Shown here: positions 1 to 55,689 of the stretch, one piece after another
How the letters are laid out: each line of letters starts with the position of its first letter
Numbering within the stretch: the stretch's first letter is position 1
IMG/VR virus record: IMGVR_UViG_3300049142_000153
Span: 1 to 55,689 of that record
Reading direction: 5' to 3' (one strand)
Length of the DNA stretch: 55,689 bases
Source: a virus
Taxonomy: Duplodnaviria; Caudoviricetes
Notes under the pieces: generated by a model
Database searches by the model: none
What the model saw: the letters and a program-made list of their open reading frames with translations, nothing else
What the model was told of the DNA's origin: nothing
Program-made: the position numbers and the translations under genes

Positions 1-18
1 AAGCCCCCCATGGCTGGT

Positions 19-276
19 CTACGCGACGCTCGAAACGGCCCTGAACGTCAGTCTTGTTGAGGTCTCGTGCACCCCGCGGACGACCTTTTCTGAATCCTGC
101 TGATCTTCGAGCTTCCAGCCGGCCGCCTCAATCAACGCGATCCGACGGGCAAGCCGTTGCCTGGCCGGATCGAACGTCATGTAGACGACGCGCACCAAGA
201 TCTGATCCCCGCGCTTATACGCCTTCGCTGCCGCCTTGTCGACGGTCTCAGGCTCGCGCCTCGTGAAGAGCCCCAT
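19..276 (-). CDS. Hypothetical protein (MGLFTRREPE...)
   Basis: ORF divergent from the HNH gene; ATG at 276 chosen as likely start. Confidence 0.55.
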   Translation of the reverse strand: MGLFTRREPETVDKAAAKAYKRGDQILVRVVYMTFDPARQRLARRIALIEAAGWKLEDQQDSEKVVRGVHETSTRLTFRAVSSVA

Positions 277-305
277 AGCCGAACAGAGTAGCGGGAGGTG
301 GCCAC

Positions 306-611
306 TTGGCGTGGCAAGGAAGTACAAGACGATCACGCCTCCCGAAGAACTGGCCTTCGCTGCGTCGCCGTGTCCTGCGCAGGGACGGCTACGCGTGCAC
401 CATGCCCTTCTCTGACGGCAGCCTGTGTGGGCGAGAGGCTACGGATGTAGACCACATACAGCCTGGCGATGACCACAGCATGGCCAACCTACGGGCACTG
501 TGTGGGTGGTGCCACGCCAGGAAGAGCGCGAGTGAGGGAGGCAGAGCAGCGGCTCTCACACGGGTGCGTATGGACAGGCCCAAGCCCACACACCCAGCAC
601 TGGAGGACTAG
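306..611 (+). CDS. HNH endonuclease (packaging-associated)
   Basis: C..C...DVDHI...NLRALCGWCHARK motif; GGAGGTG RBS; upstream of terminase. Confidence 0.9.
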   Translation: MAWQGSTRRSRLPKNWPSLRRRVLRRDGYACTMPFSDGSLCGREATDVDHIQPGDDHSMANLRALCGWCHARKSASEGGRAAALTRVRMDRPKPTHPALED

Positions 612-614
612 CCC

Positions 615-866
615 ATGAGCGGCGCCCATGTGGTGCTGGAGGAGGCAGACGACACGGGCGAGAGCGGCGTGAGCGTGACGCGAGTGACCGTCAATGGCGT
701 TGACGTTGGTCGCCTCGCGAGAGCACCGAAGATCAGCGTTGGCACTGAGCGACGCTGCACGACGGTGACCCTGACGCTCGTACCGAGCCGCCTGGAGATC
801 AAGGGCGAGCTCGCTGACGGTGATCGTCGGGAGCCGCGAGCCGGCTTCGCAGCGAAGATCGACTAG
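615..866 (+). CDS. Hypothetical protein
   Basis: ORF with GGAGG RBS, directly following HNH. Confidence 0.65.
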   Translation: MSGAHVVLEEADDTGESGVSVTRVTVNGVDVGRLARAPKISVGTERRCTTVTLTLVPSRLEIKGELADGDRREPRAGFAAKID

Positions 867-1096
867 CCCCGACCCAGGGGGATGACCCCCTCCGAGCCAA
901 TCGGAAGACCGTTAAGGTGCTGGGCTTCGCTGTCTGTACGGGTCTGGGGATCTAAATAGTCACACTTCCACCCCGCTGCACGGGAGGCCGTCAGGCGCCC
1001 GCACAGGGCTTTCTAGGGGCGTCTGAGGGTGCCGCGGAGGTCGAAAGCGTGACTCGCCGCCCGCACATATCCGCTACGTCTCCGCAGGTCAGGGGG

Positions 1097-1125
1097 TTGA
1101 AAGTGTGACCGGCCGCATCTATGAT
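1097..1125 (+). promoter_or_regulatory. Sigma70/HrdB-type promoter TTGAAA-N17-TATGAT, probably leaderless into GTG 1132
   Basis: Near-consensus hexamers with 17-bp spacer; -10 lies 6 nt before an in-frame GTG. Confidence 0.6.
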
Positions 1126-1131
1126 GAGGAC

Positions 1132-1746
1132 GTGACTAGGACTTGCGAGATGTGCCCGAGAGAGCTGCCGATCATGGCTCGCTCTCACACGCGCACGTGC
1201 TCGCCCCGGTGCCGGAAGGCACTCTCCCGCGCGACGGCGAAGGCTGCGCGCTCGCTCCCGCTGGAGCTGACGACCCGCGACAGGTGGGTACGTCGAGCCG
1301 GCGACAAGCGTCCGCTGACGACGACCGGCAGGGCCGCGTCAAGTACTGACGCTCGCACGTGGAGCACCTACAAGAACGCCGCGGAATCCGTGGCGGGCGT
1401 CGGTCTGGGGTTCGTCCTCTCCGACGTCGACGACGTGGTCTGTCTCGACCTGGACCACTGCTTGAATCCGCTCACCGGGCGCGTAGCCCCGTGGGCCGCA
1501 TCCATCCTCCGCGACGCGGGCGCCACCTACGTAGAGGTGTCCCCGTCCGGCGATGGACTGCACATCTGGGGTCGCGCTGACGTCCGACAGGGACGGAAGA
1601 TTCGGCGCCCCGACGGTACGGCCGTAGAGATCTACGGGACCGGCCGCTACATCACCGTGACGGGTCGCCGACATGGCTCTTCCCCGTCCATCCTCGCGGA
1701 CCTCTCCGCGGTAATCTCATCCCTCGCCCACCCGGGGGAGAAGTGA
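1132..1746 (+). CDS. Zn-finger plus primase-polymerase (Prim-Pol/AEP-like) domain protein
   Basis: N-terminal CxxC...CSPRC; CLDLDHC, EVSPSGDGLHIW and EIY...RYITVTG motifs. Confidence 0.8.
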   Translation: MTRTCEMCPRELPIMARSHTRTCSPRCRKALSRATAKAARSLPLELTTRDRWVRRAGDKRPLTTTGRAASSTDARTWSTYKNAAESVAGVGLGFVLSDVDDVVCLDLDHCLNPLTGRVAPWAASILRDAGATYVEVSPSGDGLHIWGRADVRQGRKIRRPDGTAVEIYGTGRYITVTGRRHGSSPSILADLSAVISSLAHPGEK

Positions 1747-1979
1747 TGTCCGACGACCGCACCGCCGCACTCTTTGAGTTGCTGGCCGTGATCCAGCCGC
1801 ACATCACCGACGGTGCTGAGGCCCGTCGAATTGCTGAGCTACTGGAGACCCTTGACCCGTCCATGGAGGCGGCTGTCATCTGGTGGCGTCGCGCTACCGA
1901 CATGGGAGACGCGGACGCCCGGGACTACCTCCAAGAGCTCATCTCCGAGGGGATCGCCGACCGGCGACCCACAGACTGA
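1746..1979 (+). CDS. Hypothetical protein
   Basis: TGATG coupling to upstream gene. Confidence 0.55.
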   Translation: MSDDRTAALFELLAVIQPHITDGAEARRIAELLETLDPSMEAAVIWWRRATDMGDADARDYLQELISEGIADRRPTD

Positions 1980-2032
1980 CGGCGTAGCTCCCGACATGGG
2001 CGGCGTCTGCCGTCCGTACCCGGGAGGTACCC

Positions 2033-2209
2033 ATGCGCACCGTCAACCGAGTGCTGCGACGGTTCGGGTTTGTCGCACTTCCGCTGCCCCCTACCGCAAA
2101 GATGCTGCGTGAGCACGCGAACGTGCTGGAGACCGCACGGCCTTACGTGCACGGCAGCTTCACGCTTCGGTGGTTGCGCCATGTTGCCGACCTCGTGGAT
2201 GGTGACTGA
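2033..2209 (+). CDS. Hypothetical protein (58 aa, MRTVNRVLRR...)
   Basis: GGGAGGT RBS; TGATG-coupled to terminase small subunit; below the ORF-track cutoff. Confidence 0.55.
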   Translation: MRTVNRVLRRFGFVALPLPPTAKMLREHANVLETARPYVHGSFTLRWLRHVADLVDGD

Positions 2210-2655
2210 TGGCCGGTCGCGGACCCGCCCCGAAGGATCCATCAAAGCGTCGCCGGCGCAACACCACCGACCCCGAGACCGTCATCGTCAACGACGGCGA
2301 ACTCCGCGGCCCTGAGCTGCCGGAGGGCGTCCTCCCGGGTGACGAAGAGTGGCATCCGATGACGGTCAATTGGTGGCAGACCTGGCGCACGTCGCCGATG
2401 GCTGCAACCTTCCTCGACACCGATTGGGCGTTCCTCCTCGACGCCGCCCTCATGCACCACACGGCGTGGACGAAGGGCCGGTGGGAGTTCCTCTCCGAAG
2501 TGCGCATGAGAAGCGCCAAATTCGGCGCTACGCCGGAGGACAGGGCTCGTCTGAAGCTCAAGGTCGACGACCCCTCAGCAGGCCCTCAGCGTCCCGCACA
2601 GGGCGCTGGGAACGTCTCTGACATCAACTCGCGCAGGGCGCGGCTCACAGGCTAG
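2209..2655 (+). CDS. Terminase small subunit
   Basis: MAGRGPAPK..RRRRN start and FGATPEDRARL motif typical of actinophage TerS; position. Confidence 0.88.
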   Translation: MAGRGPAPKDPSKRRRRNTTDPETVIVNDGELRGPELPEGVLPGDEEWHPMTVNWWQTWRTSPMAATFLDTDWAFLLDAALMHHTAWTKGRWEFLSEVRMRSAKFGATPEDRARLKLKVDDPSAGPQRPAQGAGNVSDINSRRARLTG

Positions 2656-2663
2656 GAGACCGG

Positions 2664-4373
2664 ATGCCGCACGTAACAGTGTGCGCCCCCGGTCATGACC
2701 GTAAGAAGTCCCTCGGGCTTCTCGCGTTGTATTGGATGGAGTACTTCGTCGTACACGGCCCTGGCGACGTCCAGGGCGAGCCGGTACGCCACGGCGACGA
2801 GTACGGCGGATTCGTCATGGACTGCTACGCGGTCGACGACGAAGGACGCTTGCGCTATGACTCCGCTTTCTTCTCCCGCCCGAAGGGCTGCGACAAGAGC
2901 GGACTCGGAGCGCGCATCGGCCTGTTCGAAGCGTTCGGCCCGTGCCGTTTCGACGGATGGGCCGAGGGTGGGGAGGTCTACGAGGACCCCTGGGGGCTTG
3001 GCTTCCGCTACGAGTACGTAGCCGGAGAGCCGATGGGCCGTCCGGTGCGCGTCCCCTACCTCCGCATCATGGCGACGGAGGAAGGCCAGACTGGCAACGT
3101 CTATGACACCATCTATTTCAACCTGACCGACGAGGCGTCGCGCCTTTCGCAAATCCCGGGCGTTGACCCCGGATTGACGAAGATCAACCTCCCTGACGGC
3201 GGAGAGATAACGCCGTCAACGGCCTCGTCCTCGTCGAAGGATGGCGGTAAGGAGACGTGGGTCTGTTTCGACGAGACTCACCTCTACAACACCCCTGAAC
3301 TCCGGCGCATGTACGCCACGGTGACTCGAAACCTCCGCAAGAGGAAGAAGGGCGCCGGCACGTGGTACCTCGAAACGACCACGATGTTCGCCCCGGGTCA
3401 GGACTCCGTCGCTGAGCGCACGTACGAAGAAGCCGAAGCGATTCGTGAGGGGAAGAAGAAGCGCGGTCGCGCTCGACTCCTCTACGACCACCGGTACGGC
3501 GTCTGCAAGAACCTCAAAGACGAGCAGGAGCTCCGCGCAGCCCTTATCGACTCCTACGGCGACGCCATGGAGTGGATGGATCTCGAAACGCTCGTCGATG
3601 ACTTCTACGACTTGCGTAACGACTCCGCGGACGGTAAGCGATACTTCCTCAACTCCCGGACCTCCTCCAGTGATTCATGGATGGACCCGGACACGTGGGA
3701 GGTCTGCCGCCGGCCGGAGCAGCTACAGCCCGGCGACCTCGTAACTCTCGGCTTCGACGGCTCCATCCGCGACGACGCTACGGCGCTCGTCGCCTGCCGC
3801 GTTCTCGACGGTCACCTACAGCTCCTCGGAGTCTGGGAAAAACCCGAAGGGCACGAGGGCGAAGGGTGGCAAGTCGACCGCGAGTCCGTCGACGGAGCAG
3901 TTGCTCGCGCATTCGACCGGTACGAGGTGTGCGGTTTCTACTGCGACCCGCCGCACTGGCAAGACTACGTCGACAAGTGGACGTCGGACTTCTCCGAAGG
4001 GCTCCAGATAAGCGCCGTACAGTCCCGCCCCCTGGAATGGTGGACCAACCGTCCAACTGCCATGGAGCGCGCGCTGGACCGCTTCGTCGAGGCTGTCGAT
4101 GACAAGGCCCTCTCGTTCGCCGGTACCGAAAAGGCCGATGACGACGAGTCGGAATGGTCGAAGTTGGGTACCACGCTCACGCGGCACGTCGTGAACGCGA
4201 AGCGACGTCCGATGGGCCGCAATCACATGGGCATCGGCAAGGAACACCCGAAGAGCCCGAAGAAGATTGACGCCGCGATGGCGGCAGTGCTCGCCTACGA
4301 ATGCCGCGCTGACGCCGTGGCCGCCGGAATCACGAAGCGCAAAAAGCGCTCGTCCAAGCTCAACGCCTTTTAG
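2664..4373 (+). CDS. Terminase large subunit
   Basis: Walker A-like RPKGCDKS, Walker B FDETH, nuclease GFDGS and KIDAAMA. Confidence 0.95.
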   Translation: MPHVTVCAPGHDRKKSLGLLALYWMEYFVVHGPGDVQGEPVRHGDEYGGFVMDCYAVDDEGRLRYDSAFFSRPKGCDKSGLGARIGLFEAFGPCRFDGWAEGGEVYEDPWGLGFRYEYVAGEPMGRPVRVPYLRIMATEEGQTGNVYDTIYFNLTDEASRLSQIPGVDPGLTKINLPDGGEITPSTASSSSKDGGKETWVCFDETHLYNTPELRRMYATVTRNLRKRKKGAGTWYLETTTMFAPGQDSVAERTYEEAEAIREGKKKRGRARLLYDHRYGVCKNLKDEQELRAALIDSYGDAMEWMDLETLVDDFYDLRNDSADGKRYFLNSRTSSSDSWMDPDTWEVCRRPEQLQPGDLVTLGFDGSIRDDATALVACRVLDGHLQLLGVWEKPEGHEGEGWQVDRESVDGAVARAFDRYEVCGFYCDPPHWQDYVDKWTSDFSEGLQISAVQSRPLEWWTNRPTAMERALDRFVEAVDDKALSFAGTEKADDDESEWSKLGTTLTRHVVNAKRRPMGRNHMGIGKEHPKSPKKIDAAMAAVLAYECRADAVAAGITKRKKRSSKLNAF

Positions 4374-4385
4374 GGAGGTCCGTAA

Positions 4386-5906
4386 GTGCCTATCGATGCC
4401 TCGAAGGTGGAGTCTCCCGGGTGGTGGCTTCAGCGGCTCGGTAAGAAGCTGTTCGACGAGCGTGAGGACTCCAAGGACGCTGACGGCGACGTGGAGCCGG
4501 GTCTCGACACACTGAAGCGCTACGCGGAGAACCGTGCGCCGCTCCCTCGTGTGCCTGGTCTCGACCCTGCGGAGGTCGCTGAGTGGATGAAGGACGCCCG
4601 TACCAACTGGACGTCACTCGTCATCGACTCTCCCGTTGAGCGCATGCACGTCGACGGCTTTCGCTTCGGTGACCCGGACGACGACAGCGACGGAGCGAAG
4701 ACGTCGGACAAGGACGCAAACCGCGTCTGGCAGGAGAACAGCCTCGACGCGGACGCCGACCTCGTCCACTACGGCGCGCTCTCCCAGCGACGGGCGTTCA
4801 CCCTCGTCGAGCGTGGCGACGACGGCCGACCAGTCATCACGCACGAGACTCCACGGCAGGTAGCTGTCGAGCATATGCAGGGGAGCCGGCGAAAGCTCGC
4901 TGCGGGCCTGAAGCTGTGGCGGGACGACTGGACAGGCGACACCCGGGCGACGTTGTGGACCCCGGAGACAATCCATGAGTTCGTCACGAAGACCAACGCT
5001 CCCGTCTTCACCGGTCGCGCGGCTCGGTTGCCGAGCTGGGACGCGTTCTCTCTGCCGAACCAGTCGGACAGTCACCGCCCCAATGACCTGAAGATCGTCC
5101 CCCTCGTCCCGTTCATCAACCGGCGTAACCGCCGGCTCTCTGGCTTCGCGGAGCACGAGGACGTACTCACGGTCCAGAACCGCATCACGCTCTCGCTCAT
5201 CATGACGATCGCGGCGATGAAATACGGCGCGTTCAGGCAGCGTTGGGCCGCGGGCCTGGAGGTCGACGAGGACCCCGTCACCGGGAAGAAGATCCAGCCC
5301 TTCCAGCTGGACATCCGGCGTCTGTGGACGACGGAGGACCCCGAAGTGCGGTTCGGGGAGTTCTCCGCGACCGACCTCATGCCGTACGTCCGGGCCGTCG
5401 AGGCTGCGGTTCAGGACCTCGCGGCCATCTCCAGAACGCCCCCGCATTATTTGATCGGCGCCGTTGTCAACGTCAGCGGCGACGCCCTGAAGGCCGCGGA
5501 GACGGGCCTCGTGAGCAAAGTGCGCGACCGGCAACGCAACTTCGGTGAGTCGTGGGAGCAGACCATGAGGTTGGCGTTCCGCGTCCTGGGCGACGAGACG
5601 AAGGCGACCGCATACACCGCTGAGACGGTCTGGCGTGATCCGGAGTCCCGCTCCATCGCCGAACTTGCCGACGCTGCTGTGAAGAAGGCGACCGCCGGGG
5701 TCCCGTGGCGTCAGCGCATGGAGGACATGGGCTACACCCCCGCGGAGATCTCCCGCATGGAGATCGACCGTGCCGCAGACGCGATGAACGCGCAGACGGC
5801 TACCGACCCCTCGGCTCCGCAACCGACGAACATCGCCGATGCCCGGTCGGCTCGCGACCAGCGGACCGTGATCGGACGGAGCGCGGATGACGCTAACGCG
5901 GCTTGA
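4386..5906 (+). CDS. Portal protein (SPP1 gp6-like)
   Basis: NWTSLVID, AFRQRW and SGDALKAAE motifs; follows TerL. Confidence 0.92.
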   Translation: MPIDASKVESPGWWLQRLGKKLFDEREDSKDADGDVEPGLDTLKRYAENRAPLPRVPGLDPAEVAEWMKDARTNWTSLVIDSPVERMHVDGFRFGDPDDDSDGAKTSDKDANRVWQENSLDADADLVHYGALSQRRAFTLVERGDDGRPVITHETPRQVAVEHMQGSRRKLAAGLKLWRDDWTGDTRATLWTPETIHEFVTKTNAPVFTGRAARLPSWDAFSLPNQSDSHRPNDLKIVPLVPFINRRNRRLSGFAEHEDVLTVQNRITLSLIMTIAAMKYGAFRQRWAAGLEVDEDPVTGKKIQPFQLDIRRLWTTEDPEVRFGEFSATDLMPYVRAVEAAVQDLAAISRTPPHYLIGAVVNVSGDALKAAETGLVSKVRDRQRNFGESWEQTMRLAFRVLGDETKATAYTAETVWRDPESRSIAELADAAVKKATAGVPWRQRMEDMGYTPAEISRMEIDRAADAMNAQTATDPSAPQPTNIADARSARDQRTVIGRSADDANAA

Positions 5907-6696
5907 CCAGAGGTACGGATCGGCAGTCCGGAGCATCTGGACGAGCGTGCTGGGGCGTACGAACCGCTCCTTCACTGGCCTCCGCTCCTGGCGTGACGCT
6001 GACGCCGCGAAGTTCCGGCGCTCGACGCTCCCCATCATCCTGGCCGGCGAGCGGAACATAGCGACGCTGACGGCGTCATACCTGGAGCAGCTCTACAAGG
6101 AAGTTGACTCCGAGGCTCGTCGGGTATCCCTCGACCTCGACGCCGTCACTGGTGAAGCCCTCCGCGGCGTCGACCCTGCTGAGGTCTACGACCGGCCCTT
6201 CACGGAGCTATACACGGCCCTCTCGAAGGGGGAGCCCCTTGACGTCGCCGTCGAGCGCGGCGCACACCGCCTGGAGACGATCGCCAAGACCGATCTCCAG
6301 CTAGCCCGCACGCACACGGTGCGCGAGGTGTCGGCCGACATGCCGCGCTTCAAGTACACGGTCCGGGAGCTGCAAGGCGAGTACGACTGTGCGCTCTGCA
6401 TGATCGCGTCGACTCAGCGCTACCTGAAGGAAGATCTGGCCCCGATCCATCCCGGATGCGACTGCCTCGTCAAGACGGTCACGGCGGATTACGACCCGGG
6501 CCAGATCATCGACGAGGCGTTCCTCTCCGACGTCCACGACGCCGTAGAGGCCGCACTCGGGGAGTTCGACCGTGGAGGACGCGCCGTCGACTACCGCAAG
6601 ATCATCATCTCTCGCGAACACGGCGAGATCGGGCCCGTTCTGGGCTACCGGGGCCAACGGTTCACGGGCCCTGACGACATTCACCTCCCGACCTGA
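5887..6696 (+). CDS. MuF-like head morphogenesis/capsid maturation protein
   Basis: CALC...HPGCDC motif; follows portal. Confidence 0.75.
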   Translation: MTLTRLDQRYGSAVRSIWTSVLGRTNRSFTGLRSWRDADAAKFRRSTLPIILAGERNIATLTASYLEQLYKEVDSEARRVSLDLDAVTGEALRGVDPAEVYDRPFTELYTALSKGEPLDVAVERGAHRLETIAKTDLQLARTHTVREVSADMPRFKYTVRELQGEYDCALCMIASTQRYLKEDLAPIHPGCDCLVKTVTADYDPGQIIDEAFLSDVHDAVEAALGEFDRGGRAVDYRKIIISREHGEIGPVLGYRGQRFTGPDDIHLPT

Positions 6697-6737
6697 CGCC
6701 CGCCATGGGCCGACGACTCCCGACAGGGGAAACACGC

Positions 6738-7418
6738 ATGCAGATTCCGCACTCCTTCGCGCTCTCGAACGCCCCGCATACGGTCCTCGGATACCGCAAG
6801 GACGGGCGCCCGATCCGCTTCATCGGAGGCGGTGACGGTACAGGTGACGGCACCGGTACCGGATCGGCGGGCACTGGCGACGGCACGACCGTCAACGAGC
6901 ACGGCTACCCCGACGGCAAGCCCGTCGCGGAGATGGACCCTGCTCATCAGGTCGCCTACTGGAAGCACCACGCCCGCAAGCACGAGCAGCGCGCGAACGC
7001 TGCCCCCGACGCTGCGGAGCTGGAGCGCCTGCGTCAGGCGGATGCGGATCTGAAGGCCCGGCAGGCGTCGGAGCTCACGGAGACGCAGCGACTCCAGAAG
7101 GAGCGCGACGACGCTGCGGCTCTCGCTGCGACCAACGCCGCGACGGCTGCGGCTGCGACTGCCGAGCTCCTGAAGCTCAAGGTCATCGGCGAGAAGGGGC
7201 TCACGCCCGCACACGCCGCGTTCCTCCAGGGCGCGACCCGCGAGGAGCTGGAGGCCAGTGCAGATGCGCTGAAGGCCCTGATCCCCGCCGGCAACGGCCA
7301 GGGGGAGGGCGGATCAACGCTGCGCTCCGGAGGCAACCGCGGGGGCGACGTTGGCGGATCTACAAAGACCGTCGCGGCCGGCGCGGACCTCTACCGCGAA
7401 CGCCACGCGAAGAACTAA
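6738..7418 (+). CDS. Scaffolding protein
   Basis: YWKHHARKHE, coiled coil, G.T.EEL...A motif; position. Confidence 0.8.
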   Translation: MQIPHSFALSNAPHTVLGYRKDGRPIRFIGGGDGTGDGTGTGSAGTGDGTTVNEHGYPDGKPVAEMDPAHQVAYWKHHARKHEQRANAAPDAAELERLRQADADLKARQASELTETQRLQKERDDAAALAATNAATAAAATAELLKLKVIGEKGLTPAHAAFLQGATREELEASADALKALIPAGNGQGEGGSTLRSGGNRGGDVGGSTKTVAAGADLYRERHAKN

Positions 7419-7441
7419 CGACCACCCCCAACGGAGGACCC

Positions 7442-7840
7442 ATGAACCTCGGTCTCATCACTGAGAGCTTCTCGCAGGACAAGCGAGACTGGCTCTTCAG
7501 CGACCACGGCACTGACATTGCGCTGAGCGCGACGCTGGACGTCACCAAGTTCACGGCTGGCACCCACTACCCCGACGGCTACATCAAGAGCGGTATCCCG
7601 CTCGGCAAGATCACGGCCGGCGGCAAGTACGGGCCGTATGACGACACGGCCACGGACGGTCGGCAGACCTGCGTCGGCTTTCTCTTCACTGGCGTCGAGG
7701 TCGTGACGCGACGAGGCGCAACGCTCTCGTCCGCCGTCGGCTCGATGCTCGTCCACTGCGCGGTGAAGGAGGCCAAGCTCCCCGTCGCCCTCGACGCGAA
7801 CGGTAAGGCCGACCTGGCCTCCCGCGTCATCTTCGTCTGA
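7442..7840 (+). CDS. Head decoration protein
   Basis: SGIPLGKIT...YGPYD...DG motif; lies between scaffold and capsid. Confidence 0.8.
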   Translation: MNLGLITESFSQDKRDWLFSDHGTDIALSATLDVTKFTAGTHYPDGYIKSGIPLGKITAGGKYGPYDDTATDGRQTCVGFLFTGVEVVTRRGATLSSAVGSMLVHCAVKEAKLPVALDANGKADLASRVIFV

Positions 7841-7856
7841 GAGGTAACCAACAACT

Positions 7857-8876
7857 ATGCAGCTCATTGACGAGTACGCGACTCCCGCGGAACTCACCGG
7901 CTACGCCCGCGCGGCACTGGCGGACCGACCGGAGAATGAGTTCAGCCTCGACCGCTGGCTCCCCAACCGCACCGTGAACGATCTGTCCTACCGGTTCACC
8001 CGGGGTGGAGGTGGCCTGACGGAGGCTGCGACCTTCCGGGCCTACGACGCGTCGTCCGCGGTCGGCACCCGGCCCGGGGGCGCGCGTGTGAGCGGCGAAC
8101 TGCCGCCCATCTCGCGGAAGATCCCGCTGGGCGAGTACGAGCGCATCCGGCGCCGGAACCTGGACACGCAGAACGCTGAGATCCGGGACGCCATGCTCGA
8201 CGACGGCGTCCGTCAGGCTCGTGCGATCGAGGCCCGAATGGAGCTCGCACGTGGGGAGGCCCTCTTCACTGCGGGCGTGAACCTGAACGAGGACGGTGTC
8301 CAGGCGGCTGTGGACTTCGGACGGAGCGCCTCGCACTCTGTGACGGCGTCGACTCCGTGGAGTACTTACGCCACGGCGAAGGCGTACGACGACTTCCAGG
8401 CGTGGTTGGACGTTTACGTCGCGACGAACGGCCGTCTGCCTGCGTACACGCTGATGTCGCGGACGATCTGGAACGCACTCCGCCGGAACGCTCAGCTCCT
8501 CTCCATGTCCGCGAGCAACGGCACCACGCCAGCCGTCCTGACGAAGGAAGGTCTGGCGCACGTTCTCGCCGACTTCGACATTCCTCAGCCTGTCATCTAC
8601 GACGCACAGGTCTCCGTGAACGGCACTCCCACGCGCATCACTCCCGTGGACAAGATTCTCTTCCTGCCGGAAGAGGGTGACGCCGTCGGTCAGACTCTCT
8701 GGGGCGTCCCGGTGGAGGCGGACGACCCGCGGTACGGCCTGGCTGGCTCTGAGGCTGGAATTGCCGTTGGTGGCTACAAGTCGGAGGACCCGCAGACTGT
8801 GTGGACCCGGGCTACGGCCATCGCCCTGCCGGTCGCCGCAGCTCCGGACCTGACCTTCCAGGCCGACGTACTCTGA
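7857..8876 (+). CDS. Major capsid protein (lambda gpE-like)
   Basis: 339 aa; ELPPISRK, VDFGR and ALPV motifs; synteny. Confidence 0.88.
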   Translation: MQLIDEYATPAELTGYARAALADRPENEFSLDRWLPNRTVNDLSYRFTRGGGGLTEAATFRAYDASSAVGTRPGGARVSGELPPISRKIPLGEYERIRRRNLDTQNAEIRDAMLDDGVRQARAIEARMELARGEALFTAGVNLNEDGVQAAVDFGRSASHSVTASTPWSTYATAKAYDDFQAWLDVYVATNGRLPAYTLMSRTIWNALRRNAQLLSMSASNGTTPAVLTKEGLAHVLADFDIPQPVIYDAQVSVNGTPTRITPVDKILFLPEEGDAVGQTLWGVPVEADDPRYGLAGSEAGIAVGGYKSEDPQTVWTRATAIALPVAAAPDLTFQADVL

Positions 8877-8899
8877 TCAGAAACGCGAGGCACTAACGC

Positions 8900-9145
8900 A
8901 TGGTAACCCTGGCAGCGATCGTCCATGTGACTGACGAGCGGGGCGTGACCCACGTGTTCGGCCCCGCGGACGAGGTCCCCGAGTGGGCTCAGGAGTGCAT
9001 CACGAACCCGAAGGCGTGGGCGGTAGCACCTACCGCAAAACGTTTGTCGGAGCCTGAGTCCACGCCCGCACCTGCGCCTAAGCCTGCGAAGCGGGCTGCG
9101 CCACGGCGGAAGGCAGGCGGCAGTGGCACTGTTCGAAGCGAGTGA
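8900..9145 (+). CDS. Hypothetical head-associated protein
   Basis: FGP.DEVPEWA..ITNPKAW type small protein following capsid. Confidence 0.7.
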   Translation: MVTLAAIVHVTDERGVTHVFGPADEVPEWAQECITNPKAWAVAPTAKRLSEPESTPAPAPKPAKRAAPRRKAGGSGTVRSE

Positions 9146-9503
9146 GCTCCGAACCCTCCTGAAGCGACCACTCACCGATGATGAGTGCGCCCTCGCCCAC
9201 GAACTCACCGAAGACGCGTTCTACGGTGAGGTGGGCGAGAGGCTGACCAATCCTCCTCAGCGGGGCGTGAAGTCGGTCGCGCTCATGGTTGCGTCGAGGA
9301 TCCTGACGAACCCTTCTGGCGTCCGGTCGGAGCAAGCAGGCGGAATGTTGGTCAGCTATGCCGACTCGGAGACTGGCGTCATTCTCTCGGAGGATGAGCG
9401 CAAGCGGCTCCGACGTGCTGTAGGAATGTCGTCGGGCGCCTCGTCCCTCGACATCTCGCCAGAGGACGCGTCCCCCTGCACGACAACGTGGGTGGTGCGG
9501 TGA
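9123..9503 (+). CDS. Head-to-tail adaptor
   Basis: R.L.NP.G..SEQ.G motif; synteny. Confidence 0.75.
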   Translation: MALFEASELRTLLKRPLTDDECALAHELTEDAFYGEVGERLTNPPQRGVKSVALMVASRILTNPSGVRSEQAGGMLVSYADSETGVILSEDERKRLRRAVGMSSGASSLDISPEDASPCTTTWVVR

Positions 9504-9853
9504 GCCTCATTGCGTCACTCATGTCTGAGACGCTCACCATTGAGCGTCCGGGACCTCCAGTGCGGGACTCCACGGGGACCAAGGTTCCCGGGCCTCCGAT
9601 ACACATCGAGGTCAAGAACTGCGCGATCATGAGCCCGTACGGAGTTTTGATCGGCAGCTCGACGGAGACGCAGGAAGCGTCCATGACCGTTGAAACGCGG
9701 CGCGTGTTCGCCGCCCCACTGGGGACCGACGTCCGGAAGACGGACCGAATCCTGCGGGGCGACCAGAAGTGGGAGGTCGTCGGCGACCCGTTGGAGTTCC
9801 CCCTCACCTCCCTCGCTCGCGTTGAAGCGGCCGTGAAGCGGGTGACGGGATGA
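9500..9853 (+). CDS. Head-to-tail stopper
   Basis: AP.GTDV...DR....WEV.GDP motif; synteny. Confidence 0.75.
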   Translation: MSLIASLMSETLTIERPGPPVRDSTGTKVPGPPIHIEVKNCAIMSPYGVLIGSSTETQEASMTVETRRVFAAPLGTDVRKTDRILRGDQKWEVVGDPLEFPLTSLARVEAAVKRVTG

Positions 9854-10215
9854 CGACCTTCCGCTCCAAGTACACGGGCCGGTACAACGGCATCGGTAAG
9901 ATCTTCCAGCGTCCCAGCATCCAACTCGCATGCCGCAAGGCGGCAGTTGAGATGAAGGGCGTTGCAGAGGGGTTCGCCCCCGTCGGTGACCCGGCGGACG
10001 GCGACAATCACCCCGGGCTCTACAAAGAGAGCTTCGACGTCGTTCCGGTCTGGCGCAACATCAAATGGAAGGGCCAGAGCCGATGGCGTGCCGGCGCTCG
10101 ACTCGTCAACACCGCACCTCACGCCTGGCGCGTTGAGAAGGGTGACGGACGAGTCCCGCGCTACGCCGTTATGCAGCGGTCCATCGACGCGATGAAGGCG
10201 GCAAACCGTGCCTGA
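9850..10215 (+). CDS. Neck/tail completion protein (HK97 gp10-like)
   Basis: APV...G.Y..SF and HA..VE.G motifs; synteny. Confidence 0.7.
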   Translation: MTTFRSKYTGRYNGIGKIFQRPSIQLACRKAAVEMKGVAEGFAPVGDPADGDNHPGLYKESFDVVPVWRNIKWKGQSRWRAGARLVNTAPHAWRVEKGDGRVPRYAVMQRSIDAMKAANRA

Positions 10216-10573
10216 CATCGAAGCTGTGCTTGCCCCATGGGCGGAGTCGGTGACCGGAGCCTTCAGCGCCGCGGAGACGCCCGAAGACCTGGAGAACGTC
10301 CTCCCCGCCATCCGCATTGAGCGCGGCGGGGGAGCGGACGAGCAATTCAGCGAGCACCCCAGAGTGTTCGTCGACGTTTTCGCCGCTACGGCCGACGAGG
10401 CGCGCACTCTGGCGAACTCCGTTCGTGACGCGCTGCTCGCCCTCCGCGGCCCTGTGAACGGCGCAGTGATCCGGGACGTCCGCTGTGACTCCGGACCCTC
10501 ACGGCAGCCATGGGCGAACCCCGCGGTCCACCGTCGCGGAGCCACGTACAGCGTGAGTTTCCGGGCCGCGTAA
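10208..10573 (+). CDS. Tail terminator
   Basis: R.GG.D...P.V.VDVFA motif; precedes major tail gene. Confidence 0.75.
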   Translation: MPDIEAVLAPWAESVTGAFSAAETPEDLENVLPAIRIERGGGADEQFSEHPRVFVDVFAATADEARTLANSVRDALLALRGPVNGAVIRDVRCDSGPSRQPWANPAVHRRGATYSVSFRAA

Positions 10574-10638
10574 ACCACTGACACCTTGACCCGCCGTCCA
10601 CCGAGGCGTGCGGGTCTCTCGCATGCCCTGGAGGGCTC

Positions 10639-11229
10639 ATGGCGGATACCCGCAACGCGGATCTGACTTTTGGCGCAACCGACTACCTGGTCTACCTCGC
10701 GCCGATCAACACTGTCGCTCCGACCGGATTCACCGACCCCGCGACCGCATGGAAGATGCTCGGCTGGGTTACGACGGAGGGCGGCCTCTTCAAGATCGAA
10801 GAGGAGTCGAAGGACGTCGAGGCGGCCGGCTCGCTGGAGCCGATCCGGACCCTGATGACCAAGTCCACGAAGAGCCTTCAGGTCACATTCCTGGAGGGTC
10901 TCAACCCGCTCGTCCGGTCCCTGTACGACAACGTCCCGGTCGCGAGCCTGGAGCCCAACGAGACGACCGGCATCGCCTCGTACGACCTCCCCGACAAGCC
11001 GGACGACCTCCGGTACGCCTACGTTTTCGACACGCTCGACGGTGACAAGCGCATGCGCCTGTACATGCCGAACGGGAAGGTCATCGAGCGCGGCGACGAG
11101 CAGCCGCAGACGGCGGACGTCATGCCAGTGCAGATGACTTTCCGCTTCTACAAGGGCGCCACGGCGAAGGCTGTGAACCGCTCCATCGACTACGGCGACG
11201 TTGACGTCAGCGGCTTCTTCCCCGCCTGA
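10639..11229 (+). CDS. Major tail protein
   Basis: YLAP..T.AP...W..LGW...G motif; synteny. Confidence 0.85.
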   Translation: MADTRNADLTFGATDYLVYLAPINTVAPTGFTDPATAWKMLGWVTTEGGLFKIEEESKDVEAAGSLEPIRTLMTKSTKSLQVTFLEGLNPLVRSLYDNVPVASLEPNETTGIASYDLPDKPDDLRYAYVFDTLDGDKRMRLYMPNGKVIERGDEQPQTADVMPVQMTFRFYKGATAKAVNRSIDYGDVDVSGFFPA

Positions 11230-11329
11230 CGCGCATGACTAGCGGGGCCCGTATCTGCGCGGGTCCGGGCCTCGCTTCAGCTCCATCGACCCGCGCAAAA
11301 CGTTTGACGCTGACTTAGGAGACCCGCGC

Positions 11330-11659
11330 ATGTCTGAGACCACCACGACCCCCGCTGAGGCGCAGGAGAACGAGGCGACCTCCGAGGAGTTCAACACGCA
11401 CGAGCTCGCCGGCGTCGAGCTCCGGGTGAAGCCCGTGGGCCAGTGGAGGCCGTCCTACCTCCGAGCGCTCCGCACTGCCGACTTCGAGACGTGGGCCACC
11501 GGCGCGCTCCATGAGGAGGATGCGGCGAAGTTCGTCGAGCTGGACGCGACGTTTGACGAGATCGGCGCCTTCACGGCGTCGCTCATGGAGTCCTCCGGGG
11601 AGGCCCCGGGAAAGTCTGGAACACGCTCCGCACGGCCGAAGACCACGCGGAAGCGCTAG
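11330..11659 (+). CDS. Tail assembly chaperone (G)
   Basis: Between major tail and tape measure genes; slippery G GGA AAG near its 3' end. Confidence 0.85.
   Translation: MSETTTTPAEAQENEATSEEFNTHELAGVELRVKPVGQWRPSYLRALRTADFETWATGALHEEDAAKFVELDATFDEIGAFTASLMESSGEAPGKSGTRSARPKTTRKR
11608..11614 (+). other. Programmed -1 ribosomal frameshift site G GGA AAG
   Basis: In-frame X XXY YYZ heptamer; -1 frame is open into ORF 11719-12072. Confidence 0.88.
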
Positions 11660-12072
11660 AAGCTGACTTCTGCCGCTACTACCCCGGTACCGACTTCCTC
11701 GACGTCTACCGGGGCCGGATGTCCCTCCGTAAGCTCCGCGTGCTGATTGAGCACCTTCCGCCGGAGAGTGCAACGAAGACCGCGCTCCGCAACTCCGTCC
11801 CCGTCGAGGCGCTGGAAACGGCAACGGGGGAGAGCCGCCCCGACCTGGCGCCGTGGAGCGGTACAGAGATCCTCCTCGCGTCCGTGAAGGACGAGGTGCG
11901 GCTGCTCCGCATGGTCATGGTCGCCGCGAATGGCGGCAAGCCCGGTGAGTTCGAGCCCACGCCGCGACCCGGCGTTCCCCCGAAGTCCGCATCAGCGACG
12001 CGGAGAGGGATGACAGACGAGCAGCGCGCGGCGCTTGACCCGCGGCTGAGAAACCAGCCGAAGGAGGCGTAG
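11608..12072 (+). CDS. Tail assembly chaperone frameshift extension (T part of GT)
   Basis: -1 frame reads GKVWNTL..ALEADFCRYY..DVYRGRMSLRKLRVLIEHLP without a stop. Confidence 0.82.
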   Translation, partial: GKVWNTLRTAEDHAEALEADFCRYYPGTDFLDVYRGRMSLRKLRVLIEHLPPESATKTALRNSVPVEALETATGESRPDLAPWSGTEILLASVKDEVRLLRMVMVAANGGKPGEFEPTPRPGVPPKSASATRRGMTDEQRAALDPRLRNQPKEA

Positions 12073-12075
12073 CGC

Positions 12076-15000
12076 ATGGCCGGCAACATGGACATTGTCG
12101 GGACGGTCGCAGTCGACGTAGTCCCGATTGCTCCAACCCTCCACGCGAAGCTTCAGGCGATCGTCCTGCCTGCTGCGGACCGTGTGGGTGAGGAGGCAGG
12201 GCGCCGCATGGGCGACGCGATCTCGGACCATATCCAGATTGCGATCCCTAACGCCGTTCTCACGGGCGGCCAAAGGGCCACCGTTGCCGCTCGACGACAA
12301 GGGGATCAGGTCGGCGGGGCGTTCGCCCGGTCCATAAAGACCCGGCTGGAGGTAGCGTTCCGGTCGCTGCCGAAGGCGGATGTCCGGCTGAGTGATACCG
12401 GATTCAACGCCGACTTGGCGCGTCTCAGGGCCCGCATGGAGACGCTGAGCCGTAAGACGGTCGGTGTCGACATCGACGCCGTACGGGCCGAAGCAGAGAT
12501 CAAACGCATTGACCTCGAACTGAAGCGGCTCGGAGCCAACCACCCGGACGTGAACGTCAGGGCGGACACGGCGACGGCTCGCGCGGCCCTGGCGGAGATC
12601 CGGGCGGAGATTGCGGCGGTCGATGCGTCGGAGATCGACATCGACACGACTGCCGCGACGGGGTCACTCATGCGCCTCGCAGCGTCCATCGGTGGCGTTA
12701 TGGCGATCCCGCTCGTTCCCATTGCCGTGGCTGGTATCGGCGCGATTGCGTCGGCAGCTGTCGCGGCAGGAGCTGGCGTCGGAGCCCTGGCTCTTGCGGC
12801 TGTCCCCGCCATCAAGGGCGTCACGGCAGCGATCCAGGCGAAGACGGCAGCTGACAAGGAAGCCGCGACGGCGACGGACACCTCCGCCGCATCGACGGTG
12901 AAGGGCGCACAGCGTGCCCTTCAGATGGCGTCGGCTCAACAGGCTCTGACATCTGCACACCGCAACGCGGCCCGGTCCATCGCTCAGGCCAACCGACAGG
13001 TTGAAGGTGCGGAACGAGCCGTCGCGCAGGCTATCCAGCGTGCGTCTGACCAGCGGCGCCAGGCCGCGGAGAACATCGAGCGCGCTGAGCAGTCACTAGC
13101 TGACGCTCACCGGGGCGTGCAGCATGCAGAGCAGTCACTCGCCGACGCTCAGCGTCAGTCGACGCAGGCGCAGGCAGACCTTACGCAGGCTCGCGCGGAC
13201 GCTGCTCGTCAACTCGCCGATCTGAACGACCAGTTGGAGCGTGGCAAGCTCGACGAGCGTGACGCGACCCTCCGCGTCAAGGAGGCGCAGGAGGAGCTGA
13301 ACCGCACTCAACTGGAGTACGACGCCGGCAGGGCGACAGATCTCCAGATGGAGCGCGCACAGCTCGCCTATGACCAATCGGTCGAGGCTGCAAAGCAGCA
13401 GAAGAAGGACAACGCGCAGCTTCAGAAGGACGCAGAGGCCGCGCGGAAGGCGGGCGTCGAAGGTAACGACGCCGTCAAGCAGGCAACCGACAGGGTGGCC
13501 GCCGCTCAGCGCAACGTCCAGGACCAGACCCAAGCTGTTGCCGACGCTCAGCGCAACGTCCAGGACCAGGCGGAGGCTGTTGCCGACGCTCAGCGCGCCG
13601 CCGCGCGTGCGCAGGTCGAGTCCGCGCAGACCGTGGCCGACGCTCAGCGCGCCCTATCGGATGCCGTGACGAGCGCAGCCAACACGCAGGTTCAAGCCGC
13701 GGAGTCCATCGCGTCCGCGGAGCGAGGCATCGAGTCCGCTCGACTGTCCAGCATCGACACGACCAGGAAGGCCGCGACGAAGGCTGACGCATACCGCGAA
13801 GCACTCGCGAAGCTGACGCCGGAACAGCGAGATCTGTTCGACTCCATCGCCGGCCCGAAGGGGCTCACAGCAGCCTTCAAGGCATGGTCGAAGGAGCTTC
13901 AGCCTGACGTCCTCCCGCTCTTCACGCGGGGTGTCGACGGGGCGAAGAACTCGCTCCCTGGCCTCTCGCCGCTCGTAAAGACCGCCGCGGACGCTGTTGG
14001 GGAGCTCATGGACCGTGCGTCCGCATCCCTGAAGTCCCCGTTCTGGCAGGGATTCAAGGACGACATTGCGGCGAACGCGAAGCCCGCGATCATCGGACTC
14101 GGCGTCGCGTTCGGCAACGTGCTCAAGGGCATGGCCGGAATAGTCGACGCCTTCCTCCCGCACATGGACGGCATCTCCGCGACGATGCAGCGCATCACAG
14201 GGCGATTCGCCAACTGGGGAAAGAACCTCAAGGGCTCACCCGAGTTCGAGCAGTTCCTCCAGTACGTCAAGGACACATCCCCGGCGGTTGCTGAATTCCT
14301 CGGGAAGCTGCTAACGGCCGCGCTCGACGTCGCGCAGGCGCTCTCGCCACTGAGCGAAACCATGTACGCGGTCTTCGGGCCAGTGCTCGACGGACTGGCG
14401 TGGCTGGCGACGAATGCTCCCGGAGTCGTTCAAACCCTGTGGGGTCTCTACGTCGTCCACAAGGCGATAGCGCTCGGAATGAGTGCGTTCGGCGTGGCGA
14501 TGGGGATCTACAACACCGCCGTAGCACTGGCGACGCTGGAGACCTGGAGTTGGGCCGCAGCAATTCAGGCGACGGGCATTGTCCCGCTGATTGAGCTGAT
14601 CGTTATCGCGGTGGCCGCTCTCGTTCTCGGGATCATCTGGGCGTACAAGAATGTCGGGTGGTTCCGAGCCATCGTCGACACGACGTGGAAGGCCATAGCC
14701 ACCGGGACGATGTGGCTATGGGAAACCGTCCTCCAGCCCTTCCTGAAGTTCACGTGGGAGGGCATCAAGCAGCTCGGTGACATCGCCGTGTGGCTGTGGC
14801 AGCATGCCATCTGGCCTGCGTTCAAGGGGATATGGCTCGCCGCCAAGATCTTTCTTGCGGTGATCATCACGCTCGTAATCGCACCGATCTGGATCGCACT
14901 CCAGGCACTCGGAAAGATCGCGATGTGGCTGTGGGAGCACGCGTTCAAGCCTGCCTTCGAGGCTATCGGCAAGCTTGCGGTATGGCTCTACAAGAGCGTG

Positions 15001-16854
15001 ATCAAGCCGCAGTTCGACTTGATCGCCTCGATAGCGAAGTGGCTGTGGGAGAAGGCGCTACAGCCGATCGTGAAGGCCATATGGGATCACCTGAAGTGGC
15101 TCGGGGACAAGTTCCTGTGGCTCTACTCGCACGCAGTGAAGCCGTCGATAAACTTCATCGCCGACAAGGCTGCATGGCTGTACGAAAAGGGCATCAAGCC
15201 GCAGTTCAAGGCGATGCGGAGCGCCCTCGACGTACTCGCCGACGCGTTCCGAATTGCGCGGGAGGCGATCGGGAAGCAATGGGACCAACTCCGGAACATC
15301 ACGAAGGCTCCCGTCAACTTCCTGATCAAGTGGGTTTACACGAACGGCGTCAAGGCCGTTTGGGATAAGGTCGCGAAGTTCGTCGGACAGCCCAAGCTCC
15401 CTGACGGCCCGAAGCTCCTCGAAGCGGGCGGCACGGTGGGCGACGGATGGTCTGTCGCAAAGCCGATGAAGACGAGCCGCCCGACGGCAATCGTCGGGGA
15501 GGGAAACCCGCGGTACCCCGAATTTGTCATTCCCACGGACCCCAAGTATCGAGGCCGCGCTCTCGCGCTGCATCAGCAGGCGGGGACGCAACTCCTCGAA
15601 TCCGGCGGCATCCTCGGATCCGCTTGGGACTGGACGAAGGACACCGTTGGCGACGTCATCGGTAAGGGCATCAACTGGGCGAAGACCGGCGCGGACCTCC
15701 TGACGGACCCGTCGAAGATCTGGGGCCGGCTCATGAAGCCGATCCTCGGCAAGGTCAACGCCGGCGTCGGCGTCGGCTCCGCTCCCATGGGTAAGGCACT
15801 CGCGAAGTACCCGGGACGCATGGCGGACGGTCTGAAGGACAAGATCCTGAACGCCGTCGCCGACATGTTCACTTCGGGTGGCGGAGTAGGCCAGTGGGTG
15901 AAGCCCGTCAATGTCCCGTACGGAACGCGCTTCGGCGTGGCGGGCTCGATGTGGAGCTCCGGGCACCACACGGGCCTCGACTTCCCCGCAGCCATCGGCA
16001 CAGCCGTCAAGGCGGTCGCCGGCGGAACGGTGTCGAGCGTCGGCACCGCGGGACCGTACGGCAACCACCTGGAGATCAGCCACGGTGGCGGCCTGTCCTC
16101 CCTCTACGCGCACCTCTCCAAGATCCTCGTCGGGCTCAACCAGCACGTAGCGCAGGGTCAACAGATCGGCAAGGTTGGCGCGACGGGCAACGTCACTGGC
16201 CCTCACCTCCACCTGGAGGCGCGGGTCAACGGCAAGTCGGTTGACCCCATGCCATACCTGACGGGTGGCGGAGCGGGGACGGCGACGTCGAAGAGCATCT
16301 CTTCGGCGAAGGCGTACGCGAAGGGACTCCTCGGACAGTTCGGATGGGGAGCGGACCAGTTCCCCGCCCTGGAGAAGCTGTGGCAGGGCGAGTCCGGTTG
16401 GCGTTGGAACGCGGAAAACCGCAGCTCCGGTGCCTACGGAATCCCGCAGGCACTTCCGGGCTCAAAGATGGCGTCTGCCGGCTCCGACTGGAAGAGCAAC
16501 GCTGCGACGCAGATCCGTTGGGGCCTGGACTACATCAAGCATCGTCCCGACTACGGCTCCCCGTCGGCCGCGTACGCGAAGTGGCTTGGCCGCTCCCCGC
16601 ATTGGTACGACGACGGCGGTTACCTACCGCCGGGTCTCTCCCTCGTCGCGAACGGCACCGGATCCCCGGAGCCCGTCTTCACCGGGTCTCAGTGGGACGA
16701 CATCCGAGCCGCGAAGAGCGGCGGAGCGACGGAGATCCACGCCGACGTGAAGGTCTTCGTTGGCGACCGCGAGATCACGGACATTGTGCGCACGGAGGTG
16801 ACGGCGCGCGAATCACTCACGGCTTCGGCCATTGACGACGGAAGGTGGACGTGA
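12076..16854 (+). CDS. Tape measure protein with C-terminal M23 peptidase and lytic transglycosylase domains
   Basis: 1592 aa; Ala/Gln coiled coil, Trp-periodic repeats, HTGLD...HLHLE, ESGW...GAYGIPQALPG. Confidence 0.93.
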   Translation: MAGNMDIVGTVAVDVVPIAPTLHAKLQAIVLPAADRVGEEAGRRMGDAISDHIQIAIPNAVLTGGQRATVAARRQGDQVGGAFARSIKTRLEVAFRSLPKADVRLSDTGFNADLARLRARMETLSRKTVGVDIDAVRAEAEIKRIDLELKRLGANHPDVNVRADTATARAALAEIRAEIAAVDASEIDIDTTAATGSLMRLAASIGGVMAIPLVPIAVAGIGAIASAAVAAGAGVGALALAAVPAIKGVTAAIQAKTAADKEAATATDTSAASTVKGAQRALQMASAQQALTSAHRNAARSIAQANRQVEGAERAVAQAIQRASDQRRQAAENIERAEQSLADAHRGVQHAEQSLADAQRQSTQAQADLTQARADAARQLADLNDQLERGKLDERDATLRVKEAQEELNRTQLEYDAGRATDLQMERAQLAYDQSVEAAKQQKKDNAQLQKDAEAARKAGVEGNDAVKQATDRVAAAQRNVQDQTQAVADAQRNVQDQAEAVADAQRAAARAQVESAQTVADAQRALSDAVTSAANTQVQAAESIASAERGIESARLSSIDTTRKAATKADAYREALAKLTPEQRDLFDSIAGPKGLTAAFKAWSKELQPDVLPLFTRGVDGAKNSLPGLSPLVKTAADAVGELMDRASASLKSPFWQGFKDDIAANAKPAIIGLGVAFGNVLKGMAGIVDAFLPHMDGISATMQRITGRFANWGKNLKGSPEFEQFLQYVKDTSPAVAEFLGKLLTAALDVAQALSPLSETMYAVFGPVLDGLAWLATNAPGVVQTLWGLYVVHKAIALGMSAFGVAMGIYNTAVALATLETWSWAAAIQATGIVPLIELIVIAVAALVLGIIWAYKNVGWFRAIVDTTWKAIATGTMWLWETVLQPFLKFTWEGIKQLGDIAVWLWQHAIWPAFKGIWLAAKIFLAVIITLVIAPIWIALQALGKIAMWLWEHAFKPAFEAIGKLAVWLYKSVIKPQFDLIASIAKWLWEKALQPIVKAIWDHLKWLGDKFLWLYSHAVKPSINFIADKAAWLYEKGIKPQFKAMRSALDVLADAFRIAREAIGKQWDQLRNITKAPVNFLIKWVYTNGVKAVWDKVAKFVGQPKLPDGPKLLEAGGTVGDGWSVAKPMKTSRPTAIVGEGNPRYPEFVIPTDPKYRGRALALHQQAGTQLLESGGILGSAWDWTKDTVGDVIGKGINWAKTGADLLTDPSKIWGRLMKPILGKVNAGVGVGSAPMGKALAKYPGRMADGLKDKILNAVADMFTSGGGVGQWVKPVNVPYGTRFGVAGSMWSSGHHTGLDFPAAIGTAVKAVAGGTVSSVGTAGPYGNHLEISHGGGLSSLYAHLSKILVGLNQHVAQGQQIGKVGATGNVTGPHLHLEARVNGKSVDPMPYLTGGGAGTATSKSISSAKAYAKGLLGQFGWGADQFPALEKLWQGESGWRWNAENRSSGAYGIPQALPGSKMASAGSDWKSNAATQIRWGLDYIKHRPDYGSPSAAYAKWLGRSPHWYDDGGYLPPGLSLVANGTGSPEPVFTGSQWDDIRAAKSGGATEIHADVKVFVGDREITDIVRTEVTARESLTASAIDDGRWT
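13504..13595 (+). repeat. 42-bp (14-aa) tandem repeat inside the tape measure gene
   Basis: gctcagcgcaacgtccaggaccag..gctgttgccgac repeated (AQRNVQDQxxAVAD). Confidence 0.75.
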
Positions 16855-16963
16855 TGGACGAGGCGGACGAGATTCCCGTCTACGAGGCGCCCCCAGTGGA
16901 GCAGATCGACTCCCCTGACACCAGGCCCCGACGAGGAATCGAGCCGGCACCTGGGGGCGTCGA

Positions 16964-19198
16964 GTGAGCGTCGCAACCAACCTCCTGCCGTCGAACACCT
17001 CCAGTATCGATACGGACACCTCCGGGTGGGCGGCAGGTTCGAACACGACGATGGTCCGGAGTACGTCCCGTGCGTACTCCGGCACCACGTCGCTTCAGCT
17101 GACGGCTACGGCCGCTGGCTCCGTCACGGCCACCACCTCTGCGCGCGTGGCTGTGACGGCTGGCAACGTGTACACGGCGTACAGCTACTTCTCAAACGTC
17201 GTAGCTGCCTCGGGACGGACGTCAACGGTCACGGTCACGTGGTACGCGGCCGTCACTGGCGGAACCGCTATCTCGTCGGTGACGAGCGCGGCCTCAACCC
17301 TCCCGAACAGTACGGCGTGGGTGACCCCTCCGCCCGTTCTTATCGCCACGGCCCCGGCTGGAGCCGCATACGCATCCGTCACCGTCACGGCAACCGGGCT
17401 CACGGCCGGAGCCGCGATCACGACGGACCTGGTCTCATTCGGTCCGCCTGCCACGATCCCCGGCAACCTGCTGCCCTACAGCGTGCAGAGCTGTGAAGTA
17501 GACGCGACAGGGTGGCAAGGGATTTGGCAGACGACGGTTAGCACTTCGTCAACGCAGTCCTTCGAGGGATGGCGCTCCCTGTCGATCACGTCGACAGGTA
17601 CCGGCTCCTGCCGCGCAACGCACGCCAACGCAGTCTCCGTGACGGCAGGCGTCGAGTACTTTTCGTACGTCTGGGTGTACGCCCCGCCGTCGACCTCCGA
17701 CTGGTACACGAACGTTCGGTGGTACGACGTCGACGGCAACATCCTCTCCACGAGCACGCAACAGCGGGTGCTGACCCCGTCGGCGTGGACGCGGATAGCT
17801 GTAATCGGCACGGCTCCCGCCGGAGCCGTGACCGCCAGGCTTGTACTGGAGCCGGTTGCTACAGCCGTCGGTCAGACGTGGCTCTGCGACCAAATGGCCC
17901 TTCTCCCGGCTCCGGTTATCGCTGGCAGCCTCCTGGGCTACGCCGCGCAAGGCATGGAGACCGGGTCAACGTCGTGGGTCGCGGCAGGCGGATGCACTAA
18001 AGCCCGCTCGGAGGATGTGGCGTGGGAAGGCATCGCTTCCCTGAAGATCACGTGCGACGGGACGAGTGACGCGGTCGTTCAATTGGCCTCGTCCGTACCG
18101 GTGACGCCCCGACAGGCGTACCGGATCACGCCGCACCTGTACCACTCGGGACGCACCACGGCGCCCCTGATTGACCTGATGTTCTATTGGTACAGCGCCG
18201 CTGGAATACTCGTATCGACGAGCTTCAGTCGGTGGTACCTGGGGACGAACACAGGGTGGTACGCCCCCATCGGGTCGGCTGTAGCTCCGGACAACGCCGT
18301 TGCTCTCAAGATCGGATTCCGGTTCCTGAGCCCCGCAAACGGGGACACTTATTACGCTGACAACCTCTCGGTTGCTCCTGGAGGTCTCGGAGCGGTCGCC
18401 GACCTGGTCTCGGGCAGCTACGGTGCCCGGATCTCGATTCAGGGTCTCACGACTGACGGCATGACCAAGTGGGGCGCCTGGAGGATGCTCGACGACGGCT
18501 CCATGACACCACTCAGAGGCCCTGACGGTGACCTGACGAACGCCACGATCACGGGGGATCTGGCAATCGTCGAGGACTATGAGGCTCCTTTGGGTGTCGC
18601 ATGCCGGTACTACGTCAGGGTTTGGACCACCTCCAGCTACTACCGGGCCTCCACCTCAGAGCCGATCACGCTGCCGGAACCCCCGGACACCATGGTCGTC
18701 ATCAAAGACCCTGGCCTCCCCGCCCGTTGGGCGGAGGCGGTCGTCTCGCGGGGCGGCATGCCCGACTGGACGAGGAGCGCACGACAGGGCGTCAACCCGG
18801 TCCGCGGCCGTGCCCGGCCCATCATCATCTCTGACGTCCGCACGTCGCGCACGGGGACGATGACCCTGGTCACGGAAACACAAGACGAACTCGACTCCAT
18901 GTGGTGGCTCCTGGAGACAGGGAACACGCTGCTTCTCCAGTGGCCTAGCGAGTGGGGCGAGCGTGACGTCTACGTCCAGGTAGGCGACGTGACCGAGGCG
19001 CACGTAGCCGAGTACGCGGGATACCGGGACCGGACGTGGAGCGTCCCACTGACCGAGGTCGACAGGCCAGTTGGCGGCATCACCGGGTCAACTGATCGCA
19101 CGTGGCAATCAGTGCTTGACACTCGCGCTGACTGGCTCGACGTCATGACCAACGCGAACTCCTGGCTTGACGTCTACACCGGAATTCAGGGGGGCTGA
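16964..19198 (+). CDS. Minor tail protein with three carbohydrate-binding-like repeats
   Basis: Three NLL/SLL..(D/E)....W...G..SL...AP.GA-like repeats, then a distal-tail-like C terminus. Confidence 0.75.
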   Translation: MSVATNLLPSNTSSIDTDTSGWAAGSNTTMVRSTSRAYSGTTSLQLTATAAGSVTATTSARVAVTAGNVYTAYSYFSNVVAASGRTSTVTVTWYAAVTGGTAISSVTSAASTLPNSTAWVTPPPVLIATAPAGAAYASVTVTATGLTAGAAITTDLVSFGPPATIPGNLLPYSVQSCEVDATGWQGIWQTTVSTSSTQSFEGWRSLSITSTGTGSCRATHANAVSVTAGVEYFSYVWVYAPPSTSDWYTNVRWYDVDGNILSTSTQQRVLTPSAWTRIAVIGTAPAGAVTARLVLEPVATAVGQTWLCDQMALLPAPVIAGSLLGYAAQGMETGSTSWVAAGGCTKARSEDVAWEGIASLKITCDGTSDAVVQLASSVPVTPRQAYRITPHLYHSGRTTAPLIDLMFYWYSAAGILVSTSFSRWYLGTNTGWYAPIGSAVAPDNAVALKIGFRFLSPANGDTYYADNLSVAPGGLGAVADLVSGSYGARISIQGLTTDGMTKWGAWRMLDDGSMTPLRGPDGDLTNATITGDLAIVEDYEAPLGVACRYYVRVWTTSSYYRASTSEPITLPEPPDTMVVIKDPGLPARWAEAVVSRGGMPDWTRSARQGVNPVRGRARPIIISDVRTSRTGTMTLVTETQDELDSMWWLLETGNTLLLQWPSEWGERDVYVQVGDVTEAHVAEYAGYRDRTWSVPLTEVDRPVGGITGSTDRTWQSVLDTRADWLDVMTNANSWLDVYTGIQGG

Positions 19199-20307
19199 TG
19201 TACGCCGTCAGCTCCCGATTCCTCCAGACCCTGCCGACCTCTCACTCCATGATCGCCAGGGCTGACGTCCACTACGCCGGCGCACTGCTGAAGGCTGACC
19301 TTCCGATCGCCGACGGAGCCGTGACCATCGACCGTGGGTCGAAGATCCGGCGATCCCTCGCCCTGACGGTGAGCGACCCGAAGTTCCTCCCGTGGAATGC
19401 GATAGACCCTCTGGCGGTCTACGGTCAGTCGCTCGTCGTCAGCCGCGGAATTCGGTACGCGAACGGGCTGGCAGAGATGGTCCCGCTTGGGACTTTCCGC
19501 ATCGACGAGCCGCAAGGGGACGTGCACTTCGGCCCCGTGACCCTGACGGGCAAGTCGTCGGAGTGCTACATCATCGACGACAAGTTCCTCACGCCGAAGA
19601 CCACTCGCGGATACGCGAACTGCGTCGACGCCATCAGTGCACTAATTCGCGAAACACTCCCAGACGCCGTGATCGTCAATGCCACGGCTGGCGGACGCAA
19701 TCCAGCTGTCGCAGTGACGACATGGGACGCCAACGCTGACCGTTGGGACGCCGTTCAACAGATAGCACTGGCGATGCAGGCGGACATCTACGTCGACGCG
19801 CTCGACCAGTTCGTAATCACCGACGTTCCCGAAGTCCTTTCCTCTCGTGTTGTCTGGGACATCAACGAGGGAGAGGGCGGAACGCTCATGTCCGCCTCCC
19901 GCCAGATGTCAAGAACGGCCGTTTACAACGCCGTTGTCGCGTCGGGTGAGAACACGGCATCAAACAGTGTTCCGGTGAGCGCCGTTGCGTACGACAGTAG
20001 CCCTTCCAGTCCCACGAGATGGGGCGGTCCTTTCGGCAGGGTACCGAAGTTTATTTCGTCTTCCCTGTGGACGACGACGGGCGCCTGTCAGGCTGCCGCG
20101 GACTACGCGCTTTTCGACGCGATAGCACCGAATGTGGCGACGTCAATAGACAGTGTCCCTAACCCTGCCCTGGAGGGCGGGGATTGCCTGCGAATCGGAT
20201 ACGAGAAGCGCAAAGAACTCTTCATCCTGCAATCCGCGACGATCCCGCTCACGGCTGAAGGCAGCTTTTCTATCAGCCTCCGAGGCGGGAAGGAGGACGC
20301 GTCGTGA
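19198..20307 (+). CDS. Minor tail protein (DUF5047-like)
   Basis: MY.VS.RF, VPLG.FRI, VYNAVVA.GE and PNPALE.GD motifs. Confidence 0.78.
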   Translation: MYAVSSRFLQTLPTSHSMIARADVHYAGALLKADLPIADGAVTIDRGSKIRRSLALTVSDPKFLPWNAIDPLAVYGQSLVVSRGIRYANGLAEMVPLGTFRIDEPQGDVHFGPVTLTGKSSECYIIDDKFLTPKTTRGYANCVDAISALIRETLPDAVIVNATAGGRNPAVAVTTWDANADRWDAVQQIALAMQADIYVDALDQFVITDVPEVLSSRVVWDINEGEGGTLMSASRQMSRTAVYNAVVASGENTASNSVPVSAVAYDSSPSSPTRWGGPFGRVPKFISSSLWTTTGACQAAADYALFDAIAPNVATSIDSVPNPALEGGDCLRIGYEKRKELFILQSATIPLTAEGSFSISLRGGKEDAS

Positions 20308-20561
20308 CGACCAGTAAGCGGCTCGCAGACGCCGTCCAACGTGCTGCAAGCCGCACCATCACGCAGGAGGCCGCCGCGTGGCGCCTGGCGACCGTGACGG
20401 CCGTCTACACGGACGGGACCGTCGACATAGCCACGGCCCACGGGCCGGTAGCGAAGGTGCGGCGGCTTAAGGCATACACGGCGGCCGTCAATGACCACGT
20501 CGTCGTCCTGACGAACTCCGACGGAAATTGGGTTGTCATCGGCGCCCTTGCCACGTCTTAG
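20304..20561 (+). CDS. Small tail-associated protein
   Basis: ATVTAV..DGTV...Y...V.D.V...W.V.G OB-like pattern; coupled to upstream gene. Confidence 0.65.
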   Translation: MTTSKRLADAVQRAASRTITQEAAAWRLATVTAVYTDGTVDIATAHGPVAKVRRLKAYTAAVNDHVVVLTNSDGNWVVIGALATS

Positions 20562-20606
20562 CGGTAGTAGTGCTACCGAATTCAATTTAAAAAGGAGACT
20601 GCCGCT

Positions 20607-21239
20607 ATGCCCAAGGGCGATAAGTACGGGCAGAACGTTCAATACCCGGTGCTCGCCGATGTGCCGAACATCGAGACTGCACTGTCAACGCTCGTAAACG
20701 CTGTCGTTCCGCTGACCGTGCTCCGTTTCGCCAACGCCAACGCTCGTGCAGCGACGTTGTCCGGAGACGCTAAGCCCGTTCCGGGAATGGTCACGTACCT
20801 AATTGCCGAAGACCGGTGGGAGGGACGGCAGGCTGACGGAACGTGGCTCCTGTTGTCTGACGGTCCGTGGCAACCGTTGACCTACAAAACGGGTTACGCC
20901 GCGAATGGCGGATCTCCGGGATGGCGGAGAAAGGCCGGAGGGGGAATCGAGCTCCGGGGGAGAATCCAGCGGAGCAGCGGCGCAAGCCTGGAGGACGACG
21001 GAACGTTCGTCCCATTCGCATCCGTACCGTCCTCCGTCGCCCCCGCTACTTCCAGGTACTACATAGTGCCGTCGAAGCGAGTCACCACTGACGGCGTCAG
21101 CCGGTATACGGCACGCATCGAAGTCCAGAGTGACGGAGTGATGACCTACACCGTCGAAAGCGGGGGCGGCATCAGCTCGTCCGGTTCCCCGGGATGGTTC
21201 GGCCTCGACGGCGTCATGTTCTCGCCCGCCGGCGACTAA
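20607..21239 (+). CDS. Minor tail protein
   Basis: FANANAR.A...P.PGM.TY motif; AAGGAG RBS. Confidence 0.7.
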   Translation: MPKGDKYGQNVQYPVLADVPNIETALSTLVNAVVPLTVLRFANANARAATLSGDAKPVPGMVTYLIAEDRWEGRQADGTWLLLSDGPWQPLTYKTGYAANGGSPGWRRKAGGGIELRGRIQRSSGASLEDDGTFVPFASVPSSVAPATSRYYIVPSKRVTTDGVSRYTARIEVQSDGVMTYTVESGGGISSSGSPGWFGLDGVMFSPAGD

Positions 21240-21260
21240 CCCACACCACAAGACATTCAC

Positions 21261-21283
21261 GCCCCGTAGTGACGGGGCTTTTT
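21261..21283 (+). terminator. Intrinsic terminator
   Basis: gccccgt-agtg-acggggc followed by TTTTT. Confidence 0.8.
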
Positions 21284-21305
21284 CATGCCCTGGAGGGGAT
21301 CACGC

Positions 21306-22211
21306 ATGGGTGAGATCTGGATCAAGGAAGCGGAACGACTCGGGGACGGCAGCATCGGGGGAGCGATGGACACGCCGTCGAACCCGGGTCGCGTCGTCTG
21401 GCACACCACGGAGAGCGGGCAGGGTGACGCCTCGTTCAACGCCGTCGGGAAGTACCTGATCAGCATCGGAGCAGAGCCGCACATCCTCTACGACCCGAGC
21501 ACTGACCGGCTCGCGCAGTACGGCCCGCTGAACGAGTCGGCCCGCGCGCTGAAGAACGACGGGACGACGAGGACGAACCGCACGGGGAAGGTCTGCATTC
21601 AGATCGAAGTTCTCGGGCGAGCAGGCTCCCCGTTCACGCGGACCTGGAAGCCGGGCCCGAACTTCAAGGCCCTGATGCGCGCCATCCGTTCGTGGGGCGT
21701 CCCCGACGTCTTCCCCATGGGCGCCCTGGCCACGCAGTACGGCGACAGCAACGCGAAGCGTACCCGCTCGACGTGGCTGACGAAGGGTGGCCATTACGGG
21801 CACTGCAACATTCCGGGCAACGACCACTGGGACCCGGGCAACATCTCGCCGGCCGTTCTGTTCGCTGCGGCTCCGAAGGCTCCTGCGACTCCCTCGACGC
21901 CGAAGCCGTCCACGCCGGCTAAGCCTGTCGTCTCCGTTGCCCACCTCAACGCCGCTCGCGCGAAGGACATGCCGGCGACGACCGGCCACACGACCTACCC
22001 GACGGAGGTCAAGGTCGTCGAGGCTGCGCTGAAGGCGGAAGGGCTCCTGACGTCGAAGTACGTCGACGGCTCGTGGGGGACGCTGACGCAGGAGGCGTAT
22101 GACGACTTCCGCCGGAAGGTCGGATACAAGGGTTCGTCCGCGACGGGTGCCGTCGGTCTGGAGTCCCTGAAGAAGCTCGCTGCTCGCCGTGGCTTCACGG
22201 CGAAGGCGTGA
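21306..22211 (+). CDS. Endolysin (amidase-2-like, C-terminal peptidoglycan-binding domain)
   Basis: VWHTTE, QIEV, GHCNIPGNDHWDPG; Pro/Thr linker; VDGSWG. Confidence 0.88.
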   Translation: MGEIWIKEAERLGDGSIGGAMDTPSNPGRVVWHTTESGQGDASFNAVGKYLISIGAEPHILYDPSTDRLAQYGPLNESARALKNDGTTRTNRTGKVCIQIEVLGRAGSPFTRTWKPGPNFKALMRAIRSWGVPDVFPMGALATQYGDSNAKRTRSTWLTKGGHYGHCNIPGNDHWDPGNISPAVLFAAAPKAPATPSTPKPSTPAKPVVSVAHLNAARAKDMPATTGHTTYPTEVKVVEAALKAEGLLTSKYVDGSWGTLTQEAYDDFRRKVGYKGSSATGAVGLESLKKLAARRGFTAKA

Positions 22212-22510
22212 GTACCGAAGTCCTGGTTGCTCTGATCACGGCTGCGTCAGTCATTGGCGCAGCCGTGCTCACGGCTTTCCCCGCACTGCGTGCCCTTCAG
22301 CGGCACACAGCGGGAGCCGTGGAGGAGCAAGGGACCGCCACCAGAGAGCAACTCGCCGCACTGGGCGACGTGCTGAACACGCGCATTGACGATGTGCGCG
22401 ACGACCTTGACGACGTCCGTGAGGGCGTTGCCCGCGTCCGGGAGTGGCAGGCCGGCCACGACGCCGAACACCTCCTCCTAGGACGTCCGCAGAGAGGCGA
22501 CTCCGCATGA
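22208..22510 (+). CDS. Membrane protein with coiled coil (lysis-associated, holin-like)
   Basis: N-terminal TM segment; overlaps endolysin stop. Confidence 0.6.
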   Translation: MSTEVLVALITAASVIGAAVLTAFPALRALQRHTAGAVEEQGTATREQLAALGDVLNTRIDDVRDDLDDVREGVARVREWQAGHDAEHLLLGRPQRGDSA

Positions 22511-24891
22511 CCATGCCCGCAGGCATTGCAACCGTGACCCTGACGGGTCGATACATCCGCCCTGACGGGACGCCGTTCTCCGGGACCGTCTCCTTCTCCG
22601 CCCCTGACTACGTCCGGCTCTCCGGCGCCGACGCGACGGCAGGCGGGTCGATCACCGTCACGCTCGACGTGACTGGCGCCTTCTCCGTCGTTCTGATCGC
22701 GACGGACAACGTGGACGCGCGGCCCACGAACTTTACGTACAGCGTGACGGAATCGCTTACCGGTGCGGCCTCCCGGACGTACTACATAGCCCTTCCGAAG
22801 GCGACGGGCACCGTCAATCTCGCCGACATCGCCCCCGCCACGCAGAGCGACGGAGAGTTCCTCCTCGTCGCCGGACCCGCGGGGAAGACGATCCTGAGCG
22901 GGACGGCTGCGCCCACGTCGGCCGACGGCACGGACGGCGACTACTGGCTCGACAACGCCGCGTGGACGATCTACGGCCCGAAGGCGTCCGGCACGTGGCC
23001 CGCGGGTCACTCGCTCGGTTCCGGAGGCGCCGTATCAAGCGTCGCGGGGAGGACGGGAGCGGTCGTCCTGGCCGTCGCTGACGTCTCCGGTGCGGCCTCG
23101 ACGACGAGCCTGACGACTGCAATCAGCGGCGAAGTGACGCGCGCCGACGGCAAGTACCTCGCGAAGGAGGGCAACCTCGCCGACCTGACGGACCCGGCGT
23201 CGGCTCGTTCGAACCTGGGGGTCACGCCGGCCGCGATCGGCGCCCTGACCCCTGCCACGGCCGCGAGCACCTACGCCACCCTGGCTAAGGCTGACACGGG
23301 CGACTGGGTATTCAACGTCAAGGCTGCCGCGTACGGCGCTAAGGGCGACGGCCAGGTGAAGGCAGACGGCGCCATGACCTCCGGGTCCGCGGTCCTCACG
23401 TGCGCCACGTCAACGCCGTTCACCTCCGCGGACGTCGGGAAGAAGATCATGGTGAAGGGGGCGGGCGCGACTGGCGTCACGACCCTCGTCGCCACGATCA
23501 GCACCTTCACCGACTCCGGGCACGTCACCCTGTCCGTCAACGCCGCGACGACAGTGACGAACGCCGTGGTCATGTGGGCGACCGACGACACGACAGCGAT
23601 CCAGAACGCCATCAACGACGCCGTCACGTGGGCGCAGGCCAACGGCGGAGCGGCTCGCGTCTTCATCCCCGCATCGACGGGCTTCTACGGCATCGGAGGG
23701 GCACTAGTCACTGGCGGCTCGACGAAGGGCAACGCGCAGCTGACGATCCCGGTCGTCGCCTCGACGGGCCGGAAGGTCGTCCTGACGATCGAAGGCGCGA
23801 CGAACGGGGCTGCACTCCAGCACTGGGAGCAGACGGTTCCGCAGACGTCCGGCTCGACGCTGGTGTCCTTCGGCGTCCACGCCTCCGTCAGTGCGCAGAA
23901 CACATCCATCAGCGCGAACGGCAACGGGTGCGTCCTCGGAGGCCCCGCTCAGCCTGGAGGCTACGGCGTCGCTCCCGGTACGTTCTCCAACATGCTCGTC
24001 ACGCTGCGGGGACTCAACATCCTGACGGCGTACTCGCTGTACGGACTGACGTACACCGCCTTCGACTTCTCCGGTATCGCCAACGCCCACGTGGAGGACG
24101 TGGCATACGGAGCGGCGGGCGTAGTCCCCGCGAACGACTTCGCGTCGGTCAACCAGTTCGCGAACGGCCTCAGCATCGGCGCCCTGATGCCGGCGAACGG
24201 GAACAATGACTACTGCGTAGTCCGAAACCTGACGTGCCACGGTGGCTACACCTACGCGTTCTATGCCACTGAGCATACGACGTTGCTCGACTCCCGCATC
24301 CTCTACTCGTGGGCGGGGCTCTGCGTCGTCGGCATCTACTTCGGCTCCGTCGGAGCGACGCACGCGATCAAGGTTGCTCAGATCAGCGTCGAAGCGTGCA
24401 CGCACAACGTGATGATCGTGGGCGTGGGAAGCGGCGGCATCGGTCCCTTCCTCGACATCGATCAGCTCGACACTGAAACGTCCACTCCCTCGTTCACCGA
24501 CACGACGTCGGGCACTGGACTTGCGGCAGCCCGCGGGACGGTCAAGCTCACGGGCCTCTATACCGTCGCGAACCTGACGACGGGCGGGAAGCCGACCGGA
24601 CTGGACATCGTCGACGGTCAGAACCCGTTGGGTGTCCGGGCACTGAGCGCCGCAGCGACGGCACGGCTCACGGACCGGTACCTGATCTGTAACACGGCTT
24701 CTGCCTTCACGGTGACGCTGGCCAGTGCGGGGAACGTGTCACTCAAGCAGACGTTCCGGAACACTGGAGCGAACACCTTGACCCTCGCGGCTGCTGGCTC
24801 GGAGACCATCGACGGCAGTGCGACGAAGACGGTTGCGGCTGGAGCGTCGGTGACGGTCGTCCCGTCGGGCGGTAACTGGGTCTCGCTGTAA
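22507..24891 (+). CDS. Tail fibre/spike with pectate-lyase-like beta-helix
   Basis: VSSVAGRTGAVVL, YGAKGDG and DDTTAIQNAI motifs; Gly/Thr/Ala rich. Confidence 0.75.
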   Translation: MTMPAGIATVTLTGRYIRPDGTPFSGTVSFSAPDYVRLSGADATAGGSITVTLDVTGAFSVVLIATDNVDARPTNFTYSVTESLTGAASRTYYIALPKATGTVNLADIAPATQSDGEFLLVAGPAGKTILSGTAAPTSADGTDGDYWLDNAAWTIYGPKASGTWPAGHSLGSGGAVSSVAGRTGAVVLAVADVSGAASTTSLTTAISGEVTRADGKYLAKEGNLADLTDPASARSNLGVTPAAIGALTPATAASTYATLAKADTGDWVFNVKAAAYGAKGDGQVKADGAMTSGSAVLTCATSTPFTSADVGKKIMVKGAGATGVTTLVATISTFTDSGHVTLSVNAATTVTNAVVMWATDDTTAIQNAINDAVTWAQANGGAARVFIPASTGFYGIGGALVTGGSTKGNAQLTIPVVASTGRKVVLTIEGATNGAALQHWEQTVPQTSGSTLVSFGVHASVSAQNTSISANGNGCVLGGPAQPGGYGVAPGTFSNMLVTLRGLNILTAYSLYGLTYTAFDFSGIANAHVEDVAYGAAGVVPANDFASVNQFANGLSIGALMPANGNNDYCVVRNLTCHGGYTYAFYATEHTTLLDSRILYSWAGLCVVGIYFGSVGATHAIKVAQISVEACTHNVMIVGVGSGGIGPFLDIDQLDTETSTPSFTDTTSGTGLAAARGTVKLTGLYTVANLTTGGKPTGLDIVDGQNPLGVRALSAAATARLTDRYLICNTASAFTVTLASAGNVSLKQTFRNTGANTLTLAAAGSETIDGSATKTVAAGASVTVVPSGGNWVSL

Positions 24892-24907
24892 GAAGTTCCT
24901 CCCTCCA

Positions 24908-24937
24908 CCTCACATCGCCCTCGAATTACGACACAAC
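24908..24937 (+). promoter_or_regulatory. Bipartite motif CCTCACA-N10-ATTACGACACAAC (copy 1, before dNMP kinase)
   Basis: One of four copies with identical spacing, all intergenic and upstream of a gene. Confidence 0.7.
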
Positions 24938-24967
24938 CCCTCTGTAACCAGCAGAGGGGATAGGGAC

Positions 24968-25555
24968 GTGAACGTAGGCATCATCGGTCGCGCGAGGGTC
25001 GGCAAGGACACGGCCGGCAAGTGGTTCGTCGACGGGCGGGGCTACCGGCGCGTGGCATTCGCGGATGCCCTGAAGGCGGCTGCGCTGGATGTGAACCCGA
25101 TTGTCGGCACAGACGAAGACGACTTGGTCAGTGAAGGTGAGCGCCTGGCCGACGTCTTGGAGTTCTGGGGGCCGGAGCGGGCGAAGGATGTGCCCGAGGT
25201 GCGCCGCCTCTACCAAGAGTTCGGACGCTCCATGCGCGCCGTGGACCCGGACATCTGGATCCGGCCAGTTCTCGCGAAGGCGATCGAGGCCAACGACGCG
25301 GGCGTCCCGGTCGTCGTCACTGACGTCCGGTACCCGAACGAGGTCGAGAGCCTGAAGCGCGCAGGGTTCCGACTCCTCCACATCAACCGTCCCGGCGTCC
25401 CGCTGCTCGACCACGAGTCGGAGCAGTTGGGGCCCGAGTCGGCTCACTACCTCGTGCAGAACGACGGCGACCTTGCCCACTTGGGCAAGCAGCTCGAACG
25501 GATCTGGGACGAGATTCACGCCCTGGAGTCCGCCCGCATGGCCCTGAAGTTCTAA
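24968..25555 (+). CDS. Deoxynucleoside monophosphate kinase
   Basis: GRARVGKDT, FADALK, VTDVRYPNE and HESE motifs. Confidence 0.9.
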   Translation: MNVGIIGRARVGKDTAGKWFVDGRGYRRVAFADALKAAALDVNPIVGTDEDDLVSEGERLADVLEFWGPERAKDVPEVRRLYQEFGRSMRAVDPDIWIRPVLAKAIEANDAGVPVVVTDVRYPNEVESLKRAGFRLLHINRPGVPLLDHESEQLGPESAHYLVQNDGDLAHLGKQLERIWDEIHALESARMALKF

Positions 25556-25568
25556 CCGAAAGGCACTC

Positions 25569-25814
25569 ATGGACCTGTACGCCCTGAAGATGTACCTCCA
25601 CGCCCTCACCCTCCGCGCGAAAACAGCCCTCCAGGACTTCGCCTCGACGGAGCCTGTCCGCCTGCGGGCTCTCCTGACGTCGGCAGTCCTTGCACTGGCG
25701 GTCGTCTTCCCCGCCATCGACGCGGGGACGGCTGAGACGATCGGCGCTGTGGGTGTCGTCGCCCTGCCGCTACTCGTCGGTGAGAGTGCGCGACGGAAGG
25801 TTACCCCCGCCTAA
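25569..25814 (+). CDS. Two-TM holin-like membrane protein
   Basis: EPVR..., two hydrophobic segments, C-terminal RRKVTP. Confidence 0.65.
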   Translation: MDLYALKMYLHALTLRAKTALQDFASTEPVRLRALLTSAVLALAVVFPAIDAGTAETIGAVGVVALPLLVGESARRKVTPA

Positions 25815-25906
25815 CCTAAGTTGGTGTGACCCTCACCACAAACAAACCGCGTTGACCGGTTACTAGCGGTTACTGAAACCTCAAGAACCTCGACGCCACA
25901 GGACAG

Positions 25907-25943
25907 AAAGCCCCGTCTCCCTCTCCGGGAGGCGGGGCTTTTT
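25907..25943 (+). terminator. Intrinsic terminator at end of late region
   Basis: aaagccccgtctccc/gggaggcggggcttttt. Confidence 0.85.
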
Positions 25944-26025
25944 GCGTTTCCAGGGGTAGGAAACCGTCACGGATGGGCCGATTCCTGTCGGGTGTGGCGG
26001 TCGACGCAGACCCTATACTCCGCGC

Positions 26026-26643
26026 ATGCCGACCTCACCCGGCCCGCTACTGGACGCGCTCAACGCTCTATGGGAGCGATTGCGCTCGGAGGTACCGGAC
26101 CTACCCCCCATACGGCCCACTGTCTCCCCGACGTCGCGTATGTACGACCACGGCCCGGAGAGATGGGGGCTGGACGACGGCGTTGTCACGGGACTCGTCG
26201 TCAACGCCGACGTCCTGACGCAAGGTGCTGAGACCTTCATCGTCACCGTCCTCCACGACGCTGCACACATCCTCAACTGGAGAAGAGAGGTCAAGGATCT
26301 CACCGCGCGGGGCTCGTACCACAACCAAAGTTTCCTCACGACTGCGCAAGAAATAGGTCTGGAGTGGGAGGAGGGCGCGGAGAGATCAGGGAGCCGCGGG
26401 TACGACAGCTTCGTCCTGAGCGACGCAGCTCGACGCCGACACGCACCCGACTTGGAGGCGCTGGAGCGGGCAATCCCACTGACGTTGCCGCACCTGGCAC
26501 TGCCGACGACGAAGTCCCGCATTGACCGCCTGACCTTACGGTGCAAGTGCACCCCGGCGCGAAGCTTCCGCATCTCACAGACCGTCGCTGCCGCAGGGCC
26601 GATCATCTGTGGTGTCTGCGGGAAGCCGTTCACGGAAGAGTGA
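26026..26643 (+). CDS. SprT-like zinc metalloprotease-family protein (HDAAH variant) with C-terminal Zn ribbon
   Basis: TVLHDAAH...YHNQSF...EIGL, CKC...CGVC; TATACT 6 nt before ATG (leaderless). Confidence 0.7.
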   Translation: MPTSPGPLLDALNALWERLRSEVPDLPPIRPTVSPTSRMYDHGPERWGLDDGVVTGLVVNADVLTQGAETFIVTVLHDAAHILNWRREVKDLTARGSYHNQSFLTTAQEIGLEWEEGAERSGSRGYDSFVLSDAARRRHAPDLEALERAIPLTLPHLALPTTKSRIDRLTLRCKCTPARSFRISQTVAAAGPIICGVCGKPFTEE

Positions 26644-26674
26644 TCATGCGCCGCTGACTTGTTGTAGGGTCTGC

Positions 26675-26696
26675 CAACGTCAAACGTTTTGCGCTA
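26675..26696 (-). promoter_or_regulatory. 22-bp operator copy upstream of the repressor (inverted orientation)
   Basis: Reverse complement is TAGCGCAAAACGTTTGACGTTG. Confidence 0.75.
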
Positions 26697-26742
26697 CTCT
26701 CCAAAAGTCAGCGGCGCTCCCACTTCGAGAGGTACCGGTCAG

Positions 26743-27522
26743 ATGAGCTCCAGCGAGGTTGCCCGACGATCACAGGGCGAGGCTGCGCGCGTCGACGTCA
26801 ATGACCCGCGTCCGCTGGAGCTCGACCACATCAAGGACGAGGCGGAGGAGATGCTCCTCGCCCGTGGTGCCGCGTACGCGAAAGAGTGGGGGCGGGTCGA
26901 GCAGCACCCGACGATCCTCTTGAAGAACATCGCAATTGTGATCCTGGCACTGCGACGTCAGCACGACGACTGGCTAGGCCGTGACGGCGAGTACCGGAAA
27001 GCCATCAATGAGATGTACCGTCGCGCCGGAGTCGACGAGGACCGCATTAAGACAGCCGTCCGGTACCACGTCAACAACGCACTGCGCTCCACCCTGACCC
27101 CGCGACAGCTGAAGCGGCTCGGGCTCATCCCTGAGTCCGCTCTAGAACGTCAGCAGGACACCCGGGCGACGAACCAGGCGATCATCAACGCAACGAAGGT
27201 AGTTGCTGCCGTCGAGGCAGGCCCGGTCCAAGAGGTCACCACGCCGGCAAAGAAGACGGCCGCGTCGAAGCGCACGCCGAAGGGTGAGGTGCGGGAGACG
27301 GTCGTCGAGCAGCGCTCACCCGGGTCGAGGGTGAAGGCGACCGCGGATCAACTCCGTCTAGCGGAGGTTGCGGGCGGTATCGTGACGCAGTTGCGGCCCG
27401 ACATCATCGACGTCGACATGACCGACGGGCAGCGTGCCAAACTCGACGAGCACCTGAAGGGCATCGAAAGTCAGGTCCGGGCACTGCGTAAGCACCTGAA
27501 AACCTCCAGGTCAGGCGCCTGA
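26743..27522 (+). CDS. Putative immunity repressor (phiC31 c-like C-terminal domain)
   Basis: IA.V.L.LR...D......Y...I.E.Y..A...AVRYHV resembles the phiC31-family repressor as recalled; sits between late and early regions with an operator upstream. Confidence 0.65.
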   Translation: MSSSEVARRSQGEAARVDVNDPRPLELDHIKDEAEEMLLARGAAYAKEWGRVEQHPTILLKNIAIVILALRRQHDDWLGRDGEYRKAINEMYRRAGVDEDRIKTAVRYHVNNALRSTLTPRQLKRLGLIPESALERQQDTRATNQAIINATKVVAAVEAGPVQEVTTPAKKTAASKRTPKGEVRETVVEQRSPGSRVKATADQLRLAEVAGGIVTQLRPDIIDVDMTDGQRAKLDEHLKGIESQVRALRKHLKTSRSGA

Positions 27523-27575
27523 CCACTCCTCCACGTCGGCCGGCGTCCTCGTCCTCCAGCTGGTCCAACTGGCCA

Positions 27576-27640
27576 AACTAACCCCTAATTTCCCTTCTCT
27601 ACTACGCGCGTTAGAGAGGGTTGGAAAATAGGGGTTAGTT
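27576..27640. repeat. AT-rich long imperfect inverted repeat (candidate origin)
   Basis: Perfect 12-bp arms aactaaccccta/taggggttagtt plus inner pairing around ctacgcgcgt. Confidence 0.65.
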
Positions 27641-27698
27641 CGCGTTTTTGTCCGAGGTCTGGCCGCCGGGGACGAGGCGGAAGATCTTCGACGAGGAG

Positions 27699-27728
27699 CC
27701 TCACAACTGCCCGGCATTACGACATAAC
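27699..27728 (+). promoter_or_regulatory. Bipartite motif copy 2 (before exonuclease)
   Basis: CCTCACA-actgcccggc-ATTACGACATAAC. Confidence 0.7.
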
Positions 27729-27762
27729 CCATGTGTCAGCAGCGAACGACACTGGAGGTCGC

Positions 27763-28566
27763 ATGGCCGGAGTATCGACAATCAAGCGCGGTGGGTCCCG
27801 CTTCTACATCGACCCAGAGGACGGGGACATCAAGGTCCCGGGCGTGACGAGCGTCGGGGGCATGCTCCCGAAGGATTTCCTGACGTTCTGGGCGGCGAAG
27901 GAGGCCGCGGAGGCTGCGGTCCACAACTGGGACCTGGTCTCTCAGCTCGTCGAGCGTGACCCCGCCGGCGCCATCGACTACCTGAAGAACGCGCACCGCC
28001 GGAAGAGCAAGGCGGCGTCGGATCTAGGATCCGCGGCTCACGACTACTTCGAGCGCCTGGCGCGCGGGGAAGTCATCAACGACAGGCACTTGCACGTCGA
28101 CGTCAAGCCTCACGTCCGCTGGTTCCGAGAGTTCCTTCAGGAGATCCAGCCGGAGTTCCTGTACCTGGAGGAGACGGTGTGGTCGGACACGCACCGGTAC
28201 GCTGGCAGCTTCGATGCCATTGCCAAGGTGGACGGGGAGGTTGTCTGCCTGGACTGGAAGACGAGCAAGAGCGTTTACGACTCCGTAGCGCTCCAGCTGT
28301 CCGCCTATCGCTACGCCGACCGCATCATCCTGGCGGAGTCCGGGGAGAGCGTCGACGTCCCGGAGATGGCCGGAGGCGCGGTTCTCCACGTGAGACCAGA
28401 GGGGTGGCAGTTCGTTCCGGTGAAGTGCGACGAGGAGATCTACGCGACCTTCCTCCACCTCCGCGGCGTCTTCGACTGGGAGGCGGGCGGTAAGAAGAAG
28501 GTCGTCGGCCGGCCCATCGCGAGTGGTGGCGAGCTCGTCACGGGGACTCAAAGGCGTGCGGCGTGA
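27763..28566 (+). CDS. PD-(D/E)XK exonuclease
   Basis: PGVTSV, LGSAAH, YAGSFD...DWKT...QLSAY motifs. Confidence 0.85.
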   Translation: MAGVSTIKRGGSRFYIDPEDGDIKVPGVTSVGGMLPKDFLTFWAAKEAAEAAVHNWDLVSQLVERDPAGAIDYLKNAHRRKSKAASDLGSAAHDYFERLARGEVINDRHLHVDVKPHVRWFREFLQEIQPEFLYLEETVWSDTHRYAGSFDAIAKVDGEVVCLDWKTSKSVYDSVALQLSAYRYADRIILAESGESVDVPEMAGGAVLHVRPEGWQFVPVKCDEEIYATFLHLRGVFDWEAGGKKKVVGRPIASGGELVTGTQRRAA

Positions 28567-29168
28567 GTACGACCTACACGCCGATTCCCGGCGACGCGGT
28601 CCTGATGGAGGGTGAGGATCCCGTCCGGATGCGGCTTGCTCTTCCTGGGGACCGCACCGTAGAGATTCCCGCATACGTCTGGCACGGACTGAAGCAGCAC
28701 ATCCGGGACGTGGACCCTATCCGCGCGGAGCTGAAGCGCTCCCTCGACGACGCCCTCACGGAGATACAGCGTCTCTCCAACGACCGCGATCACTGGGAGC
28801 AGGAGGCGGCGAACTGGAAGCGCGCGGCTGACTCCCCGTTCCGTCAGGGGCTCGACTGCTCGCCGGCGAATGTGGAGGCCCTGAGCAACGCTGTGCATCG
28901 CCTGGAGCGTGAGCGGGACGAGGCCGCCGAACAGGTCGCGCTGTGGAAGGCCCTTGCCGAACGCCAGGACAACACCGCCCCGATCCGCACGGAGCTGAGC
29001 AGCGTGAAGCGGGAGCGAGACAGCTGGCGGCGTAAGTACGAGGGCGCACAGGCCAACGCGGAGTACATCCGAGAGCAGTACGGGCCCCCGGACGAGGTTG
29101 CGCAGATGAAGGCGGCCATCGTGCGCCAGGCGAGAGAGATCTCCCTACTGAGTGGAGAGAGCGAGTGA
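28563..29168 (+). CDS. Hypothetical coiled-coil protein
   Basis: GTGA-coupled ORF. Confidence 0.65.
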   Translation: MSTTYTPIPGDAVLMEGEDPVRMRLALPGDRTVEIPAYVWHGLKQHIRDVDPIRAELKRSLDDALTEIQRLSNDRDHWEQEAANWKRAADSPFRQGLDCSPANVEALSNAVHRLERERDEAAEQVALWKALAERQDNTAPIRTELSSVKRERDSWRRKYEGAQANAEYIREQYGPPDEVAQMKAAIVRQAREISLLSGESE

Positions 29169-29446
29169 CGGCACTCGAACGGGCGCGGGAGTACTGGGAA
29201 CGTATCGATGCCAGTCCAGGACCGAGAGACCTCGTCAACCTGATGGGGACCGTCGGGGCCCTTCTCAATGCGATGGAGGAGGGGCCGTCGATGCCTATGT
29301 CCCGCGTCGCCGCCCTGAAGCTAGCCTGCGAGCACGTCGAGGCCATGAGCACGAACTCTCGCGGCTTCCAGGACGGCGTGAAGATGCACGACAAGGTTCA
29401 GGCAACGGAGCGCTTCGCGCGCTTCCTGATGGGGGAGAGCGGATGA
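29165..29446 (+). CDS. Hypothetical protein
   Basis: GTGA-coupled ORF. Confidence 0.65.
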   Translation: MTALERAREYWERIDASPGPRDLVNLMGTVGALLNAMEEGPSMPMSRVAALKLACEHVEAMSTNSRGFQDGVKMHDKVQATERFARFLMGESG

Positions 29447-29706
29447 CTCACAGCACGCCGACGACCGCTGCGGAGTTCCGGAAGGCTGCGCAGGAGGAGC
29501 GGCAGAGGGCGGAGTTTCAGCGGCACTTCACGCGGCTCGTGAGCGCACTCGCCATGCTGCCGCTCGTCTCCTACGTCCTGATGCTCGCGGCCGGCGCAGC
29601 GCACGGAGTGGTGGACGAGGTTCCGCCTCTCGGCTACGGCGCGACACTGCTCCTCGTCTTGGGGGCCGACGCGCTTTCCCTCGTCGCGAAGAAGTTCCGC
29701 AAGTAA
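29443..29706 (+). CDS. Two-TM membrane protein
   Basis: ATGA-coupled; two hydrophobic segments. Confidence 0.65.
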   Translation: MTHSTPTTAAEFRKAAQEERQRAEFQRHFTRLVSALAMLPLVSYVLMLAAGAAHGVVDEVPPLGYGATLLLVLGADALSLVAKKFRK

Positions 29707-29770
29707 CGCCAGTCACTCACGCGGGGCGTCCACATCGGGCGCCCCGCTTCGCATGCACGAGGAGAGCACC

Positions 29771-29962
29771 GTGAAACGTTTTGCGATCCTGGCCCCGATC
29801 ATCGCGGCCTCGTTCCTCCTGACCGCCTGCGCAGCGGGTGACGACTCGTCCCCGTCGACGTGCTACGAGATCGACGTCCACCACCCGTCGACAAAGAAGA
29901 CGAACACCTCGAAGCCGAAGGCGCCGGCCTACAAGGCTCCCTCGAAGAAGCGGAGGCGCTGA
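29771..29962 (+). CDS. Small putative lipoprotein
   Basis: MKRFAIL...LLTA-C lipobox; Lys-rich tail; GAGGAG RBS. Confidence 0.65.
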   Translation: MKRFAILAPIIAASFLLTACAAGDDSSPSTCYEIDVHHPSTKKTNTSKPKAPAYKAPSKKRRR

Positions 29963-30100
29963 CGTGGAGGGTGCGGCGGTGGTTTTCGTGGTCGTGATTC
30001 TGCTGCTTCTGGCGTCGAGTCATAAGGAGAAGTGACGCATGGAGCTGATCGCCCTGATCGTCGGACTAATCATCGGCTTCGGCATCGCGGAGGCCCGCGC

Positions 30101-30283
30101 ATGACTCTCGAAGAGCACGCCAGCGCGATCGAAGCCGCGATCCAGGCGGCTGCGGAGGACGGGTATTACCTGGACCTCGGCGACGCCTGCGCGCTCATTG
30201 CGCTAGAGCTGAACGCCGTCGACGACCGCGGAGAGCCGACGTCGTGGAAGGAGATCGAACTCCCCTACAGCCCGATGGCCTAG
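30101..30283 (+). CDS. Hypothetical protein
   Basis: GGAGG RBS; followed by terminator. Confidence 0.6.
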   Translation: MTLEEHASAIEAAIQAAAEDGYYLDLGDACALIALELNAVDDRGEPTSWKEIELPYSPMA

Positions 30284-30306
30284 CACAAGTCACACACGTA
30301 TGACCT

Positions 30307-30338
30307 AGCCCCCGGCTGCTTCGGCGCCGGGGGCTTTC
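30307..30338 (+). terminator. Terminator (related to the one at 37545)
   Basis: agcccccgg...cttcgg...ccgggggctttc. Confidence 0.75.
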
Positions 30339-30366
30339 GGCGTGTCACCACATGAGAGGAGAGAGC

Positions 30367-30972
30367 GTGTACCTGTTCAGCCGCATGCGTGTCCTGAATC
30401 CGGAGATGTCGCACGCAGGGCGAAGCGCGATGACGGTCGGTTCATCACACAAGACGCCGATAAGTGACGACGTGGTTTTCCACGTCTTCCACCCGACGAC
30501 CGGCGGAGGGCGGACGATCCTCCTCACTCGTGAAGACGTGTCGGAGCTGCACGGAGAACTGACGAAGTGGCTCGCGGAGGGGTGGGCCGGCTTCGTCGAC
30601 GGCGCTCCTCGTCCAGGGCAGGGCCTCAAGGGAGCCGTGGGGGAGGCGGCCGACGCTGGCTCCGTCTGGGATGCGCTGGAGCGCCGCAGGGAGGAAGCCG
30701 CGGAGCGACAGCGGAAGGCAGAGGAGGCGTTCGCCAACACCTACGCCTCATGGAGCCACGACGAGTTGGTTCAGGAGCTGAAGCTCCTGAAGTGGAACAA
30801 GGAAGCCGCGGAGGAGCGCGAGCGCGGATGGAAGCGCGCCGTGGAGCGCGAGGAGAAGCGCGTACAAGGGCTGTTCGCTCGGCTCCGCAAGGCGCTGGCC
30901 GGTAAGCGCACTGCGTCCGTCGACGACCTGAACGCCGCTCTGAAGGAGCCGGAAGAGGAGACCTCAGCATGA
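30367..30972 (+). CDS. Hypothetical protein with coiled-coil C terminus
   Basis: GAGGAG RBS; ORF. Confidence 0.65.
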   Translation: MYLFSRMRVLNPEMSHAGRSAMTVGSSHKTPISDDVVFHVFHPTTGGGRTILLTREDVSELHGELTKWLAEGWAGFVDGAPRPGQGLKGAVGEAADAGSVWDALERRREEAAERQRKAEEAFANTYASWSHDELVQELKLLKWNKEAAEERERGWKRAVEREEKRVQGLFARLRKALAGKRTASVDDLNAALKEPEEETSA

Positions 30973-31151
30973 TCAACGGCGGAACCACCATACACACGGC
31001 CGACGGCTCGTCGGTCAGCATCACGCCCGTCGGAATCGAGTACGACCTCGAAACGCGCAACGCTCGCGGCGAGACGATCTCCACGGTGCGTATGAACTCC
31101 GACGACCTGTCGGCCCTGATCAAGGAAGCGGAGGAGGTGCAGGGGTGGTGA
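30969..31151 (+). CDS. Hypothetical protein
   Basis: ATGA-coupled. Confidence 0.6.
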   Translation: MINGGTTIHTADGSSVSITPVGIEYDLETRNARGETISTVRMNSDDLSALIKEAEEVQGW

Positions 31152-31396
31152 CGGCTCGCACCGTAGAGGAAGAGCGCGCCTCCATTCACATGGAGCTGGG
31201 GCGCATGTACGAGGGGTACGACGAGCTGTCGGAGCTCCTCGACGACCTTCTCCGGGCGCACGCGCACGAGTTGGCGGATAGGCAGCGGGCAGAGCTGGAC
31301 GTCATGAACAACGGTCCGGTCTACGTCGACGACCGCGAGTGGATGCAGCGCGCTGAGAAGCTGCCCGAGCTGATCGACCCGGAGGTGTCCAGGTGA
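31148..31396 (+). CDS. Small protein, HAHxLA...IDPEV family copy 1
   Basis: Motif shared with the next two ORFs. Confidence 0.7.
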   Translation: MTARTVEEERASIHMELGRMYEGYDELSELLDDLLRAHAHELADRQRAELDVMNNGPVYVDDREWMQRAEKLPELIDPEVSR

Positions 31397-31653
31397 CCAA
31401 ACGAGACACCCTCATCCTCATCCTCACCGGCTCCCTCGCCACCTCCGGCATGGGTCGCTACGAAGAGCACGAAGCACGCGCGGAGCGGCTCGTCGACGAG
31501 GCGCTGAGAGAGCATGCGCACGGGTTGGCGGAGGAGGGCCGGGCGTTCGTCGGGCCGCGCTCCTACCCGCACGAGACGGAGCGCGTGACGCGGTACGTAG
31601 CCGGCTGGCATGACTCTCTGGACCGCATCGACCCGGAGGTGACTGATGCCTGA
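31393..31653 (+). CDS. Small protein, HAHxLA...IDPEV family copy 2
   Basis: Motif shared with neighbours. Confidence 0.7.
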   Translation: MTKRDTLILILTGSLATSGMGRYEEHEARAERLVDEALREHAHGLAEEGRAFVGPRSYPHETERVTRYVAGWHDSLDRIDPEVTDA

Positions 31654-31879
31654 GTCCGTCGACGAAGAGGCGGAGCTCTTCGAAGAGCTGTGGTCAATGG
31701 AGTACCGGATCACGGGGGACAAGCCGAAGGCGAAGGAGTTCGCCCGCGACTTCCTCAACCGTCACGCTCACGCCCTGGCGGAGAAGATCCGCAACTCCGA
31801 GCGGCTCCGCGACTACACCGACGACCACATGGGCGACTGCAACGAGGCGGCCGATGAGATCGACCCGGAGGTGACCTGA
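31646..31879 (+). CDS. Small protein, HAHxLA...IDPEV family copy 3
   Basis: Motif shared with neighbours. Confidence 0.7.
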   Translation: MPESVDEEAELFEELWSMEYRITGDKPKAKEFARDFLNRHAHALAEKIRNSERLRDYTDDHMGDCNEAADEIDPEVT

Positions 31880-32022
31880 TGCCCCGCCACGCGAAGGACA
31901 CCCGCACCGACGCCGAACGCGCCGGCGAGGAGTTCGACGAGCTCCTGAAGAGCTCAGAGCAGCGCGCGCAGGAGAAGCGCGAGACGCACACGTACCCGTA
32001 CGACCTGGAGGAGAGCCAGTGA
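31879..32022 (+). CDS. Hypothetical protein (47 aa, MPRHAKD...)
   Basis: Coupled at both ends; fills the gap. Confidence 0.55.
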   Translation: MPRHAKDTRTDAERAGEEFDELLKSSEQRAQEKRETHTYPYDLEESQ

Positions 32023-32345
32023 GGTACATCGACAACGGCGGGGACATCTGGGAGTCCGTCGACGACGATCGTGTTCGGGTGATCGAGATCGGCGGCGATG
32101 ACGTCGACGACTCCGAGCCCTGCGCGATTGACCACGCCGAACGGCGATGGGGTCCGCTGACCCCTGTCACGGAGCTCGCCGACGAGGAGGACTACACGCC
32201 GCCCCTTCCCACCGTCTCCGACGTCATGGACCGCGCGTCCGTCTTCCAGAACGCGCACGCCCTCGTGTCGGGGCTGAAGTGGAGCGACGACGCGACGGTC
32301 TACGACGTGTTGCAGGTGGCGAAGTGGCTGGAGGGCGAGGGATGA
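32019..32345 (+). CDS. Hypothetical protein with YxDxxGDxW...GPL domain
   Basis: Coupled ORF; domain recurs elsewhere in the window. Confidence 0.65.
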   Translation: MRYIDNGGDIWESVDDDRVRVIEIGGDDVDDSEPCAIDHAERRWGPLTPVTELADEEDYTPPLPTVSDVMDRASVFQNAHALVSGLKWSDDATVYDVLQVAKWLEGEG

Positions 32346-32755
32346 GCGACGTCCTGAAAGACGCTCGCGGTGTCGAGATCGTGGAGGGGGCGCCGTGCAT
32401 CTACGGCGCCCCGGTGGGCCGCTCCATCGCCCTCGTGGAGGGCGTTATTGACGGCTTCACTCCGTCCGGCCGTGTGTGGGTCAAGGTCGTGCGTCGGGCC
32501 TACGGAGGGGGCTGGGCCGACGGAAAGGAGCGCGTCCACGTGGGGCCAGATCGGCTCGTCATCGTCGACGCGCTTCCGACGACTGACCTCCCCACCGAGG
32601 CGGAGCGAATGGCAGAGCAGCGGGTGAAGAACGCCCAGCTTTGCCGCGAGCGCATCGCGGCAGTTGAAGCAGGCGGAGCGCACTCAGGCTTCGCCACACC
32701 GGAGGAAGCGCTCACCTTCTACCGCAAGTGGCTTGCAGGACTGGAGGAGAAGTGA
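32342..32755 (+). CDS. Hypothetical protein
   Basis: ATGA-coupled. Confidence 0.65.
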   Translation: MSDVLKDARGVEIVEGAPCIYGAPVGRSIALVEGVIDGFTPSGRVWVKVVRRAYGGGWADGKERVHVGPDRLVIVDALPTTDLPTEAERMAEQRVKNAQLCRERIAAVEAGGAHSGFATPEEALTFYRKWLAGLEEK

Positions 32756-33129
32756 CGACCCTCGCCGACGCGATCCGCGACGAGTTCGAGCGCACGCACC
32801 CGCGCGGAAAGAGCACCCTCCTGTGCGAGCAGTGCCGACGTCGGAAGGACCGGAACGACTTCCGCGAGACCCCCTGGCACGGCCGCGCAGCGTGCTGCAA
32901 GTCCTGTGAGGGCATGCGGTGGGTCGACGAGCTCCGACTCAGGCAGACGTGGGAGCTGGAGCAGGAGCGGGCGAAGGTGGTCATGCTCGTCCGCCACATC
33001 CAGCGGCTCAGGCTCCAGCGAATCATCGAGCGCGCGCCACTGCTGCACTTCCTGACCGTCCCCGTGCCCGAACCCGAACGTAGCCGGAGGCGCGCACGAG
33101 CCACGCTGAAACTGGAGAGGGCGAGATGA
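32752..33129 (+). CDS. Zn-finger-containing hypothetical protein
   Basis: CEQC...CKSC. Confidence 0.6.
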   Translation: MTTLADAIRDEFERTHPRGKSTLLCEQCRRRKDRNDFRETPWHGRAACCKSCEGMRWVDELRLRQTWELEQERAKVVMLVRHIQRLRLQRIIERAPLLHFLTVPVPEPERSRRRARATLKLERAR

Positions 33130-33668
33130 CCTATCCCCAACCCGGAGACTTCGCCCTGACGAGGATCTCCGGTTTCACCGGACGCTTCGTCGCCGCCGGC
33201 CAGGCACTCGTGGGCGACGCGGCTCCCGTACAGCACGCGTACGTGTACGTGGGCAACGGGGAGATCGTCCAGGCCATGCCCGGAGGGGCGGAGCTCATCC
33301 GCCTGGAGGACGCCGCGGAACCTGTCGTCTGGTCGACGGGGAAGGTCCCGCTGACGGCCGCGGACCGCATGCGGATCTGTGGTGCCGCTCGCGGCCTCGT
33401 CGGGACGCCGTACAGCTTCCTCGACTACGGCTCCATAGCGCTCGCGCACTACCGCATCCGCCCCGCGTGGGTGCGGGACTTCGTCGCCGACAGTGGACAC
33501 CTGATCTGCTCTCAGCTCGTCGACGAGGCGTACCTCCGTGCCGGTATCCATCTGTTCTCCGATGGCCGGCTCCCGGGAGATGTCACGCCGGGGGACCTGT
33601 GGAAGCTGCTTCATCCGAAGCGTGTGACATCAACGGATCGGGAGCTGAGGAGGTTGGCGTATGGCTGA
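33126..33668 (+). CDS. Permuted papain-like NlpC/P60 (YiiX-like) hydrolase
   Basis: PGD...HAYVYVG...G.PY...ICSQLV...TPGDL, with His before Cys. Confidence 0.8.
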   Translation: MTYPQPGDFALTRISGFTGRFVAAGQALVGDAAPVQHAYVYVGNGEIVQAMPGGAELIRLEDAAEPVVWSTGKVPLTAADRMRICGAARGLVGTPYSFLDYGSIALAHYRIRPAWVRDFVADSGHLICSQLVDEAYLRAGIHLFSDGRLPGDVTPGDLWKLLHPKRVTSTDRELRRLAYG

Positions 33669-34332
33669 GTGCGGTCAGGCACCCGAGTACGACGAGGAAG
33701 CGGAGATCGAGCGTGACCGTGCCGCGCGCATCGAGAACTACTACCAGCAGAGCGCGTGGGAACTGGCGGAGCGCGTTGTCGACTTGGAGGACGAGCTAGG
33801 GGCGAACGTCGACGGCATCTGTACTGGTATGCATGCGGACGTGGCGGAGGCACACGCAGAGGTGGAGCGCCTGACGACTGAGCTCGAAGCGTCAAAGCGG
33901 GACGCTGATCTCGGGTGGGAACACGCCTCCGCCGCGGACAACGACGCGGCGGAATGGGAGCGGCTCTGGAAGCGGACGATGGAGTGGGGGACATGGCGAC
34001 GTCTTGCCTGGCTCTCCGCCCGTGGCCGCGCCACTGAGTACGGGAAGTACTACCGCTCCTACCGAGCAGCCTACGAGCAGGAGCGCGCGTCGTCGCTGAG
34101 GCGGTGGAACTGGCTCGTCAAGGCGATCAAGCAACGTGACCGTTACCGATCCGCCTGGCTCTCCGCCCGGCGACGTGCCGCGGACGAGGCGAACATGGGC
34201 GCGGAGGCGGTTGACCACCTTCGGCGCGACCGTGATCGGTGGCGGTCCGGGCACGAGACGGCGGAGGCACAGCTCGTCTACGAGCGCCGTGAGAACGCGC
34301 GACTCCGCGCTGAGCTCGACGCCCGGAACTAG
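33661..34332 (+). CDS. Coiled-coil protein with duplicated AWLSAR.RA motif
   Basis: ORF; its TAG stop is the start of an operator copy. Confidence 0.65.
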   Translation: MAECGQAPEYDEEAEIERDRAARIENYYQQSAWELAERVVDLEDELGANVDGICTGMHADVAEAHAEVERLTTELEASKRDADLGWEHASAADNDAAEWERLWKRTMEWGTWRRLAWLSARGRATEYGKYYRSYRAAYEQERASSLRRWNWLVKAIKQRDRYRSAWLSARRRAADEANMGAEAVDHLRRDRDRWRSGHETAEAQLVYERRENARLRAELDARN

Positions 34333-34351
34333 CGCAAAACGTTTAGCGCTA
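34330..34351 (+). promoter_or_regulatory. 22-bp operator TAGCGCAAAACGTTTAGCGCTA (most symmetric copy)
   Basis: Imperfect palindrome; 13 related copies in the window. Confidence 0.8.
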
Positions 34352-34354
34352 CCA

Positions 34355-34384
34355 CCTCACATCCGCCGCTCATTACGACATAAC
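34355..34384 (+). promoter_or_regulatory. Bipartite motif copy 3 (before the gp3-like gene)
   Basis: CCTCACA-tccgccgctc-ATTACGACATAAC. Confidence 0.7.
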
Positions 34385-34449
34385 CCATGTGTAAGGCCGA
34401 GAGGCCGCACACAGACACGCACACATCCTTCAGCGAAAGGCATTCACAT

Positions 34450-35220
34450 ATGGCGAACCACCTGAAGTCGATCTGGGACGCTGACCCGGACGCGGCTCCG
34501 CAGGAGCGCACGTCGTTCGAGTCGGACACCGTCGGCCGCTTCCGCTCCGGTCGCCTCGTCAAGGTCGGCGGGCGGGACGAGCCGGAGAGCCTCAACGAGT
34601 GGCGCGTCACGACCGGTGACCCCACGGTCGCCGCGAAGGTCGCGGAGCTCCTCGGCGGCACGGCCGAAGAGTGGGACCCGGAGAAGGAGGACCGCCTCCA
34701 GGTCCTGACCGACGCCAAGACGGTGCAGATCGTCATCGAGCCGGACGGCGTCGACGCCTCGTTCAAGCAGTTCATGCCCGGCGCCGGCCTGATCCACCAC
34801 TGCGACGGCTTCCAGTACCTCAGCCCCGACGAGGAGAAGGGGCAGGCTTGCGGGTGCCCCTCGTACATCGCGGAGCGGAAGGACAAGGCGACGAAGATGC
34901 GCGGCCCGAAGCCGAGCATCGACATCGAGTTCCGACTCCTCGACGCGCCGGAGCTGGGCAAGTTCCGTTTCAACTCCGGCTCCTGGAAGCTCGTCGAGGC
35001 CCTGGCCCCGCTCTTCCAGGCGCTCGACGAGTACGGCAACAGCGGGGAGGGCGACACCCCGGGCAAGCAGGTTCGCGCCTCGCTGACGATCGAGAACGTC
35101 AGCTACACCCCGAAGAAGGGTCCGCGAGCCGGTCAGGTGATCTCGTACAACAAGCCGGTCGTCAAGATATTCGGCGCCTACGAGGCCGCGGAGACCGCTG
35201 ACCTGGCGAAGGCTGCGTGA
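34450..35220 (+). CDS. phiC31 gp3-like protein (recombination directionality factor / replication-associated)
   Basis: DTVGRF.SG, WR.(T/S)TG, HHCDGF, CGCP, PELG.F.F..GSW.L and YTPK.GP match phiC31 gp3 as recalled. Confidence 0.82.
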   Translation: MANHLKSIWDADPDAAPQERTSFESDTVGRFRSGRLVKVGGRDEPESLNEWRVTTGDPTVAAKVAELLGGTAEEWDPEKEDRLQVLTDAKTVQIVIEPDGVDASFKQFMPGAGLIHHCDGFQYLSPDEEKGQACGCPSYIAERKDKATKMRGPKPSIDIEFRLLDAPELGKFRFNSGSWKLVEALAPLFQALDEYGNSGEGDTPGKQVRASLTIENVSYTPKKGPRAGQVISYNKPVVKIFGAYEAAETADLAKAA

Positions 35221-35245
35221 GCTACTCGCGCTAGCCGAACAACAC

Positions 35246-35288
35246 TGCGCCCGCTCCTCCCGAATTGCGGTCGGGAGGGGCGGGCGTA
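35246..35288 (+). terminator. Long hairpin with ATTGCGG loop, no U tract
   Basis: tgcgcccgctcctcccga-ATTGCGG-tcgggaggggcgggcgta. Confidence 0.6.
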
Positions 35289-35323
35289 CTCACGATTCTA
35301 CGCACACGCGGAGGAGAGAGGCA

Positions 35324-35830
35324 TTGCCGATCCTGAGTCTCTGCTCGGGCTACGAGGGTCTGGGCTTGGCCGTCGAAGCTCTCACGGGCGACAAGGTGGC
35401 TTACGTCGCGGAGGTGGACGAGGCAGCGTCGAAGGTGCTCGCCTACCGCTTCCCCGACGTTCCGAACATCGGTGACATCACCGTCTACGACTGGACGCAA
35501 CTCGTTGGCCTGGTCGACATCCTCACGGCGGGCTTCCCCTGCCAGGACATCAGCAACGCCGGCAAGCGGGAGGGAATTCGTGGTAAGCGATCAGGGGTCT
35601 ACGTCCACGTCATCGAGGCGATTCGCATCCTTCGACCGCGACTCGGCTTCCTGGAAAATGTCTCAGCGATCAAGTCGCGGGGGCTCCCGGAAGTCGCTGC
35701 CGACCTGGCCGCGATCGGGTATGACCTGCGGTGGACATGCGTACGAGCTTCCGAAGGATCTATCGGGCTCGCCCACCACCGGGACCGATGGTTTGGTCTC
35801 GCGGTTCCTGCCGACGCCGCGAGCGTCTGA
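35324..35830 (+). CDS. C5 cytosine DNA methyltransferase, N-terminal part (motifs I-VIII)
   Basis: LCSGYEG, AGFPCQD, ENV and HHRDRWF; stops before motifs IX-X. Confidence 0.88.
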   Translation: MPILSLCSGYEGLGLAVEALTGDKVAYVAEVDEAASKVLAYRFPDVPNIGDITVYDWTQLVGLVDILTAGFPCQDISNAGKREGIRGKRSGVYVHVIEAIRILRPRLGFLENVSAIKSRGLPEVAADLAAIGYDLRWTCVRASEGSIGLAHHRDRWFGLAVPADAASV

Positions 35831-36527
35831 CGGTCCGCACGGAGGGCCGAACCAGCGCGGGAGCGGGGGCGACTACGCACTTCCGGGGGCAGTGGTCAAC
35901 CTGCTACCCACTCCCGTCGCCGCTGACAGTCGAGGAAGCGCAAGTTGGCGGGAGGACGGAAGCCCATACGGGCCGACCCGTACCGCCCCTACGCTGACTG
36001 ACGCCGTACGGCATCTACTCCCCACGCCGACGGCGCGCGACTGGCGTTCCGGGGCGTCCAATCTCCACGGCCGGAACAGCCGACCACTGAACGAGGTGGT
36101 GCTCCTATTCAAAACGCCGACGGTGAACTTGGGGAGGAACGGAGCGGCTCAGCATCCGGACAAGCGGAAGGCCGGCGGCCACGGGCCCACTCTGAACGAT
36201 GAGGTCAGCTTCCTCCTTCCTGAACCAGAGGAAGAAGTTCAGGACTGGGGCGACTTCGAGCCCGCAATTCGCCGGCAGGAAGCCGTGACCGGTCGCCCGG
36301 CGCCTATCCCTACGGAGGTAGGGCCCCGCGGAGGCCGCCGTCTAACGGCCCGCTTTGCAGAGTGGCTGATGGGCCTAGCCGACGGATGGGTAACCGACGT
36401 CCCCGGTCTGAAGCGCCCGGATCAGCTTCACAAGATCGGCAACGGGGTTGCCCCCCATCAGGCTTACGAGGCGTATCGCCGCCTCCTCGCTGTCGACGTA
36501 CACAAGACACTCACAGAGGAGAGCTGA
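35472..36527 (+). CDS. C5 methyltransferase C-terminal part (LPTP modules plus motifs IX-X) in overlapping +1 frame; start uncertain (35472, 35658 or 35721)
   Basis: RRLT...EWLMGL..GW and KIGNGV.P motifs. Confidence 0.8.
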   Translation: MTSPSTTGRNSLAWSTSSRRASPARTSATPASGREFVVSDQGSTSTSSRRFASFDRDSASWKMSQRSSRGGSRKSLPTWPRSGMTCGGHAYELPKDLSGSPTTGTDGLVSRFLPTPRASDGPHGGPNQRGSGGDYALPGAVVNLLPTPVAADSRGSASWREDGSPYGPTRTAPTLTDAVRHLLPTPTARDWRSGASNLHGRNSRPLNEVVLLFKTPTVNLGRNGAAQHPDKRKAGGHGPTLNDEVSFLLPEPEEEVQDWGDFEPAIRRQEAVTGRPAPIPTEVGPRGGRRLTARFAEWLMGLADGWVTDVPGLKRPDQLHKIGNGVAPHQAYEAYRRLLAVDVHKTLTEES

Positions 36528-36528
36528 A

Positions 36529-36804
36529 GTGGCTAAGGCACGACTCACCGACTTCACGGGCGCGGAGATCAAGCCCGGTGTCGTCGTCTCGTATTCGTCG
36601 CGTCAGGGCAACGTCGTCCGCCTGTCGGAGGGCATCGTCCTGGAGCTGGAGAGCAACAAGGCGACGGGGCGTGTCGTCCCGCTCGTCAAGGTGAAGCCGA
36701 CGGGGCGTGACTCCGGCTTCATCGCACGCAAGACACTGACGGTGCAGACCGTCGCCGCGGACCGCATGGTCGTCATCGCCGACACGCAGGGGGAGAGCAA
36801 GTGA
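36529..36804 (+). CDS. Hypothetical protein
   Basis: GAGGAG RBS; coupled to next gene. Confidence 0.65.
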   Translation: MAKARLTDFTGAEIKPGVVVSYSSRQGNVVRLSEGIVLELESNKATGRVVPLVKVKPTGRDSGFIARKTLTVQTVAADRMVVIADTQGESK

Positions 36805-37532
36805 CGTTCGAGGTCGGGCAGAAGGTCGAGCACCTGTCTCACGGTGAAGTCGAGGTGACGTACGGTCCGTTCCGCGGCCGGTACACGCCGACGGCCTACC
36901 TCCTGAAGCTGGAGGACGGACGGGAGACGGTGGGCTCCGCGAGTCAGCTGACCGCCATCCCCGAGGCCCCAAAGTTCGCCGTCGGCGACGTCGTATCCCT
37001 CGCCACCCGAGCCGGCGCGAAGGCCACCGTCGAGTACGGACCCTTCGACGACGGGGACGTCTACGTCGTGAAGCTCGTCGACGCCCCGGCGTACGTGGAC
37101 GACCCGCGGACCTTCACGGCGATGGCGCACGTCATGACGAAGGTTGACGAGCCGGAGCCCGTCAAGGTCGGTGACCGTGTTCGCGTGGTGGCCGCCTCCT
37201 ACGCAGAGTCGGTTCACGGGCAGATCGGCTCTGTCACTGCCGTCGGTGACCTTCGGACCTACGATGGTATCCCGCACCGGTACGCCGTGTCGGTTGACGG
37301 CATGAAGATCTACGCCTCTGAGGTGGAGCGCGTCGAGGACGAGAACACCTACACCCACGATGGCGTCACGTACGACCTCAGCGCCACCTACAACGACCGC
37401 GACGACGAGCCGTGGACGTTCGAGCGGTTCGGCGGCGAGGTCCGCGGAGGCTGCAACGGCTTCACCCCGTCGCCGATGAGCGAGACGCTGGAGGGCGTCG
37501 TCAGCCTGTACGGCCCCCTCACCCGCATCTGA
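36801..37532 (+). CDS. Multi-SH3/KOW-like protein with C-terminal GPL domain
   Basis: Repeated F.VG..V...V.YGPF units; C-terminal YDL...W...YGPL. Confidence 0.7.
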   Translation: MTFEVGQKVEHLSHGEVEVTYGPFRGRYTPTAYLLKLEDGRETVGSASQLTAIPEAPKFAVGDVVSLATRAGAKATVEYGPFDDGDVYVVKLVDAPAYVDDPRTFTAMAHVMTKVDEPEPVKVGDRVRVVAASYAESVHGQIGSVTAVGDLRTYDGIPHRYAVSVDGMKIYASEVERVEDENTYTHDGVTYDLSATYNDRDDEPWTFERFGGEVRGGCNGFTPSPMSETLEGVVSLYGPLTRI

Positions 37533-37544
37533 CCAACCCCCTTT

Positions 37545-37576
37545 AGCCCCCGGTGACTTCGGTCCCGGGGGCTTTC
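37545..37576 (+). terminator. Terminator
   Basis: agcccccgg...cttcgg...ccgggggctttc. Confidence 0.75.
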
Positions 37577-37606
37577 GGCGTAGGAGGACCTACCAGAGGA
37601 GGATCT

Positions 37607-37960
37607 GTGGCCACAGCTCAGTACGAGACTCGATCGGTGACAGCAACGGCTGTCGTGCTCGTAATGACGGAGGACGAGGCAGACGACCTGCGCGCGCTCA
37701 TCGGCGCCGCCGACGCCACCCCGAACCGGGTGGCAATCCTGAAGGCGCTTGCGTCGCCGGTCGACTCGACGAGCTCCGTCGAGCACAGCGGGCGGGTGTA
37801 CGAGATGGGAGTCCGGTACGTCGACGACACCGGGGACGTGTGGACGTTCCGGCGCGACAGCGAAGGTACCCCGGTCTCGACAGCAGACTCCTGGGCAGAG
37901 AACCGCAGCCTGGAGTACGTCGTACGCGAGTACGGCCCGCTCCGCAAGCAGGGTTCGTGA
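37607..37960 (+). CDS. Hypothetical protein with GPL domain
   Basis: GGAGG RBS; YVDDTGDVW...YGPL. Confidence 0.65.
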   Translation: MATAQYETRSVTATAVVLVMTEDEADDLRALIGAADATPNRVAILKALASPVDSTSSVEHSGRVYEMGVRYVDDTGDVWTFRRDSEGTPVSTADSWAENRSLEYVVREYGPLRKQGS

Positions 37961-39526
37961 GCGGCGCCTTCCACGTCATCGACGACGCATCCGCCCCCGC
38001 ACTTGGCGACATCCGCGACGCCGGCCCCGGTGACCTGATCTACATCCGCCCCGCAGCGACGAGCCGCCGCGACTTCCCGAAGTACTGGGAGGCCGCGGGG
38101 GTCGCGCTGACGCGGGGCGCGCTGGTGAGTGTGTTGAACCGAGAGGAGACAGCGTGAGGGACTCATTCGGCGTCGTGATCCAGGAGGGTGACCGCGTCAT
38201 GTCCGCGTCGACGTCCGGCGGACTGGCGAAGATCGGGACTGTGTACCGGGCGGACAGCGGGCGCCTGATGATGACCGTCGAGCACCCGGAGACGTCGCGC
38301 TCCTACTTCAGCCAGAAGCGCTCACAGATCGGCTCCATGGCGCTCGTCCTACGAAAGGCGGACGGCACCGTGCCGGCGCACGTGACGGGGGAGGTGGCTG
38401 GCTGATGGCGCGCAGCATCGGACACACCGACGAAGAGTGCTTCCGGGTCGTCGAGACGTTCACGCGGGCGGACGGCAGTACCGGTCACCTCACGTGGGGA
38501 CCGTACTCCACGCTCGCGCAGGCGCGGGGGATGCGGACCCGGCAGCGTCGTTGGCTGACGTTCGAGAACTCGGTGTTCACCATCGACCGCGCACCCATCG
38601 CGTGGGAGAACGTCGAGTGACCGGCATCCGCGAACCGGAGATGGTCGTCGTCCGCGCCGTCCCCGACCCGATCCCCGCGGAGTTCACCTTCGACCCCTGC
38701 GTGTACGCCTCTTGGATCACGCCGGAGCTTATGCGGGAGGTGGAGGAGGGGTGACCACCATGGAAGAGCAGTGCGCGAAGCACCGAGCGAAGCTGAGGTC
38801 ACAGCCCTTCGCGACGATCGTCCCGGACCGCAAGCCGCCTGTGAAGTGCCACGCACACATCGGCCTGGCGAAGCTGGCCGTTGGACATGGTGGGTGGCAC
38901 AGCTCCGCCCGCGGGGGCGAGATCTACGAACTGACTGCCGACGGTTGGCGGTTGCTGTACCGAGTCGAGTCGGGGACGTCGACAGGCGCGCTCCCCTGGA
39001 AGGAGAGCCAGTGAGCCGCATCAACATCCACGAGACCAAGACCGGTGACAGCCGACTGGAGATCAACCTCCCCGCGCTCCAGCGAGGCGAAGAGCAGCAC
39101 TCGTTCACCGACGGCGAGGAGCTCGGGGCGGCGTCGACGATCATCGATCTCCTCGACGGGCTCGACAACGGCGAGGCCCTCGTCATCACGCGCGAGATCT
39201 GGTGACGGCGTGGAACAACTCCTGATCGCCGCCGCATCCGTCGCCGTCCAAATCGCACTCACCGTTGCGGCCTTCCTCTGGGCGGCACGGTGCCTGAAGA
39301 AGGAGAAGCAGTGTTCCGAGTAGTCCAGACGCGTGAAGCCTTCGCGTATCCGGAGGGCAAGGTGTGGGGCCCCTACACCGAGCAGCTCGACGCCAACGAC
39401 CGCGTCGCCTTACTCCGCGAGTTCGGTGGTGACGGCGTCATCGAGTCGGGCGAGTTCGGCGCCCCGTGCGGCCTCAACCTCGTCGATGCTGGGGGAGGAG
39501 GTGGAGGTCTCCTGGTCACCGCGTGA
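37957..39526 (+). other. Chain of small, mostly coupled hypothetical genes (37957-38157, 38154-38405, 38405-38620, 38617-38754, 38751-39014, 39011-39205, 39311-39526)
   Basis: GTGA/TGATG overlaps and RBSs; no recognisable functions. Confidence 0.6.
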
Positions 39527-39787
39527 AGACCTTCGTCACGGCAGTAACCGTATCCCTGGGTACCCGTTGACGCTTAGTCAGTAGATAAATCCGTCGAGTC
39601 GAACACGCGTACGATAAGGCGGAGGCTGGAGTAGAAGGGGTGCGGTCAGTGGCGAATGAGGCGACGACGCAGGGTGAAGACGACGGGCTTCTGACGTACC
39701 GGGGGACGACATGGAGAGTGCAGTCGGAGCCCGTGGTGATCGAATCCGACAACGGCTCGGACCTCGTGGAGGTCTGGGTCAAGAGGG

Positions 39788-40204
39788 GTGAGGGCATCGA
39801 GCAACCCAGCTAAGGCCAAGGGGACCGCGTGGGAGTCGGCAATCGTCGGCTACCTCCGCGAGCAGCACAACCCGGGCGCCCGTCGCAACGTGCAGATGGG
39901 CGCCCGCGACATCGGCGACATAGACGGCTACTACCTTCACGCCCTGGAGGCGAAGGCAGAGAAGTCAATCACTCTCGCTGACTACATCGCGCAGGCGAAC
40001 CGGGAGGCGGTCCACGCCGGCCAGCCGTTCGGGTGTGCGGTCGTCAAACGGCGGATGAAGGGCGTGGGGGACGGCTACGTCGTGCGTGACGTGCGGACGG
40101 ACGTACGGCTCCTGAACCGCATGCGCGACATGGAGGAGGCGCTGAAGTCCGCGGCTCCAGCGGCGTACGCGCTACTCGACGCACAGCACCGGGAGGCAGC
40201 GTGA
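39788..40204 (+). CDS. Holliday junction resolvase-like PD-(D/E)XK nuclease
   Basis: KAKGTAWE...D.GDI....EAK...QA..EA...VVKRR. Confidence 0.8.
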   Translation: MRASSNPAKAKGTAWESAIVGYLREQHNPGARRNVQMGARDIGDIDGYYLHALEAKAEKSITLADYIAQANREAVHAGQPFGCAVVKRRMKGVGDGYVVRDVRTDVRLLNRMRDMEEALKSAAPAAYALLDAQHREAA

Positions 40205-40359
40205 AGCAGTATCGATGCTCGGACGGCATGGTCTGGACCGAACAGCCTGACGGCACGTACCGGAGCCCCGACCCCGAAGGCGGGTACTGGCGGGAGACGT
40301 CGCTCGAAACGCTGGAGCGGTGGGGCGGCCCCCTGACGCAACTGGAGGAAGCAGCGTGA
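40201..40359 (+). CDS. Small GPL-domain protein
   Basis: YRCSDGMVW...WGGPL; coupled. Confidence 0.55.
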   Translation: MKQYRCSDGMVWTEQPDGTYRSPDPEGGYWRETSLETLERWGGPLTQLEEAA

Positions 40360-40562
40360 AGAAGGCAGTGATCCCGTTCGCGGGAACCATCGTCGTGTAC
40401 CCCGACGGTGACGAGTACGAGGGTGGGGACATGTCGTCGAGCGACGCTCAGGGATGGGTCTGGCATGCCCTGGCCCGTGGTGACAAGCACGCCTCGAACT
40501 TCATCAGTTACGGCGGGCCGTCAGGTCCGGTGACGTTCGAGGACTACGACTCGGACGAGTAG
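40356..40562 (+). CDS. Hypothetical protein
   Basis: Coupled; TAG stop begins an operator copy. Confidence 0.55.
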   Translation: MKKAVIPFAGTIVVYPDGDEYEGGDMSSSDAQGWVWHALARGDKHASNFISYGGPSGPVTFEDYDSDE

Positions 40563-40653
40563 CGCAAAACGTTCTGCGGTCCAGCGCCGCGCAGCACTGA
40601 CACAGGGGCGTCCTCCGGGGCGCCCCTTCCGCATGCACGAGAGGGGAGAGGGC

Positions 40654-41175
40654 ATGGGCGGGATCAGCTTCGCGCCGATACCTGGGACTGACGGTAGGTA
40701 TGTCGCGGATAGCGAGGGGACCCTTTACGGCTTCCGCGGAGCGCTGAAGGCATCCCGTCGTCGCGAACGGCGAGCCAACGGCTCCAAGGGTCATGAGCAC
40801 TTGGGGGTATCCGTCTGCTACATCTCCGGTAAGCGAACGCGCTGGGTTCACCACCTCGTCTACGAGGCATTTCACGGATCGGTCCCTGACGGACAGATGG
40901 TCCGCCACCTGGACGGCGACCCCACGAACAACCGGCTGGAGAACCTCGCAGCCGGGACACACGCAGACAACATGAACGATCGCGACGCCCACGGCACAAC
41001 GGCTCGGGGTGAGCGACACGGCTGCGCCAAGTTGACCGTCGAGCAGGTTTCAGAGATCCGGCGAATCTACGCCGCCGGCGGGATTACACAGGCTGCGCTC
41101 GGTCGGAAGTTCGGCATCAGCCAGGCCATGACGGGATACATCGTGCGCGGCGAGTACTGGAGGGAGTCTGCATGA
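40654..41175 (+). CDS. HNH homing-type endonuclease with C-terminal HTH
   Basis: VHHLV..AF.G...VRHLDGDPTNN...NL...N; AKLT...TQAALGRKFGIS. Confidence 0.88.
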   Translation: MGGISFAPIPGTDGRYVADSEGTLYGFRGALKASRRRERRANGSKGHEHLGVSVCYISGKRTRWVHHLVYEAFHGSVPDGQMVRHLDGDPTNNRLENLAAGTHADNMNDRDAHGTTARGERHGCAKLTVEQVSEIRRIYAAGGITQAALGRKFGISQAMTGYIVRGEYWRESA

Positions 41176-43682
41176 GGCTGTCGGAGATCCTTGGGCGGCT
41201 CGATGGGGTCACGGACGACCACGACGGCTTCCTTGCCCTCTGCCCCGCGCACAAGGACCGGAACACGCCGTCGCTGAAGCTCACGTTGAAGGAGGGCGGG
41301 AAGCTCCTGTTCGTCTGTCGTACGGGCTGCGACAAGGCTGACGTCCTGGCGGCCATGCGCATGCGTGAGGCCGATCTATTCGACGTCGTGAACGACATGG
41401 GCGCACACGCCATCTCAGCGAAGGTACCGGAGTCCGTGAGCGTCGCGGAGATAGCAGGGCTCCGAGCGTTCATCGACGCGGCAGTTGGCAAGCTGGAGCG
41501 CTCCTCGGAGTGGCCGGAGCGTGCCCGTGCCTACGCGTTCGAGCGCTTCGGACTCAGTGCTGAGCAGTGTGCAGATTTGGGCGTCGGCGTGTACGACCCC
41601 GGCGACGCGATGATCAAGCGATCGTGGCTGTCCGGTGCGTTCACCCGGTACCCGAGGCTAACCGTGCCCCTCACAGGGTTCGACGGGGTCGTTCGAGGTC
41701 TCCAGGGGCGTGACCTCTCCGGTAAGTGCCCCGCGCGGTGGGTCTCCCTGACCAACGTCGACGGGAAGACGTGGGCGAAGTATGGCGTCCTCTCTGCCGG
41801 CGCCGGGTACGACACGATCCTTGTGACGGAGGGCCCCGGTGACGGACTGACATCTGTTGGTGTCGGCTACGACGCGCTCATCATCCGCGGTGCCGGGTTG
41901 GCACGGAACGCGGTCCTAGTGGCGGAACTCGTGGAGCACCTCCGCGGGCGTGACGTAGTTCTAGCCTTCGACCCTGACGACGCTGGAGCACGTGGTATCG
42001 GCGCCCTGGCCACGGCGCTAGTCGAGGACGGTAACGCCCCGCGTCAGCTCCCCTTCCCGAACTCTGGGGAGGATCTGACCGCCTGGCGGGAGCGGACGCC
42101 GGACGCGTTCGCGGCAGAGCTGCACCGTGCGGTACGGACGGCAACCGTCGTCGAGCTGGTGGTACCCGCATCGACTCCCGCTCCGTCGCCGGAAGTGGAG
42201 GACAGTCTCCCCGCCACTGACGCGGCTCTGGCGACGATGGACCTGTCCGCCCGGCAGATGTTCGACAACACCGACGTCGGCATTGCCGTCATGCTGCGCG
42301 ACTTCATCGCTCGCGACGGCGGGGGAGTCCGCTACGCCAAGGGGCTCGGCTTCCTTTGCTGGGACGGGAAGGTGTGGGCGCCCGGAGGGGAGAAGGTGCG
42401 CGAGTCGCTACATCTGCTTGGCGCGGAGTTGATCGCGTCGGGTGACGACTCGAAGCGCCGGCTGGCCCTGAAGGCACTTAGCAATCGCAGTATCGACGCA
42501 GTCCTGAAGGAGCTTCCCGCGGTGCCTGGCGTGCCAGTGGACGCCATGTCGTTCGACGCTCATGACGACCTGCTGTCCGTGGCCAACGGGACGATCAACC
42601 TGCGTACGGGGGAGCTTCGTCCGCACAATCCCGCGGACCTGATCACGAAGCGCCTGGAGGTGGCGTACCGCCCGGAGGCGACGGCCGACCGTTGGGAGCA
42701 GTTCCTTCGGGAGGTGTTCCCGAACCACCCGGAGATGCCGTCGTTCGTTCAGCGGCTCACAGGCTATGGGATCACGGGCTACACGAGTGAGCAGCTCTTC
42801 GTGATCCATCACGGAGGCGGCAAGAACGGTAAGACCGTGTACACGTCGACCACGAGCCACGTCTTCAAGGGTGCAGTACAGAACAGCGAGTTCACAACGT
42901 TCGAGAAGACGCCGGAGGAGGGAGCGCCGTCTCCGGGGCTCGCGCGACTTCGCGGGTATCGCATGGTGCTGGCGTCTGAGAGCGAGAAGTATGCGCGGCT
43001 CGCGGAACCACTCATCAAGCGGCTGACCGGCGACGGCAACATCATCACGACTCGGTTCCTGCATCAGAACCCGTTCTCCTACCGCCCCCAGTTCCTCCTT
43101 CAGGTGGAGACGAATTACAAGCCGGCCATCCTTAGCCAGGACTACGGAATCTGGAGGCGCGTAAAGCTCATCCCGTGGGAGGCCGTGTTCGACGGGCCGA
43201 AGCAGGACCCGCAGCTTCAGGCGAAGCTCCGGGCGGAGTCGGAGGGCATCCTCGCGTGGGCCGTGCGCGGATCCGTCGAATGGTTCGCGCACGGGCTGAA
43301 CGAGCCCGCGTCGGTGTCGGCCGCTACGACGGCGTACCGAGAGTCGGAGGATCGACTTCAGGAGTTCCTCAACGCGTGCACCGTTCGTGAGGAGGGCGCC
43401 CGAGTCGCTCCAATGGCCATCCGTCGGACGTATGCGGAGTGGGCGGAGGACGCCGGACTTGACCGCAAGGAGAAGTTGTCCGGCTGGGCACTCGCGGTCG
43501 AACTGGAGAGCCGAGGCTTCAAGAAAGACAAGCGCAAGGGGGCTTGGGGGTTCAACGGTCTACGCCTTATGACGGACGACGAGCGGGCTTTCGCAAGTCG
43601 GCTTGCGGAGGTCGTTGACGAGCCTGCCGACCAACCCACCGCCGACACGGACATCTTCGGGCAGACGAAGGAGGCAGCGTGA
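41172..43682 (+). CDS. DNA primase-helicase (Zn finger, TOPRIM, D5/P4-type SF3 helicase)
   Basis: CPAHKD..C, TEGPGD, DPDDAG, GGGKNGKT, IWRR. Confidence 0.92.
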   Translation: MRLSEILGRLDGVTDDHDGFLALCPAHKDRNTPSLKLTLKEGGKLLFVCRTGCDKADVLAAMRMREADLFDVVNDMGAHAISAKVPESVSVAEIAGLRAFIDAAVGKLERSSEWPERARAYAFERFGLSAEQCADLGVGVYDPGDAMIKRSWLSGAFTRYPRLTVPLTGFDGVVRGLQGRDLSGKCPARWVSLTNVDGKTWAKYGVLSAGAGYDTILVTEGPGDGLTSVGVGYDALIIRGAGLARNAVLVAELVEHLRGRDVVLAFDPDDAGARGIGALATALVEDGNAPRQLPFPNSGEDLTAWRERTPDAFAAELHRAVRTATVVELVVPASTPAPSPEVEDSLPATDAALATMDLSARQMFDNTDVGIAVMLRDFIARDGGGVRYAKGLGFLCWDGKVWAPGGEKVRESLHLLGAELIASGDDSKRRLALKALSNRSIDAVLKELPAVPGVPVDAMSFDAHDDLLSVANGTINLRTGELRPHNPADLITKRLEVAYRPEATADRWEQFLREVFPNHPEMPSFVQRLTGYGITGYTSEQLFVIHHGGGKNGKTVYTSTTSHVFKGAVQNSEFTTFEKTPEEGAPSPGLARLRGYRMVLASESEKYARLAEPLIKRLTGDGNIITTRFLHQNPFSYRPQFLLQVETNYKPAILSQDYGIWRRVKLIPWEAVFDGPKQDPQLQAKLRAESEGILAWAVRGSVEWFAHGLNEPASVSAATTAYRESEDRLQEFLNACTVREEGARVAPMAIRRTYAEWAEDAGLDRKEKLSGWALAVELESRGFKKDKRKGAWGFNGLRLMTDDERAFASRLAEVVDEPADQPTADTDIFGQTKEAA

Positions 43683-45604
43683 AGTACTTCCCCTACACCA
43701 TCGCGGGCGAAGAGACGATGACCCGTGTCCCTGAGACGGCCGCGGACCTCGACGAGTTCCGTCGGTGGGTCGAGCGCATGGCGCGTTCCGGCGAGATGGT
43801 CGGGGCGGACTCGGAGACGACGGGGCTCGACACGTTCTCTCCGACGTACCGCCTGCGGACGGTCCAATTCGGGGACAAGCGTCAGGCGTGGGTGATCTGC
43901 GTCGAGCTTGGGCCGATGTTCGTGGAGGCCGCCCGGTGGGCGCTTCTGACGTTGCCTCGTCTCGTTTTCCACTTCGCTCCCTTCGACTTGCTCGTTATCG
44001 ACCGGCACCTTGGGGTTCCGTTGGCGACGCTAGCCCTGAAGGTGACCGACTCGAAGATTATCGCGCATCTGTTCGATTCGCGACCCAAACACGAGGGTGG
44101 CTACGGACTGAAGCTGAAGGAGCTCTGCGCGCGGGACGTAGACCCGAGCGCGCCGGACACGCAGGAGGATCTGACCGCTGTCTTCCGCTCCATAGGCGAG
44201 ACGAAGGCGACGGGTTGGGCAAAGATCGACATCAACCACCCGACGTATCTCCAGTACGCGGGCCTGGACGCGATCCTCGTGTCCCGGTGGCTCCCGATCG
44301 GGGAGGCGCGGCTCCGTAAGGTCGGCGTGCGTCAAACACTCGTGGACTTCGAGCACCGCGTGATGTACGTGTGTGCGCTCATGGAGCGTCGCGGAATGCT
44401 CGTCGATCAGGACTACGTGCGCCCGCTCGTCGAGCGGCTTCAGGAGGAGGCAGAGCTCCACGCCGGCAAGGCTCGCCAGTACGGCGTAACGAGCGTCAAC
44501 GCCCCGGCGCAGGTCTCCGCGGCCCTCGTCGGCATGGGGGAGACCCTGACGGAGAAGACGGACTCCGGGAACCTGAAGGTGGACAAGGAAGTTCTTCAGG
44601 CCCTGGCAGACGTCGACCGGGATTGGGAGCGCATCGGGGCGCGGAAGCCCAACCCCCTGGCGGACGCGGTCCTTCGCTCGAAGCGCGCAGGCAAGTGGGC
44701 GAAGTCCTACGGCGTGGCCATGCGTGACGGCGTCGACGTCGACGGCCGCATCCATCCGAAGGTGAACAGTCTCCAGGCCAGGACAGCGCGTATGTCTATC
44801 TCTGGTCCTCCGCTCCAGCAACTCCCGTCGGGAGACTGGACGATCCGTCGCGCGCTACTGGCGGACCCCGGGCACCGCATCTTCTCCGTCGACTACAGCG
44901 CGGTGGAGATGCGCGTCCTTGCCGCCCTGGCGGACGAGAAGACGATGAAGAAGGCCATTGCGGAGGGCCGTGACCTCCATGACTTCACCGCGGAACTCAT
45001 CTGGGGTCCCGACTTCACGAAGGCGCACCGCAAGATGGGCAAGGGGGTCGGCTTCGGCAAGGTGTACGGAGGTGGCGCAACGACGCTGAGTCGGCAGACC
45101 GGCGCACCGATCGACGAAGTCAAGGTGGCCATTGCGGCATACGACCGCGTGTACCCGGGGATCAAGCGCTACTCGCGCGAAGTCCAGCGTAAGGCACGCG
45201 CCAACGGCTACGTCGTCATCACGCCGACCGGCCGGCGCCTCGCCCTGGACCGGGACCGCGTCTATGCGGCGACGAACTACGCCGTGCAGAGCACCGCGCG
45301 TGACGTGCTGTGTCAAGCGCTGCTCAACATGCACGACAAGGGGCTGACGGAGTACCTCCTCCTGCCGATCCACGACGAGGTTCTCGGGTCTGCGCCCGCG
45401 GACATCGTCCACGACGTGTCACGGGAGGTGGCGGAGACGATGACCATGAACTTCTTCGGAGTTCCGCTCGACGCGGACCTTGACGGCGCCGTGGGTGGCC
45501 GCTCGTGGGGGTCTCTCTACATGAAGACCTCTGACGGGAAGATCGACGGCGCCCTCCGTGTACGCGAGGACGAGTGGTACGCGAGCGTGGGACTGGCCGC
45601 GTGA
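43679..45604 (+). CDS. Family A DNA polymerase with 3'-5' exonuclease
   Basis: DSETTGL, DYSAVEMR, R..GK...FG..YG, IHDE. Confidence 0.95.
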   Translation: MKYFPYTIAGEETMTRVPETAADLDEFRRWVERMARSGEMVGADSETTGLDTFSPTYRLRTVQFGDKRQAWVICVELGPMFVEAARWALLTLPRLVFHFAPFDLLVIDRHLGVPLATLALKVTDSKIIAHLFDSRPKHEGGYGLKLKELCARDVDPSAPDTQEDLTAVFRSIGETKATGWAKIDINHPTYLQYAGLDAILVSRWLPIGEARLRKVGVRQTLVDFEHRVMYVCALMERRGMLVDQDYVRPLVERLQEEAELHAGKARQYGVTSVNAPAQVSAALVGMGETLTEKTDSGNLKVDKEVLQALADVDRDWERIGARKPNPLADAVLRSKRAGKWAKSYGVAMRDGVDVDGRIHPKVNSLQARTARMSISGPPLQQLPSGDWTIRRALLADPGHRIFSVDYSAVEMRVLAALADEKTMKKAIAEGRDLHDFTAELIWGPDFTKAHRKMGKGVGFGKVYGGGATTLSRQTGAPIDEVKVAIAAYDRVYPGIKRYSREVQRKARANGYVVITPTGRRLALDRDRVYAATNYAVQSTARDVLCQALLNMHDKGLTEYLLLPIHDEVLGSAPADIVHDVSREVAETMTMNFFGVPLDADLDGAVGGRSWGSLYMKTSDGKIDGALRVREDEWYASVGLAA

Positions 45605-46020
45605 GGCCCGCACGTCTCGCGTCGCCGTCCGTGGGACGTGCGGCCGCAGTTGCCCGTGCGGTGGCGGGATCTCGTCCCTCTGCCGCACGGTCAGTGCCCC
45701 GCCCCATGCGCACCCTGCCTCTCCTGCGGCCTCCCGAGCCCCCTCTCTACCCCTCCCGGCGTGACGCTCTGCGACGGTGGGAGGAGATGGAGGAGTGGTC
45801 CTGTGCCTACTGTGACGCTGCATTCAGCCCGATGGTCGTAGCAGAGGTGGACCATGTTCGTCCGCTTGCGAGGGGCGGTCTTCACGAATGGTCCAACTTG
45901 GCTCCGGCGTGCGCCCTCTGCAACCGACTCAAGTCTGACCGGGACGTAGGTGACTTCATATCTGATATCCCTGGTGAGCGCTTCACCGTGGGCCGCCTGA
46001 CGACTACTCAGAGCCTCTGA
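45601..46020 (+). CDS. Small HNH endonuclease (start may be 45706)
   Basis: CAYC...EVDHVRPL.RGG....NL.PAC..CN..K. Confidence 0.8.
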   Translation: MRPARLASPSVGRAAAVARAVAGSRPSAARSVPRPMRTLPLLRPPEPPLYPSRRDALRRWEEMEEWSCAYCDAAFSPMVVAEVDHVRPLARGGLHEWSNLAPACALCNRLKSDRDVGDFISDIPGERFTVGRLTTTQSL

Positions 46021-46243
46021 CATACGTGTCAACGGGCTTCACGACTCATTCACAATATAACGAGTTCATCACGACGGAATCGGTCGTTCCGGAGATGGGT
46101 CGACCGGCATAACTCCAGGTGAGGATGGCTCGACCGACACAACCCGACCCGGCGGCCCGCTCGTGAAAGCCGGACTAAACCACCCATAGCGGCCTGAATA
46201 CCGGACCTGATCCGGCCGCATGGTCATTGCCTGTGGAGGTTGT

Positions 46244-46609
46244 GTGACTTACGGTTCTGATCACGTCGCAGATGGACGGAAGTTGACCGAGCTGCTCAAC
46301 GCGCTAGAGCGCGACTTGAGTGAGGTCCGCCAACTCCTGGCCGCTTACGACGACGCAGTAACCATGCCTGGCCGCCGACAGTCAGGAGTGGATGCGGACG
46401 GGGGCCGGCAGGCAGCGCACGGAATATCCCGCCCGACGGAACGCGTGGCGCTCGATGAGCGCCGCACGGCTCTTCACGCAGAACTGAAGAATGGCGCCTC
46501 CCGACTGCCCTATGCAGTAGCGGTAGTTCGAGGCGTCTCCGCATCCATGGACCGCGCCCTTGCCCGATGGGAAGGGGAGGACGCGTCCGCTGAGTCCCGG
46601 GGGGACTAG
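46244..46609 (+). CDS. Hypothetical protein
   Basis: GGAGG RBS; SRPTE.VAL motif. Confidence 0.6.
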   Translation: MTYGSDHVADGRKLTELLNALERDLSEVRQLLAAYDDAVTMPGRRQSGVDADGGRQAAHGISRPTERVALDERRTALHAELKNGASRLPYAVAVVRGVSASMDRALARWEGEDASAESRGD

Positions 46610-46831
46610 TTGATCATCGTAACGGGGCCGCAAGACACTGCCGACGACAAAGAGAGCATCGAGGCTCTCGCGGCTCTCCTCGACGGAGTACCCGCCTTCA
46701 GTGTCGTTCTCCAGTGGGCCGCCGCAACTGCCCTCTATTGCCTCTCCGGGTGGGAGAAGTGCCCGATAGCGGTAGCTGACATGACGATAGCCGAGCAGTT
46801 CAGGCTGCCGGTTCATCACGTGTCGGGCTGA
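46610..46831 (+). CDS. Hypothetical protein
   Basis: Abuts upstream gene; L.GWE.C..A motif. Confidence 0.55.
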   Translation: MIIVTGPQDTADDKESIEALAALLDGVPAFSVVLQWAAATALYCLSGWEKCPIAVADMTIAEQFRLPVHHVSG

Positions 46832-46853
46832 CACCGCAAAACGTTTAGCGCTA

Positions 46854-46891
46854 GAGCCCCCGTCCTGACGCGCGGGACGGGGGCTTTCGTT
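46854..46891 (+). terminator. Terminator immediately after operator 46832-46853
   Basis: gagcccccgtcc/ggacgggggctttcgt. Confidence 0.75.
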
Positions 46892-46930
46892 TACCCAAAC
46901 CACTGTGTGACCCACGTCACAAAACATCAG

Positions 46931-46960
46931 CCTCACATCTGCACCGGATTACGACACAAC
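46931..46960 (+). promoter_or_regulatory. Bipartite motif copy 4 (before the phage sigma gene)
   Basis: CCTCACA-tctgcaccgg-ATTACGACACAAC. Confidence 0.7.
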
Positions 46961-46992
46961 ACAAGCACAAGCCACTCACGGAGGAGCCTGAC

Positions 46993-47793
46993 ATGAGCCG
47001 AGACGACATCAGCACCGAGCAGATCCGCGCGGCTCAGACGGGCGACTCCGACGCCATGTGGGCCGTCGTCCAGGGCTGCGACGCCATGCTCCGCGGGATC
47101 GTCCGCAGCGTCGCCCCGGGAGCCAGTGCGGAGGACGCGGAGGACTACCTCCAGGAAGCGCGAGTCACTCTCATTCAGCACGTGCGCGACTACGACTCGG
47201 AAGGGTCCGCAGCGAAGCTGACGTCATACGTCTACCGTGCCGCCCGGCGAGCCGTCACGGCCGCGCACATCGCGAACACCTGCGCCGTCACCGTCCCCGC
47301 CACGGCCACGATCACCATCCGTCATCTCCTGTGGAGCCACGCAGGCGACGTGGAGAAGGTGTGGGCGGAGCTCCAGGAGGAGAAGAGCGCGACGCACAGG
47401 ATCTCTCGGGAGATGTTCGTCGCCATCCTCGAAGCAATCACGGAGTCGACCAGCCTCGACGCTTCCGCGGGAGGGGAAGACGCGGACGGGTCGAACCTCA
47501 CCCTTGCCGACGTCATCGCCGACCCCTCGTCGGAGCCGACTGACGCCATCGAGCGCAGGGACTACGCCCGGTGGCTCATGACGCAGATCCCGCAGCGCCA
47601 GTCCTTCGCGCTTCGTGCCTTCTACGGCGTCAACATGACCTCGATGACGGACGCGGAGGCCGCAAACACGATGGGCGTCAAGCTCAACAACCTCCGTCAA
47701 CTGCGAAGCGCAGGGTGCACCAGTGCCCGCAAGGTCGCCGCGACGTTCCGCCAGATCCACACCGAGACCGCCCCGCTTTCCGCAGCAGCGTGA
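46993..47793 (+). CDS. Phage-encoded sigma70-family RNA polymerase sigma factor
   Basis: AQTGD..A, EDYLQEA...V.DYD (region 2), SLD...TLAD.I.D (region 3), region 4 HTH. Confidence 0.85.
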   Translation: MSRDDISTEQIRAAQTGDSDAMWAVVQGCDAMLRGIVRSVAPGASAEDAEDYLQEARVTLIQHVRDYDSEGSAAKLTSYVYRAARRAVTAAHIANTCAVTVPATATITIRHLLWSHAGDVEKVWAELQEEKSATHRISREMFVAILEAITESTSLDASAGGEDADGSNLTLADVIADPSSEPTDAIERRDYARWLMTQIPQRQSFALRAFYGVNMTSMTDAEAANTMGVKLNNLRQLRSAGCTSARKVAATFRQIHTETAPLSAAA

Positions 47794-47827
47794 AGCACTA
47801 CCACCCCTTCGAACTGGAGCAACGACC

Positions 47828-47974
47828 ATGAACCGACTTCCCTCCCTCGACGACTACGACCTCCAAGGCGTGCGCCTCGACGAGGCCGCCCTGTGGGGTG
47901 ACGACGTGAGGTACGCAGTCGAGGCCCGTTCCGACTCAACGCCCCTCGACGGCTTTTCCGTCGAGCAGTTCTGA
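47828..47974 (+). CDS. Small acidic hypothetical protein
   Basis: GGAG RBS; followed by operator. Confidence 0.5.
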   Translation: MNRLPSLDDYDLQGVRLDEAALWGDDVRYAVEARSDSTPLDGFSVEQF

Positions 47975-48023
47975 CACCAACGCAAAACGTTTAGCGGTAC
48001 TGACAAGCACACGAGGAGAGAAC

Positions 48024-48557
48024 ATGACTGAGTACGTCGCCAAGTGCAGCTCTGGCGTTCGGGACACCATCACGGCCCGCGTCGACGGTTCGTCCATCGA
48101 GCTGAAGGCTGCGCACGAAGGGGGCCGAAAGCTGGAGATCTACCTCTACGAGGACGACGCCCGCACCTTCGCCCGCGGCATCCTCGCACTAGCCGACGAG
48201 CTCGACGGGGAAGAGGTGGCGGAGGCTGCTCCGAAGCGCGCGGTCAAGGTCGGTGACCGGGTGCGGATCACTCGAAACCACGTAATGGACGGAGACGAGA
48301 ACCTCGGAACTGTAGGCCAGCTGTCGCGCATCGACGCCGGCGACCTCGTGTACCCGTACCTCGTCGAGCTGCCCGACGGCATCGAGTGGTGGTGTGTGAA
48401 GGTCGAGCTCGTCGACGCGCCGGAGCCCGCGCCGGTCGACGCCCCCTCGTCCGCCTTCGCCGGCCTCGTCACGCAGGCGAAGCAGCTGCTCGAAGGCACC
48501 GCGCACAACGGCGCGGACATCATCACCCTCGCGCGCGAGATGGCCGACCGGGTGTAG
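48024..48557 (+). CDS. Hypothetical protein
   Basis: GAGGAG RBS; flanked by operators. Confidence 0.7.
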   Translation: MTEYVAKCSSGVRDTITARVDGSSIELKAAHEGGRKLEIYLYEDDARTFARGILALADELDGEEVAEAAPKRAVKVGDRVRITRNHVMDGDENLGTVGQLSRIDAGDLVYPYLVELPDGIEWWCVKVELVDAPEPAPVDAPSSAFAGLVTQAKQLLEGTAHNGADIITLAREMADRV

Positions 48558-48603
48558 CGCAAAACGTTTAGCGGTACCGACAGTCACTCACAGAGGAGAG
48601 AGC

Positions 48604-49023
48604 ATGTACGCGGAAGAGACGCTGGGCGAGTACGAGGACGACGGCACCATGCCGGACAACGTGGACAAGCTGAGAGAGTCCGTCGTCGGTCACCGCATCG
48701 TCAAGGCGGAGGAGGTGGAGGTCCAGACTCGGTGGGGCGGCTCTGAGAAGGCACTCGTCATCACCCTGGACAACGGCAAGTGCGTGGAGCTCCAGGGCTC
48801 CAACGACTGTTGTGCGTACACGGAGCTGGAGAGCTTCCTTCTCCACGCGGACCGTGTCGACCACATCATTACCGGAGTCGGTACCACCGACGGGTTCGCT
48901 ACATGGCACATATTCGCCGACATGGGCGACGTCCTCGAACTGTCGGTGGGGTGGAGCTCCGGGAACCCCTTCTACTACGGCTACGGGTTCAACATCAGCG
49001 TCAGGGAGCTGACGAGCCAGTAG
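48604..49023 (+). CDS. Hypothetical protein (DCCA motif)
   Basis: GAGGAG RBS; flanked by operators. Confidence 0.7.
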   Translation: MYAEETLGEYEDDGTMPDNVDKLRESVVGHRIVKAEEVEVQTRWGGSEKALVITLDNGKCVELQGSNDCCAYTELESFLLHADRVDHIITGVGTTDGFATWHIFADMGDVLELSVGWSSGNPFYYGYGFNISVRELTSQ

Positions 49024-49076
49024 CGCAAAACGTTTGTCGCTAGGTGTTGTGGTGGCCGACTCATCTATGCCATAGT
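49021..49076 (+). promoter_or_regulatory. Operator plus promoter cassette 1 (TTGTGG-N18-CATAGT)
   Basis: About 56-bp repeat, four copies. Confidence 0.75.
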
Positions 49077-49142
49077 CATCACACCGCAAGGCACTAACGC
49101 AGCGGGGCGCCTCACACGGGGCGCCCCAGGGGAGGGGACGAG

Positions 49143-49397
49143 ATGAGCACCAGCACGGTTCGCGAAGAGGCTCAGTCCACGATTCAGACGCTGTCCGCCA
49201 AGCTCACCAACGAAGCCCTGTGCCTCGCGTGGATGGGTACCGAGGGCAAGCCTGCCACTCAAGAACTCGCCATAGTACGCGGTTGGATCATGGATGAGCT
49301 GAACCGCCGTCTCGGAGACGACCTGTTCGACGAATGGCTGATGGATGTCGACGAGAACGGCGACGGCGTTACTCCGCTCGCCTACTTGACGCAGTAG
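49143..49397 (+). CDS. Hypothetical protein
   Basis: GGAGGGG RBS downstream of cassette 1. Confidence 0.65.
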   Translation: MSTSTVREEAQSTIQTLSAKLTNEALCLAWMGTEGKPATQELAIVRGWIMDELNRRLGDDLFDEWLMDVDENGDGVTPLAYLTQ

Positions 49398-49405
49398 GAG
49401 ACGTC

Positions 49406-49591
49406 ATGCCGAAGAACCGGGTCGCCTTCCTGGCGCTTGAGGGGGGCGGCATGGGCGCCGGGGAGCTTCTATGCCTCACCGGATTCGTGCGCTGTGCACG
49501 CTGTGGGTTCGTAGTCCACAGCGAGAGGCTCGACGAGCTGCCCGAGCACTATTGCGCTCGGCGGCTAGAGCTTCGCCGCACATCCGACTGA
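49406..49591 (+). CDS. Small Cys/His-containing hypothetical protein
   Basis: AGGAG RBS; CARC...HYC; stop 2 nt before the ribozyme. Confidence 0.55.
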   Translation: MPKNRVAFLALEGGGMGAGELLCLTGFVRCARCGFVVHSERLDELPEHYCARRLELRRTSD

Positions 49592-49593
49592 TA

Positions 49594-49655
49594 GCCGAAA
49601 CGCCCTCCGGGGCGTCCGCGGGGAATGGCCTACCCGCGCTGAGGAGGCAGGCCGT
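49594..49655 (+). ncRNA. Type II hammerhead ribozyme with loop I pseudoknot
   Basis: gcc-GAAA-cgccc(uccg)gggcg-UC^-cgcggg(gaauggccua)cccgcg-CUGAGGA-ggc-aggccgu; all core nucleotides and stems intact. Confidence 0.9.
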
Positions 49656-49665
49656 AGGAGGACAG

Positions 49666-49875
49666 ATGGCGGACATAGGCGAGCGTGCCGAGGACTTGAA
49701 GTCGGGCGACCTGATCGTGTGTAACGACGGCGATTACTGGCTTCGGGTCATCGAGATTCGCAGGCTGGTGCCGAACGTGGTCGACGTGGTGACACACCTC
49801 CGTCAGAGTCCCGGCGGGCCGCACCATGTCATGCACTACAGCCCAGACGACCGCGTAGAGATCGTCCGATTCTGA
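49666..49875 (+). CDS. Hypothetical protein (AEDL..GD, SH3-like)
   Basis: AGGAGG RBS directly after the ribozyme. Confidence 0.65.
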   Translation: MADIGERAEDLKSGDLIVCNDGDYWLRVIEIRRLVPNVVDVVTHLRQSPGGPHHVMHYSPDDRVEIVRF

Positions 49876-49880
49876 AGCCC

Positions 49881-49951
49881 GCCCCGTCTAGGTAAGCCTG
49901 ACCGACACCCCCAGTGCCGGCGGGCGCGCGGTTCGACTCCGCGGCGGGACA
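49881..49951 (+). ncRNA. tRNA-like element / degenerate tRNA
   Basis: T arm cgcgg-TTCGACT-ccgcg; 6/7 acceptor pairs; shrunken D arm; non-canonical anticodon arm. Confidence 0.45.
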
Positions 49952-49979
49952 CTCGTAGAGATCCACGTCAGGAGGTCCC

Positions 49980-50141
49980 ATGTTGAAGCGCATCCTCGAC
50001 CGTCGACACCCGAACGCCGCTCGCGCGCAGGACGTCGCGCGGGAAGAAGCGGACGGTCGATTCGACTACCGGTCCCCGGAAGGCCGTCGACTCGTGACCG
50101 CCAACCGGGCATACCTGGCCCTGCACCCCGAGTGGAAATAG
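49980..50141 (+). CDS. Small hypothetical protein
   Basis: AGGAGG RBS. Confidence 0.55.
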   Translation: MLKRILDRRHPNAARAQDVAREEADGRFDYRSPEGRRLVTANRAYLALHPEWK

Positions 50142-50150
50142 GAGGTGTCC

Positions 50151-50303
50151 ATGCGCCGCACCCCCAACGACTCCGCCGTCCGAGCAGCCTTCGACCGTTT
50201 CCACGCGACGGCGAGCACGAACCGTAAGTCGGCCGTCGAGAAACTCCACAACGACATGCAGCGTGCCGGCGGACCGACGCCGACGCGGGACGAGGAGAAG
50301 TGA
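50151..50303 (+). CDS. Small hypothetical protein
   Basis: AGGAGG RBS. Confidence 0.55.
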   Translation: MRRTPNDSAVRAAFDRFHATASTNRKSAVEKLHNDMQRAGGPTPTRDEEK

Positions 50304-50405
50304 CCGTGGACAGCATCCGAATTGCAGCCGCATGGGCCTTCATGCTCGTCGCCGGCCTGGCGTCGTGGGCCCTCGTCGCCCTGGCCGTGCGCGGCGTCGG
50401 CTGAG

Positions 50406-50461
50406 TAGCGCAAAACGTTTATCGCTAGGTGTTGTGGTGGTCGACTCATCTGTGGCATAGT
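50406..50461 (+). promoter_or_regulatory. Operator plus promoter cassette 2
   Basis: TTGTGG-N18-CATAGT. Confidence 0.75.
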
Positions 50462-50496
50462 CAGAGCAACGCAAGGCACTCACGAAGGAGAACAAC

Positions 50497-50748
50497 ATGA
50501 ACGCCAGCGTCGCCATCATCAACGGCCGCACCTTCCGCCCTGTCATCCGCGACTTCTTCACCGTCGACGGCATCGTGAACGACTTCCGCAACGCCGGCAC
50601 CCGCGCTGACGCCATCGCCGACGTTGCCCGCATCTACGGAGTCGACAACCGCCGCGCTTTCCTGATCGCCCGCCACTTCATGAACCGCACCCTCCGCCTT
50701 CGCGCCATCCTCGACGCCGACCGTCGCCCTGTGCACCACATGGTGTGA
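50497..50748 (+). CDS. Hypothetical protein
   Basis: AAGGAG RBS; lies between promoter and hairpin. Confidence 0.65.
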   Translation: MNASVAIINGRTFRPVIRDFFTVDGIVNDFRNAGTRADAIADVARIYGVDNRRAFLIARHFMNRTLRLRAILDADRRPVHHMV

Positions 50749-50761
50749 TCCGGAACTTCCC

Positions 50762-50796
50762 AAGAGCCCCTGTCAATTGCGGAGACAGGGGCTCTT
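50762..50796 (+). terminator. Hairpin with ATTGCGG loop
   Basis: aagagcccctgtc/gacaggggctctt. Confidence 0.65.
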
Positions 50797-50826
50797 CCCG
50801 TAGTGCGAGTCACTCCAGGAGGAGCC

Positions 50827-51039
50827 ATGACCGAGAGAGCCGAAGAGCTGCACATCACCGCTGGCGAGATCCGTCAGGGCGACGTCTTCACCCTCCACAC
50901 CCACGAGCGCACGGCGCTCCGCGACGCGTGGCCCGTACTGTTCCGCGGGCACGTCTACATCCGGTTCGAGGGCGGGGGAGGGGCGACGATCCCAGCGGAC
51001 CGCCCCCTGACCGTCACGCGCACCGTGGCCACGGCGTGA
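50827..51039 (+). CDS. Hypothetical protein
   Basis: AGGAGG RBS. Confidence 0.6.
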   Translation: MTERAEELHITAGEIRQGDVFTLHTHERTALRDAWPVLFRGHVYIRFEGGGGATIPADRPLTVTRTVATA

Positions 51040-51212
51040 TGTACCGCCTGACGTTCGAGGGCGGGTCGACGTACCTCGTCGACGACGTGGCCCAACGCCA
51101 CTTCCTCCGCCAGGCGGTGAGGCGCGGGGACGAGCTGACGAGGGTCCGGGGCGGGTACGTGGTGACGCTGGTTGGCCGGCGGAGTAGGCGAGTGGCGTTG
51201 ATCGCCGAGTAG
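51039..51212 (+). CDS. Hypothetical protein
   Basis: TGATG-coupled; TAG stop begins an operator copy. Confidence 0.55.
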   Translation: MYRLTFEGGSTYLVDDVAQRHFLRQAVRRGDELTRVRGGYVVTLVGRRSRRVALIAE

Positions 51213-51266
51213 CGCAAAACGTTTGTCGCTGAGGTGTTGTGGTGGTCGACTCATTCATGCCATGAT
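51210..51266 (+). promoter_or_regulatory. Operator plus promoter cassette 3
   Basis: TTGTGG-N18-CATGAT. Confidence 0.75.
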
Positions 51267-51303
51267 GACGGCACAGCGAGAGGCACTCACGAAGGAGCGG
51301 GAC

Positions 51304-51555
51304 ATGAACCAGACCGTCATCGACATCATGCGGGAGATTGGCACGGACGAGTGTGTGGCCGCCATTGAGCCGGAGTTCACGGAGGAAGAGGAGCGCCTCC
51401 TCGACGCGACGGCGAAGAACACGGCGAAGATGAACCTCGGTCAGCTCCAGGGCTACCGGGACGCCTACGCGCCCAGCAGCTTCCACGGCCGCACCCGTGA
51501 GGACGAGCTGTGCTACGAGGCCATTGTCCGAGAGCTCGCCCGTCGCGCTGCCTGA
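51304..51555 (+). CDS. Hypothetical protein
   Basis: AAGGAG RBS. Confidence 0.65.
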   Translation: MNQTVIDIMREIGTDECVAAIEPEFTEEEERLLDATAKNTAKMNLGQLQGYRDAYAPSSFHGRTREDELCYEAIVRELARRAA

Positions 51556-51561
51556 CCACCT

Positions 51562-51598
51562 GCGGAGCCCCTGTCAATTGCGGTGACGGGGGCTCCGC
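51562..51598 (+). terminator. Hairpin with ATTGCGG loop
   Basis: gcggagcccctgtca/tgacgggggctccgc. Confidence 0.65.
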
Positions 51599-51603
51599 TG
51601 GAG

Positions 51604-51659
51604 TAGCGCAAAACGTTTGTCGCTAGGTGTTGTGGTGGCCGACTCATCTATGTCATAGT
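51604..51659 (+). promoter_or_regulatory. Operator plus promoter cassette 4
   Basis: TTGTGG-N18-CATAGT. Confidence 0.75.
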
Positions 51660-51693
51660 TAGGGCAACGCAAGGCACTAACGGAGGAGCGAAC

Positions 51694-52203
51694 ATGAGCA
51701 CGTCGACTATCACCCTGGAAGACGAAATCAACTTCGACACCAATCGCTATGAGCGCGTCGCCCTCGTCGACGTTCAGCCCGGCGACGCCGTACGCATACC
51801 GACGCTGATCATCGACGGTGAGGTCGCGTCGTGGTCCGTCAGGGCCTACACCGTCGAGAGCGTCGAGGAGAAGGCGCCGGGCGTCTTCTTTGTCTGGCGT
51901 CCGGCCGACGAGTTCCCGCCCACGACGACCTGCGACCGGTTCATGATGATGTGCGGTCCGTCCGCCCGCGCGGGAGTGCTGCGCGTAAAGCGTGTCACCC
52001 TCGTCGACGACAACGACAAGATCTGGGCGACGACGAAGAGCAACCCGGAGCTCTCCCACGCGTTCGACAGTGAGCACCGCGCGCTGTGCCGCACGACCAT
52101 CCGCCCCGGAAGCCCGTTCAGGACCACGCTCGCCATGGCGCGGGACATGGTGAAGCTGCACGAGCAGTGCGCGCGCAAGCTGTTCGCGATGGGCGCCGTC
52201 TAG
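51694..52203 (+). CDS. Hypothetical protein
   Basis: GGAGGAG RBS. Confidence 0.65.
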   Translation: MSTSTITLEDEINFDTNRYERVALVDVQPGDAVRIPTLIIDGEVASWSVRAYTVESVEEKAPGVFFVWRPADEFPPTTTCDRFMMMCGPSARAGVLRVKRVTLVDDNDKIWATTKSNPELSHAFDSEHRALCRTTIRPGSPFRTTLAMARDMVKLHEQCARKLFAMGAV

Positions 52204-52212
52204 CAACACCCT

Positions 52213-52247
52213 TGGAGCCCCTGTCAATTGCGGTGACGGGGGCTCCA
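52213..52247 (+). terminator. Hairpin with ATTGCGG loop
   Basis: tggagcccctgtca/tgacgggggctcca. Confidence 0.65.
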
Positions 52248-52290
52248 CTGCACCAGCCACTAACGAACCATGCACACGAACCGAGGAGCC

Positions 52291-52920
52291 ATGAGAGCCA
52301 ACCTCCGCGACCCCCTTCTGATTCAGGCGGTCATCGCCGCCGCTCTGTCCTTCGCCCACATCCACGACATTGCGGAGGCCGCGGGGCAGGGTGGTTGGAA
52401 GGCGTGGGCGTACCCCGTCAGCGTTGACGTGCTGCTCGTCATGGCCTGGAAGCAGGTACGGGAGGCGGACGACGCCGCGAAGAAAGCGCCGCGGGTGTGG
52501 TTCTTCCTGTCCCTCGCTGCGTCCATGGGCGCCAACATCGCCACGGCCGGCGTTCTCGACCTGGAGAACCCCCCGACGCTCCTCCGCGTCCTCGTGGCTG
52601 GTTGGCCCGTACTCGCGTTCTTTGGTGGGTCGCTCCTCGTCCACTCGCGCAAGGCACCCACGGAGGATCCGCAGGAGGCCGCTGGAGAGCCTGCGGGGGA
52701 CGAGGTGGAGTACGAGGTCGCGGAGCCCGTGAACGCGCCGCAGGCGCCCAATCTGGTGACGTACGCGGAGGCTGCTGCCGTCGCCGGCGTCACAGACACA
52801 ACGATCCGCGGAGCCGCGAACAACTCCCGGTTGAGTAAGTACCAGACCACCGAAGGGCCGCGCGTCGACCTCGACGAGGTCCGTAGGGTCTACAACAGCC
52901 GTCGCCCCGTGGCGCCGTGA
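52291..52920 (+). CDS. DUF2637-like four-TM protein with C-terminal HTH
   Basis: ALSFAHI..IA...GQ.GWKAWAYP.SVD...ANIA...WP motif. Confidence 0.75.
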   Translation: MRANLRDPLLIQAVIAAALSFAHIHDIAEAAGQGGWKAWAYPVSVDVLLVMAWKQVREADDAAKKAPRVWFFLSLAASMGANIATAGVLDLENPPTLLRVLVAGWPVLAFFGGSLLVHSRKAPTEDPQEAAGEPAGDEVEYEVAEPVNAPQAPNLVTYAEAAAVAGVTDTTIRGAANNSRLSKYQTTEGPRVDLDEVRRVYNSRRPVAP

Positions 52921-52931
52921 GGAGACAGACG

Positions 52932-53441
52932 ATGTTCCAGGAAATCAGCCGGATGATCGACCACGACGTCTGTAACGACGTCAGCGTGTTCACGAGTGAG
53001 GGCAACCCGTACGGTCGCCCCACGTCGCAGTTCACCAAGGGGCACGTCTTCCAGGGGTACCCCTACGACAACGAGGCGCCAATCAGATACACCCCCGCGC
53101 AGGCACGTGAACTCGCTGCCGCTCTCCTCCGTGCGGCCGACGAAGCGGAGGGCGTGGAGCCGCGTATCACCCTGAAGGATGTCCCCGAGGATCTCCTTCA
53201 GGGTGATACGAAGGAGCACATGCGGACTCACGTTTACGTCAACGTGAGCGCGACGGAGTGGAACCCGGACGGGCGCAGGTACCGACGGGCTGGATACCGG
53301 AAGTGCGTCGAGCGCGACGCGTGGTTCAGCGCGAGCGACGCTCAGCGCACAGCGGCGCTCGTGGAGGCGGGGAACTACGTCGCGCAGAGCAGTCGCCATC
53401 AGGCGGAGGTGGAGGGACAGTGGCCTCCGCCCAGCGTGTAG
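52932..53441 (+). CDS. Hypothetical protein
   Basis: TPAQARELAAALLRAAD motif; GAGGAG RBS. Confidence 0.6.
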   Translation: MFQEISRMIDHDVCNDVSVFTSEGNPYGRPTSQFTKGHVFQGYPYDNEAPIRYTPAQARELAAALLRAADEAEGVEPRITLKDVPEDLLQGDTKEHMRTHVYVNVSATEWNPDGRRYRRAGYRKCVERDAWFSASDAQRTAALVEAGNYVAQSSRHQAEVEGQWPPPSV

Positions 53442-53461
53442 CGCGGACGTACGATCGAGCT

Positions 53462-53587
53462 ATGAGTTCCCAAGCCGGACCGTGCGCCAGATGCCACCAG
53501 CCGACCGTGAGGTACGTCGCTGGAGGTAACCCGCTCTGCCCGACGTGCCTGGAGAAGGTCCGGGCGGAGCGAGGCGGCAAGCACTGA
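53462..53587 (+). CDS. Small Zn-finger peptide (probably leaderless)
   Basis: CARC...CPTC; TACGAT 6 nt before ATG. Confidence 0.45.
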   Translation: MSSQAGPCARCHQPTVRYVAGGNPLCPTCLEKVRAERGGKH

Positions 53588-53594
53588 GCACAGC

Positions 53595-53628
53595 AGAGCC
53601 CCCGTCGCATCACGCGGCGGGGGCTTTC
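53595..53628 (+). terminator. Terminator
   Basis: agagcccccgtcgc/gcggcgggggctttc. Confidence 0.7.
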
Positions 53629-54130
53629 GTGCGTCCGGACCCTAGATATTTTACCCACGAAACATGTTGTGTCGACCACCATAACTCTGCTACGATAATC
53701 ACACACGGAAGAGGGGAGGGAACGGAATGACTCGGGAAGATGCGGCCTTCATCGCAACCATCGTCGGCGCAGTGTTCACTGTGATCGGCGCTCTGGGATC
53801 CTGGGCGGGAGCGTGGTACGCCCGCGAAGCGATCAAGCGGAGAGGCCGTCACCGCCGATAGGCGGACCGGGGGAGGTAGTCAAAGTACCTCCCCCGGGAC
53901 TTCCAGAGTATCCCGAACCCCGGAGCGCACGAAGGAGGAACGATGCAGTTCATCGTCAGGTACGGCGACGTACTCGCCGTCGTGGCGGGAGGCGTCGCCA
54001 TCGGCGCCGCGGAGGCCCTAGCGGACGTCAGTCCGGTGTGGTGGGGCGTGTGGTTGGCTGGCGTTATCGCCGTGGCCGGCGCACGCATCTACCGTCGCCG
54101 GCTGGAGCGTCAGGCGTAGGGCCGGCATGA

Positions 54131-54167
54131 AGGAGCCCCCGTCGGAGAGATCCGGCGGGGGCTCTTT
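54131..54167. terminator. Terminator between convergent genes
   Basis: gagcccccgtcgga/tccggcgggggctcttt. Confidence 0.75.
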
Positions 54168-54181
54168 GCGTTGTGCCTAGA

Positions 54182-54397
54182 TTAGGCGACGTCGCCACGC
54201 TTCACAGCGTTGACGAAGTCACCCCACGTGGTGTCGGCGAAGACGACCGCAGGGCCGGCAGGGCGCTTGCTGTCACGCACGGGGAGAGCAGCGGTGAGGG
54301 CGCCGTGAGCGACCTCCACGCAGTTGTTGCCCCCGTCGCTGTACGTGGACCGGGTCCATGTGAAGTCCGGTGCGGACGAATCATTGATCGTGGTCAT
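54182..54397 (-). CDS. DUF397 (BldB-like) protein
   Basis: W.RSTYS.G.NNCVEVA...VRDSK.P.GP...W..F. Confidence 0.9.
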   Translation of the reverse strand: MTTINDSSAPDFTWTRSTYSDGGNNCVEVAHGALTAALPVRDSKRPAGPAVVFADTTWGDFVNAVKRGDVA

Positions 54398-55248
54398 TGG
54401 ATGCTGTCCTTCAGGGTTGCAATGAGGTCGGCCGATTCGTCGAGGGGCAGAGCTGTCGCGCGTAGATGCTCGAACGCGCTGCCGTATCGACTCACTTCCG
54501 CAGCGTCCTCGACGTAGAGCGCAGAGGTCAGATGCTCCATCAGGACGACGTCGAGGTCCGACGCCTCCGGGAACCCGACCACCGTGAAGCCGCCGCTCAT
54601 GCCTACGTGTGGCGGGGCGTCGAGTGGCAGCACCTGTATCGAGACGTGCGGAAGTCTTGCGGTGTCTAGTAGCCGCTGAAGCTGCTCTCTCATCATCGAC
54701 GGAGCGCCCTTGACCCTGGGGCGTAGCGCTGCCTCGTGGATGATGGCCCACAGCTCTAGTGGCTTGGGGCGTGAGAGGACGGACTGACGCGCGAGGCGCA
54801 CCTCTACGAGGGCGTCAATCTCGCTGTCTGTCGACGTCATGTTGATGGCGCCGATGGTGGCGCGTGCGTACGCGGCCGTCTGTAGGAGTCCAGGGATGAG
54901 CGACGACTGATACGACCGCATGCTGACGGCATCTGATTCGAGGCTGATCAAGTCTGCGTAGGCAGGCGAGATGATGTCCCGATACGTCTGCCACCACCCG
55001 CGCTGCCGTCCATGGCGGGCAATCCGGCGGAGCATGTCCCGCTTGGCGGAGTCCTCGATGGCACAGGCGTCCATGAGCGCGTCAAGATCCGAAGGTTTGG
55101 TTCCGAGCTGACCCTTCTCGATCCGGCTCACCTTGGACGACGTCCACCCGAGGAGGCTAGCAACCTCGTCGATCTTCAGGCCCGCACGCTCACGCGCCCT
55201 GCGGAGCTCGCTGCCAAGCTGCCGCGTGCGGACGGTCGGCTCACCCAT
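54394..55248 (-). CDS. XRE HTH plus DUF5753 transcriptional regulator (WhiJ/Scr1-like)
   Basis: LG.ELR..R...SKVSRIE.G, GWW, IPGLLQT..YA, R..RQ, EAAL. Confidence 0.92.
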   Translation of the reverse strand: MGEPTVRTRQLGSELRRARERAGLKIDEVASLLGWTSSKVSRIEKGQLGTKPSDLDALMDACAIEDSAKRDMLRRIARHGRQRGWWQTYRDIISPAYADLISLESDAVSMRSYQSSLIPGLLQTAAYARATIGAINMTSTDSEIDALVEVRLARQSVLSRPKPLELWAIIHEAALRPRVKGAPSMMREQLQRLLDTARLPHVSIQVLPLDAPPHVGMSGGFTVVGFPEASDLDVVLMEHLTSALYVEDAAEVSRYGSAFEHLRATALPLDESADLIATLKDSIQ

Positions 55249-55332
55249 CGGAACCCCCTCTCATGCCCCATCTTCGCGCCATGCGATGTGTCGAGCTACA
55301 GCTTTCCACAGTGGGATGCCCAGTGCGGCGAT

Positions 55333-55375
55333 CAGAATGCAATTTTGCAGACTTGGGCTTTCAGGTTGCATTCTG
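55333..55375. promoter_or_regulatory. 10-bp inverted repeat CAGAATGCAA/TTGCATTCTG, candidate XRE operator
   Basis: Perfect IR in the divergent intergenic region. Confidence 0.5.
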
Positions 55376-55449
55376 GGGTCATCTTTCGTCACACTGGCAG
55401 TGCCATTCCGCGCACCGTGGGTGATCAGATGCAGGGATTAGGAGGCGTC

Positions 55450-55689
55450 GTGCTGCGCCCTGAATCGAAAGAGCTGCCGGCCGTCGGGACCGTCATGGTC
55501 GATACCGCGCGAAGTCGCGTCGGTGAGTTCCGCGGCAAGGCCGGCGGAAGGCTCTGCCTGCGTCCCGTGGGCGGGGGAGTCGAATGGGAGGTGTCGCCGG
55601 ATTTCGCACGTGAGGCGACGCAGGAGGAGAAGCTCCGTGCGGAAGTCGCAGCCGCCAACGGGCGCACTCGGAAGAGGAGGACGGCATGA
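55450..55689 (+). CDS. Hypothetical protein divergent from XRE
   Basis: AGGAGG RBS; D....RVG......LRP.GGG.EW motif. Confidence 0.65.
   Translation: MLRPESKELPAVGTVMVDTARSRVGEFRGKAGGRLCLRPVGGGVEWEVSPDFAREATQEEKLRAEVAAANGRTRKRRTA

Follow-up and report, generated by a model that had tools for sequence, protein, structure and literature searches.

The locus described in this study lies in a stretch of viral DNA of 55,689 bases (hereafter the window), an IMG/VR 'provirus' record that is estimated to be 94% complete and carries nearly all of its genes on the plus strand. Among named phages, Streptomyces phage Samy is the closest, and its authors have grouped it with PhiC31 (PMC11302927). Replication genes and a phage sigma-factor gene precede the locus (Table 1), and past the sigma-factor gene the window is occupied by small ORFans that are split by hairpin repeats and by seven copies of a promoter/operator-like repeat, at 46826, 47972, 48549, 49015, 50400, 51204 and 51598. 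Each copy is about 27-88 nt long, lies upstream of small genes and is made up of a near-palindrome, GCGCAAAACGTTT(A/G)(G/T)CGC, a block of the form GGTGTTGTGGTGG...CATAGT...CGCAAGGCAC, and a Shine-Dalgarno site. A repeat-like block is also found upstream of a gene in Samy (L041 4400-4460), and a search of phage records with a 106-nt promoter-like repeat gave no match. Since a sigma-70 consensus scan returned nothing, we infer a promoter function rather than read it from a consensus. The early promoters of PhiC31 are repeated and carry conserved inverted-repeat operators. The seven repeats near the sigma-factor gene are probably phage-specific promoters with an operator, and transcription of the unit of interest here, which extends to the repeat at 50400 and holds five genes, probably starts at the copy at 49015. 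Early expression of this block is plausible. The primary leader of the operon contains a GC hairpin (49104-49128) just ahead of a Shine-Dalgarno site. Elsewhere in the region, a GC-rich hairpin, GAGCCCCTGTCAATTGCGGTGACGGGGGCTC, recurs at gene ends (50756-50806, 51557-51607 and 52207-52257); it is terminator-like and has no T run. Another observation from the window is a near-perfect palindrome of 63 nt with 46% GC (27577-27639) between the structural and replication modules, which a miRNA model hits equally well on either strand and which resembles a sequence beside a tRNA array in locus L021; an origin, a cos-like site and a recombination site are all conceivable roles for it.

Table 1. Features of the ribozyme locus, with the upstream modules of the window and the related remnant in phage Samy
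Feature	Position	Strand	Remarks
D5-type primase	41172-43682		upstream of the ribozyme
Family A DNA polymerase	43679-45604		upstream of the ribozyme
Phage sigma-factor gene	46993-47793		upstream of the ribozyme
Promoter/operator-like repeat	49015-49105	+	near-palindrome GCGCAAAACGTTTGTCGC, then a conserved block of ~50 nt
First gene of the unit	49143-49397	+
Upstream gene (second of the unit)	49406-49591	+	61 aa, no family; stop TGA 49589-49591
Type II hammerhead ribozyme	49593-49655	+	Rfam RF02276; junction in the MFE fold; covariation in relatives
Stem II	GCC 49594-49596 / GGC 49646-49648	+	read from the sequence
GAAA of the catalytic core	49597-49600	+	read from the sequence
Stem III	CGCCC 49601-49605 / GGGCG 49610-49614	+	plus the pair A49600-U49615; read from the sequence
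Stem III loop, UCCG	49606-49609	+	read from the sequence
GUC cleavage triplet	49614-49616	+	predicted cut after C49616
Stem I	CGCGGG 49617-49622 / CCCGCG 49633-49638	+	read from the sequence
Loop I, GAAUGGCCUA	49623-49632	+	between the two strands of stem I
Core CUGAGGA	49639-49645	+	read from the sequence
Pseudoknot of loop I and 3' tail	AUGGCCU 49625-49631 / AGGCCGU 49649-49655	+	7 bp
Shine-Dalgarno site AGGAGG	49656-49661	+	abuts the last pseudoknot pair; conserved with the ribozyme
Downstream gene (third of the unit)	49666-49875	+	start codon ATG at 49666; 69-aa ORFan in a variable slot; led by the ribozyme
tRNA-like element	49881-49952	+	72 nt; directly after the downstream gene
Fourth gene of the unit	49980-50141	+	AGGAGG at 49970, ATG at 49980
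Fifth gene of the unit	50151-50303	+
Relic in Samy	L041 4841-4950 (OR263580.1 about 47840-47949)		unannotated in the record

The two genes on either side of the ribozyme have no Pfam or PHROG family. The upstream gene has a GC content of 0.71, 0.50 and 0.77 at the three codon positions and a GGAG 6 nt before its ATG, and its product shares 81% amino acid identity with that of a gene in locus L002 over residues 26-84 of the longer predicted protein (P0002) only. The extension of the reading frame, 49334-49405, has a GC3 of 0.38. This low value, together with the restriction of the L002 match to residues 26-84, makes ATG 49406 the most likely start instead of 49334, and the call of an 85-aa ORF is probably wrong. 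The downstream gene shows GC contents of 0.69, 0.36 and 0.80 by codon position, and no homologue of its product was found in IMG/VR (pattern and tblastn searches) or in phage records. A competing ORF, 49471-49875, would run through the ribozyme, and its GC3 is 0.53 in 49471-49590 against 0.80 in 49666-49875. The codon-position GC thus supports both flanking genes and rules out the ORF across the ribozyme.

Between these genes lies an element that the first-pass annotation had described as a type II hammerhead with a pseudoknot, starting just past a stop codon and ending at the Shine-Dalgarno site of the next gene. The stems, core, GUC triplet, pseudoknot, stop codon and ribosome-binding site of that description were all recovered from the sequence, and the placement between the two genes was confirmed in the same way. 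In both the cmscan alignment and the MFE fold stem II is open, while loops close stems I and III, and the MFE fold reproduces the three-way junction. Type II hammerheads with a pseudoknot between loop I and the 3' tail were described from prophage operons in 2011 by Perreault et al. (PMC3088659), who accepted candidates with a CUGANGA / GAAA / NUH core and intact core-adjacent pairs and noted a stem II as short as two pairs. The window has CUGAGGA, GAAA and GUC at these positions, and the core-adjacent pairs C49617-G49638, G49646-C49596 and A49600-U49615 are all intact in the sequence, the cmscan alignment and the MFE fold. The tertiary contact looked for in this class is a pseudoknot of at least 4 bp joining loop I to the residues directly behind stem II; that of the window has 7 bp and consists of six Watson-Crick pairs and one U-G pair. 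The MFE fold also pairs 49651-49655 with the start-codon region 49666-49670 (5 bp). Consensus scans for a terminator or promoter revealed none in 48500-50900, the ribozyme site included.

Statistical support for this assignment comes from the Infernal search with Rfam models that had been suggested as a check, in which the Hammerhead_II family (RF02276) matches 49593-49656 on the plus strand over the full model length with 40.5 bits, above its gathering score of 37. The E value is 7.5e-5 for the 55.7-kb window against 4227 Rfam families and 1.8e-8 when computed per genome. This is the sole match above a cut-off in the whole window; of the 11 Rfam matches at E <= 10, the second best of any family has an E value of 0.11, and none of them indicates a second hammerhead or other ribozyme elsewhere in the window. 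None of the 14 control genomes was matched by RF02276. The margin of 3.5 bits is modest, in part because the free core position holds a G, whereas U prevails there among the relatives. The pseudoknot lies outside RF02276 scoring and therefore counts as independent evidence. Anchored directly after stem II, a helix of at least 7 pairs was obtained with 288 of 100,000 tails of random composition and with 226 of 100,000 real 12-mers taken from the window, so the chance of a pseudoknot of at least 7 bp is about 0.25% (range 0.23-0.29%). The fold energy does not exceed that of shuffled sequences (z = 0.01; 95 of 200 shuffles are at least as stable), so thermodynamic stability by itself is uninformative here.

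Relatives of the element were sought by sequence and by structure. A sensitive blastn search with the region reached 41 phage records, of which 30 belong to Streptomyces phages. Eleven loci were scanned with Rfam, ten taken from the blastn matches and the other being L002, which holds the nearest relative of the upstream gene. At E <= 0.1 the scan yielded 51 matches to hammerheads, 44 of them above the cut-off, and L002 had none. Scans of whole records of R4-like phages gave 12 matches in Paedore, 11 in Thestral, 8 in Tefunt and 10 in Celia, and all R4-like hammerheads are found in the right arm, on the strand that carries the genes. The seven R4-like loci (L003, L004, L006-L009 and L012, from Paedore, Thestral, Tefunt, Alvy, Issmi, Celia and Puginator) contain 41 hammerheads, with a median distance of 16 nt from the prior annotated stop codon and of 19 nt to the next annotated start codon; placement in a leader is thus general in Streptomyces phages. 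The R4-like phages hold dense arrays of type II hammerheads, with nearly one per intergenic gap and 8-12 matches per genome. Several of them sit under ORFs annotated as 'hypothetical protein', such as the 75-nt gene 84 of Alvy, and such ORFs are probably not genes.

To describe conservation of the structure, a covariance model was built from 14 close copies and used to align 63 hammerheads from 25 sources. In this alignment 98.7% of the cells pair, compared with 32-48% in slid controls, although fitting the alignment to the structure favoured such pairing. Changes on both sides are seen in 11 of the 15 pairs, and the covariation score was reached by none of 500 shuffles. Over 51 distinct combinations of loop and tail, from which both pseudoknot enrichment and its covariation were taken, the pseudoknot helix has a mean of 4.65 bp, against 3.73 +/- 0.16 bp with permuted tails (maximum 4.31 in 1000), in line with the account of type II hammerheads given in 2011 (PMC3088659). 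Its partners vary among copies (GGCC/GGCC, GGUC/GACC, GAUC/GAUC and UGCCC/GGGCA), and in L019 the change from UGGCCU/AGGCCG to UGGUCU/AGACCA is compensatory. Compensatory changes in both the stems and the pseudoknot indicate selection on RNA structure, beyond DNA identity alone. Taken together with the Rfam match and the published acceptance rules, these covarying relatives bear out the identification as a type II hammerhead with a pseudoknot, and, as far as sequence can establish it, the element in the window is a genuine one.

Another finding from this study concerns what stands on either side of the ribozyme in related phages. An exact-pattern scan of IMG/VR with stem I and the core of the window retrieved 13 contigs, 11 of which pass the Rfam cut-off at the site of the unit; L019 and L020 each have a second hammerhead nearby. 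In these 13 relatives, all phages of one kind with that of the window, the primase and polymerase share 64-75% nucleotide identity with those of the window and the segment of ribozyme and Shine-Dalgarno site is 88-97% identical, a high identity that within the pattern is partly a matter of ascertainment, because the relatives were retrieved with patterns drawn from the window (stem I, core, or tail plus Shine-Dalgarno site). The conserved segment begins at about TAGCC on its 5' side and ends about 4 nt beyond AGGAG on its 3' side, and the stop codon of the upstream gene is often within or directly ahead of TAGCC. Outside these edges the flanks on both sides show 27% pairwise identity, which is the background level. 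The pattern is also present in 11 Streptomyces genomes, three Selenomonas contigs and one Hyphomonadaceae MAG. At 25 Streptomyces-type loci, among which L024 and L030 are one prophage and L016 ends at the locus edge and appears to match L026, the 24 downstream ORFs of at least 30 aa fall into 16 unrelated families. Judged by these boundaries, the ribozyme and its ribosome-binding site behave as one portable unit before unrelated genes. Two or three units 190-500 nt apart, each before a small gene, are seen in some Streptomyces prophages, namely in L037 (6554-7375), L049 (5489-5790), L019 and L020. The Selenomonas (L034-L036) and Hyphomonadaceae (L038) hammerheads have the stem I and stem III sequences of the Streptomyces unit; the Selenomonas copies carry a compensated pseudoknot, UUGCCU/AGGCAG, and no Shine-Dalgarno site after it. 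Such shared sequences in distant phyla could be due to horizontal spread or to convergence.

Not all copies of the unit are intact. A second scan, with the 16 nt of tail and Shine-Dalgarno site, returned 30 loci, comprising 8 that were already known, 13 unrelated chance matches and 9 new hammerheads or relics, of which three reach the Rfam cut-off. Altogether, 14 of the 22 IMG/VR loci with the unit or its 3' part reach the cut-off, and the other eight (L018, L025, L048, L053, L054, L056, L057 and L058) are mutated or truncated. In L025, L057, L058 and L048 only the 3' part is kept, with its Shine-Dalgarno site, before genes. Samy retains a 5' portion of the hammerhead, mutated from GAAA to GAAG, which runs directly into the tRNA-like element; the slot gene is missing along with the ribozyme's 3' half, and the junction falls inside the ribozyme. 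Since copies often decay or are lost, and since L002, with the nearest relative of the upstream gene, has no hammerhead at all, the ribozyme is dispensable, and its frequent loss is what weighs most against its being strongly required.

A tRNA-like element marks the far side of the slot gene. Its acceptor stem is 7 bp long and contains a single C-A mismatch, and its T arm is canonical (CGCGG-UUCGACU-CCGCG). The D arm is truncated, the anticodon loop is rich in C and lacks U33, and no CCA is encoded. ARAGORN calls it tRNA-Thr(agt) and makes a call in the window and in six of 11 aligned relatives; the anticodons are inconsistent, and homologues are called tRNA-Gly(ccc) or left uncalled. The Rfam tRNA model (RF00005) gave no match at E <= 10 in the 451 nt searched at the element and none at this site in the 13 relatives, and given this and the inconsistent anticodons we class the element as tRNA-like only. 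A similar element in phage AbbeyMikolon is annotated as tRNA-Gly and likewise fails the Rfam tRNA model. The acceptor and T arms are invariant among relatives, apart from one compensatory pair in L017. Of the 25 loci, 20 have an element of this kind downstream of the hammerhead, at a distance of 233-645 nt, as do seven of the nine newer ones. As RNase P recognises the helix of acceptor stem and T arm, the element is possibly a second processing mark, for this enzyme; a phage tRNA-Gly in decay would be an alternative. An attP site was considered as well and is unlikely, since the element is of full length and lies inside the provirus record.

We consider it likely that the intact hammerhead of this five-gene operon of a PhiC31/Samy-like Streptomyces prophage punctuates the mRNA by a predicted self-cleavage and so uncouples the fate of the slot-gene mRNA. 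Stems I and III would fold during transcription of the operon, and the pseudoknot of loop I and the 3' tail would stack on the 3-bp stem II, docking stem I against stem II, before the RNA cuts itself after C49616. A ribosome terminating at the upstream stop codon would cover the 5' strand of the ribozyme, so that folding would have to take place before or between ribosomes. On cleavage, the upstream mRNA would end 25 nt beyond its stop codon, carrying the hairpin of stem III and a terminal 2',3'-cyclic phosphate. The downstream mRNA would start at a nucleotide that bears a 5'-OH and is already base-paired within the GC-rich stem I, and it would receive a fixed leader of 49 nt ending in AGGAGG. 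It is this geometry that suggests an effect on mRNA stability. The GC hairpin in the primary leader of the operon fits the same logic of protective leaders. The stop-codon edge, hammerhead and Shine-Dalgarno site form the 5' boundary of a variable accessory-gene slot, with the tRNA-like element as its 3' boundary, and the protected ends and standard leader would separate the fate of the slot-gene mRNA from that of its neighbours.

Access to the ribosome-binding site shows no clear gain on cleavage in a nested-fold model, which does not include pseudoknots. In the window the Shine-Dalgarno site is unpaired with a probability of 0.68 in the uncleaved and 0.78 in the cleaved RNA, and over 24 loci the means are 0.37 +/- 0.23 and 0.49 +/- 0.26, respectively; in this model access is higher after cleavage in 14 of the 24 loci and its spread is not smaller. 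Masking of the Shine-Dalgarno site by a CCUCC in stem III was also considered and rejected, as the motif is absent in L017, L018, L020 and the Selenomonas copies. We further speculate, tentatively and with clearly less confidence than in the reading above, that in PhiC31/Samy-like Streptomyces prophages the hammerhead with its Shine-Dalgarno site and the tRNA-like element form a two-part RNA punctuation that brackets a hypervariable slot and also provides homology arms for gene swapping between phages. If this is true, self-cleavage at the 5' side and RNase P at the 3' side would free any slot gene as its own standardised mRNA, and the two-part punctuation would be a natural plug-and-play expression cassette.

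Other explanations were weighed against this proposal. That the element is no hammerhead and merely resembles one by chance in GC-rich DNA could be argued from the narrow margin over the Rfam cut-off and from a fold energy no better than that of shuffles. However, the E value over the window and all families, the independent 7-bp pseudoknot, the 11 of 13 pattern-matched relatives that pass the cut-off, the strong covariation and the non-coding character of the region in the spanning frame leave this explanation with hardly any probability. It is also conceivable, although unlikely, that an active ribozyme lowers downstream expression, its 5'-OH product being marked for 5'-to-3' decay so that cleavage acts as a constitutive damper on a potentially toxic accessory gene. 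The glmS ribozyme and RNase J1 of Bacillus provide a precedent for decay after cleavage that leaves a 5'-OH. Several slot products are small, hydrophobic and possibly toxic (L013, L014, L018, L026 and L033), the fold model shows no clear gain in Shine-Dalgarno access on cleavage, and copies of the ribozyme are often lost while the gene stays, all of which would agree with such a damper. The first nucleotide of the 3' product, however, is paired in the 6-bp GC stem I and offers no single-stranded 5' end, and a 5' end paired in a GC stem is a poor geometry for an exonuclease. The hairpin of the primary leader also argues against a damper, since it suggests that 5' hairpins serve as protective leaders in this operon.

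Another view is that the RNA activity is incidental or lost and that the segment persists as a conserved site of recombination between related phages, a module boundary for the exchange of accessory genes, and for the good ribosome-binding site at its 3' end. The sharp identity edges with unrelated flanks on both sides and the 16 unrelated gene families behind one unit agree with it, as do the 3'-only relics, the Samy junction within the ribozyme and the eight of 22 copies under the Rfam cut-off. We regard it as quite improbable, less likely even than the damper: the window copy keeps every catalytic nucleotide and core-adjacent pair, and paralogous copies hold their stems and pseudoknot by compensatory change, as in L019. 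A role in recombination and a functional ribozyme are in any case compatible and not exclusive of each other. We retain self-cleaving punctuation of the operon as the preferred reading.

The ribozyme itself does not differ from the type II hammerheads of bacteria and prophages (RF02276; PMC3088659), with which it shares the core, topology, pseudoknot, short stem II and intergenic site in a prophage operon. It differs from those described in the text of that paper in that its tail runs into a conserved AGGAGG and that the unit recurs before unrelated genes; this comparison concerns the text, and Streptomyces phage copies may already be listed in the supplementary alignments of that paper or in the Rfam full alignments. 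Clustered prophage hammerheads that flank single genes cleave both in vitro and in E. coli (PMC3088659). The dense arrays in R4-like Streptomyces phages, with 8-12 matches per genome, are a dense form of such clusters. In an Agrobacterium tumefaciens prophage, a triple arrangement of hammerheads surrounds ardA, and there, as would be the case here, self-cleaving RNA bounds a small accessory gene in a polycistronic phage transcript (PMC3088659). Unlike the ardA locus, the window has a single hammerhead, and what bounds the gene on its other side is a tRNA-like element instead of a second ribozyme (PMC3088659). Hammerheads in the 5' untranslated regions of fungal and plant RNA viruses, which enable translation initiation, similarly lie just upstream of an ORF, and their self-cleavage is tied to its expression (PMC13725137). 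Those hammerheads, however, are type I, eukaryotic and cap-independent, whereas the window belongs to a dsDNA phage with an ordinary Shine-Dalgarno site (PMC13725137). With regard to engineered elements, the window also resembles RiboJ in placing a hammerhead directly before a ribosome-binding site. RiboJ is a synthetic ribozyme insulator in which a hammerhead directly upstream of the ribosome-binding site discards all upstream sequence on cleavage and leaves a fixed leader. Unlike RiboJ, the element in the window is natural and has type II topology and a pseudoknot; the more even access to the ribosome-binding site that an insulator would be predicted to bring was not seen in the fold model. 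Among the papers covered by a literature search, none ties hammerheads to Streptomyces phages or actinobacteriophages. The kind of element is already known, and the novelty lies in its context, a fixed unit of ribozyme and ribosome-binding site before many unrelated genes.

In summary, type II hammerheads have been known from prophages since 2011. The phage lineage described here amounts to a natural experiment on their biological role: no fewer than 16 unrelated small genes are preceded by one unit of ribozyme and ribosome-binding site, intact copies are found alongside mutated and truncated ones, the gene is followed by a tRNA-like partner, and Samy is a named and inducible relative that has lost the 3' half of the ribozyme together with the gene. 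The study also bears on phage annotation, as several hammerheads in deposited genomes of R4-like phages are hidden under ORFs called 'hypothetical protein'. What self-cleavage does in a phage operon could emerge from comparing the natural variants of the unit in the ends and half-lives of their mRNAs and in the amount of protein made.

What the first reader, a model, noticed from the sequence alone, without database searches (positions are those of the whole stretch)
49617..49951. One ORF bracketed by a ribozyme and a tRNA-like element: possible RNA-processing unit
Seen: hammerhead, RBS, 69-aa ORF (49666-49875), then a tRNA-like fold starting 5 nt after the stop. Inference: hammerhead cleavage and RNase P/Z cutting at the tRNA mimic would excise a discrete monocistronic mRNA of about 264 nt. 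This would be post-transcriptional segmentation of a phage early operon by two different RNA elements. I do not know of this arrangement being described, and it is the most speculative claim here.
Basis: inference. Interest (0 to 1): 0.72.

Follow-up and report, generated by a model that had tools for sequence, protein, structure and literature searches.

The report
Ribozyme–gene–tRNA-like module in Streptomyces prophages
A self-cleaving hammerhead RNA, a small gene and a degenerate tRNA-shaped RNA form a unit that recurs in related Streptomyces prophages with different genes inside, so it probably cuts a long phage transcript into single-gene messages, though no cleavage has been shown.

Summary
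Rfam finds one type II hammerhead at 49593-49656 (40.5 bits, cut-off 37). Its core is intact and it should cleave between 49616 and 49617. A Shine-Dalgarno site (49657-49661) and the ATG of a 69-aa ORF (49666-49875) follow directly. A tRNA-shaped element ("TL", 49881-49951) starts 5 nt after the stop.

TL is not a decoding tRNA. The Rfam tRNA model finds nothing in the window at E<=10. The acceptor stem and T arm are canonical, the D arm is gone, and the "anticodon arm" is a long bulged hairpin with a near-invariant C-rich pentaloop.

TL defines an undescribed RNA family of 29 distinct copies, all in Streptomyces (pro)phages. Eight of its 24 base pairs show compensatory changes.

Of 24 distinct TL loci, 18 carry a hammerhead or hammerhead relic upstream on the same strand, and no complete one lies downstream. 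Fifteen have exactly hammerhead, one ORF, then TL, with 13 unrelated ORF families as cargo.

Hammerhead punctuation of prophage genes was proposed in 2011. The TL family and its place at the end of the hammerhead cassettes are new.

RNase P/Z cutting at TL is inferred. Low-depth RNA-seq from phage Samy shows only a coverage break just after TL.

The parts
49406..49591 (+). Upstream small ORF (61 aa counted from the ATG at 49406). Its stop TGA at 49589-49591 abuts the hammerhead.
   Evidence: In the relatives the hammerhead likewise begins at or next to a stop codon (alignment A2).
49593..49656 (+). Type II hammerhead ribozyme. Stem II is 49594-49596 with 49646-49648. GAAA lies at 49597-49600. 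Stem III is 49600-49615. Stem I is 49617-49622 with 49633-49638. The core CUGAGGA lies at 49639-49645. The pseudoknot is 49627-49631 with 49649-49653.
   Evidence: RF02276 at 40.5 bits against a gathering score of 37. On 16 copies, 98.8% of cells are paired, 6 pairs carry compensatory changes, and 0 of 500 shuffles reach the covariation score.
49616..49617 (+). Predicted self-cleavage site, after GUC. It would leave a 2',3'-cyclic phosphate on 49616 and a 5'-OH on 49617.
   Evidence: The position follows from the Rfam alignment. The chemistry of the ends comes from established hammerhead knowledge. Cleavage was not tested.
49657..49661 (+). Shine-Dalgarno GGAGG, 3 nt after the pseudoknot tail and 4 nt before the ATG.
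   Evidence: All 17 gathering-level hammerheads listed there are followed directly by a G-rich Shine-Dalgarno motif (mostly GGAGGAG) and a start codon.
49666..49875 (+). 69-aa ORF, the cargo of the module. No Pfam or PHROG family matches it. Its homologue in L009 (34% identity, E 7e-7) lies after TL instead of before it.
49881..49951 (+). TL, a tRNA-derived and non-decoding structured RNA. The acceptor stem is 49881-49887 with 49944-49950 (C2.A71 mismatch in this copy). The long arm has a lower stem of 49896-49900 with 49921-49925 and an upper stem of 49902-49908 with 49914-49920. The pentaloop CCCCA lies at 49909-49913. The T stem is 49927-49931 with 49939-49943. The T loop UUCGACU lies at 49932-49938. 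The discriminator is A49951.
   Evidence: Model R1 scores it at 85.2 bits. The structure count on 29 copies gives 97.1% paired and 8 compensatory pairs. The minimum-energy fold of the isolated element gives the same architecture. RF00005 gives no hit.
49970..50141 (+). Next cistron: Shine-Dalgarno AGGAGG at 49970-49975 and a 53-aa ORF at 49980-50141, which starts 28 nt after TL. The same protein family sits behind a hammerhead in L023 and L005.

Best explanation
The window carries one copy of a recurrent RNA 'punctuation' module of PhiC31/Samy-like Streptomyces temperate phages, of the form [hammerhead-SD-ORF]n-TL. It sits in the run of small genes downstream of the DNA polymerase and the sigma-like gene.

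Step 1 is strongly supported by sequence, though cleavage itself is not shown. The type II hammerhead cuts the polycistronic RNA between 49616 and 49617. The upstream RNA then ends in the stem III hairpin with a cyclic phosphate. The downstream RNA begins with a 5'-OH and the stem I hairpin, and the Shine-Dalgarno site of the 69-aa ORF follows directly.

Step 2 is inferred. TL keeps exactly the part of a tRNA that RNase P, RNase Z and the CCA-adding enzyme recognise: a 7-bp acceptor stem stacked on a 5-bp T stem, plus a canonical T loop. It has lost the decoding half. TL is therefore cut out like a tRNA, 5' of G49881 and 3' of A49951. That gives the last cistron of the hammerhead array its 3' end, gives the next cistron a short leader, and releases a tRNA-like RNA of about 71 nt (71-77 nt in relatives).

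TL lies downstream of every complete hammerhead copy found in the loci examined. It therefore supplies the boundary that a further hammerhead would otherwise supply.

Step 3 is speculative. The near-invariant C-rich pentaloop implies that the released TL also has a function of its own.
For: Hammerhead. Rfam passes its gathering score. The core is intact. Stem I and the pseudoknot covary.

TL as a selected RNA. There are 29 distinct copies. 97.1% of cells are paired. Eight of 24 pairs change on both sides, against 1.1 +/- 1.0 in shuffles (0 of 500 reach the observed value). Slid controls give 39-52% paired. The acceptor and T arms are nearly invariant while the flanking ORFs are unrelated. A typical copy folds at z = -2.9.

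Linkage. Eleven of 24 distinct TL loci have a hammerhead at Rfam gathering level upstream on the same strand. Seven more have a hammerhead relic found by the family model R2. Samy has a relic of the 5' half. Both TL loci found later through TL alone (L042, L043) also have a hammerhead. No complete hammerhead lies downstream of TL. Only weak 5'-half relics do, in L004 and L019 (17 bits).

Architecture. Fifteen of 24 loci have exactly hammerhead, one ORF, then TL, with the stop 5-13 nt before G1. The cargo comes from 13 ORF families. Five families occur both behind a hammerhead and behind TL. Five further loci show the same layout. The next start codon lies 23-33 nt after TL, or a hairpin follows.

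RNA. In Samy (TL at L011 5296-5371), stranded run X15 shows depth 13-21 over the upstream gene. Depth tapers through TL and is 0 from 5397 to 5519. Run X16 is 0 in 5397-5437 and rises again downstream.
Against: No RNA end has been mapped at any hammerhead or TL. The lay gave no pile of ends, and depth was at most 21. The coverage hole could reflect poor reverse transcription through a GC-rich tRNA-like fold. Reads do cross the mRNA-TL junction (depth 6.7, then 3.5), so the 5' cut is at best partial, or absent.

The window's own TL is a weaker copy. It has a C2.A71 mismatch and an A.C pair in the hairpin, and it scores 85 bits against a typical ~100. Its fold has z = -0.68, and in longer context an alternative register competes.

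The two elements are separable. TL occurs with no hammerhead or relic in 5 of 24 loci (L006, L008, L013, L032, L033). Phage Paedore has 9 hammerheads in 6 kb and no TL. Only 4 of 76 other hammerhead-bearing viral loci have TL.

Many of the linked hammerheads look dead: U4C in L024, G12A in L007, and a lost 5' half in others.

The near-invariant pentaloop is not needed for a mere processing signal.

The loci share ancestry, so the counts are not independent events. Alignment A3 was fitted to the model's structure.
Confidence: 0.5

Rival explanations
1. TL is not cut off. It is a 3'-terminal structure, either a U-tract-less terminator or an exonuclease block, that ends or stabilises the transcript of the last cassette.
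For: In Samy run X15, coverage runs into TL and stops right after it, and the downstream gene is silent. In AbbeyMikolon, L006, L020, L023 and L027 a hairpin follows TL and no ORF follows within 90 nt. TL always lies at the 3' end of the hammerhead array.
Against: In 17 of 24 loci a Shine-Dalgarno site and start codon follow TL within 23-33 nt on the same strand (88 nt in L006), so read-through or re-initiation is needed. A plain hairpin would suffice for this role, which leaves the canonical T loop, the 7+5-bp tRNA geometry and the pentaloop unexplained. By established knowledge of minihelix substrates, a folded acceptor/T minihelix is expected to be an RNase P substrate anyway.
Confidence: 0.2
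2. TL is chiefly a stand-alone tRNA-like small RNA: a regulator acting through its C-rich loop, or a decoy for a tRNA-binding host factor. Its position next to hammerheads only reflects both elements living in the same cassette region.
For: The pentaloop is CCCCA in 28 of 29 copies and CCCCU in one, and its closing pair covaries (A-U to G-C in 3 copies). TL occurs without a hammerhead in 5 of 24 loci. PhiC31 has a tRNA-family element with an aberrant anticodon arm in the same syntenic slot and no hammerhead.
Against: No target or partner has been identified. The strict order (no complete hammerhead downstream of TL) and the 5-13-nt spacing to the preceding stop are not predicted by this view. 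It is compatible with, rather than exclusive of, the processing model, because release of the sRNA needs the same cuts.
Confidence: 0.2
3. TL is a working decoder tRNA: Gly-CCC as annotated in AbbeyMikolon, or Thr-AGU as ARAGORN calls it in the window.
For: ARAGORN calls a tRNA in most copies. AbbeyMikolon's copy is annotated tRNA-Gly. The acceptor stem, T arm and discriminator are intact.
Against: RF00005 finds nothing in the window at E<=10 or in the Samy and AbbeyMikolon loci at E<=1, although it finds Samy's four true tRNAs. There is no D stem. The region between the acceptor stem and the hairpin varies in length by indels. The loop closes to 5 nt through covarying pairs, and there is no U33. 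ARAGORN's anticodon calls disagree: Thr, Gly, '???', and no call at all in L003, L009, L048 and L077.
Confidence: 0.03
4. Both elements are mainly DNA-level joints, short conserved boundary sequences at which homologous recombination shuffles gene cassettes. RNA activity is vestigial.
For: ORF families swap positions relative to the hammerhead and TL. Dead hammerheads keep the 3' tail, Shine-Dalgarno site and ATG. Half-hammerhead relics abut TL in Samy and AbbeyMikolon.
Against: Compensatory changes preserve RNA pairing in both elements. Eleven of 24 loci keep a hammerhead that passes Rfam's gathering score. Recombination at the repeats can be a by-product of RNA function.
Confidence: 0.07

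Closest known systems
Type II hammerhead ribozymes flanking genes in prophages (Rfam RF02276; Perreault et al. 2011, PMC3088659, passages read)
   Same: Same ribozyme class, including the pseudoknot between loop I and the 3' tail. Same context of small prophage genes flanked singly or in short blocks. The same processing into single-gene mRNAs was proposed there.
   Different: Here the array ends in a tRNA-derived element. In this clade the ribozyme's 3' tail runs straight into the Shine-Dalgarno site and ATG. In the passages I read, that paper does not mention a tRNA-like partner or Streptomyces ('Streptomyces' 0 hits; 'tRNA' 1 hit, in the reference list).
tRNA punctuation of polycistronic transcripts (animal mitochondria), and bacterial or phage operons that co-transcribe tRNAs with mRNAs cut by RNase P. 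This comparison is recalled knowledge, not a call.
   Same: A tRNA-shaped RNA sits directly between cistrons (5 nt after a stop, 28 nt before the next start), so tRNA-processing enzymes would set the mRNA ends.
   Different: TL is not a decoding tRNA and has no other obvious job. It is paired with a self-cleaving ribozyme on the other side of the cistron. Processing is untested.
MALAT1/mascRNA-type tRNA-like 3'-end elements, and the tRNA-like domain of tmRNA. Recalled knowledge.
   Same: The acceptor and T arms are kept, the D stem is lost or reduced, and the anticodon arm is replaced by another helix. In MALAT1, RNase P makes the 3' end of the upstream RNA and releases a small tRNA-like RNA.
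   Different: Those systems are eukaryotic nuclear (MALAT1) or a trans-translation RNA (tmRNA). I found no sequence relation: Rfam gave no hit other than the hammerhead at E<=10 in 49400-50200, apart from one chance-level riboswitch match.
PhiC31 unannotated tRNA-family element at 31424-31510, between gp13 and gp14
   Same: Same syntenic slot downstream of the polymerase and the sigma-like gene. The acceptor and T arms are canonical, the anticodon arm is aberrant and extended, and the 3' trailer is similar.
   Different: It keeps a canonical D arm and passes RF00005 (53.6 bits). Its terminal loop is GAAA, not CCCCA. It scores only 24 bits with the TL model R1. PhiC31 has no hammerhead.

Membership tests
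Hammerhead ribozyme type II (RF02276) | Score at or above Rfam's gathering threshold | tested here: met
   40.5 bits against 37, with the full model 1-66 matched.
Hammerhead ribozyme type II (RF02276) | Conserved catalytic core: CUGANGA, GAAA, the A15.1-U16.1 pair and an NUH cleavage triplet | tested here: met
   CUGAGGA at 49639-49645, GAAA at 49597-49600, A49600-U49615, and GUC at 49614-49616.
Hammerhead ribozyme type II (RF02276) | Three stems with stem II open, plus a tertiary pseudoknot between loop I and the 3' tail | tested here: met
   On 16 copies, 98.8% of cells are paired. Four of the 6 stem I pairs and 1 pseudoknot pair carry compensatory changes.
Hammerhead ribozyme type II (RF02276) | Self-cleavage activity | not testable with these tools
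   Needs in vitro transcription or in vivo end mapping.
tRNA (RF00005) | Match to the tRNA covariance model | tested here: not met
   No hit at E<=10 in 49400-50200 or in the whole window. The Samy and AbbeyMikolon copies are also missed at E<=1.
tRNA (RF00005) | D arm and a 7-nt anticodon loop with U33 | tested here: not met
   The region between the acceptor stem and the hairpin varies in length by indels and has no conserved D stem. The loop closes to the pentaloop CCCCA through covarying pairs.
tRNA (RF00005) | 7-bp acceptor stem, 5-bp T stem and a UUCRANY-type T loop | tested here: met
   Acceptor cells are 98.5% paired and T stem cells 100% paired. The T loop UUCGAAU is near-invariant, and reads UUCGACU in the window.
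RNase P / RNase Z substrate (tRNA-like punctuation element) | Endonucleolytic cuts at G1 and after the discriminator | tested here: inconclusive
   Samy RNA-seq shows depth falling to 0 just 3' of TL in two runs. Reads cross the 5' junction, no end piles were seen, and depth is at most 21.
TL family (defined here; models R1 and A3) | Match to R1, with acceptor stem, bulged long arm carrying a C-rich pentaloop, and T arm | tested here: met
   The window scores 85.2 bits (E about 1e-16) over the full model. It deviates from the consensus by a C2.A71 mismatch and one A.C pair.

The most novel reading that the evidence does not exclude
The phage releases TL as a stable, tRNA-processed small RNA. 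Its C-rich pentaloop acts on a host or phage target: either G-rich ribosome-binding sites or a tRNA-binding host factor such as a defence nuclease. The hammerheads and TL together would then form a two-enzyme system (ribozyme plus host tRNA machinery) that defines interchangeable single-gene expression cassettes, and the repeated RNA elements would double as the recombination joints that shuffle them.
Probability: 0.2. Interest if true: 0.8.

Novelty: new variant of a known kind. Interest (0 to 1): 0.6.

Why it matters
If the cuts occur as predicted, these phages delimit mRNAs with two unrelated RNA devices: a self-cleaving ribozyme at the 5' side and a tRNA mimic handled by host tRNA enzymes at the 3' side.

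That would be a bacterial-virus counterpart of mitochondrial tRNA punctuation. It would also give hammerheads a concrete and testable job in phage biology, which has been an open question since they were found in prophages in 2011.

The module is compact (about 65 + 71 nt) and tolerates at least 13 unrelated ORF families as cargo. It could therefore serve as a natural insulator or processing part for polycistronic expression in Streptomyces.

The TL family is absent from Rfam. It is unannotated in Samy and annotated as tRNA-Gly in AbbeyMikolon, so genome annotations need correcting.

The nine unannotated hammerheads in the cultured phage Paedore (host S. lividans) offer a tractable system for the ribozyme half.

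Tried and rejected
Canonical tRNA. Rejected; see the membership test.

PhiC31's annotated tRNA-Thr (40702-40777) as a relative of TL. Rejected. It is an ordinary tRNA.

An att site or integrase-linked tRNA fragment. Rejected. TL lies mid-operon, far from any integrase, and its RNA pairs covary.

RNAalifold's alternative fold (a small GGC/GCC hairpin plus a hairpin over alignment columns 47-60). One of its pairs breaks in AbbeyMikolon, where my lower stem shows a compensatory change. I kept the lower-stem model. The D-region pairing remains uncertain.

A general link between hammerhead arrays and tRNAs. Not found. ARAGORN calls a tRNA in 5 of 76 other hammerhead-bearing viral loci, and one of those calls is TL itself. 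TL occurs in 4 of the 76.

Host origin of TL. The best host hits of model R1 are tRNA-Glu(CUC) genes at 31-41 bits. This is a suggestive ancestry only.

Promoter and terminator consensus scan of 47800-51800. It found no promoter-like site and one minus-strand terminator-like site, no more than in shuffles. It is uninformative for phage-specific promoters.

Pfam and PHROGs for the 69-aa, 53-aa and 50-aa ORFs. No family matched.

Literature. Four searches found no paper describing a hammerhead with a tRNA-like partner, or hammerheads in Streptomyces phages:
- 'hammerhead' + 'tRNA-like' + 'prophage'
- 'hammerhead ribozyme' + 'Streptomyces' + 'phage'
- 'tRNA-like' / 'RNase P' / 'polycistronic' / 'bacteriophage' / 'mRNA processing'
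- the PhiC31 terminator title
The PhiC31 genome paper (PMC148434) is not held. The 1995 PhiC31 terminator paper was not among the results. Either could bear on the PhiC31 element. The Samy paper (PMC11302927; passages read) mentions 4 tRNAs and no ribozyme. Its S3 Table, which lists genes expressed in lysogens, is a supplement I could not open, and it may say whether SAMYPH_72 is one of them.

Distribution in genomes. Pattern scans found TL in 14 viral-contig stretches and in 10 genome contigs, all titled Streptomyces. In a sample of 151 Streptomyces genomes, 5 matched R1 at E<=1e-4. One of these is a host tRNA-Glu, and two are the seed genomes.

Rows dropped before counting. L011, L012, L022 and L030 are exact duplicates of L001, L008, L013 and L004. 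L094 (35.9 bits) fell below the E cut-off used for A3.
Full report
WHAT IS IN THE WINDOW

The window is an IMG/VR provirus record of 55,689 nt. Its nearest named relative is Streptomyces phage Samy.

Around the finding, the + strand carries a family-A DNA polymerase (43679-45604), a sigma-factor-like gene (46993-47793) and then a run of small ORFs. This is the order of PhiC31 gp11, gp12, gp13 and onward.

Rfam finds one gathering-level RNA in the whole window, a type II hammerhead at 49593-49656 (40.5 bits, cut-off 37). Reading the sequence:
- The catalytic core is intact: GAAA, the A15.1-U16.1 pair, the GUC triplet and CUGAGGA.
- The cut is predicted between 49616 and 49617.
- The stop codon of the upstream ORF (49589-49591) abuts the ribozyme.
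- The ribozyme's 3' tail is followed within 3 nt by GGAGG (49657-49661) and then the ATG at 49666.

The 69-aa ORF ends at 49875 and has the codon-position GC pattern of the window's known genes.

Five nucleotides later ARAGORN calls a 'tRNA-Thr(agt)' at 49881-49952. The drawn cloverleaf is poor. The Rfam tRNA model finds nothing at E<=10 in the region or in the whole window.

THE tRNA-LIKE ELEMENT (TL) IS A CONSERVED RNA FAMILY

The same element is found in the following places:
- In Samy, where it is unannotated. Samy's four true tRNAs lie elsewhere, and RF00005 finds only those.
- In AbbeyMikolon, where it is annotated tRNA-Gly and is followed by a strong terminator hairpin.
- In IMG/VR contigs and in 10 Streptomyces genome contigs.
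- In two more genomes of a 151-genome Streptomyces sample.

After removing exact duplicates, 24 distinct copies were aligned (A1), and later 29 (A3).

The structure that fits all copies has these parts:
- A 7-bp acceptor stem.
- A single-stranded linker with a conserved AGG.
- A long arm made of a lower stem (GCCC/GGGC type), a 5'-side bulge of variable length, and an upper stem.
- One unpaired nucleotide.
- A 5-bp T stem with a canonical T loop.
- A discriminator A.
- No encoded CCA.

On A3, 97.1% of cells pair. Eight of 24 pairs show changes on both sides, against 1.1 +/- 1.0 in shuffles (0 of 500). Slid controls give 39-52% paired. A3 was fitted to the model, which favours the structure. 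The independent MAFFT alignment A1 gave 96.7% paired and 3 compensatory pairs, all from AbbeyMikolon.

The loop-closing pair covaries (A-U in 24 copies, G-C in 3), and the next pair, C-G, is fixed. The loop is therefore a pentaloop, CCCCA in 28 of 29 copies and CCCCU in L077.

The minimum-energy fold of a typical copy reproduces the architecture (-45.3 kcal/mol, z = -2.9). The window's copy folds the same way but more weakly (z = -0.68), because it carries a C2.A71 mismatch and an A.C pair.

ARAGORN's anticodon calls disagree among copies: Thr, Gly, '???' or no call.

I conclude that TL is tRNA-derived. It is kept for its acceptor/T-arm half and for a C-rich hairpin loop, and it does not decode.

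PhiC31 holds an unannotated RF00005 match (53.6 bits) in the same syntenic slot. That element has normal D and T arms but an over-long anticodon arm. A tRNA-derived element at this position therefore looks older than the TL family itself.

THE HAMMERHEADS

Sixteen distinct copies from the TL loci were aligned (A2). 98.8% of cells pair. Four of the 6 stem I pairs and one pseudoknot pair show compensatory changes. None of 500 shuffles reaches the covariation score.

All 17 gathering-level copies listed are followed directly by a G-rich Shine-Dalgarno motif (mostly GGAGGAG) and a start codon. Most begin at or next to a stop codon.

LINKAGE

Among the 24 distinct TL loci:
- 11 have a hammerhead at Rfam gathering level upstream on the same strand.
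- 7 more have a hammerhead-like element found by the family model R2. By eye these carry core defects or have lost the 5' half, yet they keep the 3' tail, Shine-Dalgarno site and ATG.
- Samy has a relic of the 5' half that abuts TL.
- 5 have none: L006, L008, AbbeyMikolon (L013), L032 and L033.

Both loci found later through TL alone (L042, L043) also have an intact-looking hammerhead.

No locus has a complete hammerhead downstream of TL. Only weak half-relics lie about 1 kb downstream in L004 and L019.

Fifteen of the 24 loci have exactly hammerhead, one ORF, then TL. The stop lies 5-13 nt before G1, and the cargo comes from 13 ORF families. Five more loci show the same layout.

Five ORF families occur behind a hammerhead in one phage and behind TL in another. 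The window's 69-aa ORF, for example, lies after TL in L009. The window's post-TL 53-aa ORF lies behind a hammerhead in L023 and L005.

Approached from the hammerhead side, the ribozyme is far more widespread than TL. Of the 76 new loci examined, 4 have TL, and all 4 belong to the Streptomyces-type hammerhead subfamily. ARAGORN calls a tRNA in only 5 of the 76.

The cultured phage Paedore has nine unannotated gathering-level hammerheads between small genes within 6 kb, and no TL.

The two elements are therefore separable. Where both occur, their order is fixed and TL closes the array.

RNA EVIDENCE

I could lay reads only once and chose Samy, for which RNA runs exist. Samy has TL plus a dead hammerhead relic.

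TL lies at L011 5296-5371. In stranded run X15, depth is 13-21 over the upstream gene. It then falls to 6.7, 3.5 and 0.6 through TL, and it is 0 from 5397 to 5519. In X16, depth is 0 in 5397-5437 and rises again to 7-8 downstream. No end piles were reported, and total laid reads were 47-119 per raw-read run.

This fits an RNA discontinuity at the 3' side of TL. It cannot distinguish termination, processing and reverse-transcription bias, and it says nothing firm about a cut 5' of TL.

HOW IT MOST LIKELY WORKS

Shown by sequence and comparison: an apparently active ribozyme is fused to a translation start, and a selected tRNA-shaped RNA follows the stop.

Inferred: self-cleavage makes the 5' end at 49617. 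The retained acceptor/T-arm minihelix and T loop are the established recognition features of RNase P, RNase Z and the CCA-adding enzyme, so TL is excised like a tRNA. That gives the last cassette its 3' end and gives the next ORF a leader of about 28 nt.

The logic of TL always closing the array is that every other cassette gets its 3' end from the next hammerhead.

The near-invariant pentaloop is not explained by processing alone and points to an added function for the released RNA.

I put about 0.5 on the processing model as stated. The rivals and their weights are listed separately.

COMPARISON AND NOVELTY

Hammerheads flanking single prophage genes, and the idea that they cut long phage transcripts into single-gene mRNAs, are in print (Perreault et al. 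2011, PMC3088659; passages read). tRNA punctuation, and tRNA-like elements that form 3' ends, are known elsewhere (recalled knowledge).

My searches found no description of the following:
- the TL family itself;
- its fixed position at the end of hammerhead-SD-ORF cassettes;
- the tight fusion of ribozyme tail and ribosome-binding site in this clade;
- the tRNA-family element in PhiC31's gp13-gp14 gap.

This is a new variant of a known kind. It is not a new principle, and its key biochemical step is untested.

Noticed in passing
L018 (PhiC31 NC_001978) 31424-31510, + strand: An unannotated match to the Rfam tRNA model (53.6 bits) lies between gp13 and gp14. It has canonical acceptor, D and T arms but about 17 extra nt in the anticodon arm. 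It occupies the same syntenic slot as TL.
   Followed up: partly
L158 (Streptomyces phage Paedore NC_054671, 46569-52637, reverse complement) 1693-5737: Nine type II hammerheads at or above Rfam's gathering score lie within 6 kb. Each sits in a gap between small hypothetical genes, and none is annotated. No TL is present. This is a cultured, tractable system for hammerhead punctuation.
   Followed up: partly
L001 (Samy) 2976-3001 and L013 (AbbeyMikolon) about 2463-2478: A relic of the hammerhead 5' half (the stem III hairpin) lies directly against TL, as if the ribozyme's 3' half and the cargo ORF had been deleted.
   Followed up: partly
L024 6198-6287; L007 5800-5887 (-); L010 3900-3992 (-); L029 23-112; L023 8702-8787; L028 6276-6365 (-); L020 2499-2578 (-): These hammerheads have core defects (U4 to C, G12 to A, a 3-nt insertion) or have lost the 5' half. 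They still keep the 3' tail, Shine-Dalgarno site and ATG nearly unchanged. The translation-start part therefore outlives the ribozyme.
   Followed up: partly
L084, L114, L119, L105, L116 (IMG/VR contigs): Arrays of 4-6 type II hammerheads occur within a few kb in lower-GC viral contigs that have neither TL nor any tRNA call.
   Followed up: no
L037, L038, L039, L044 (Streptomyces genomes): The best host matches to the TL model are tRNA-Glu(CUC) genes in Gln/Glu tRNA arrays (31-41 bits). One copy, in L044, even shares TL's 3' trailer CUCGAAG. This may hint at the ancestry of TL.
   Followed up: partly
window 38037-38123, - strand: A weak match to the TL model R1 (16.7 bits, E 0.2-0.5). I take it to be chance.
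   Followed up: no
window 49426-49504, + strand: A sub-threshold Rfam match to the Magnesium-II riboswitch (14.1 bits against a gathering score of 40, E 5.5), inside an ORF. I take it to be chance.
   Followed up: no
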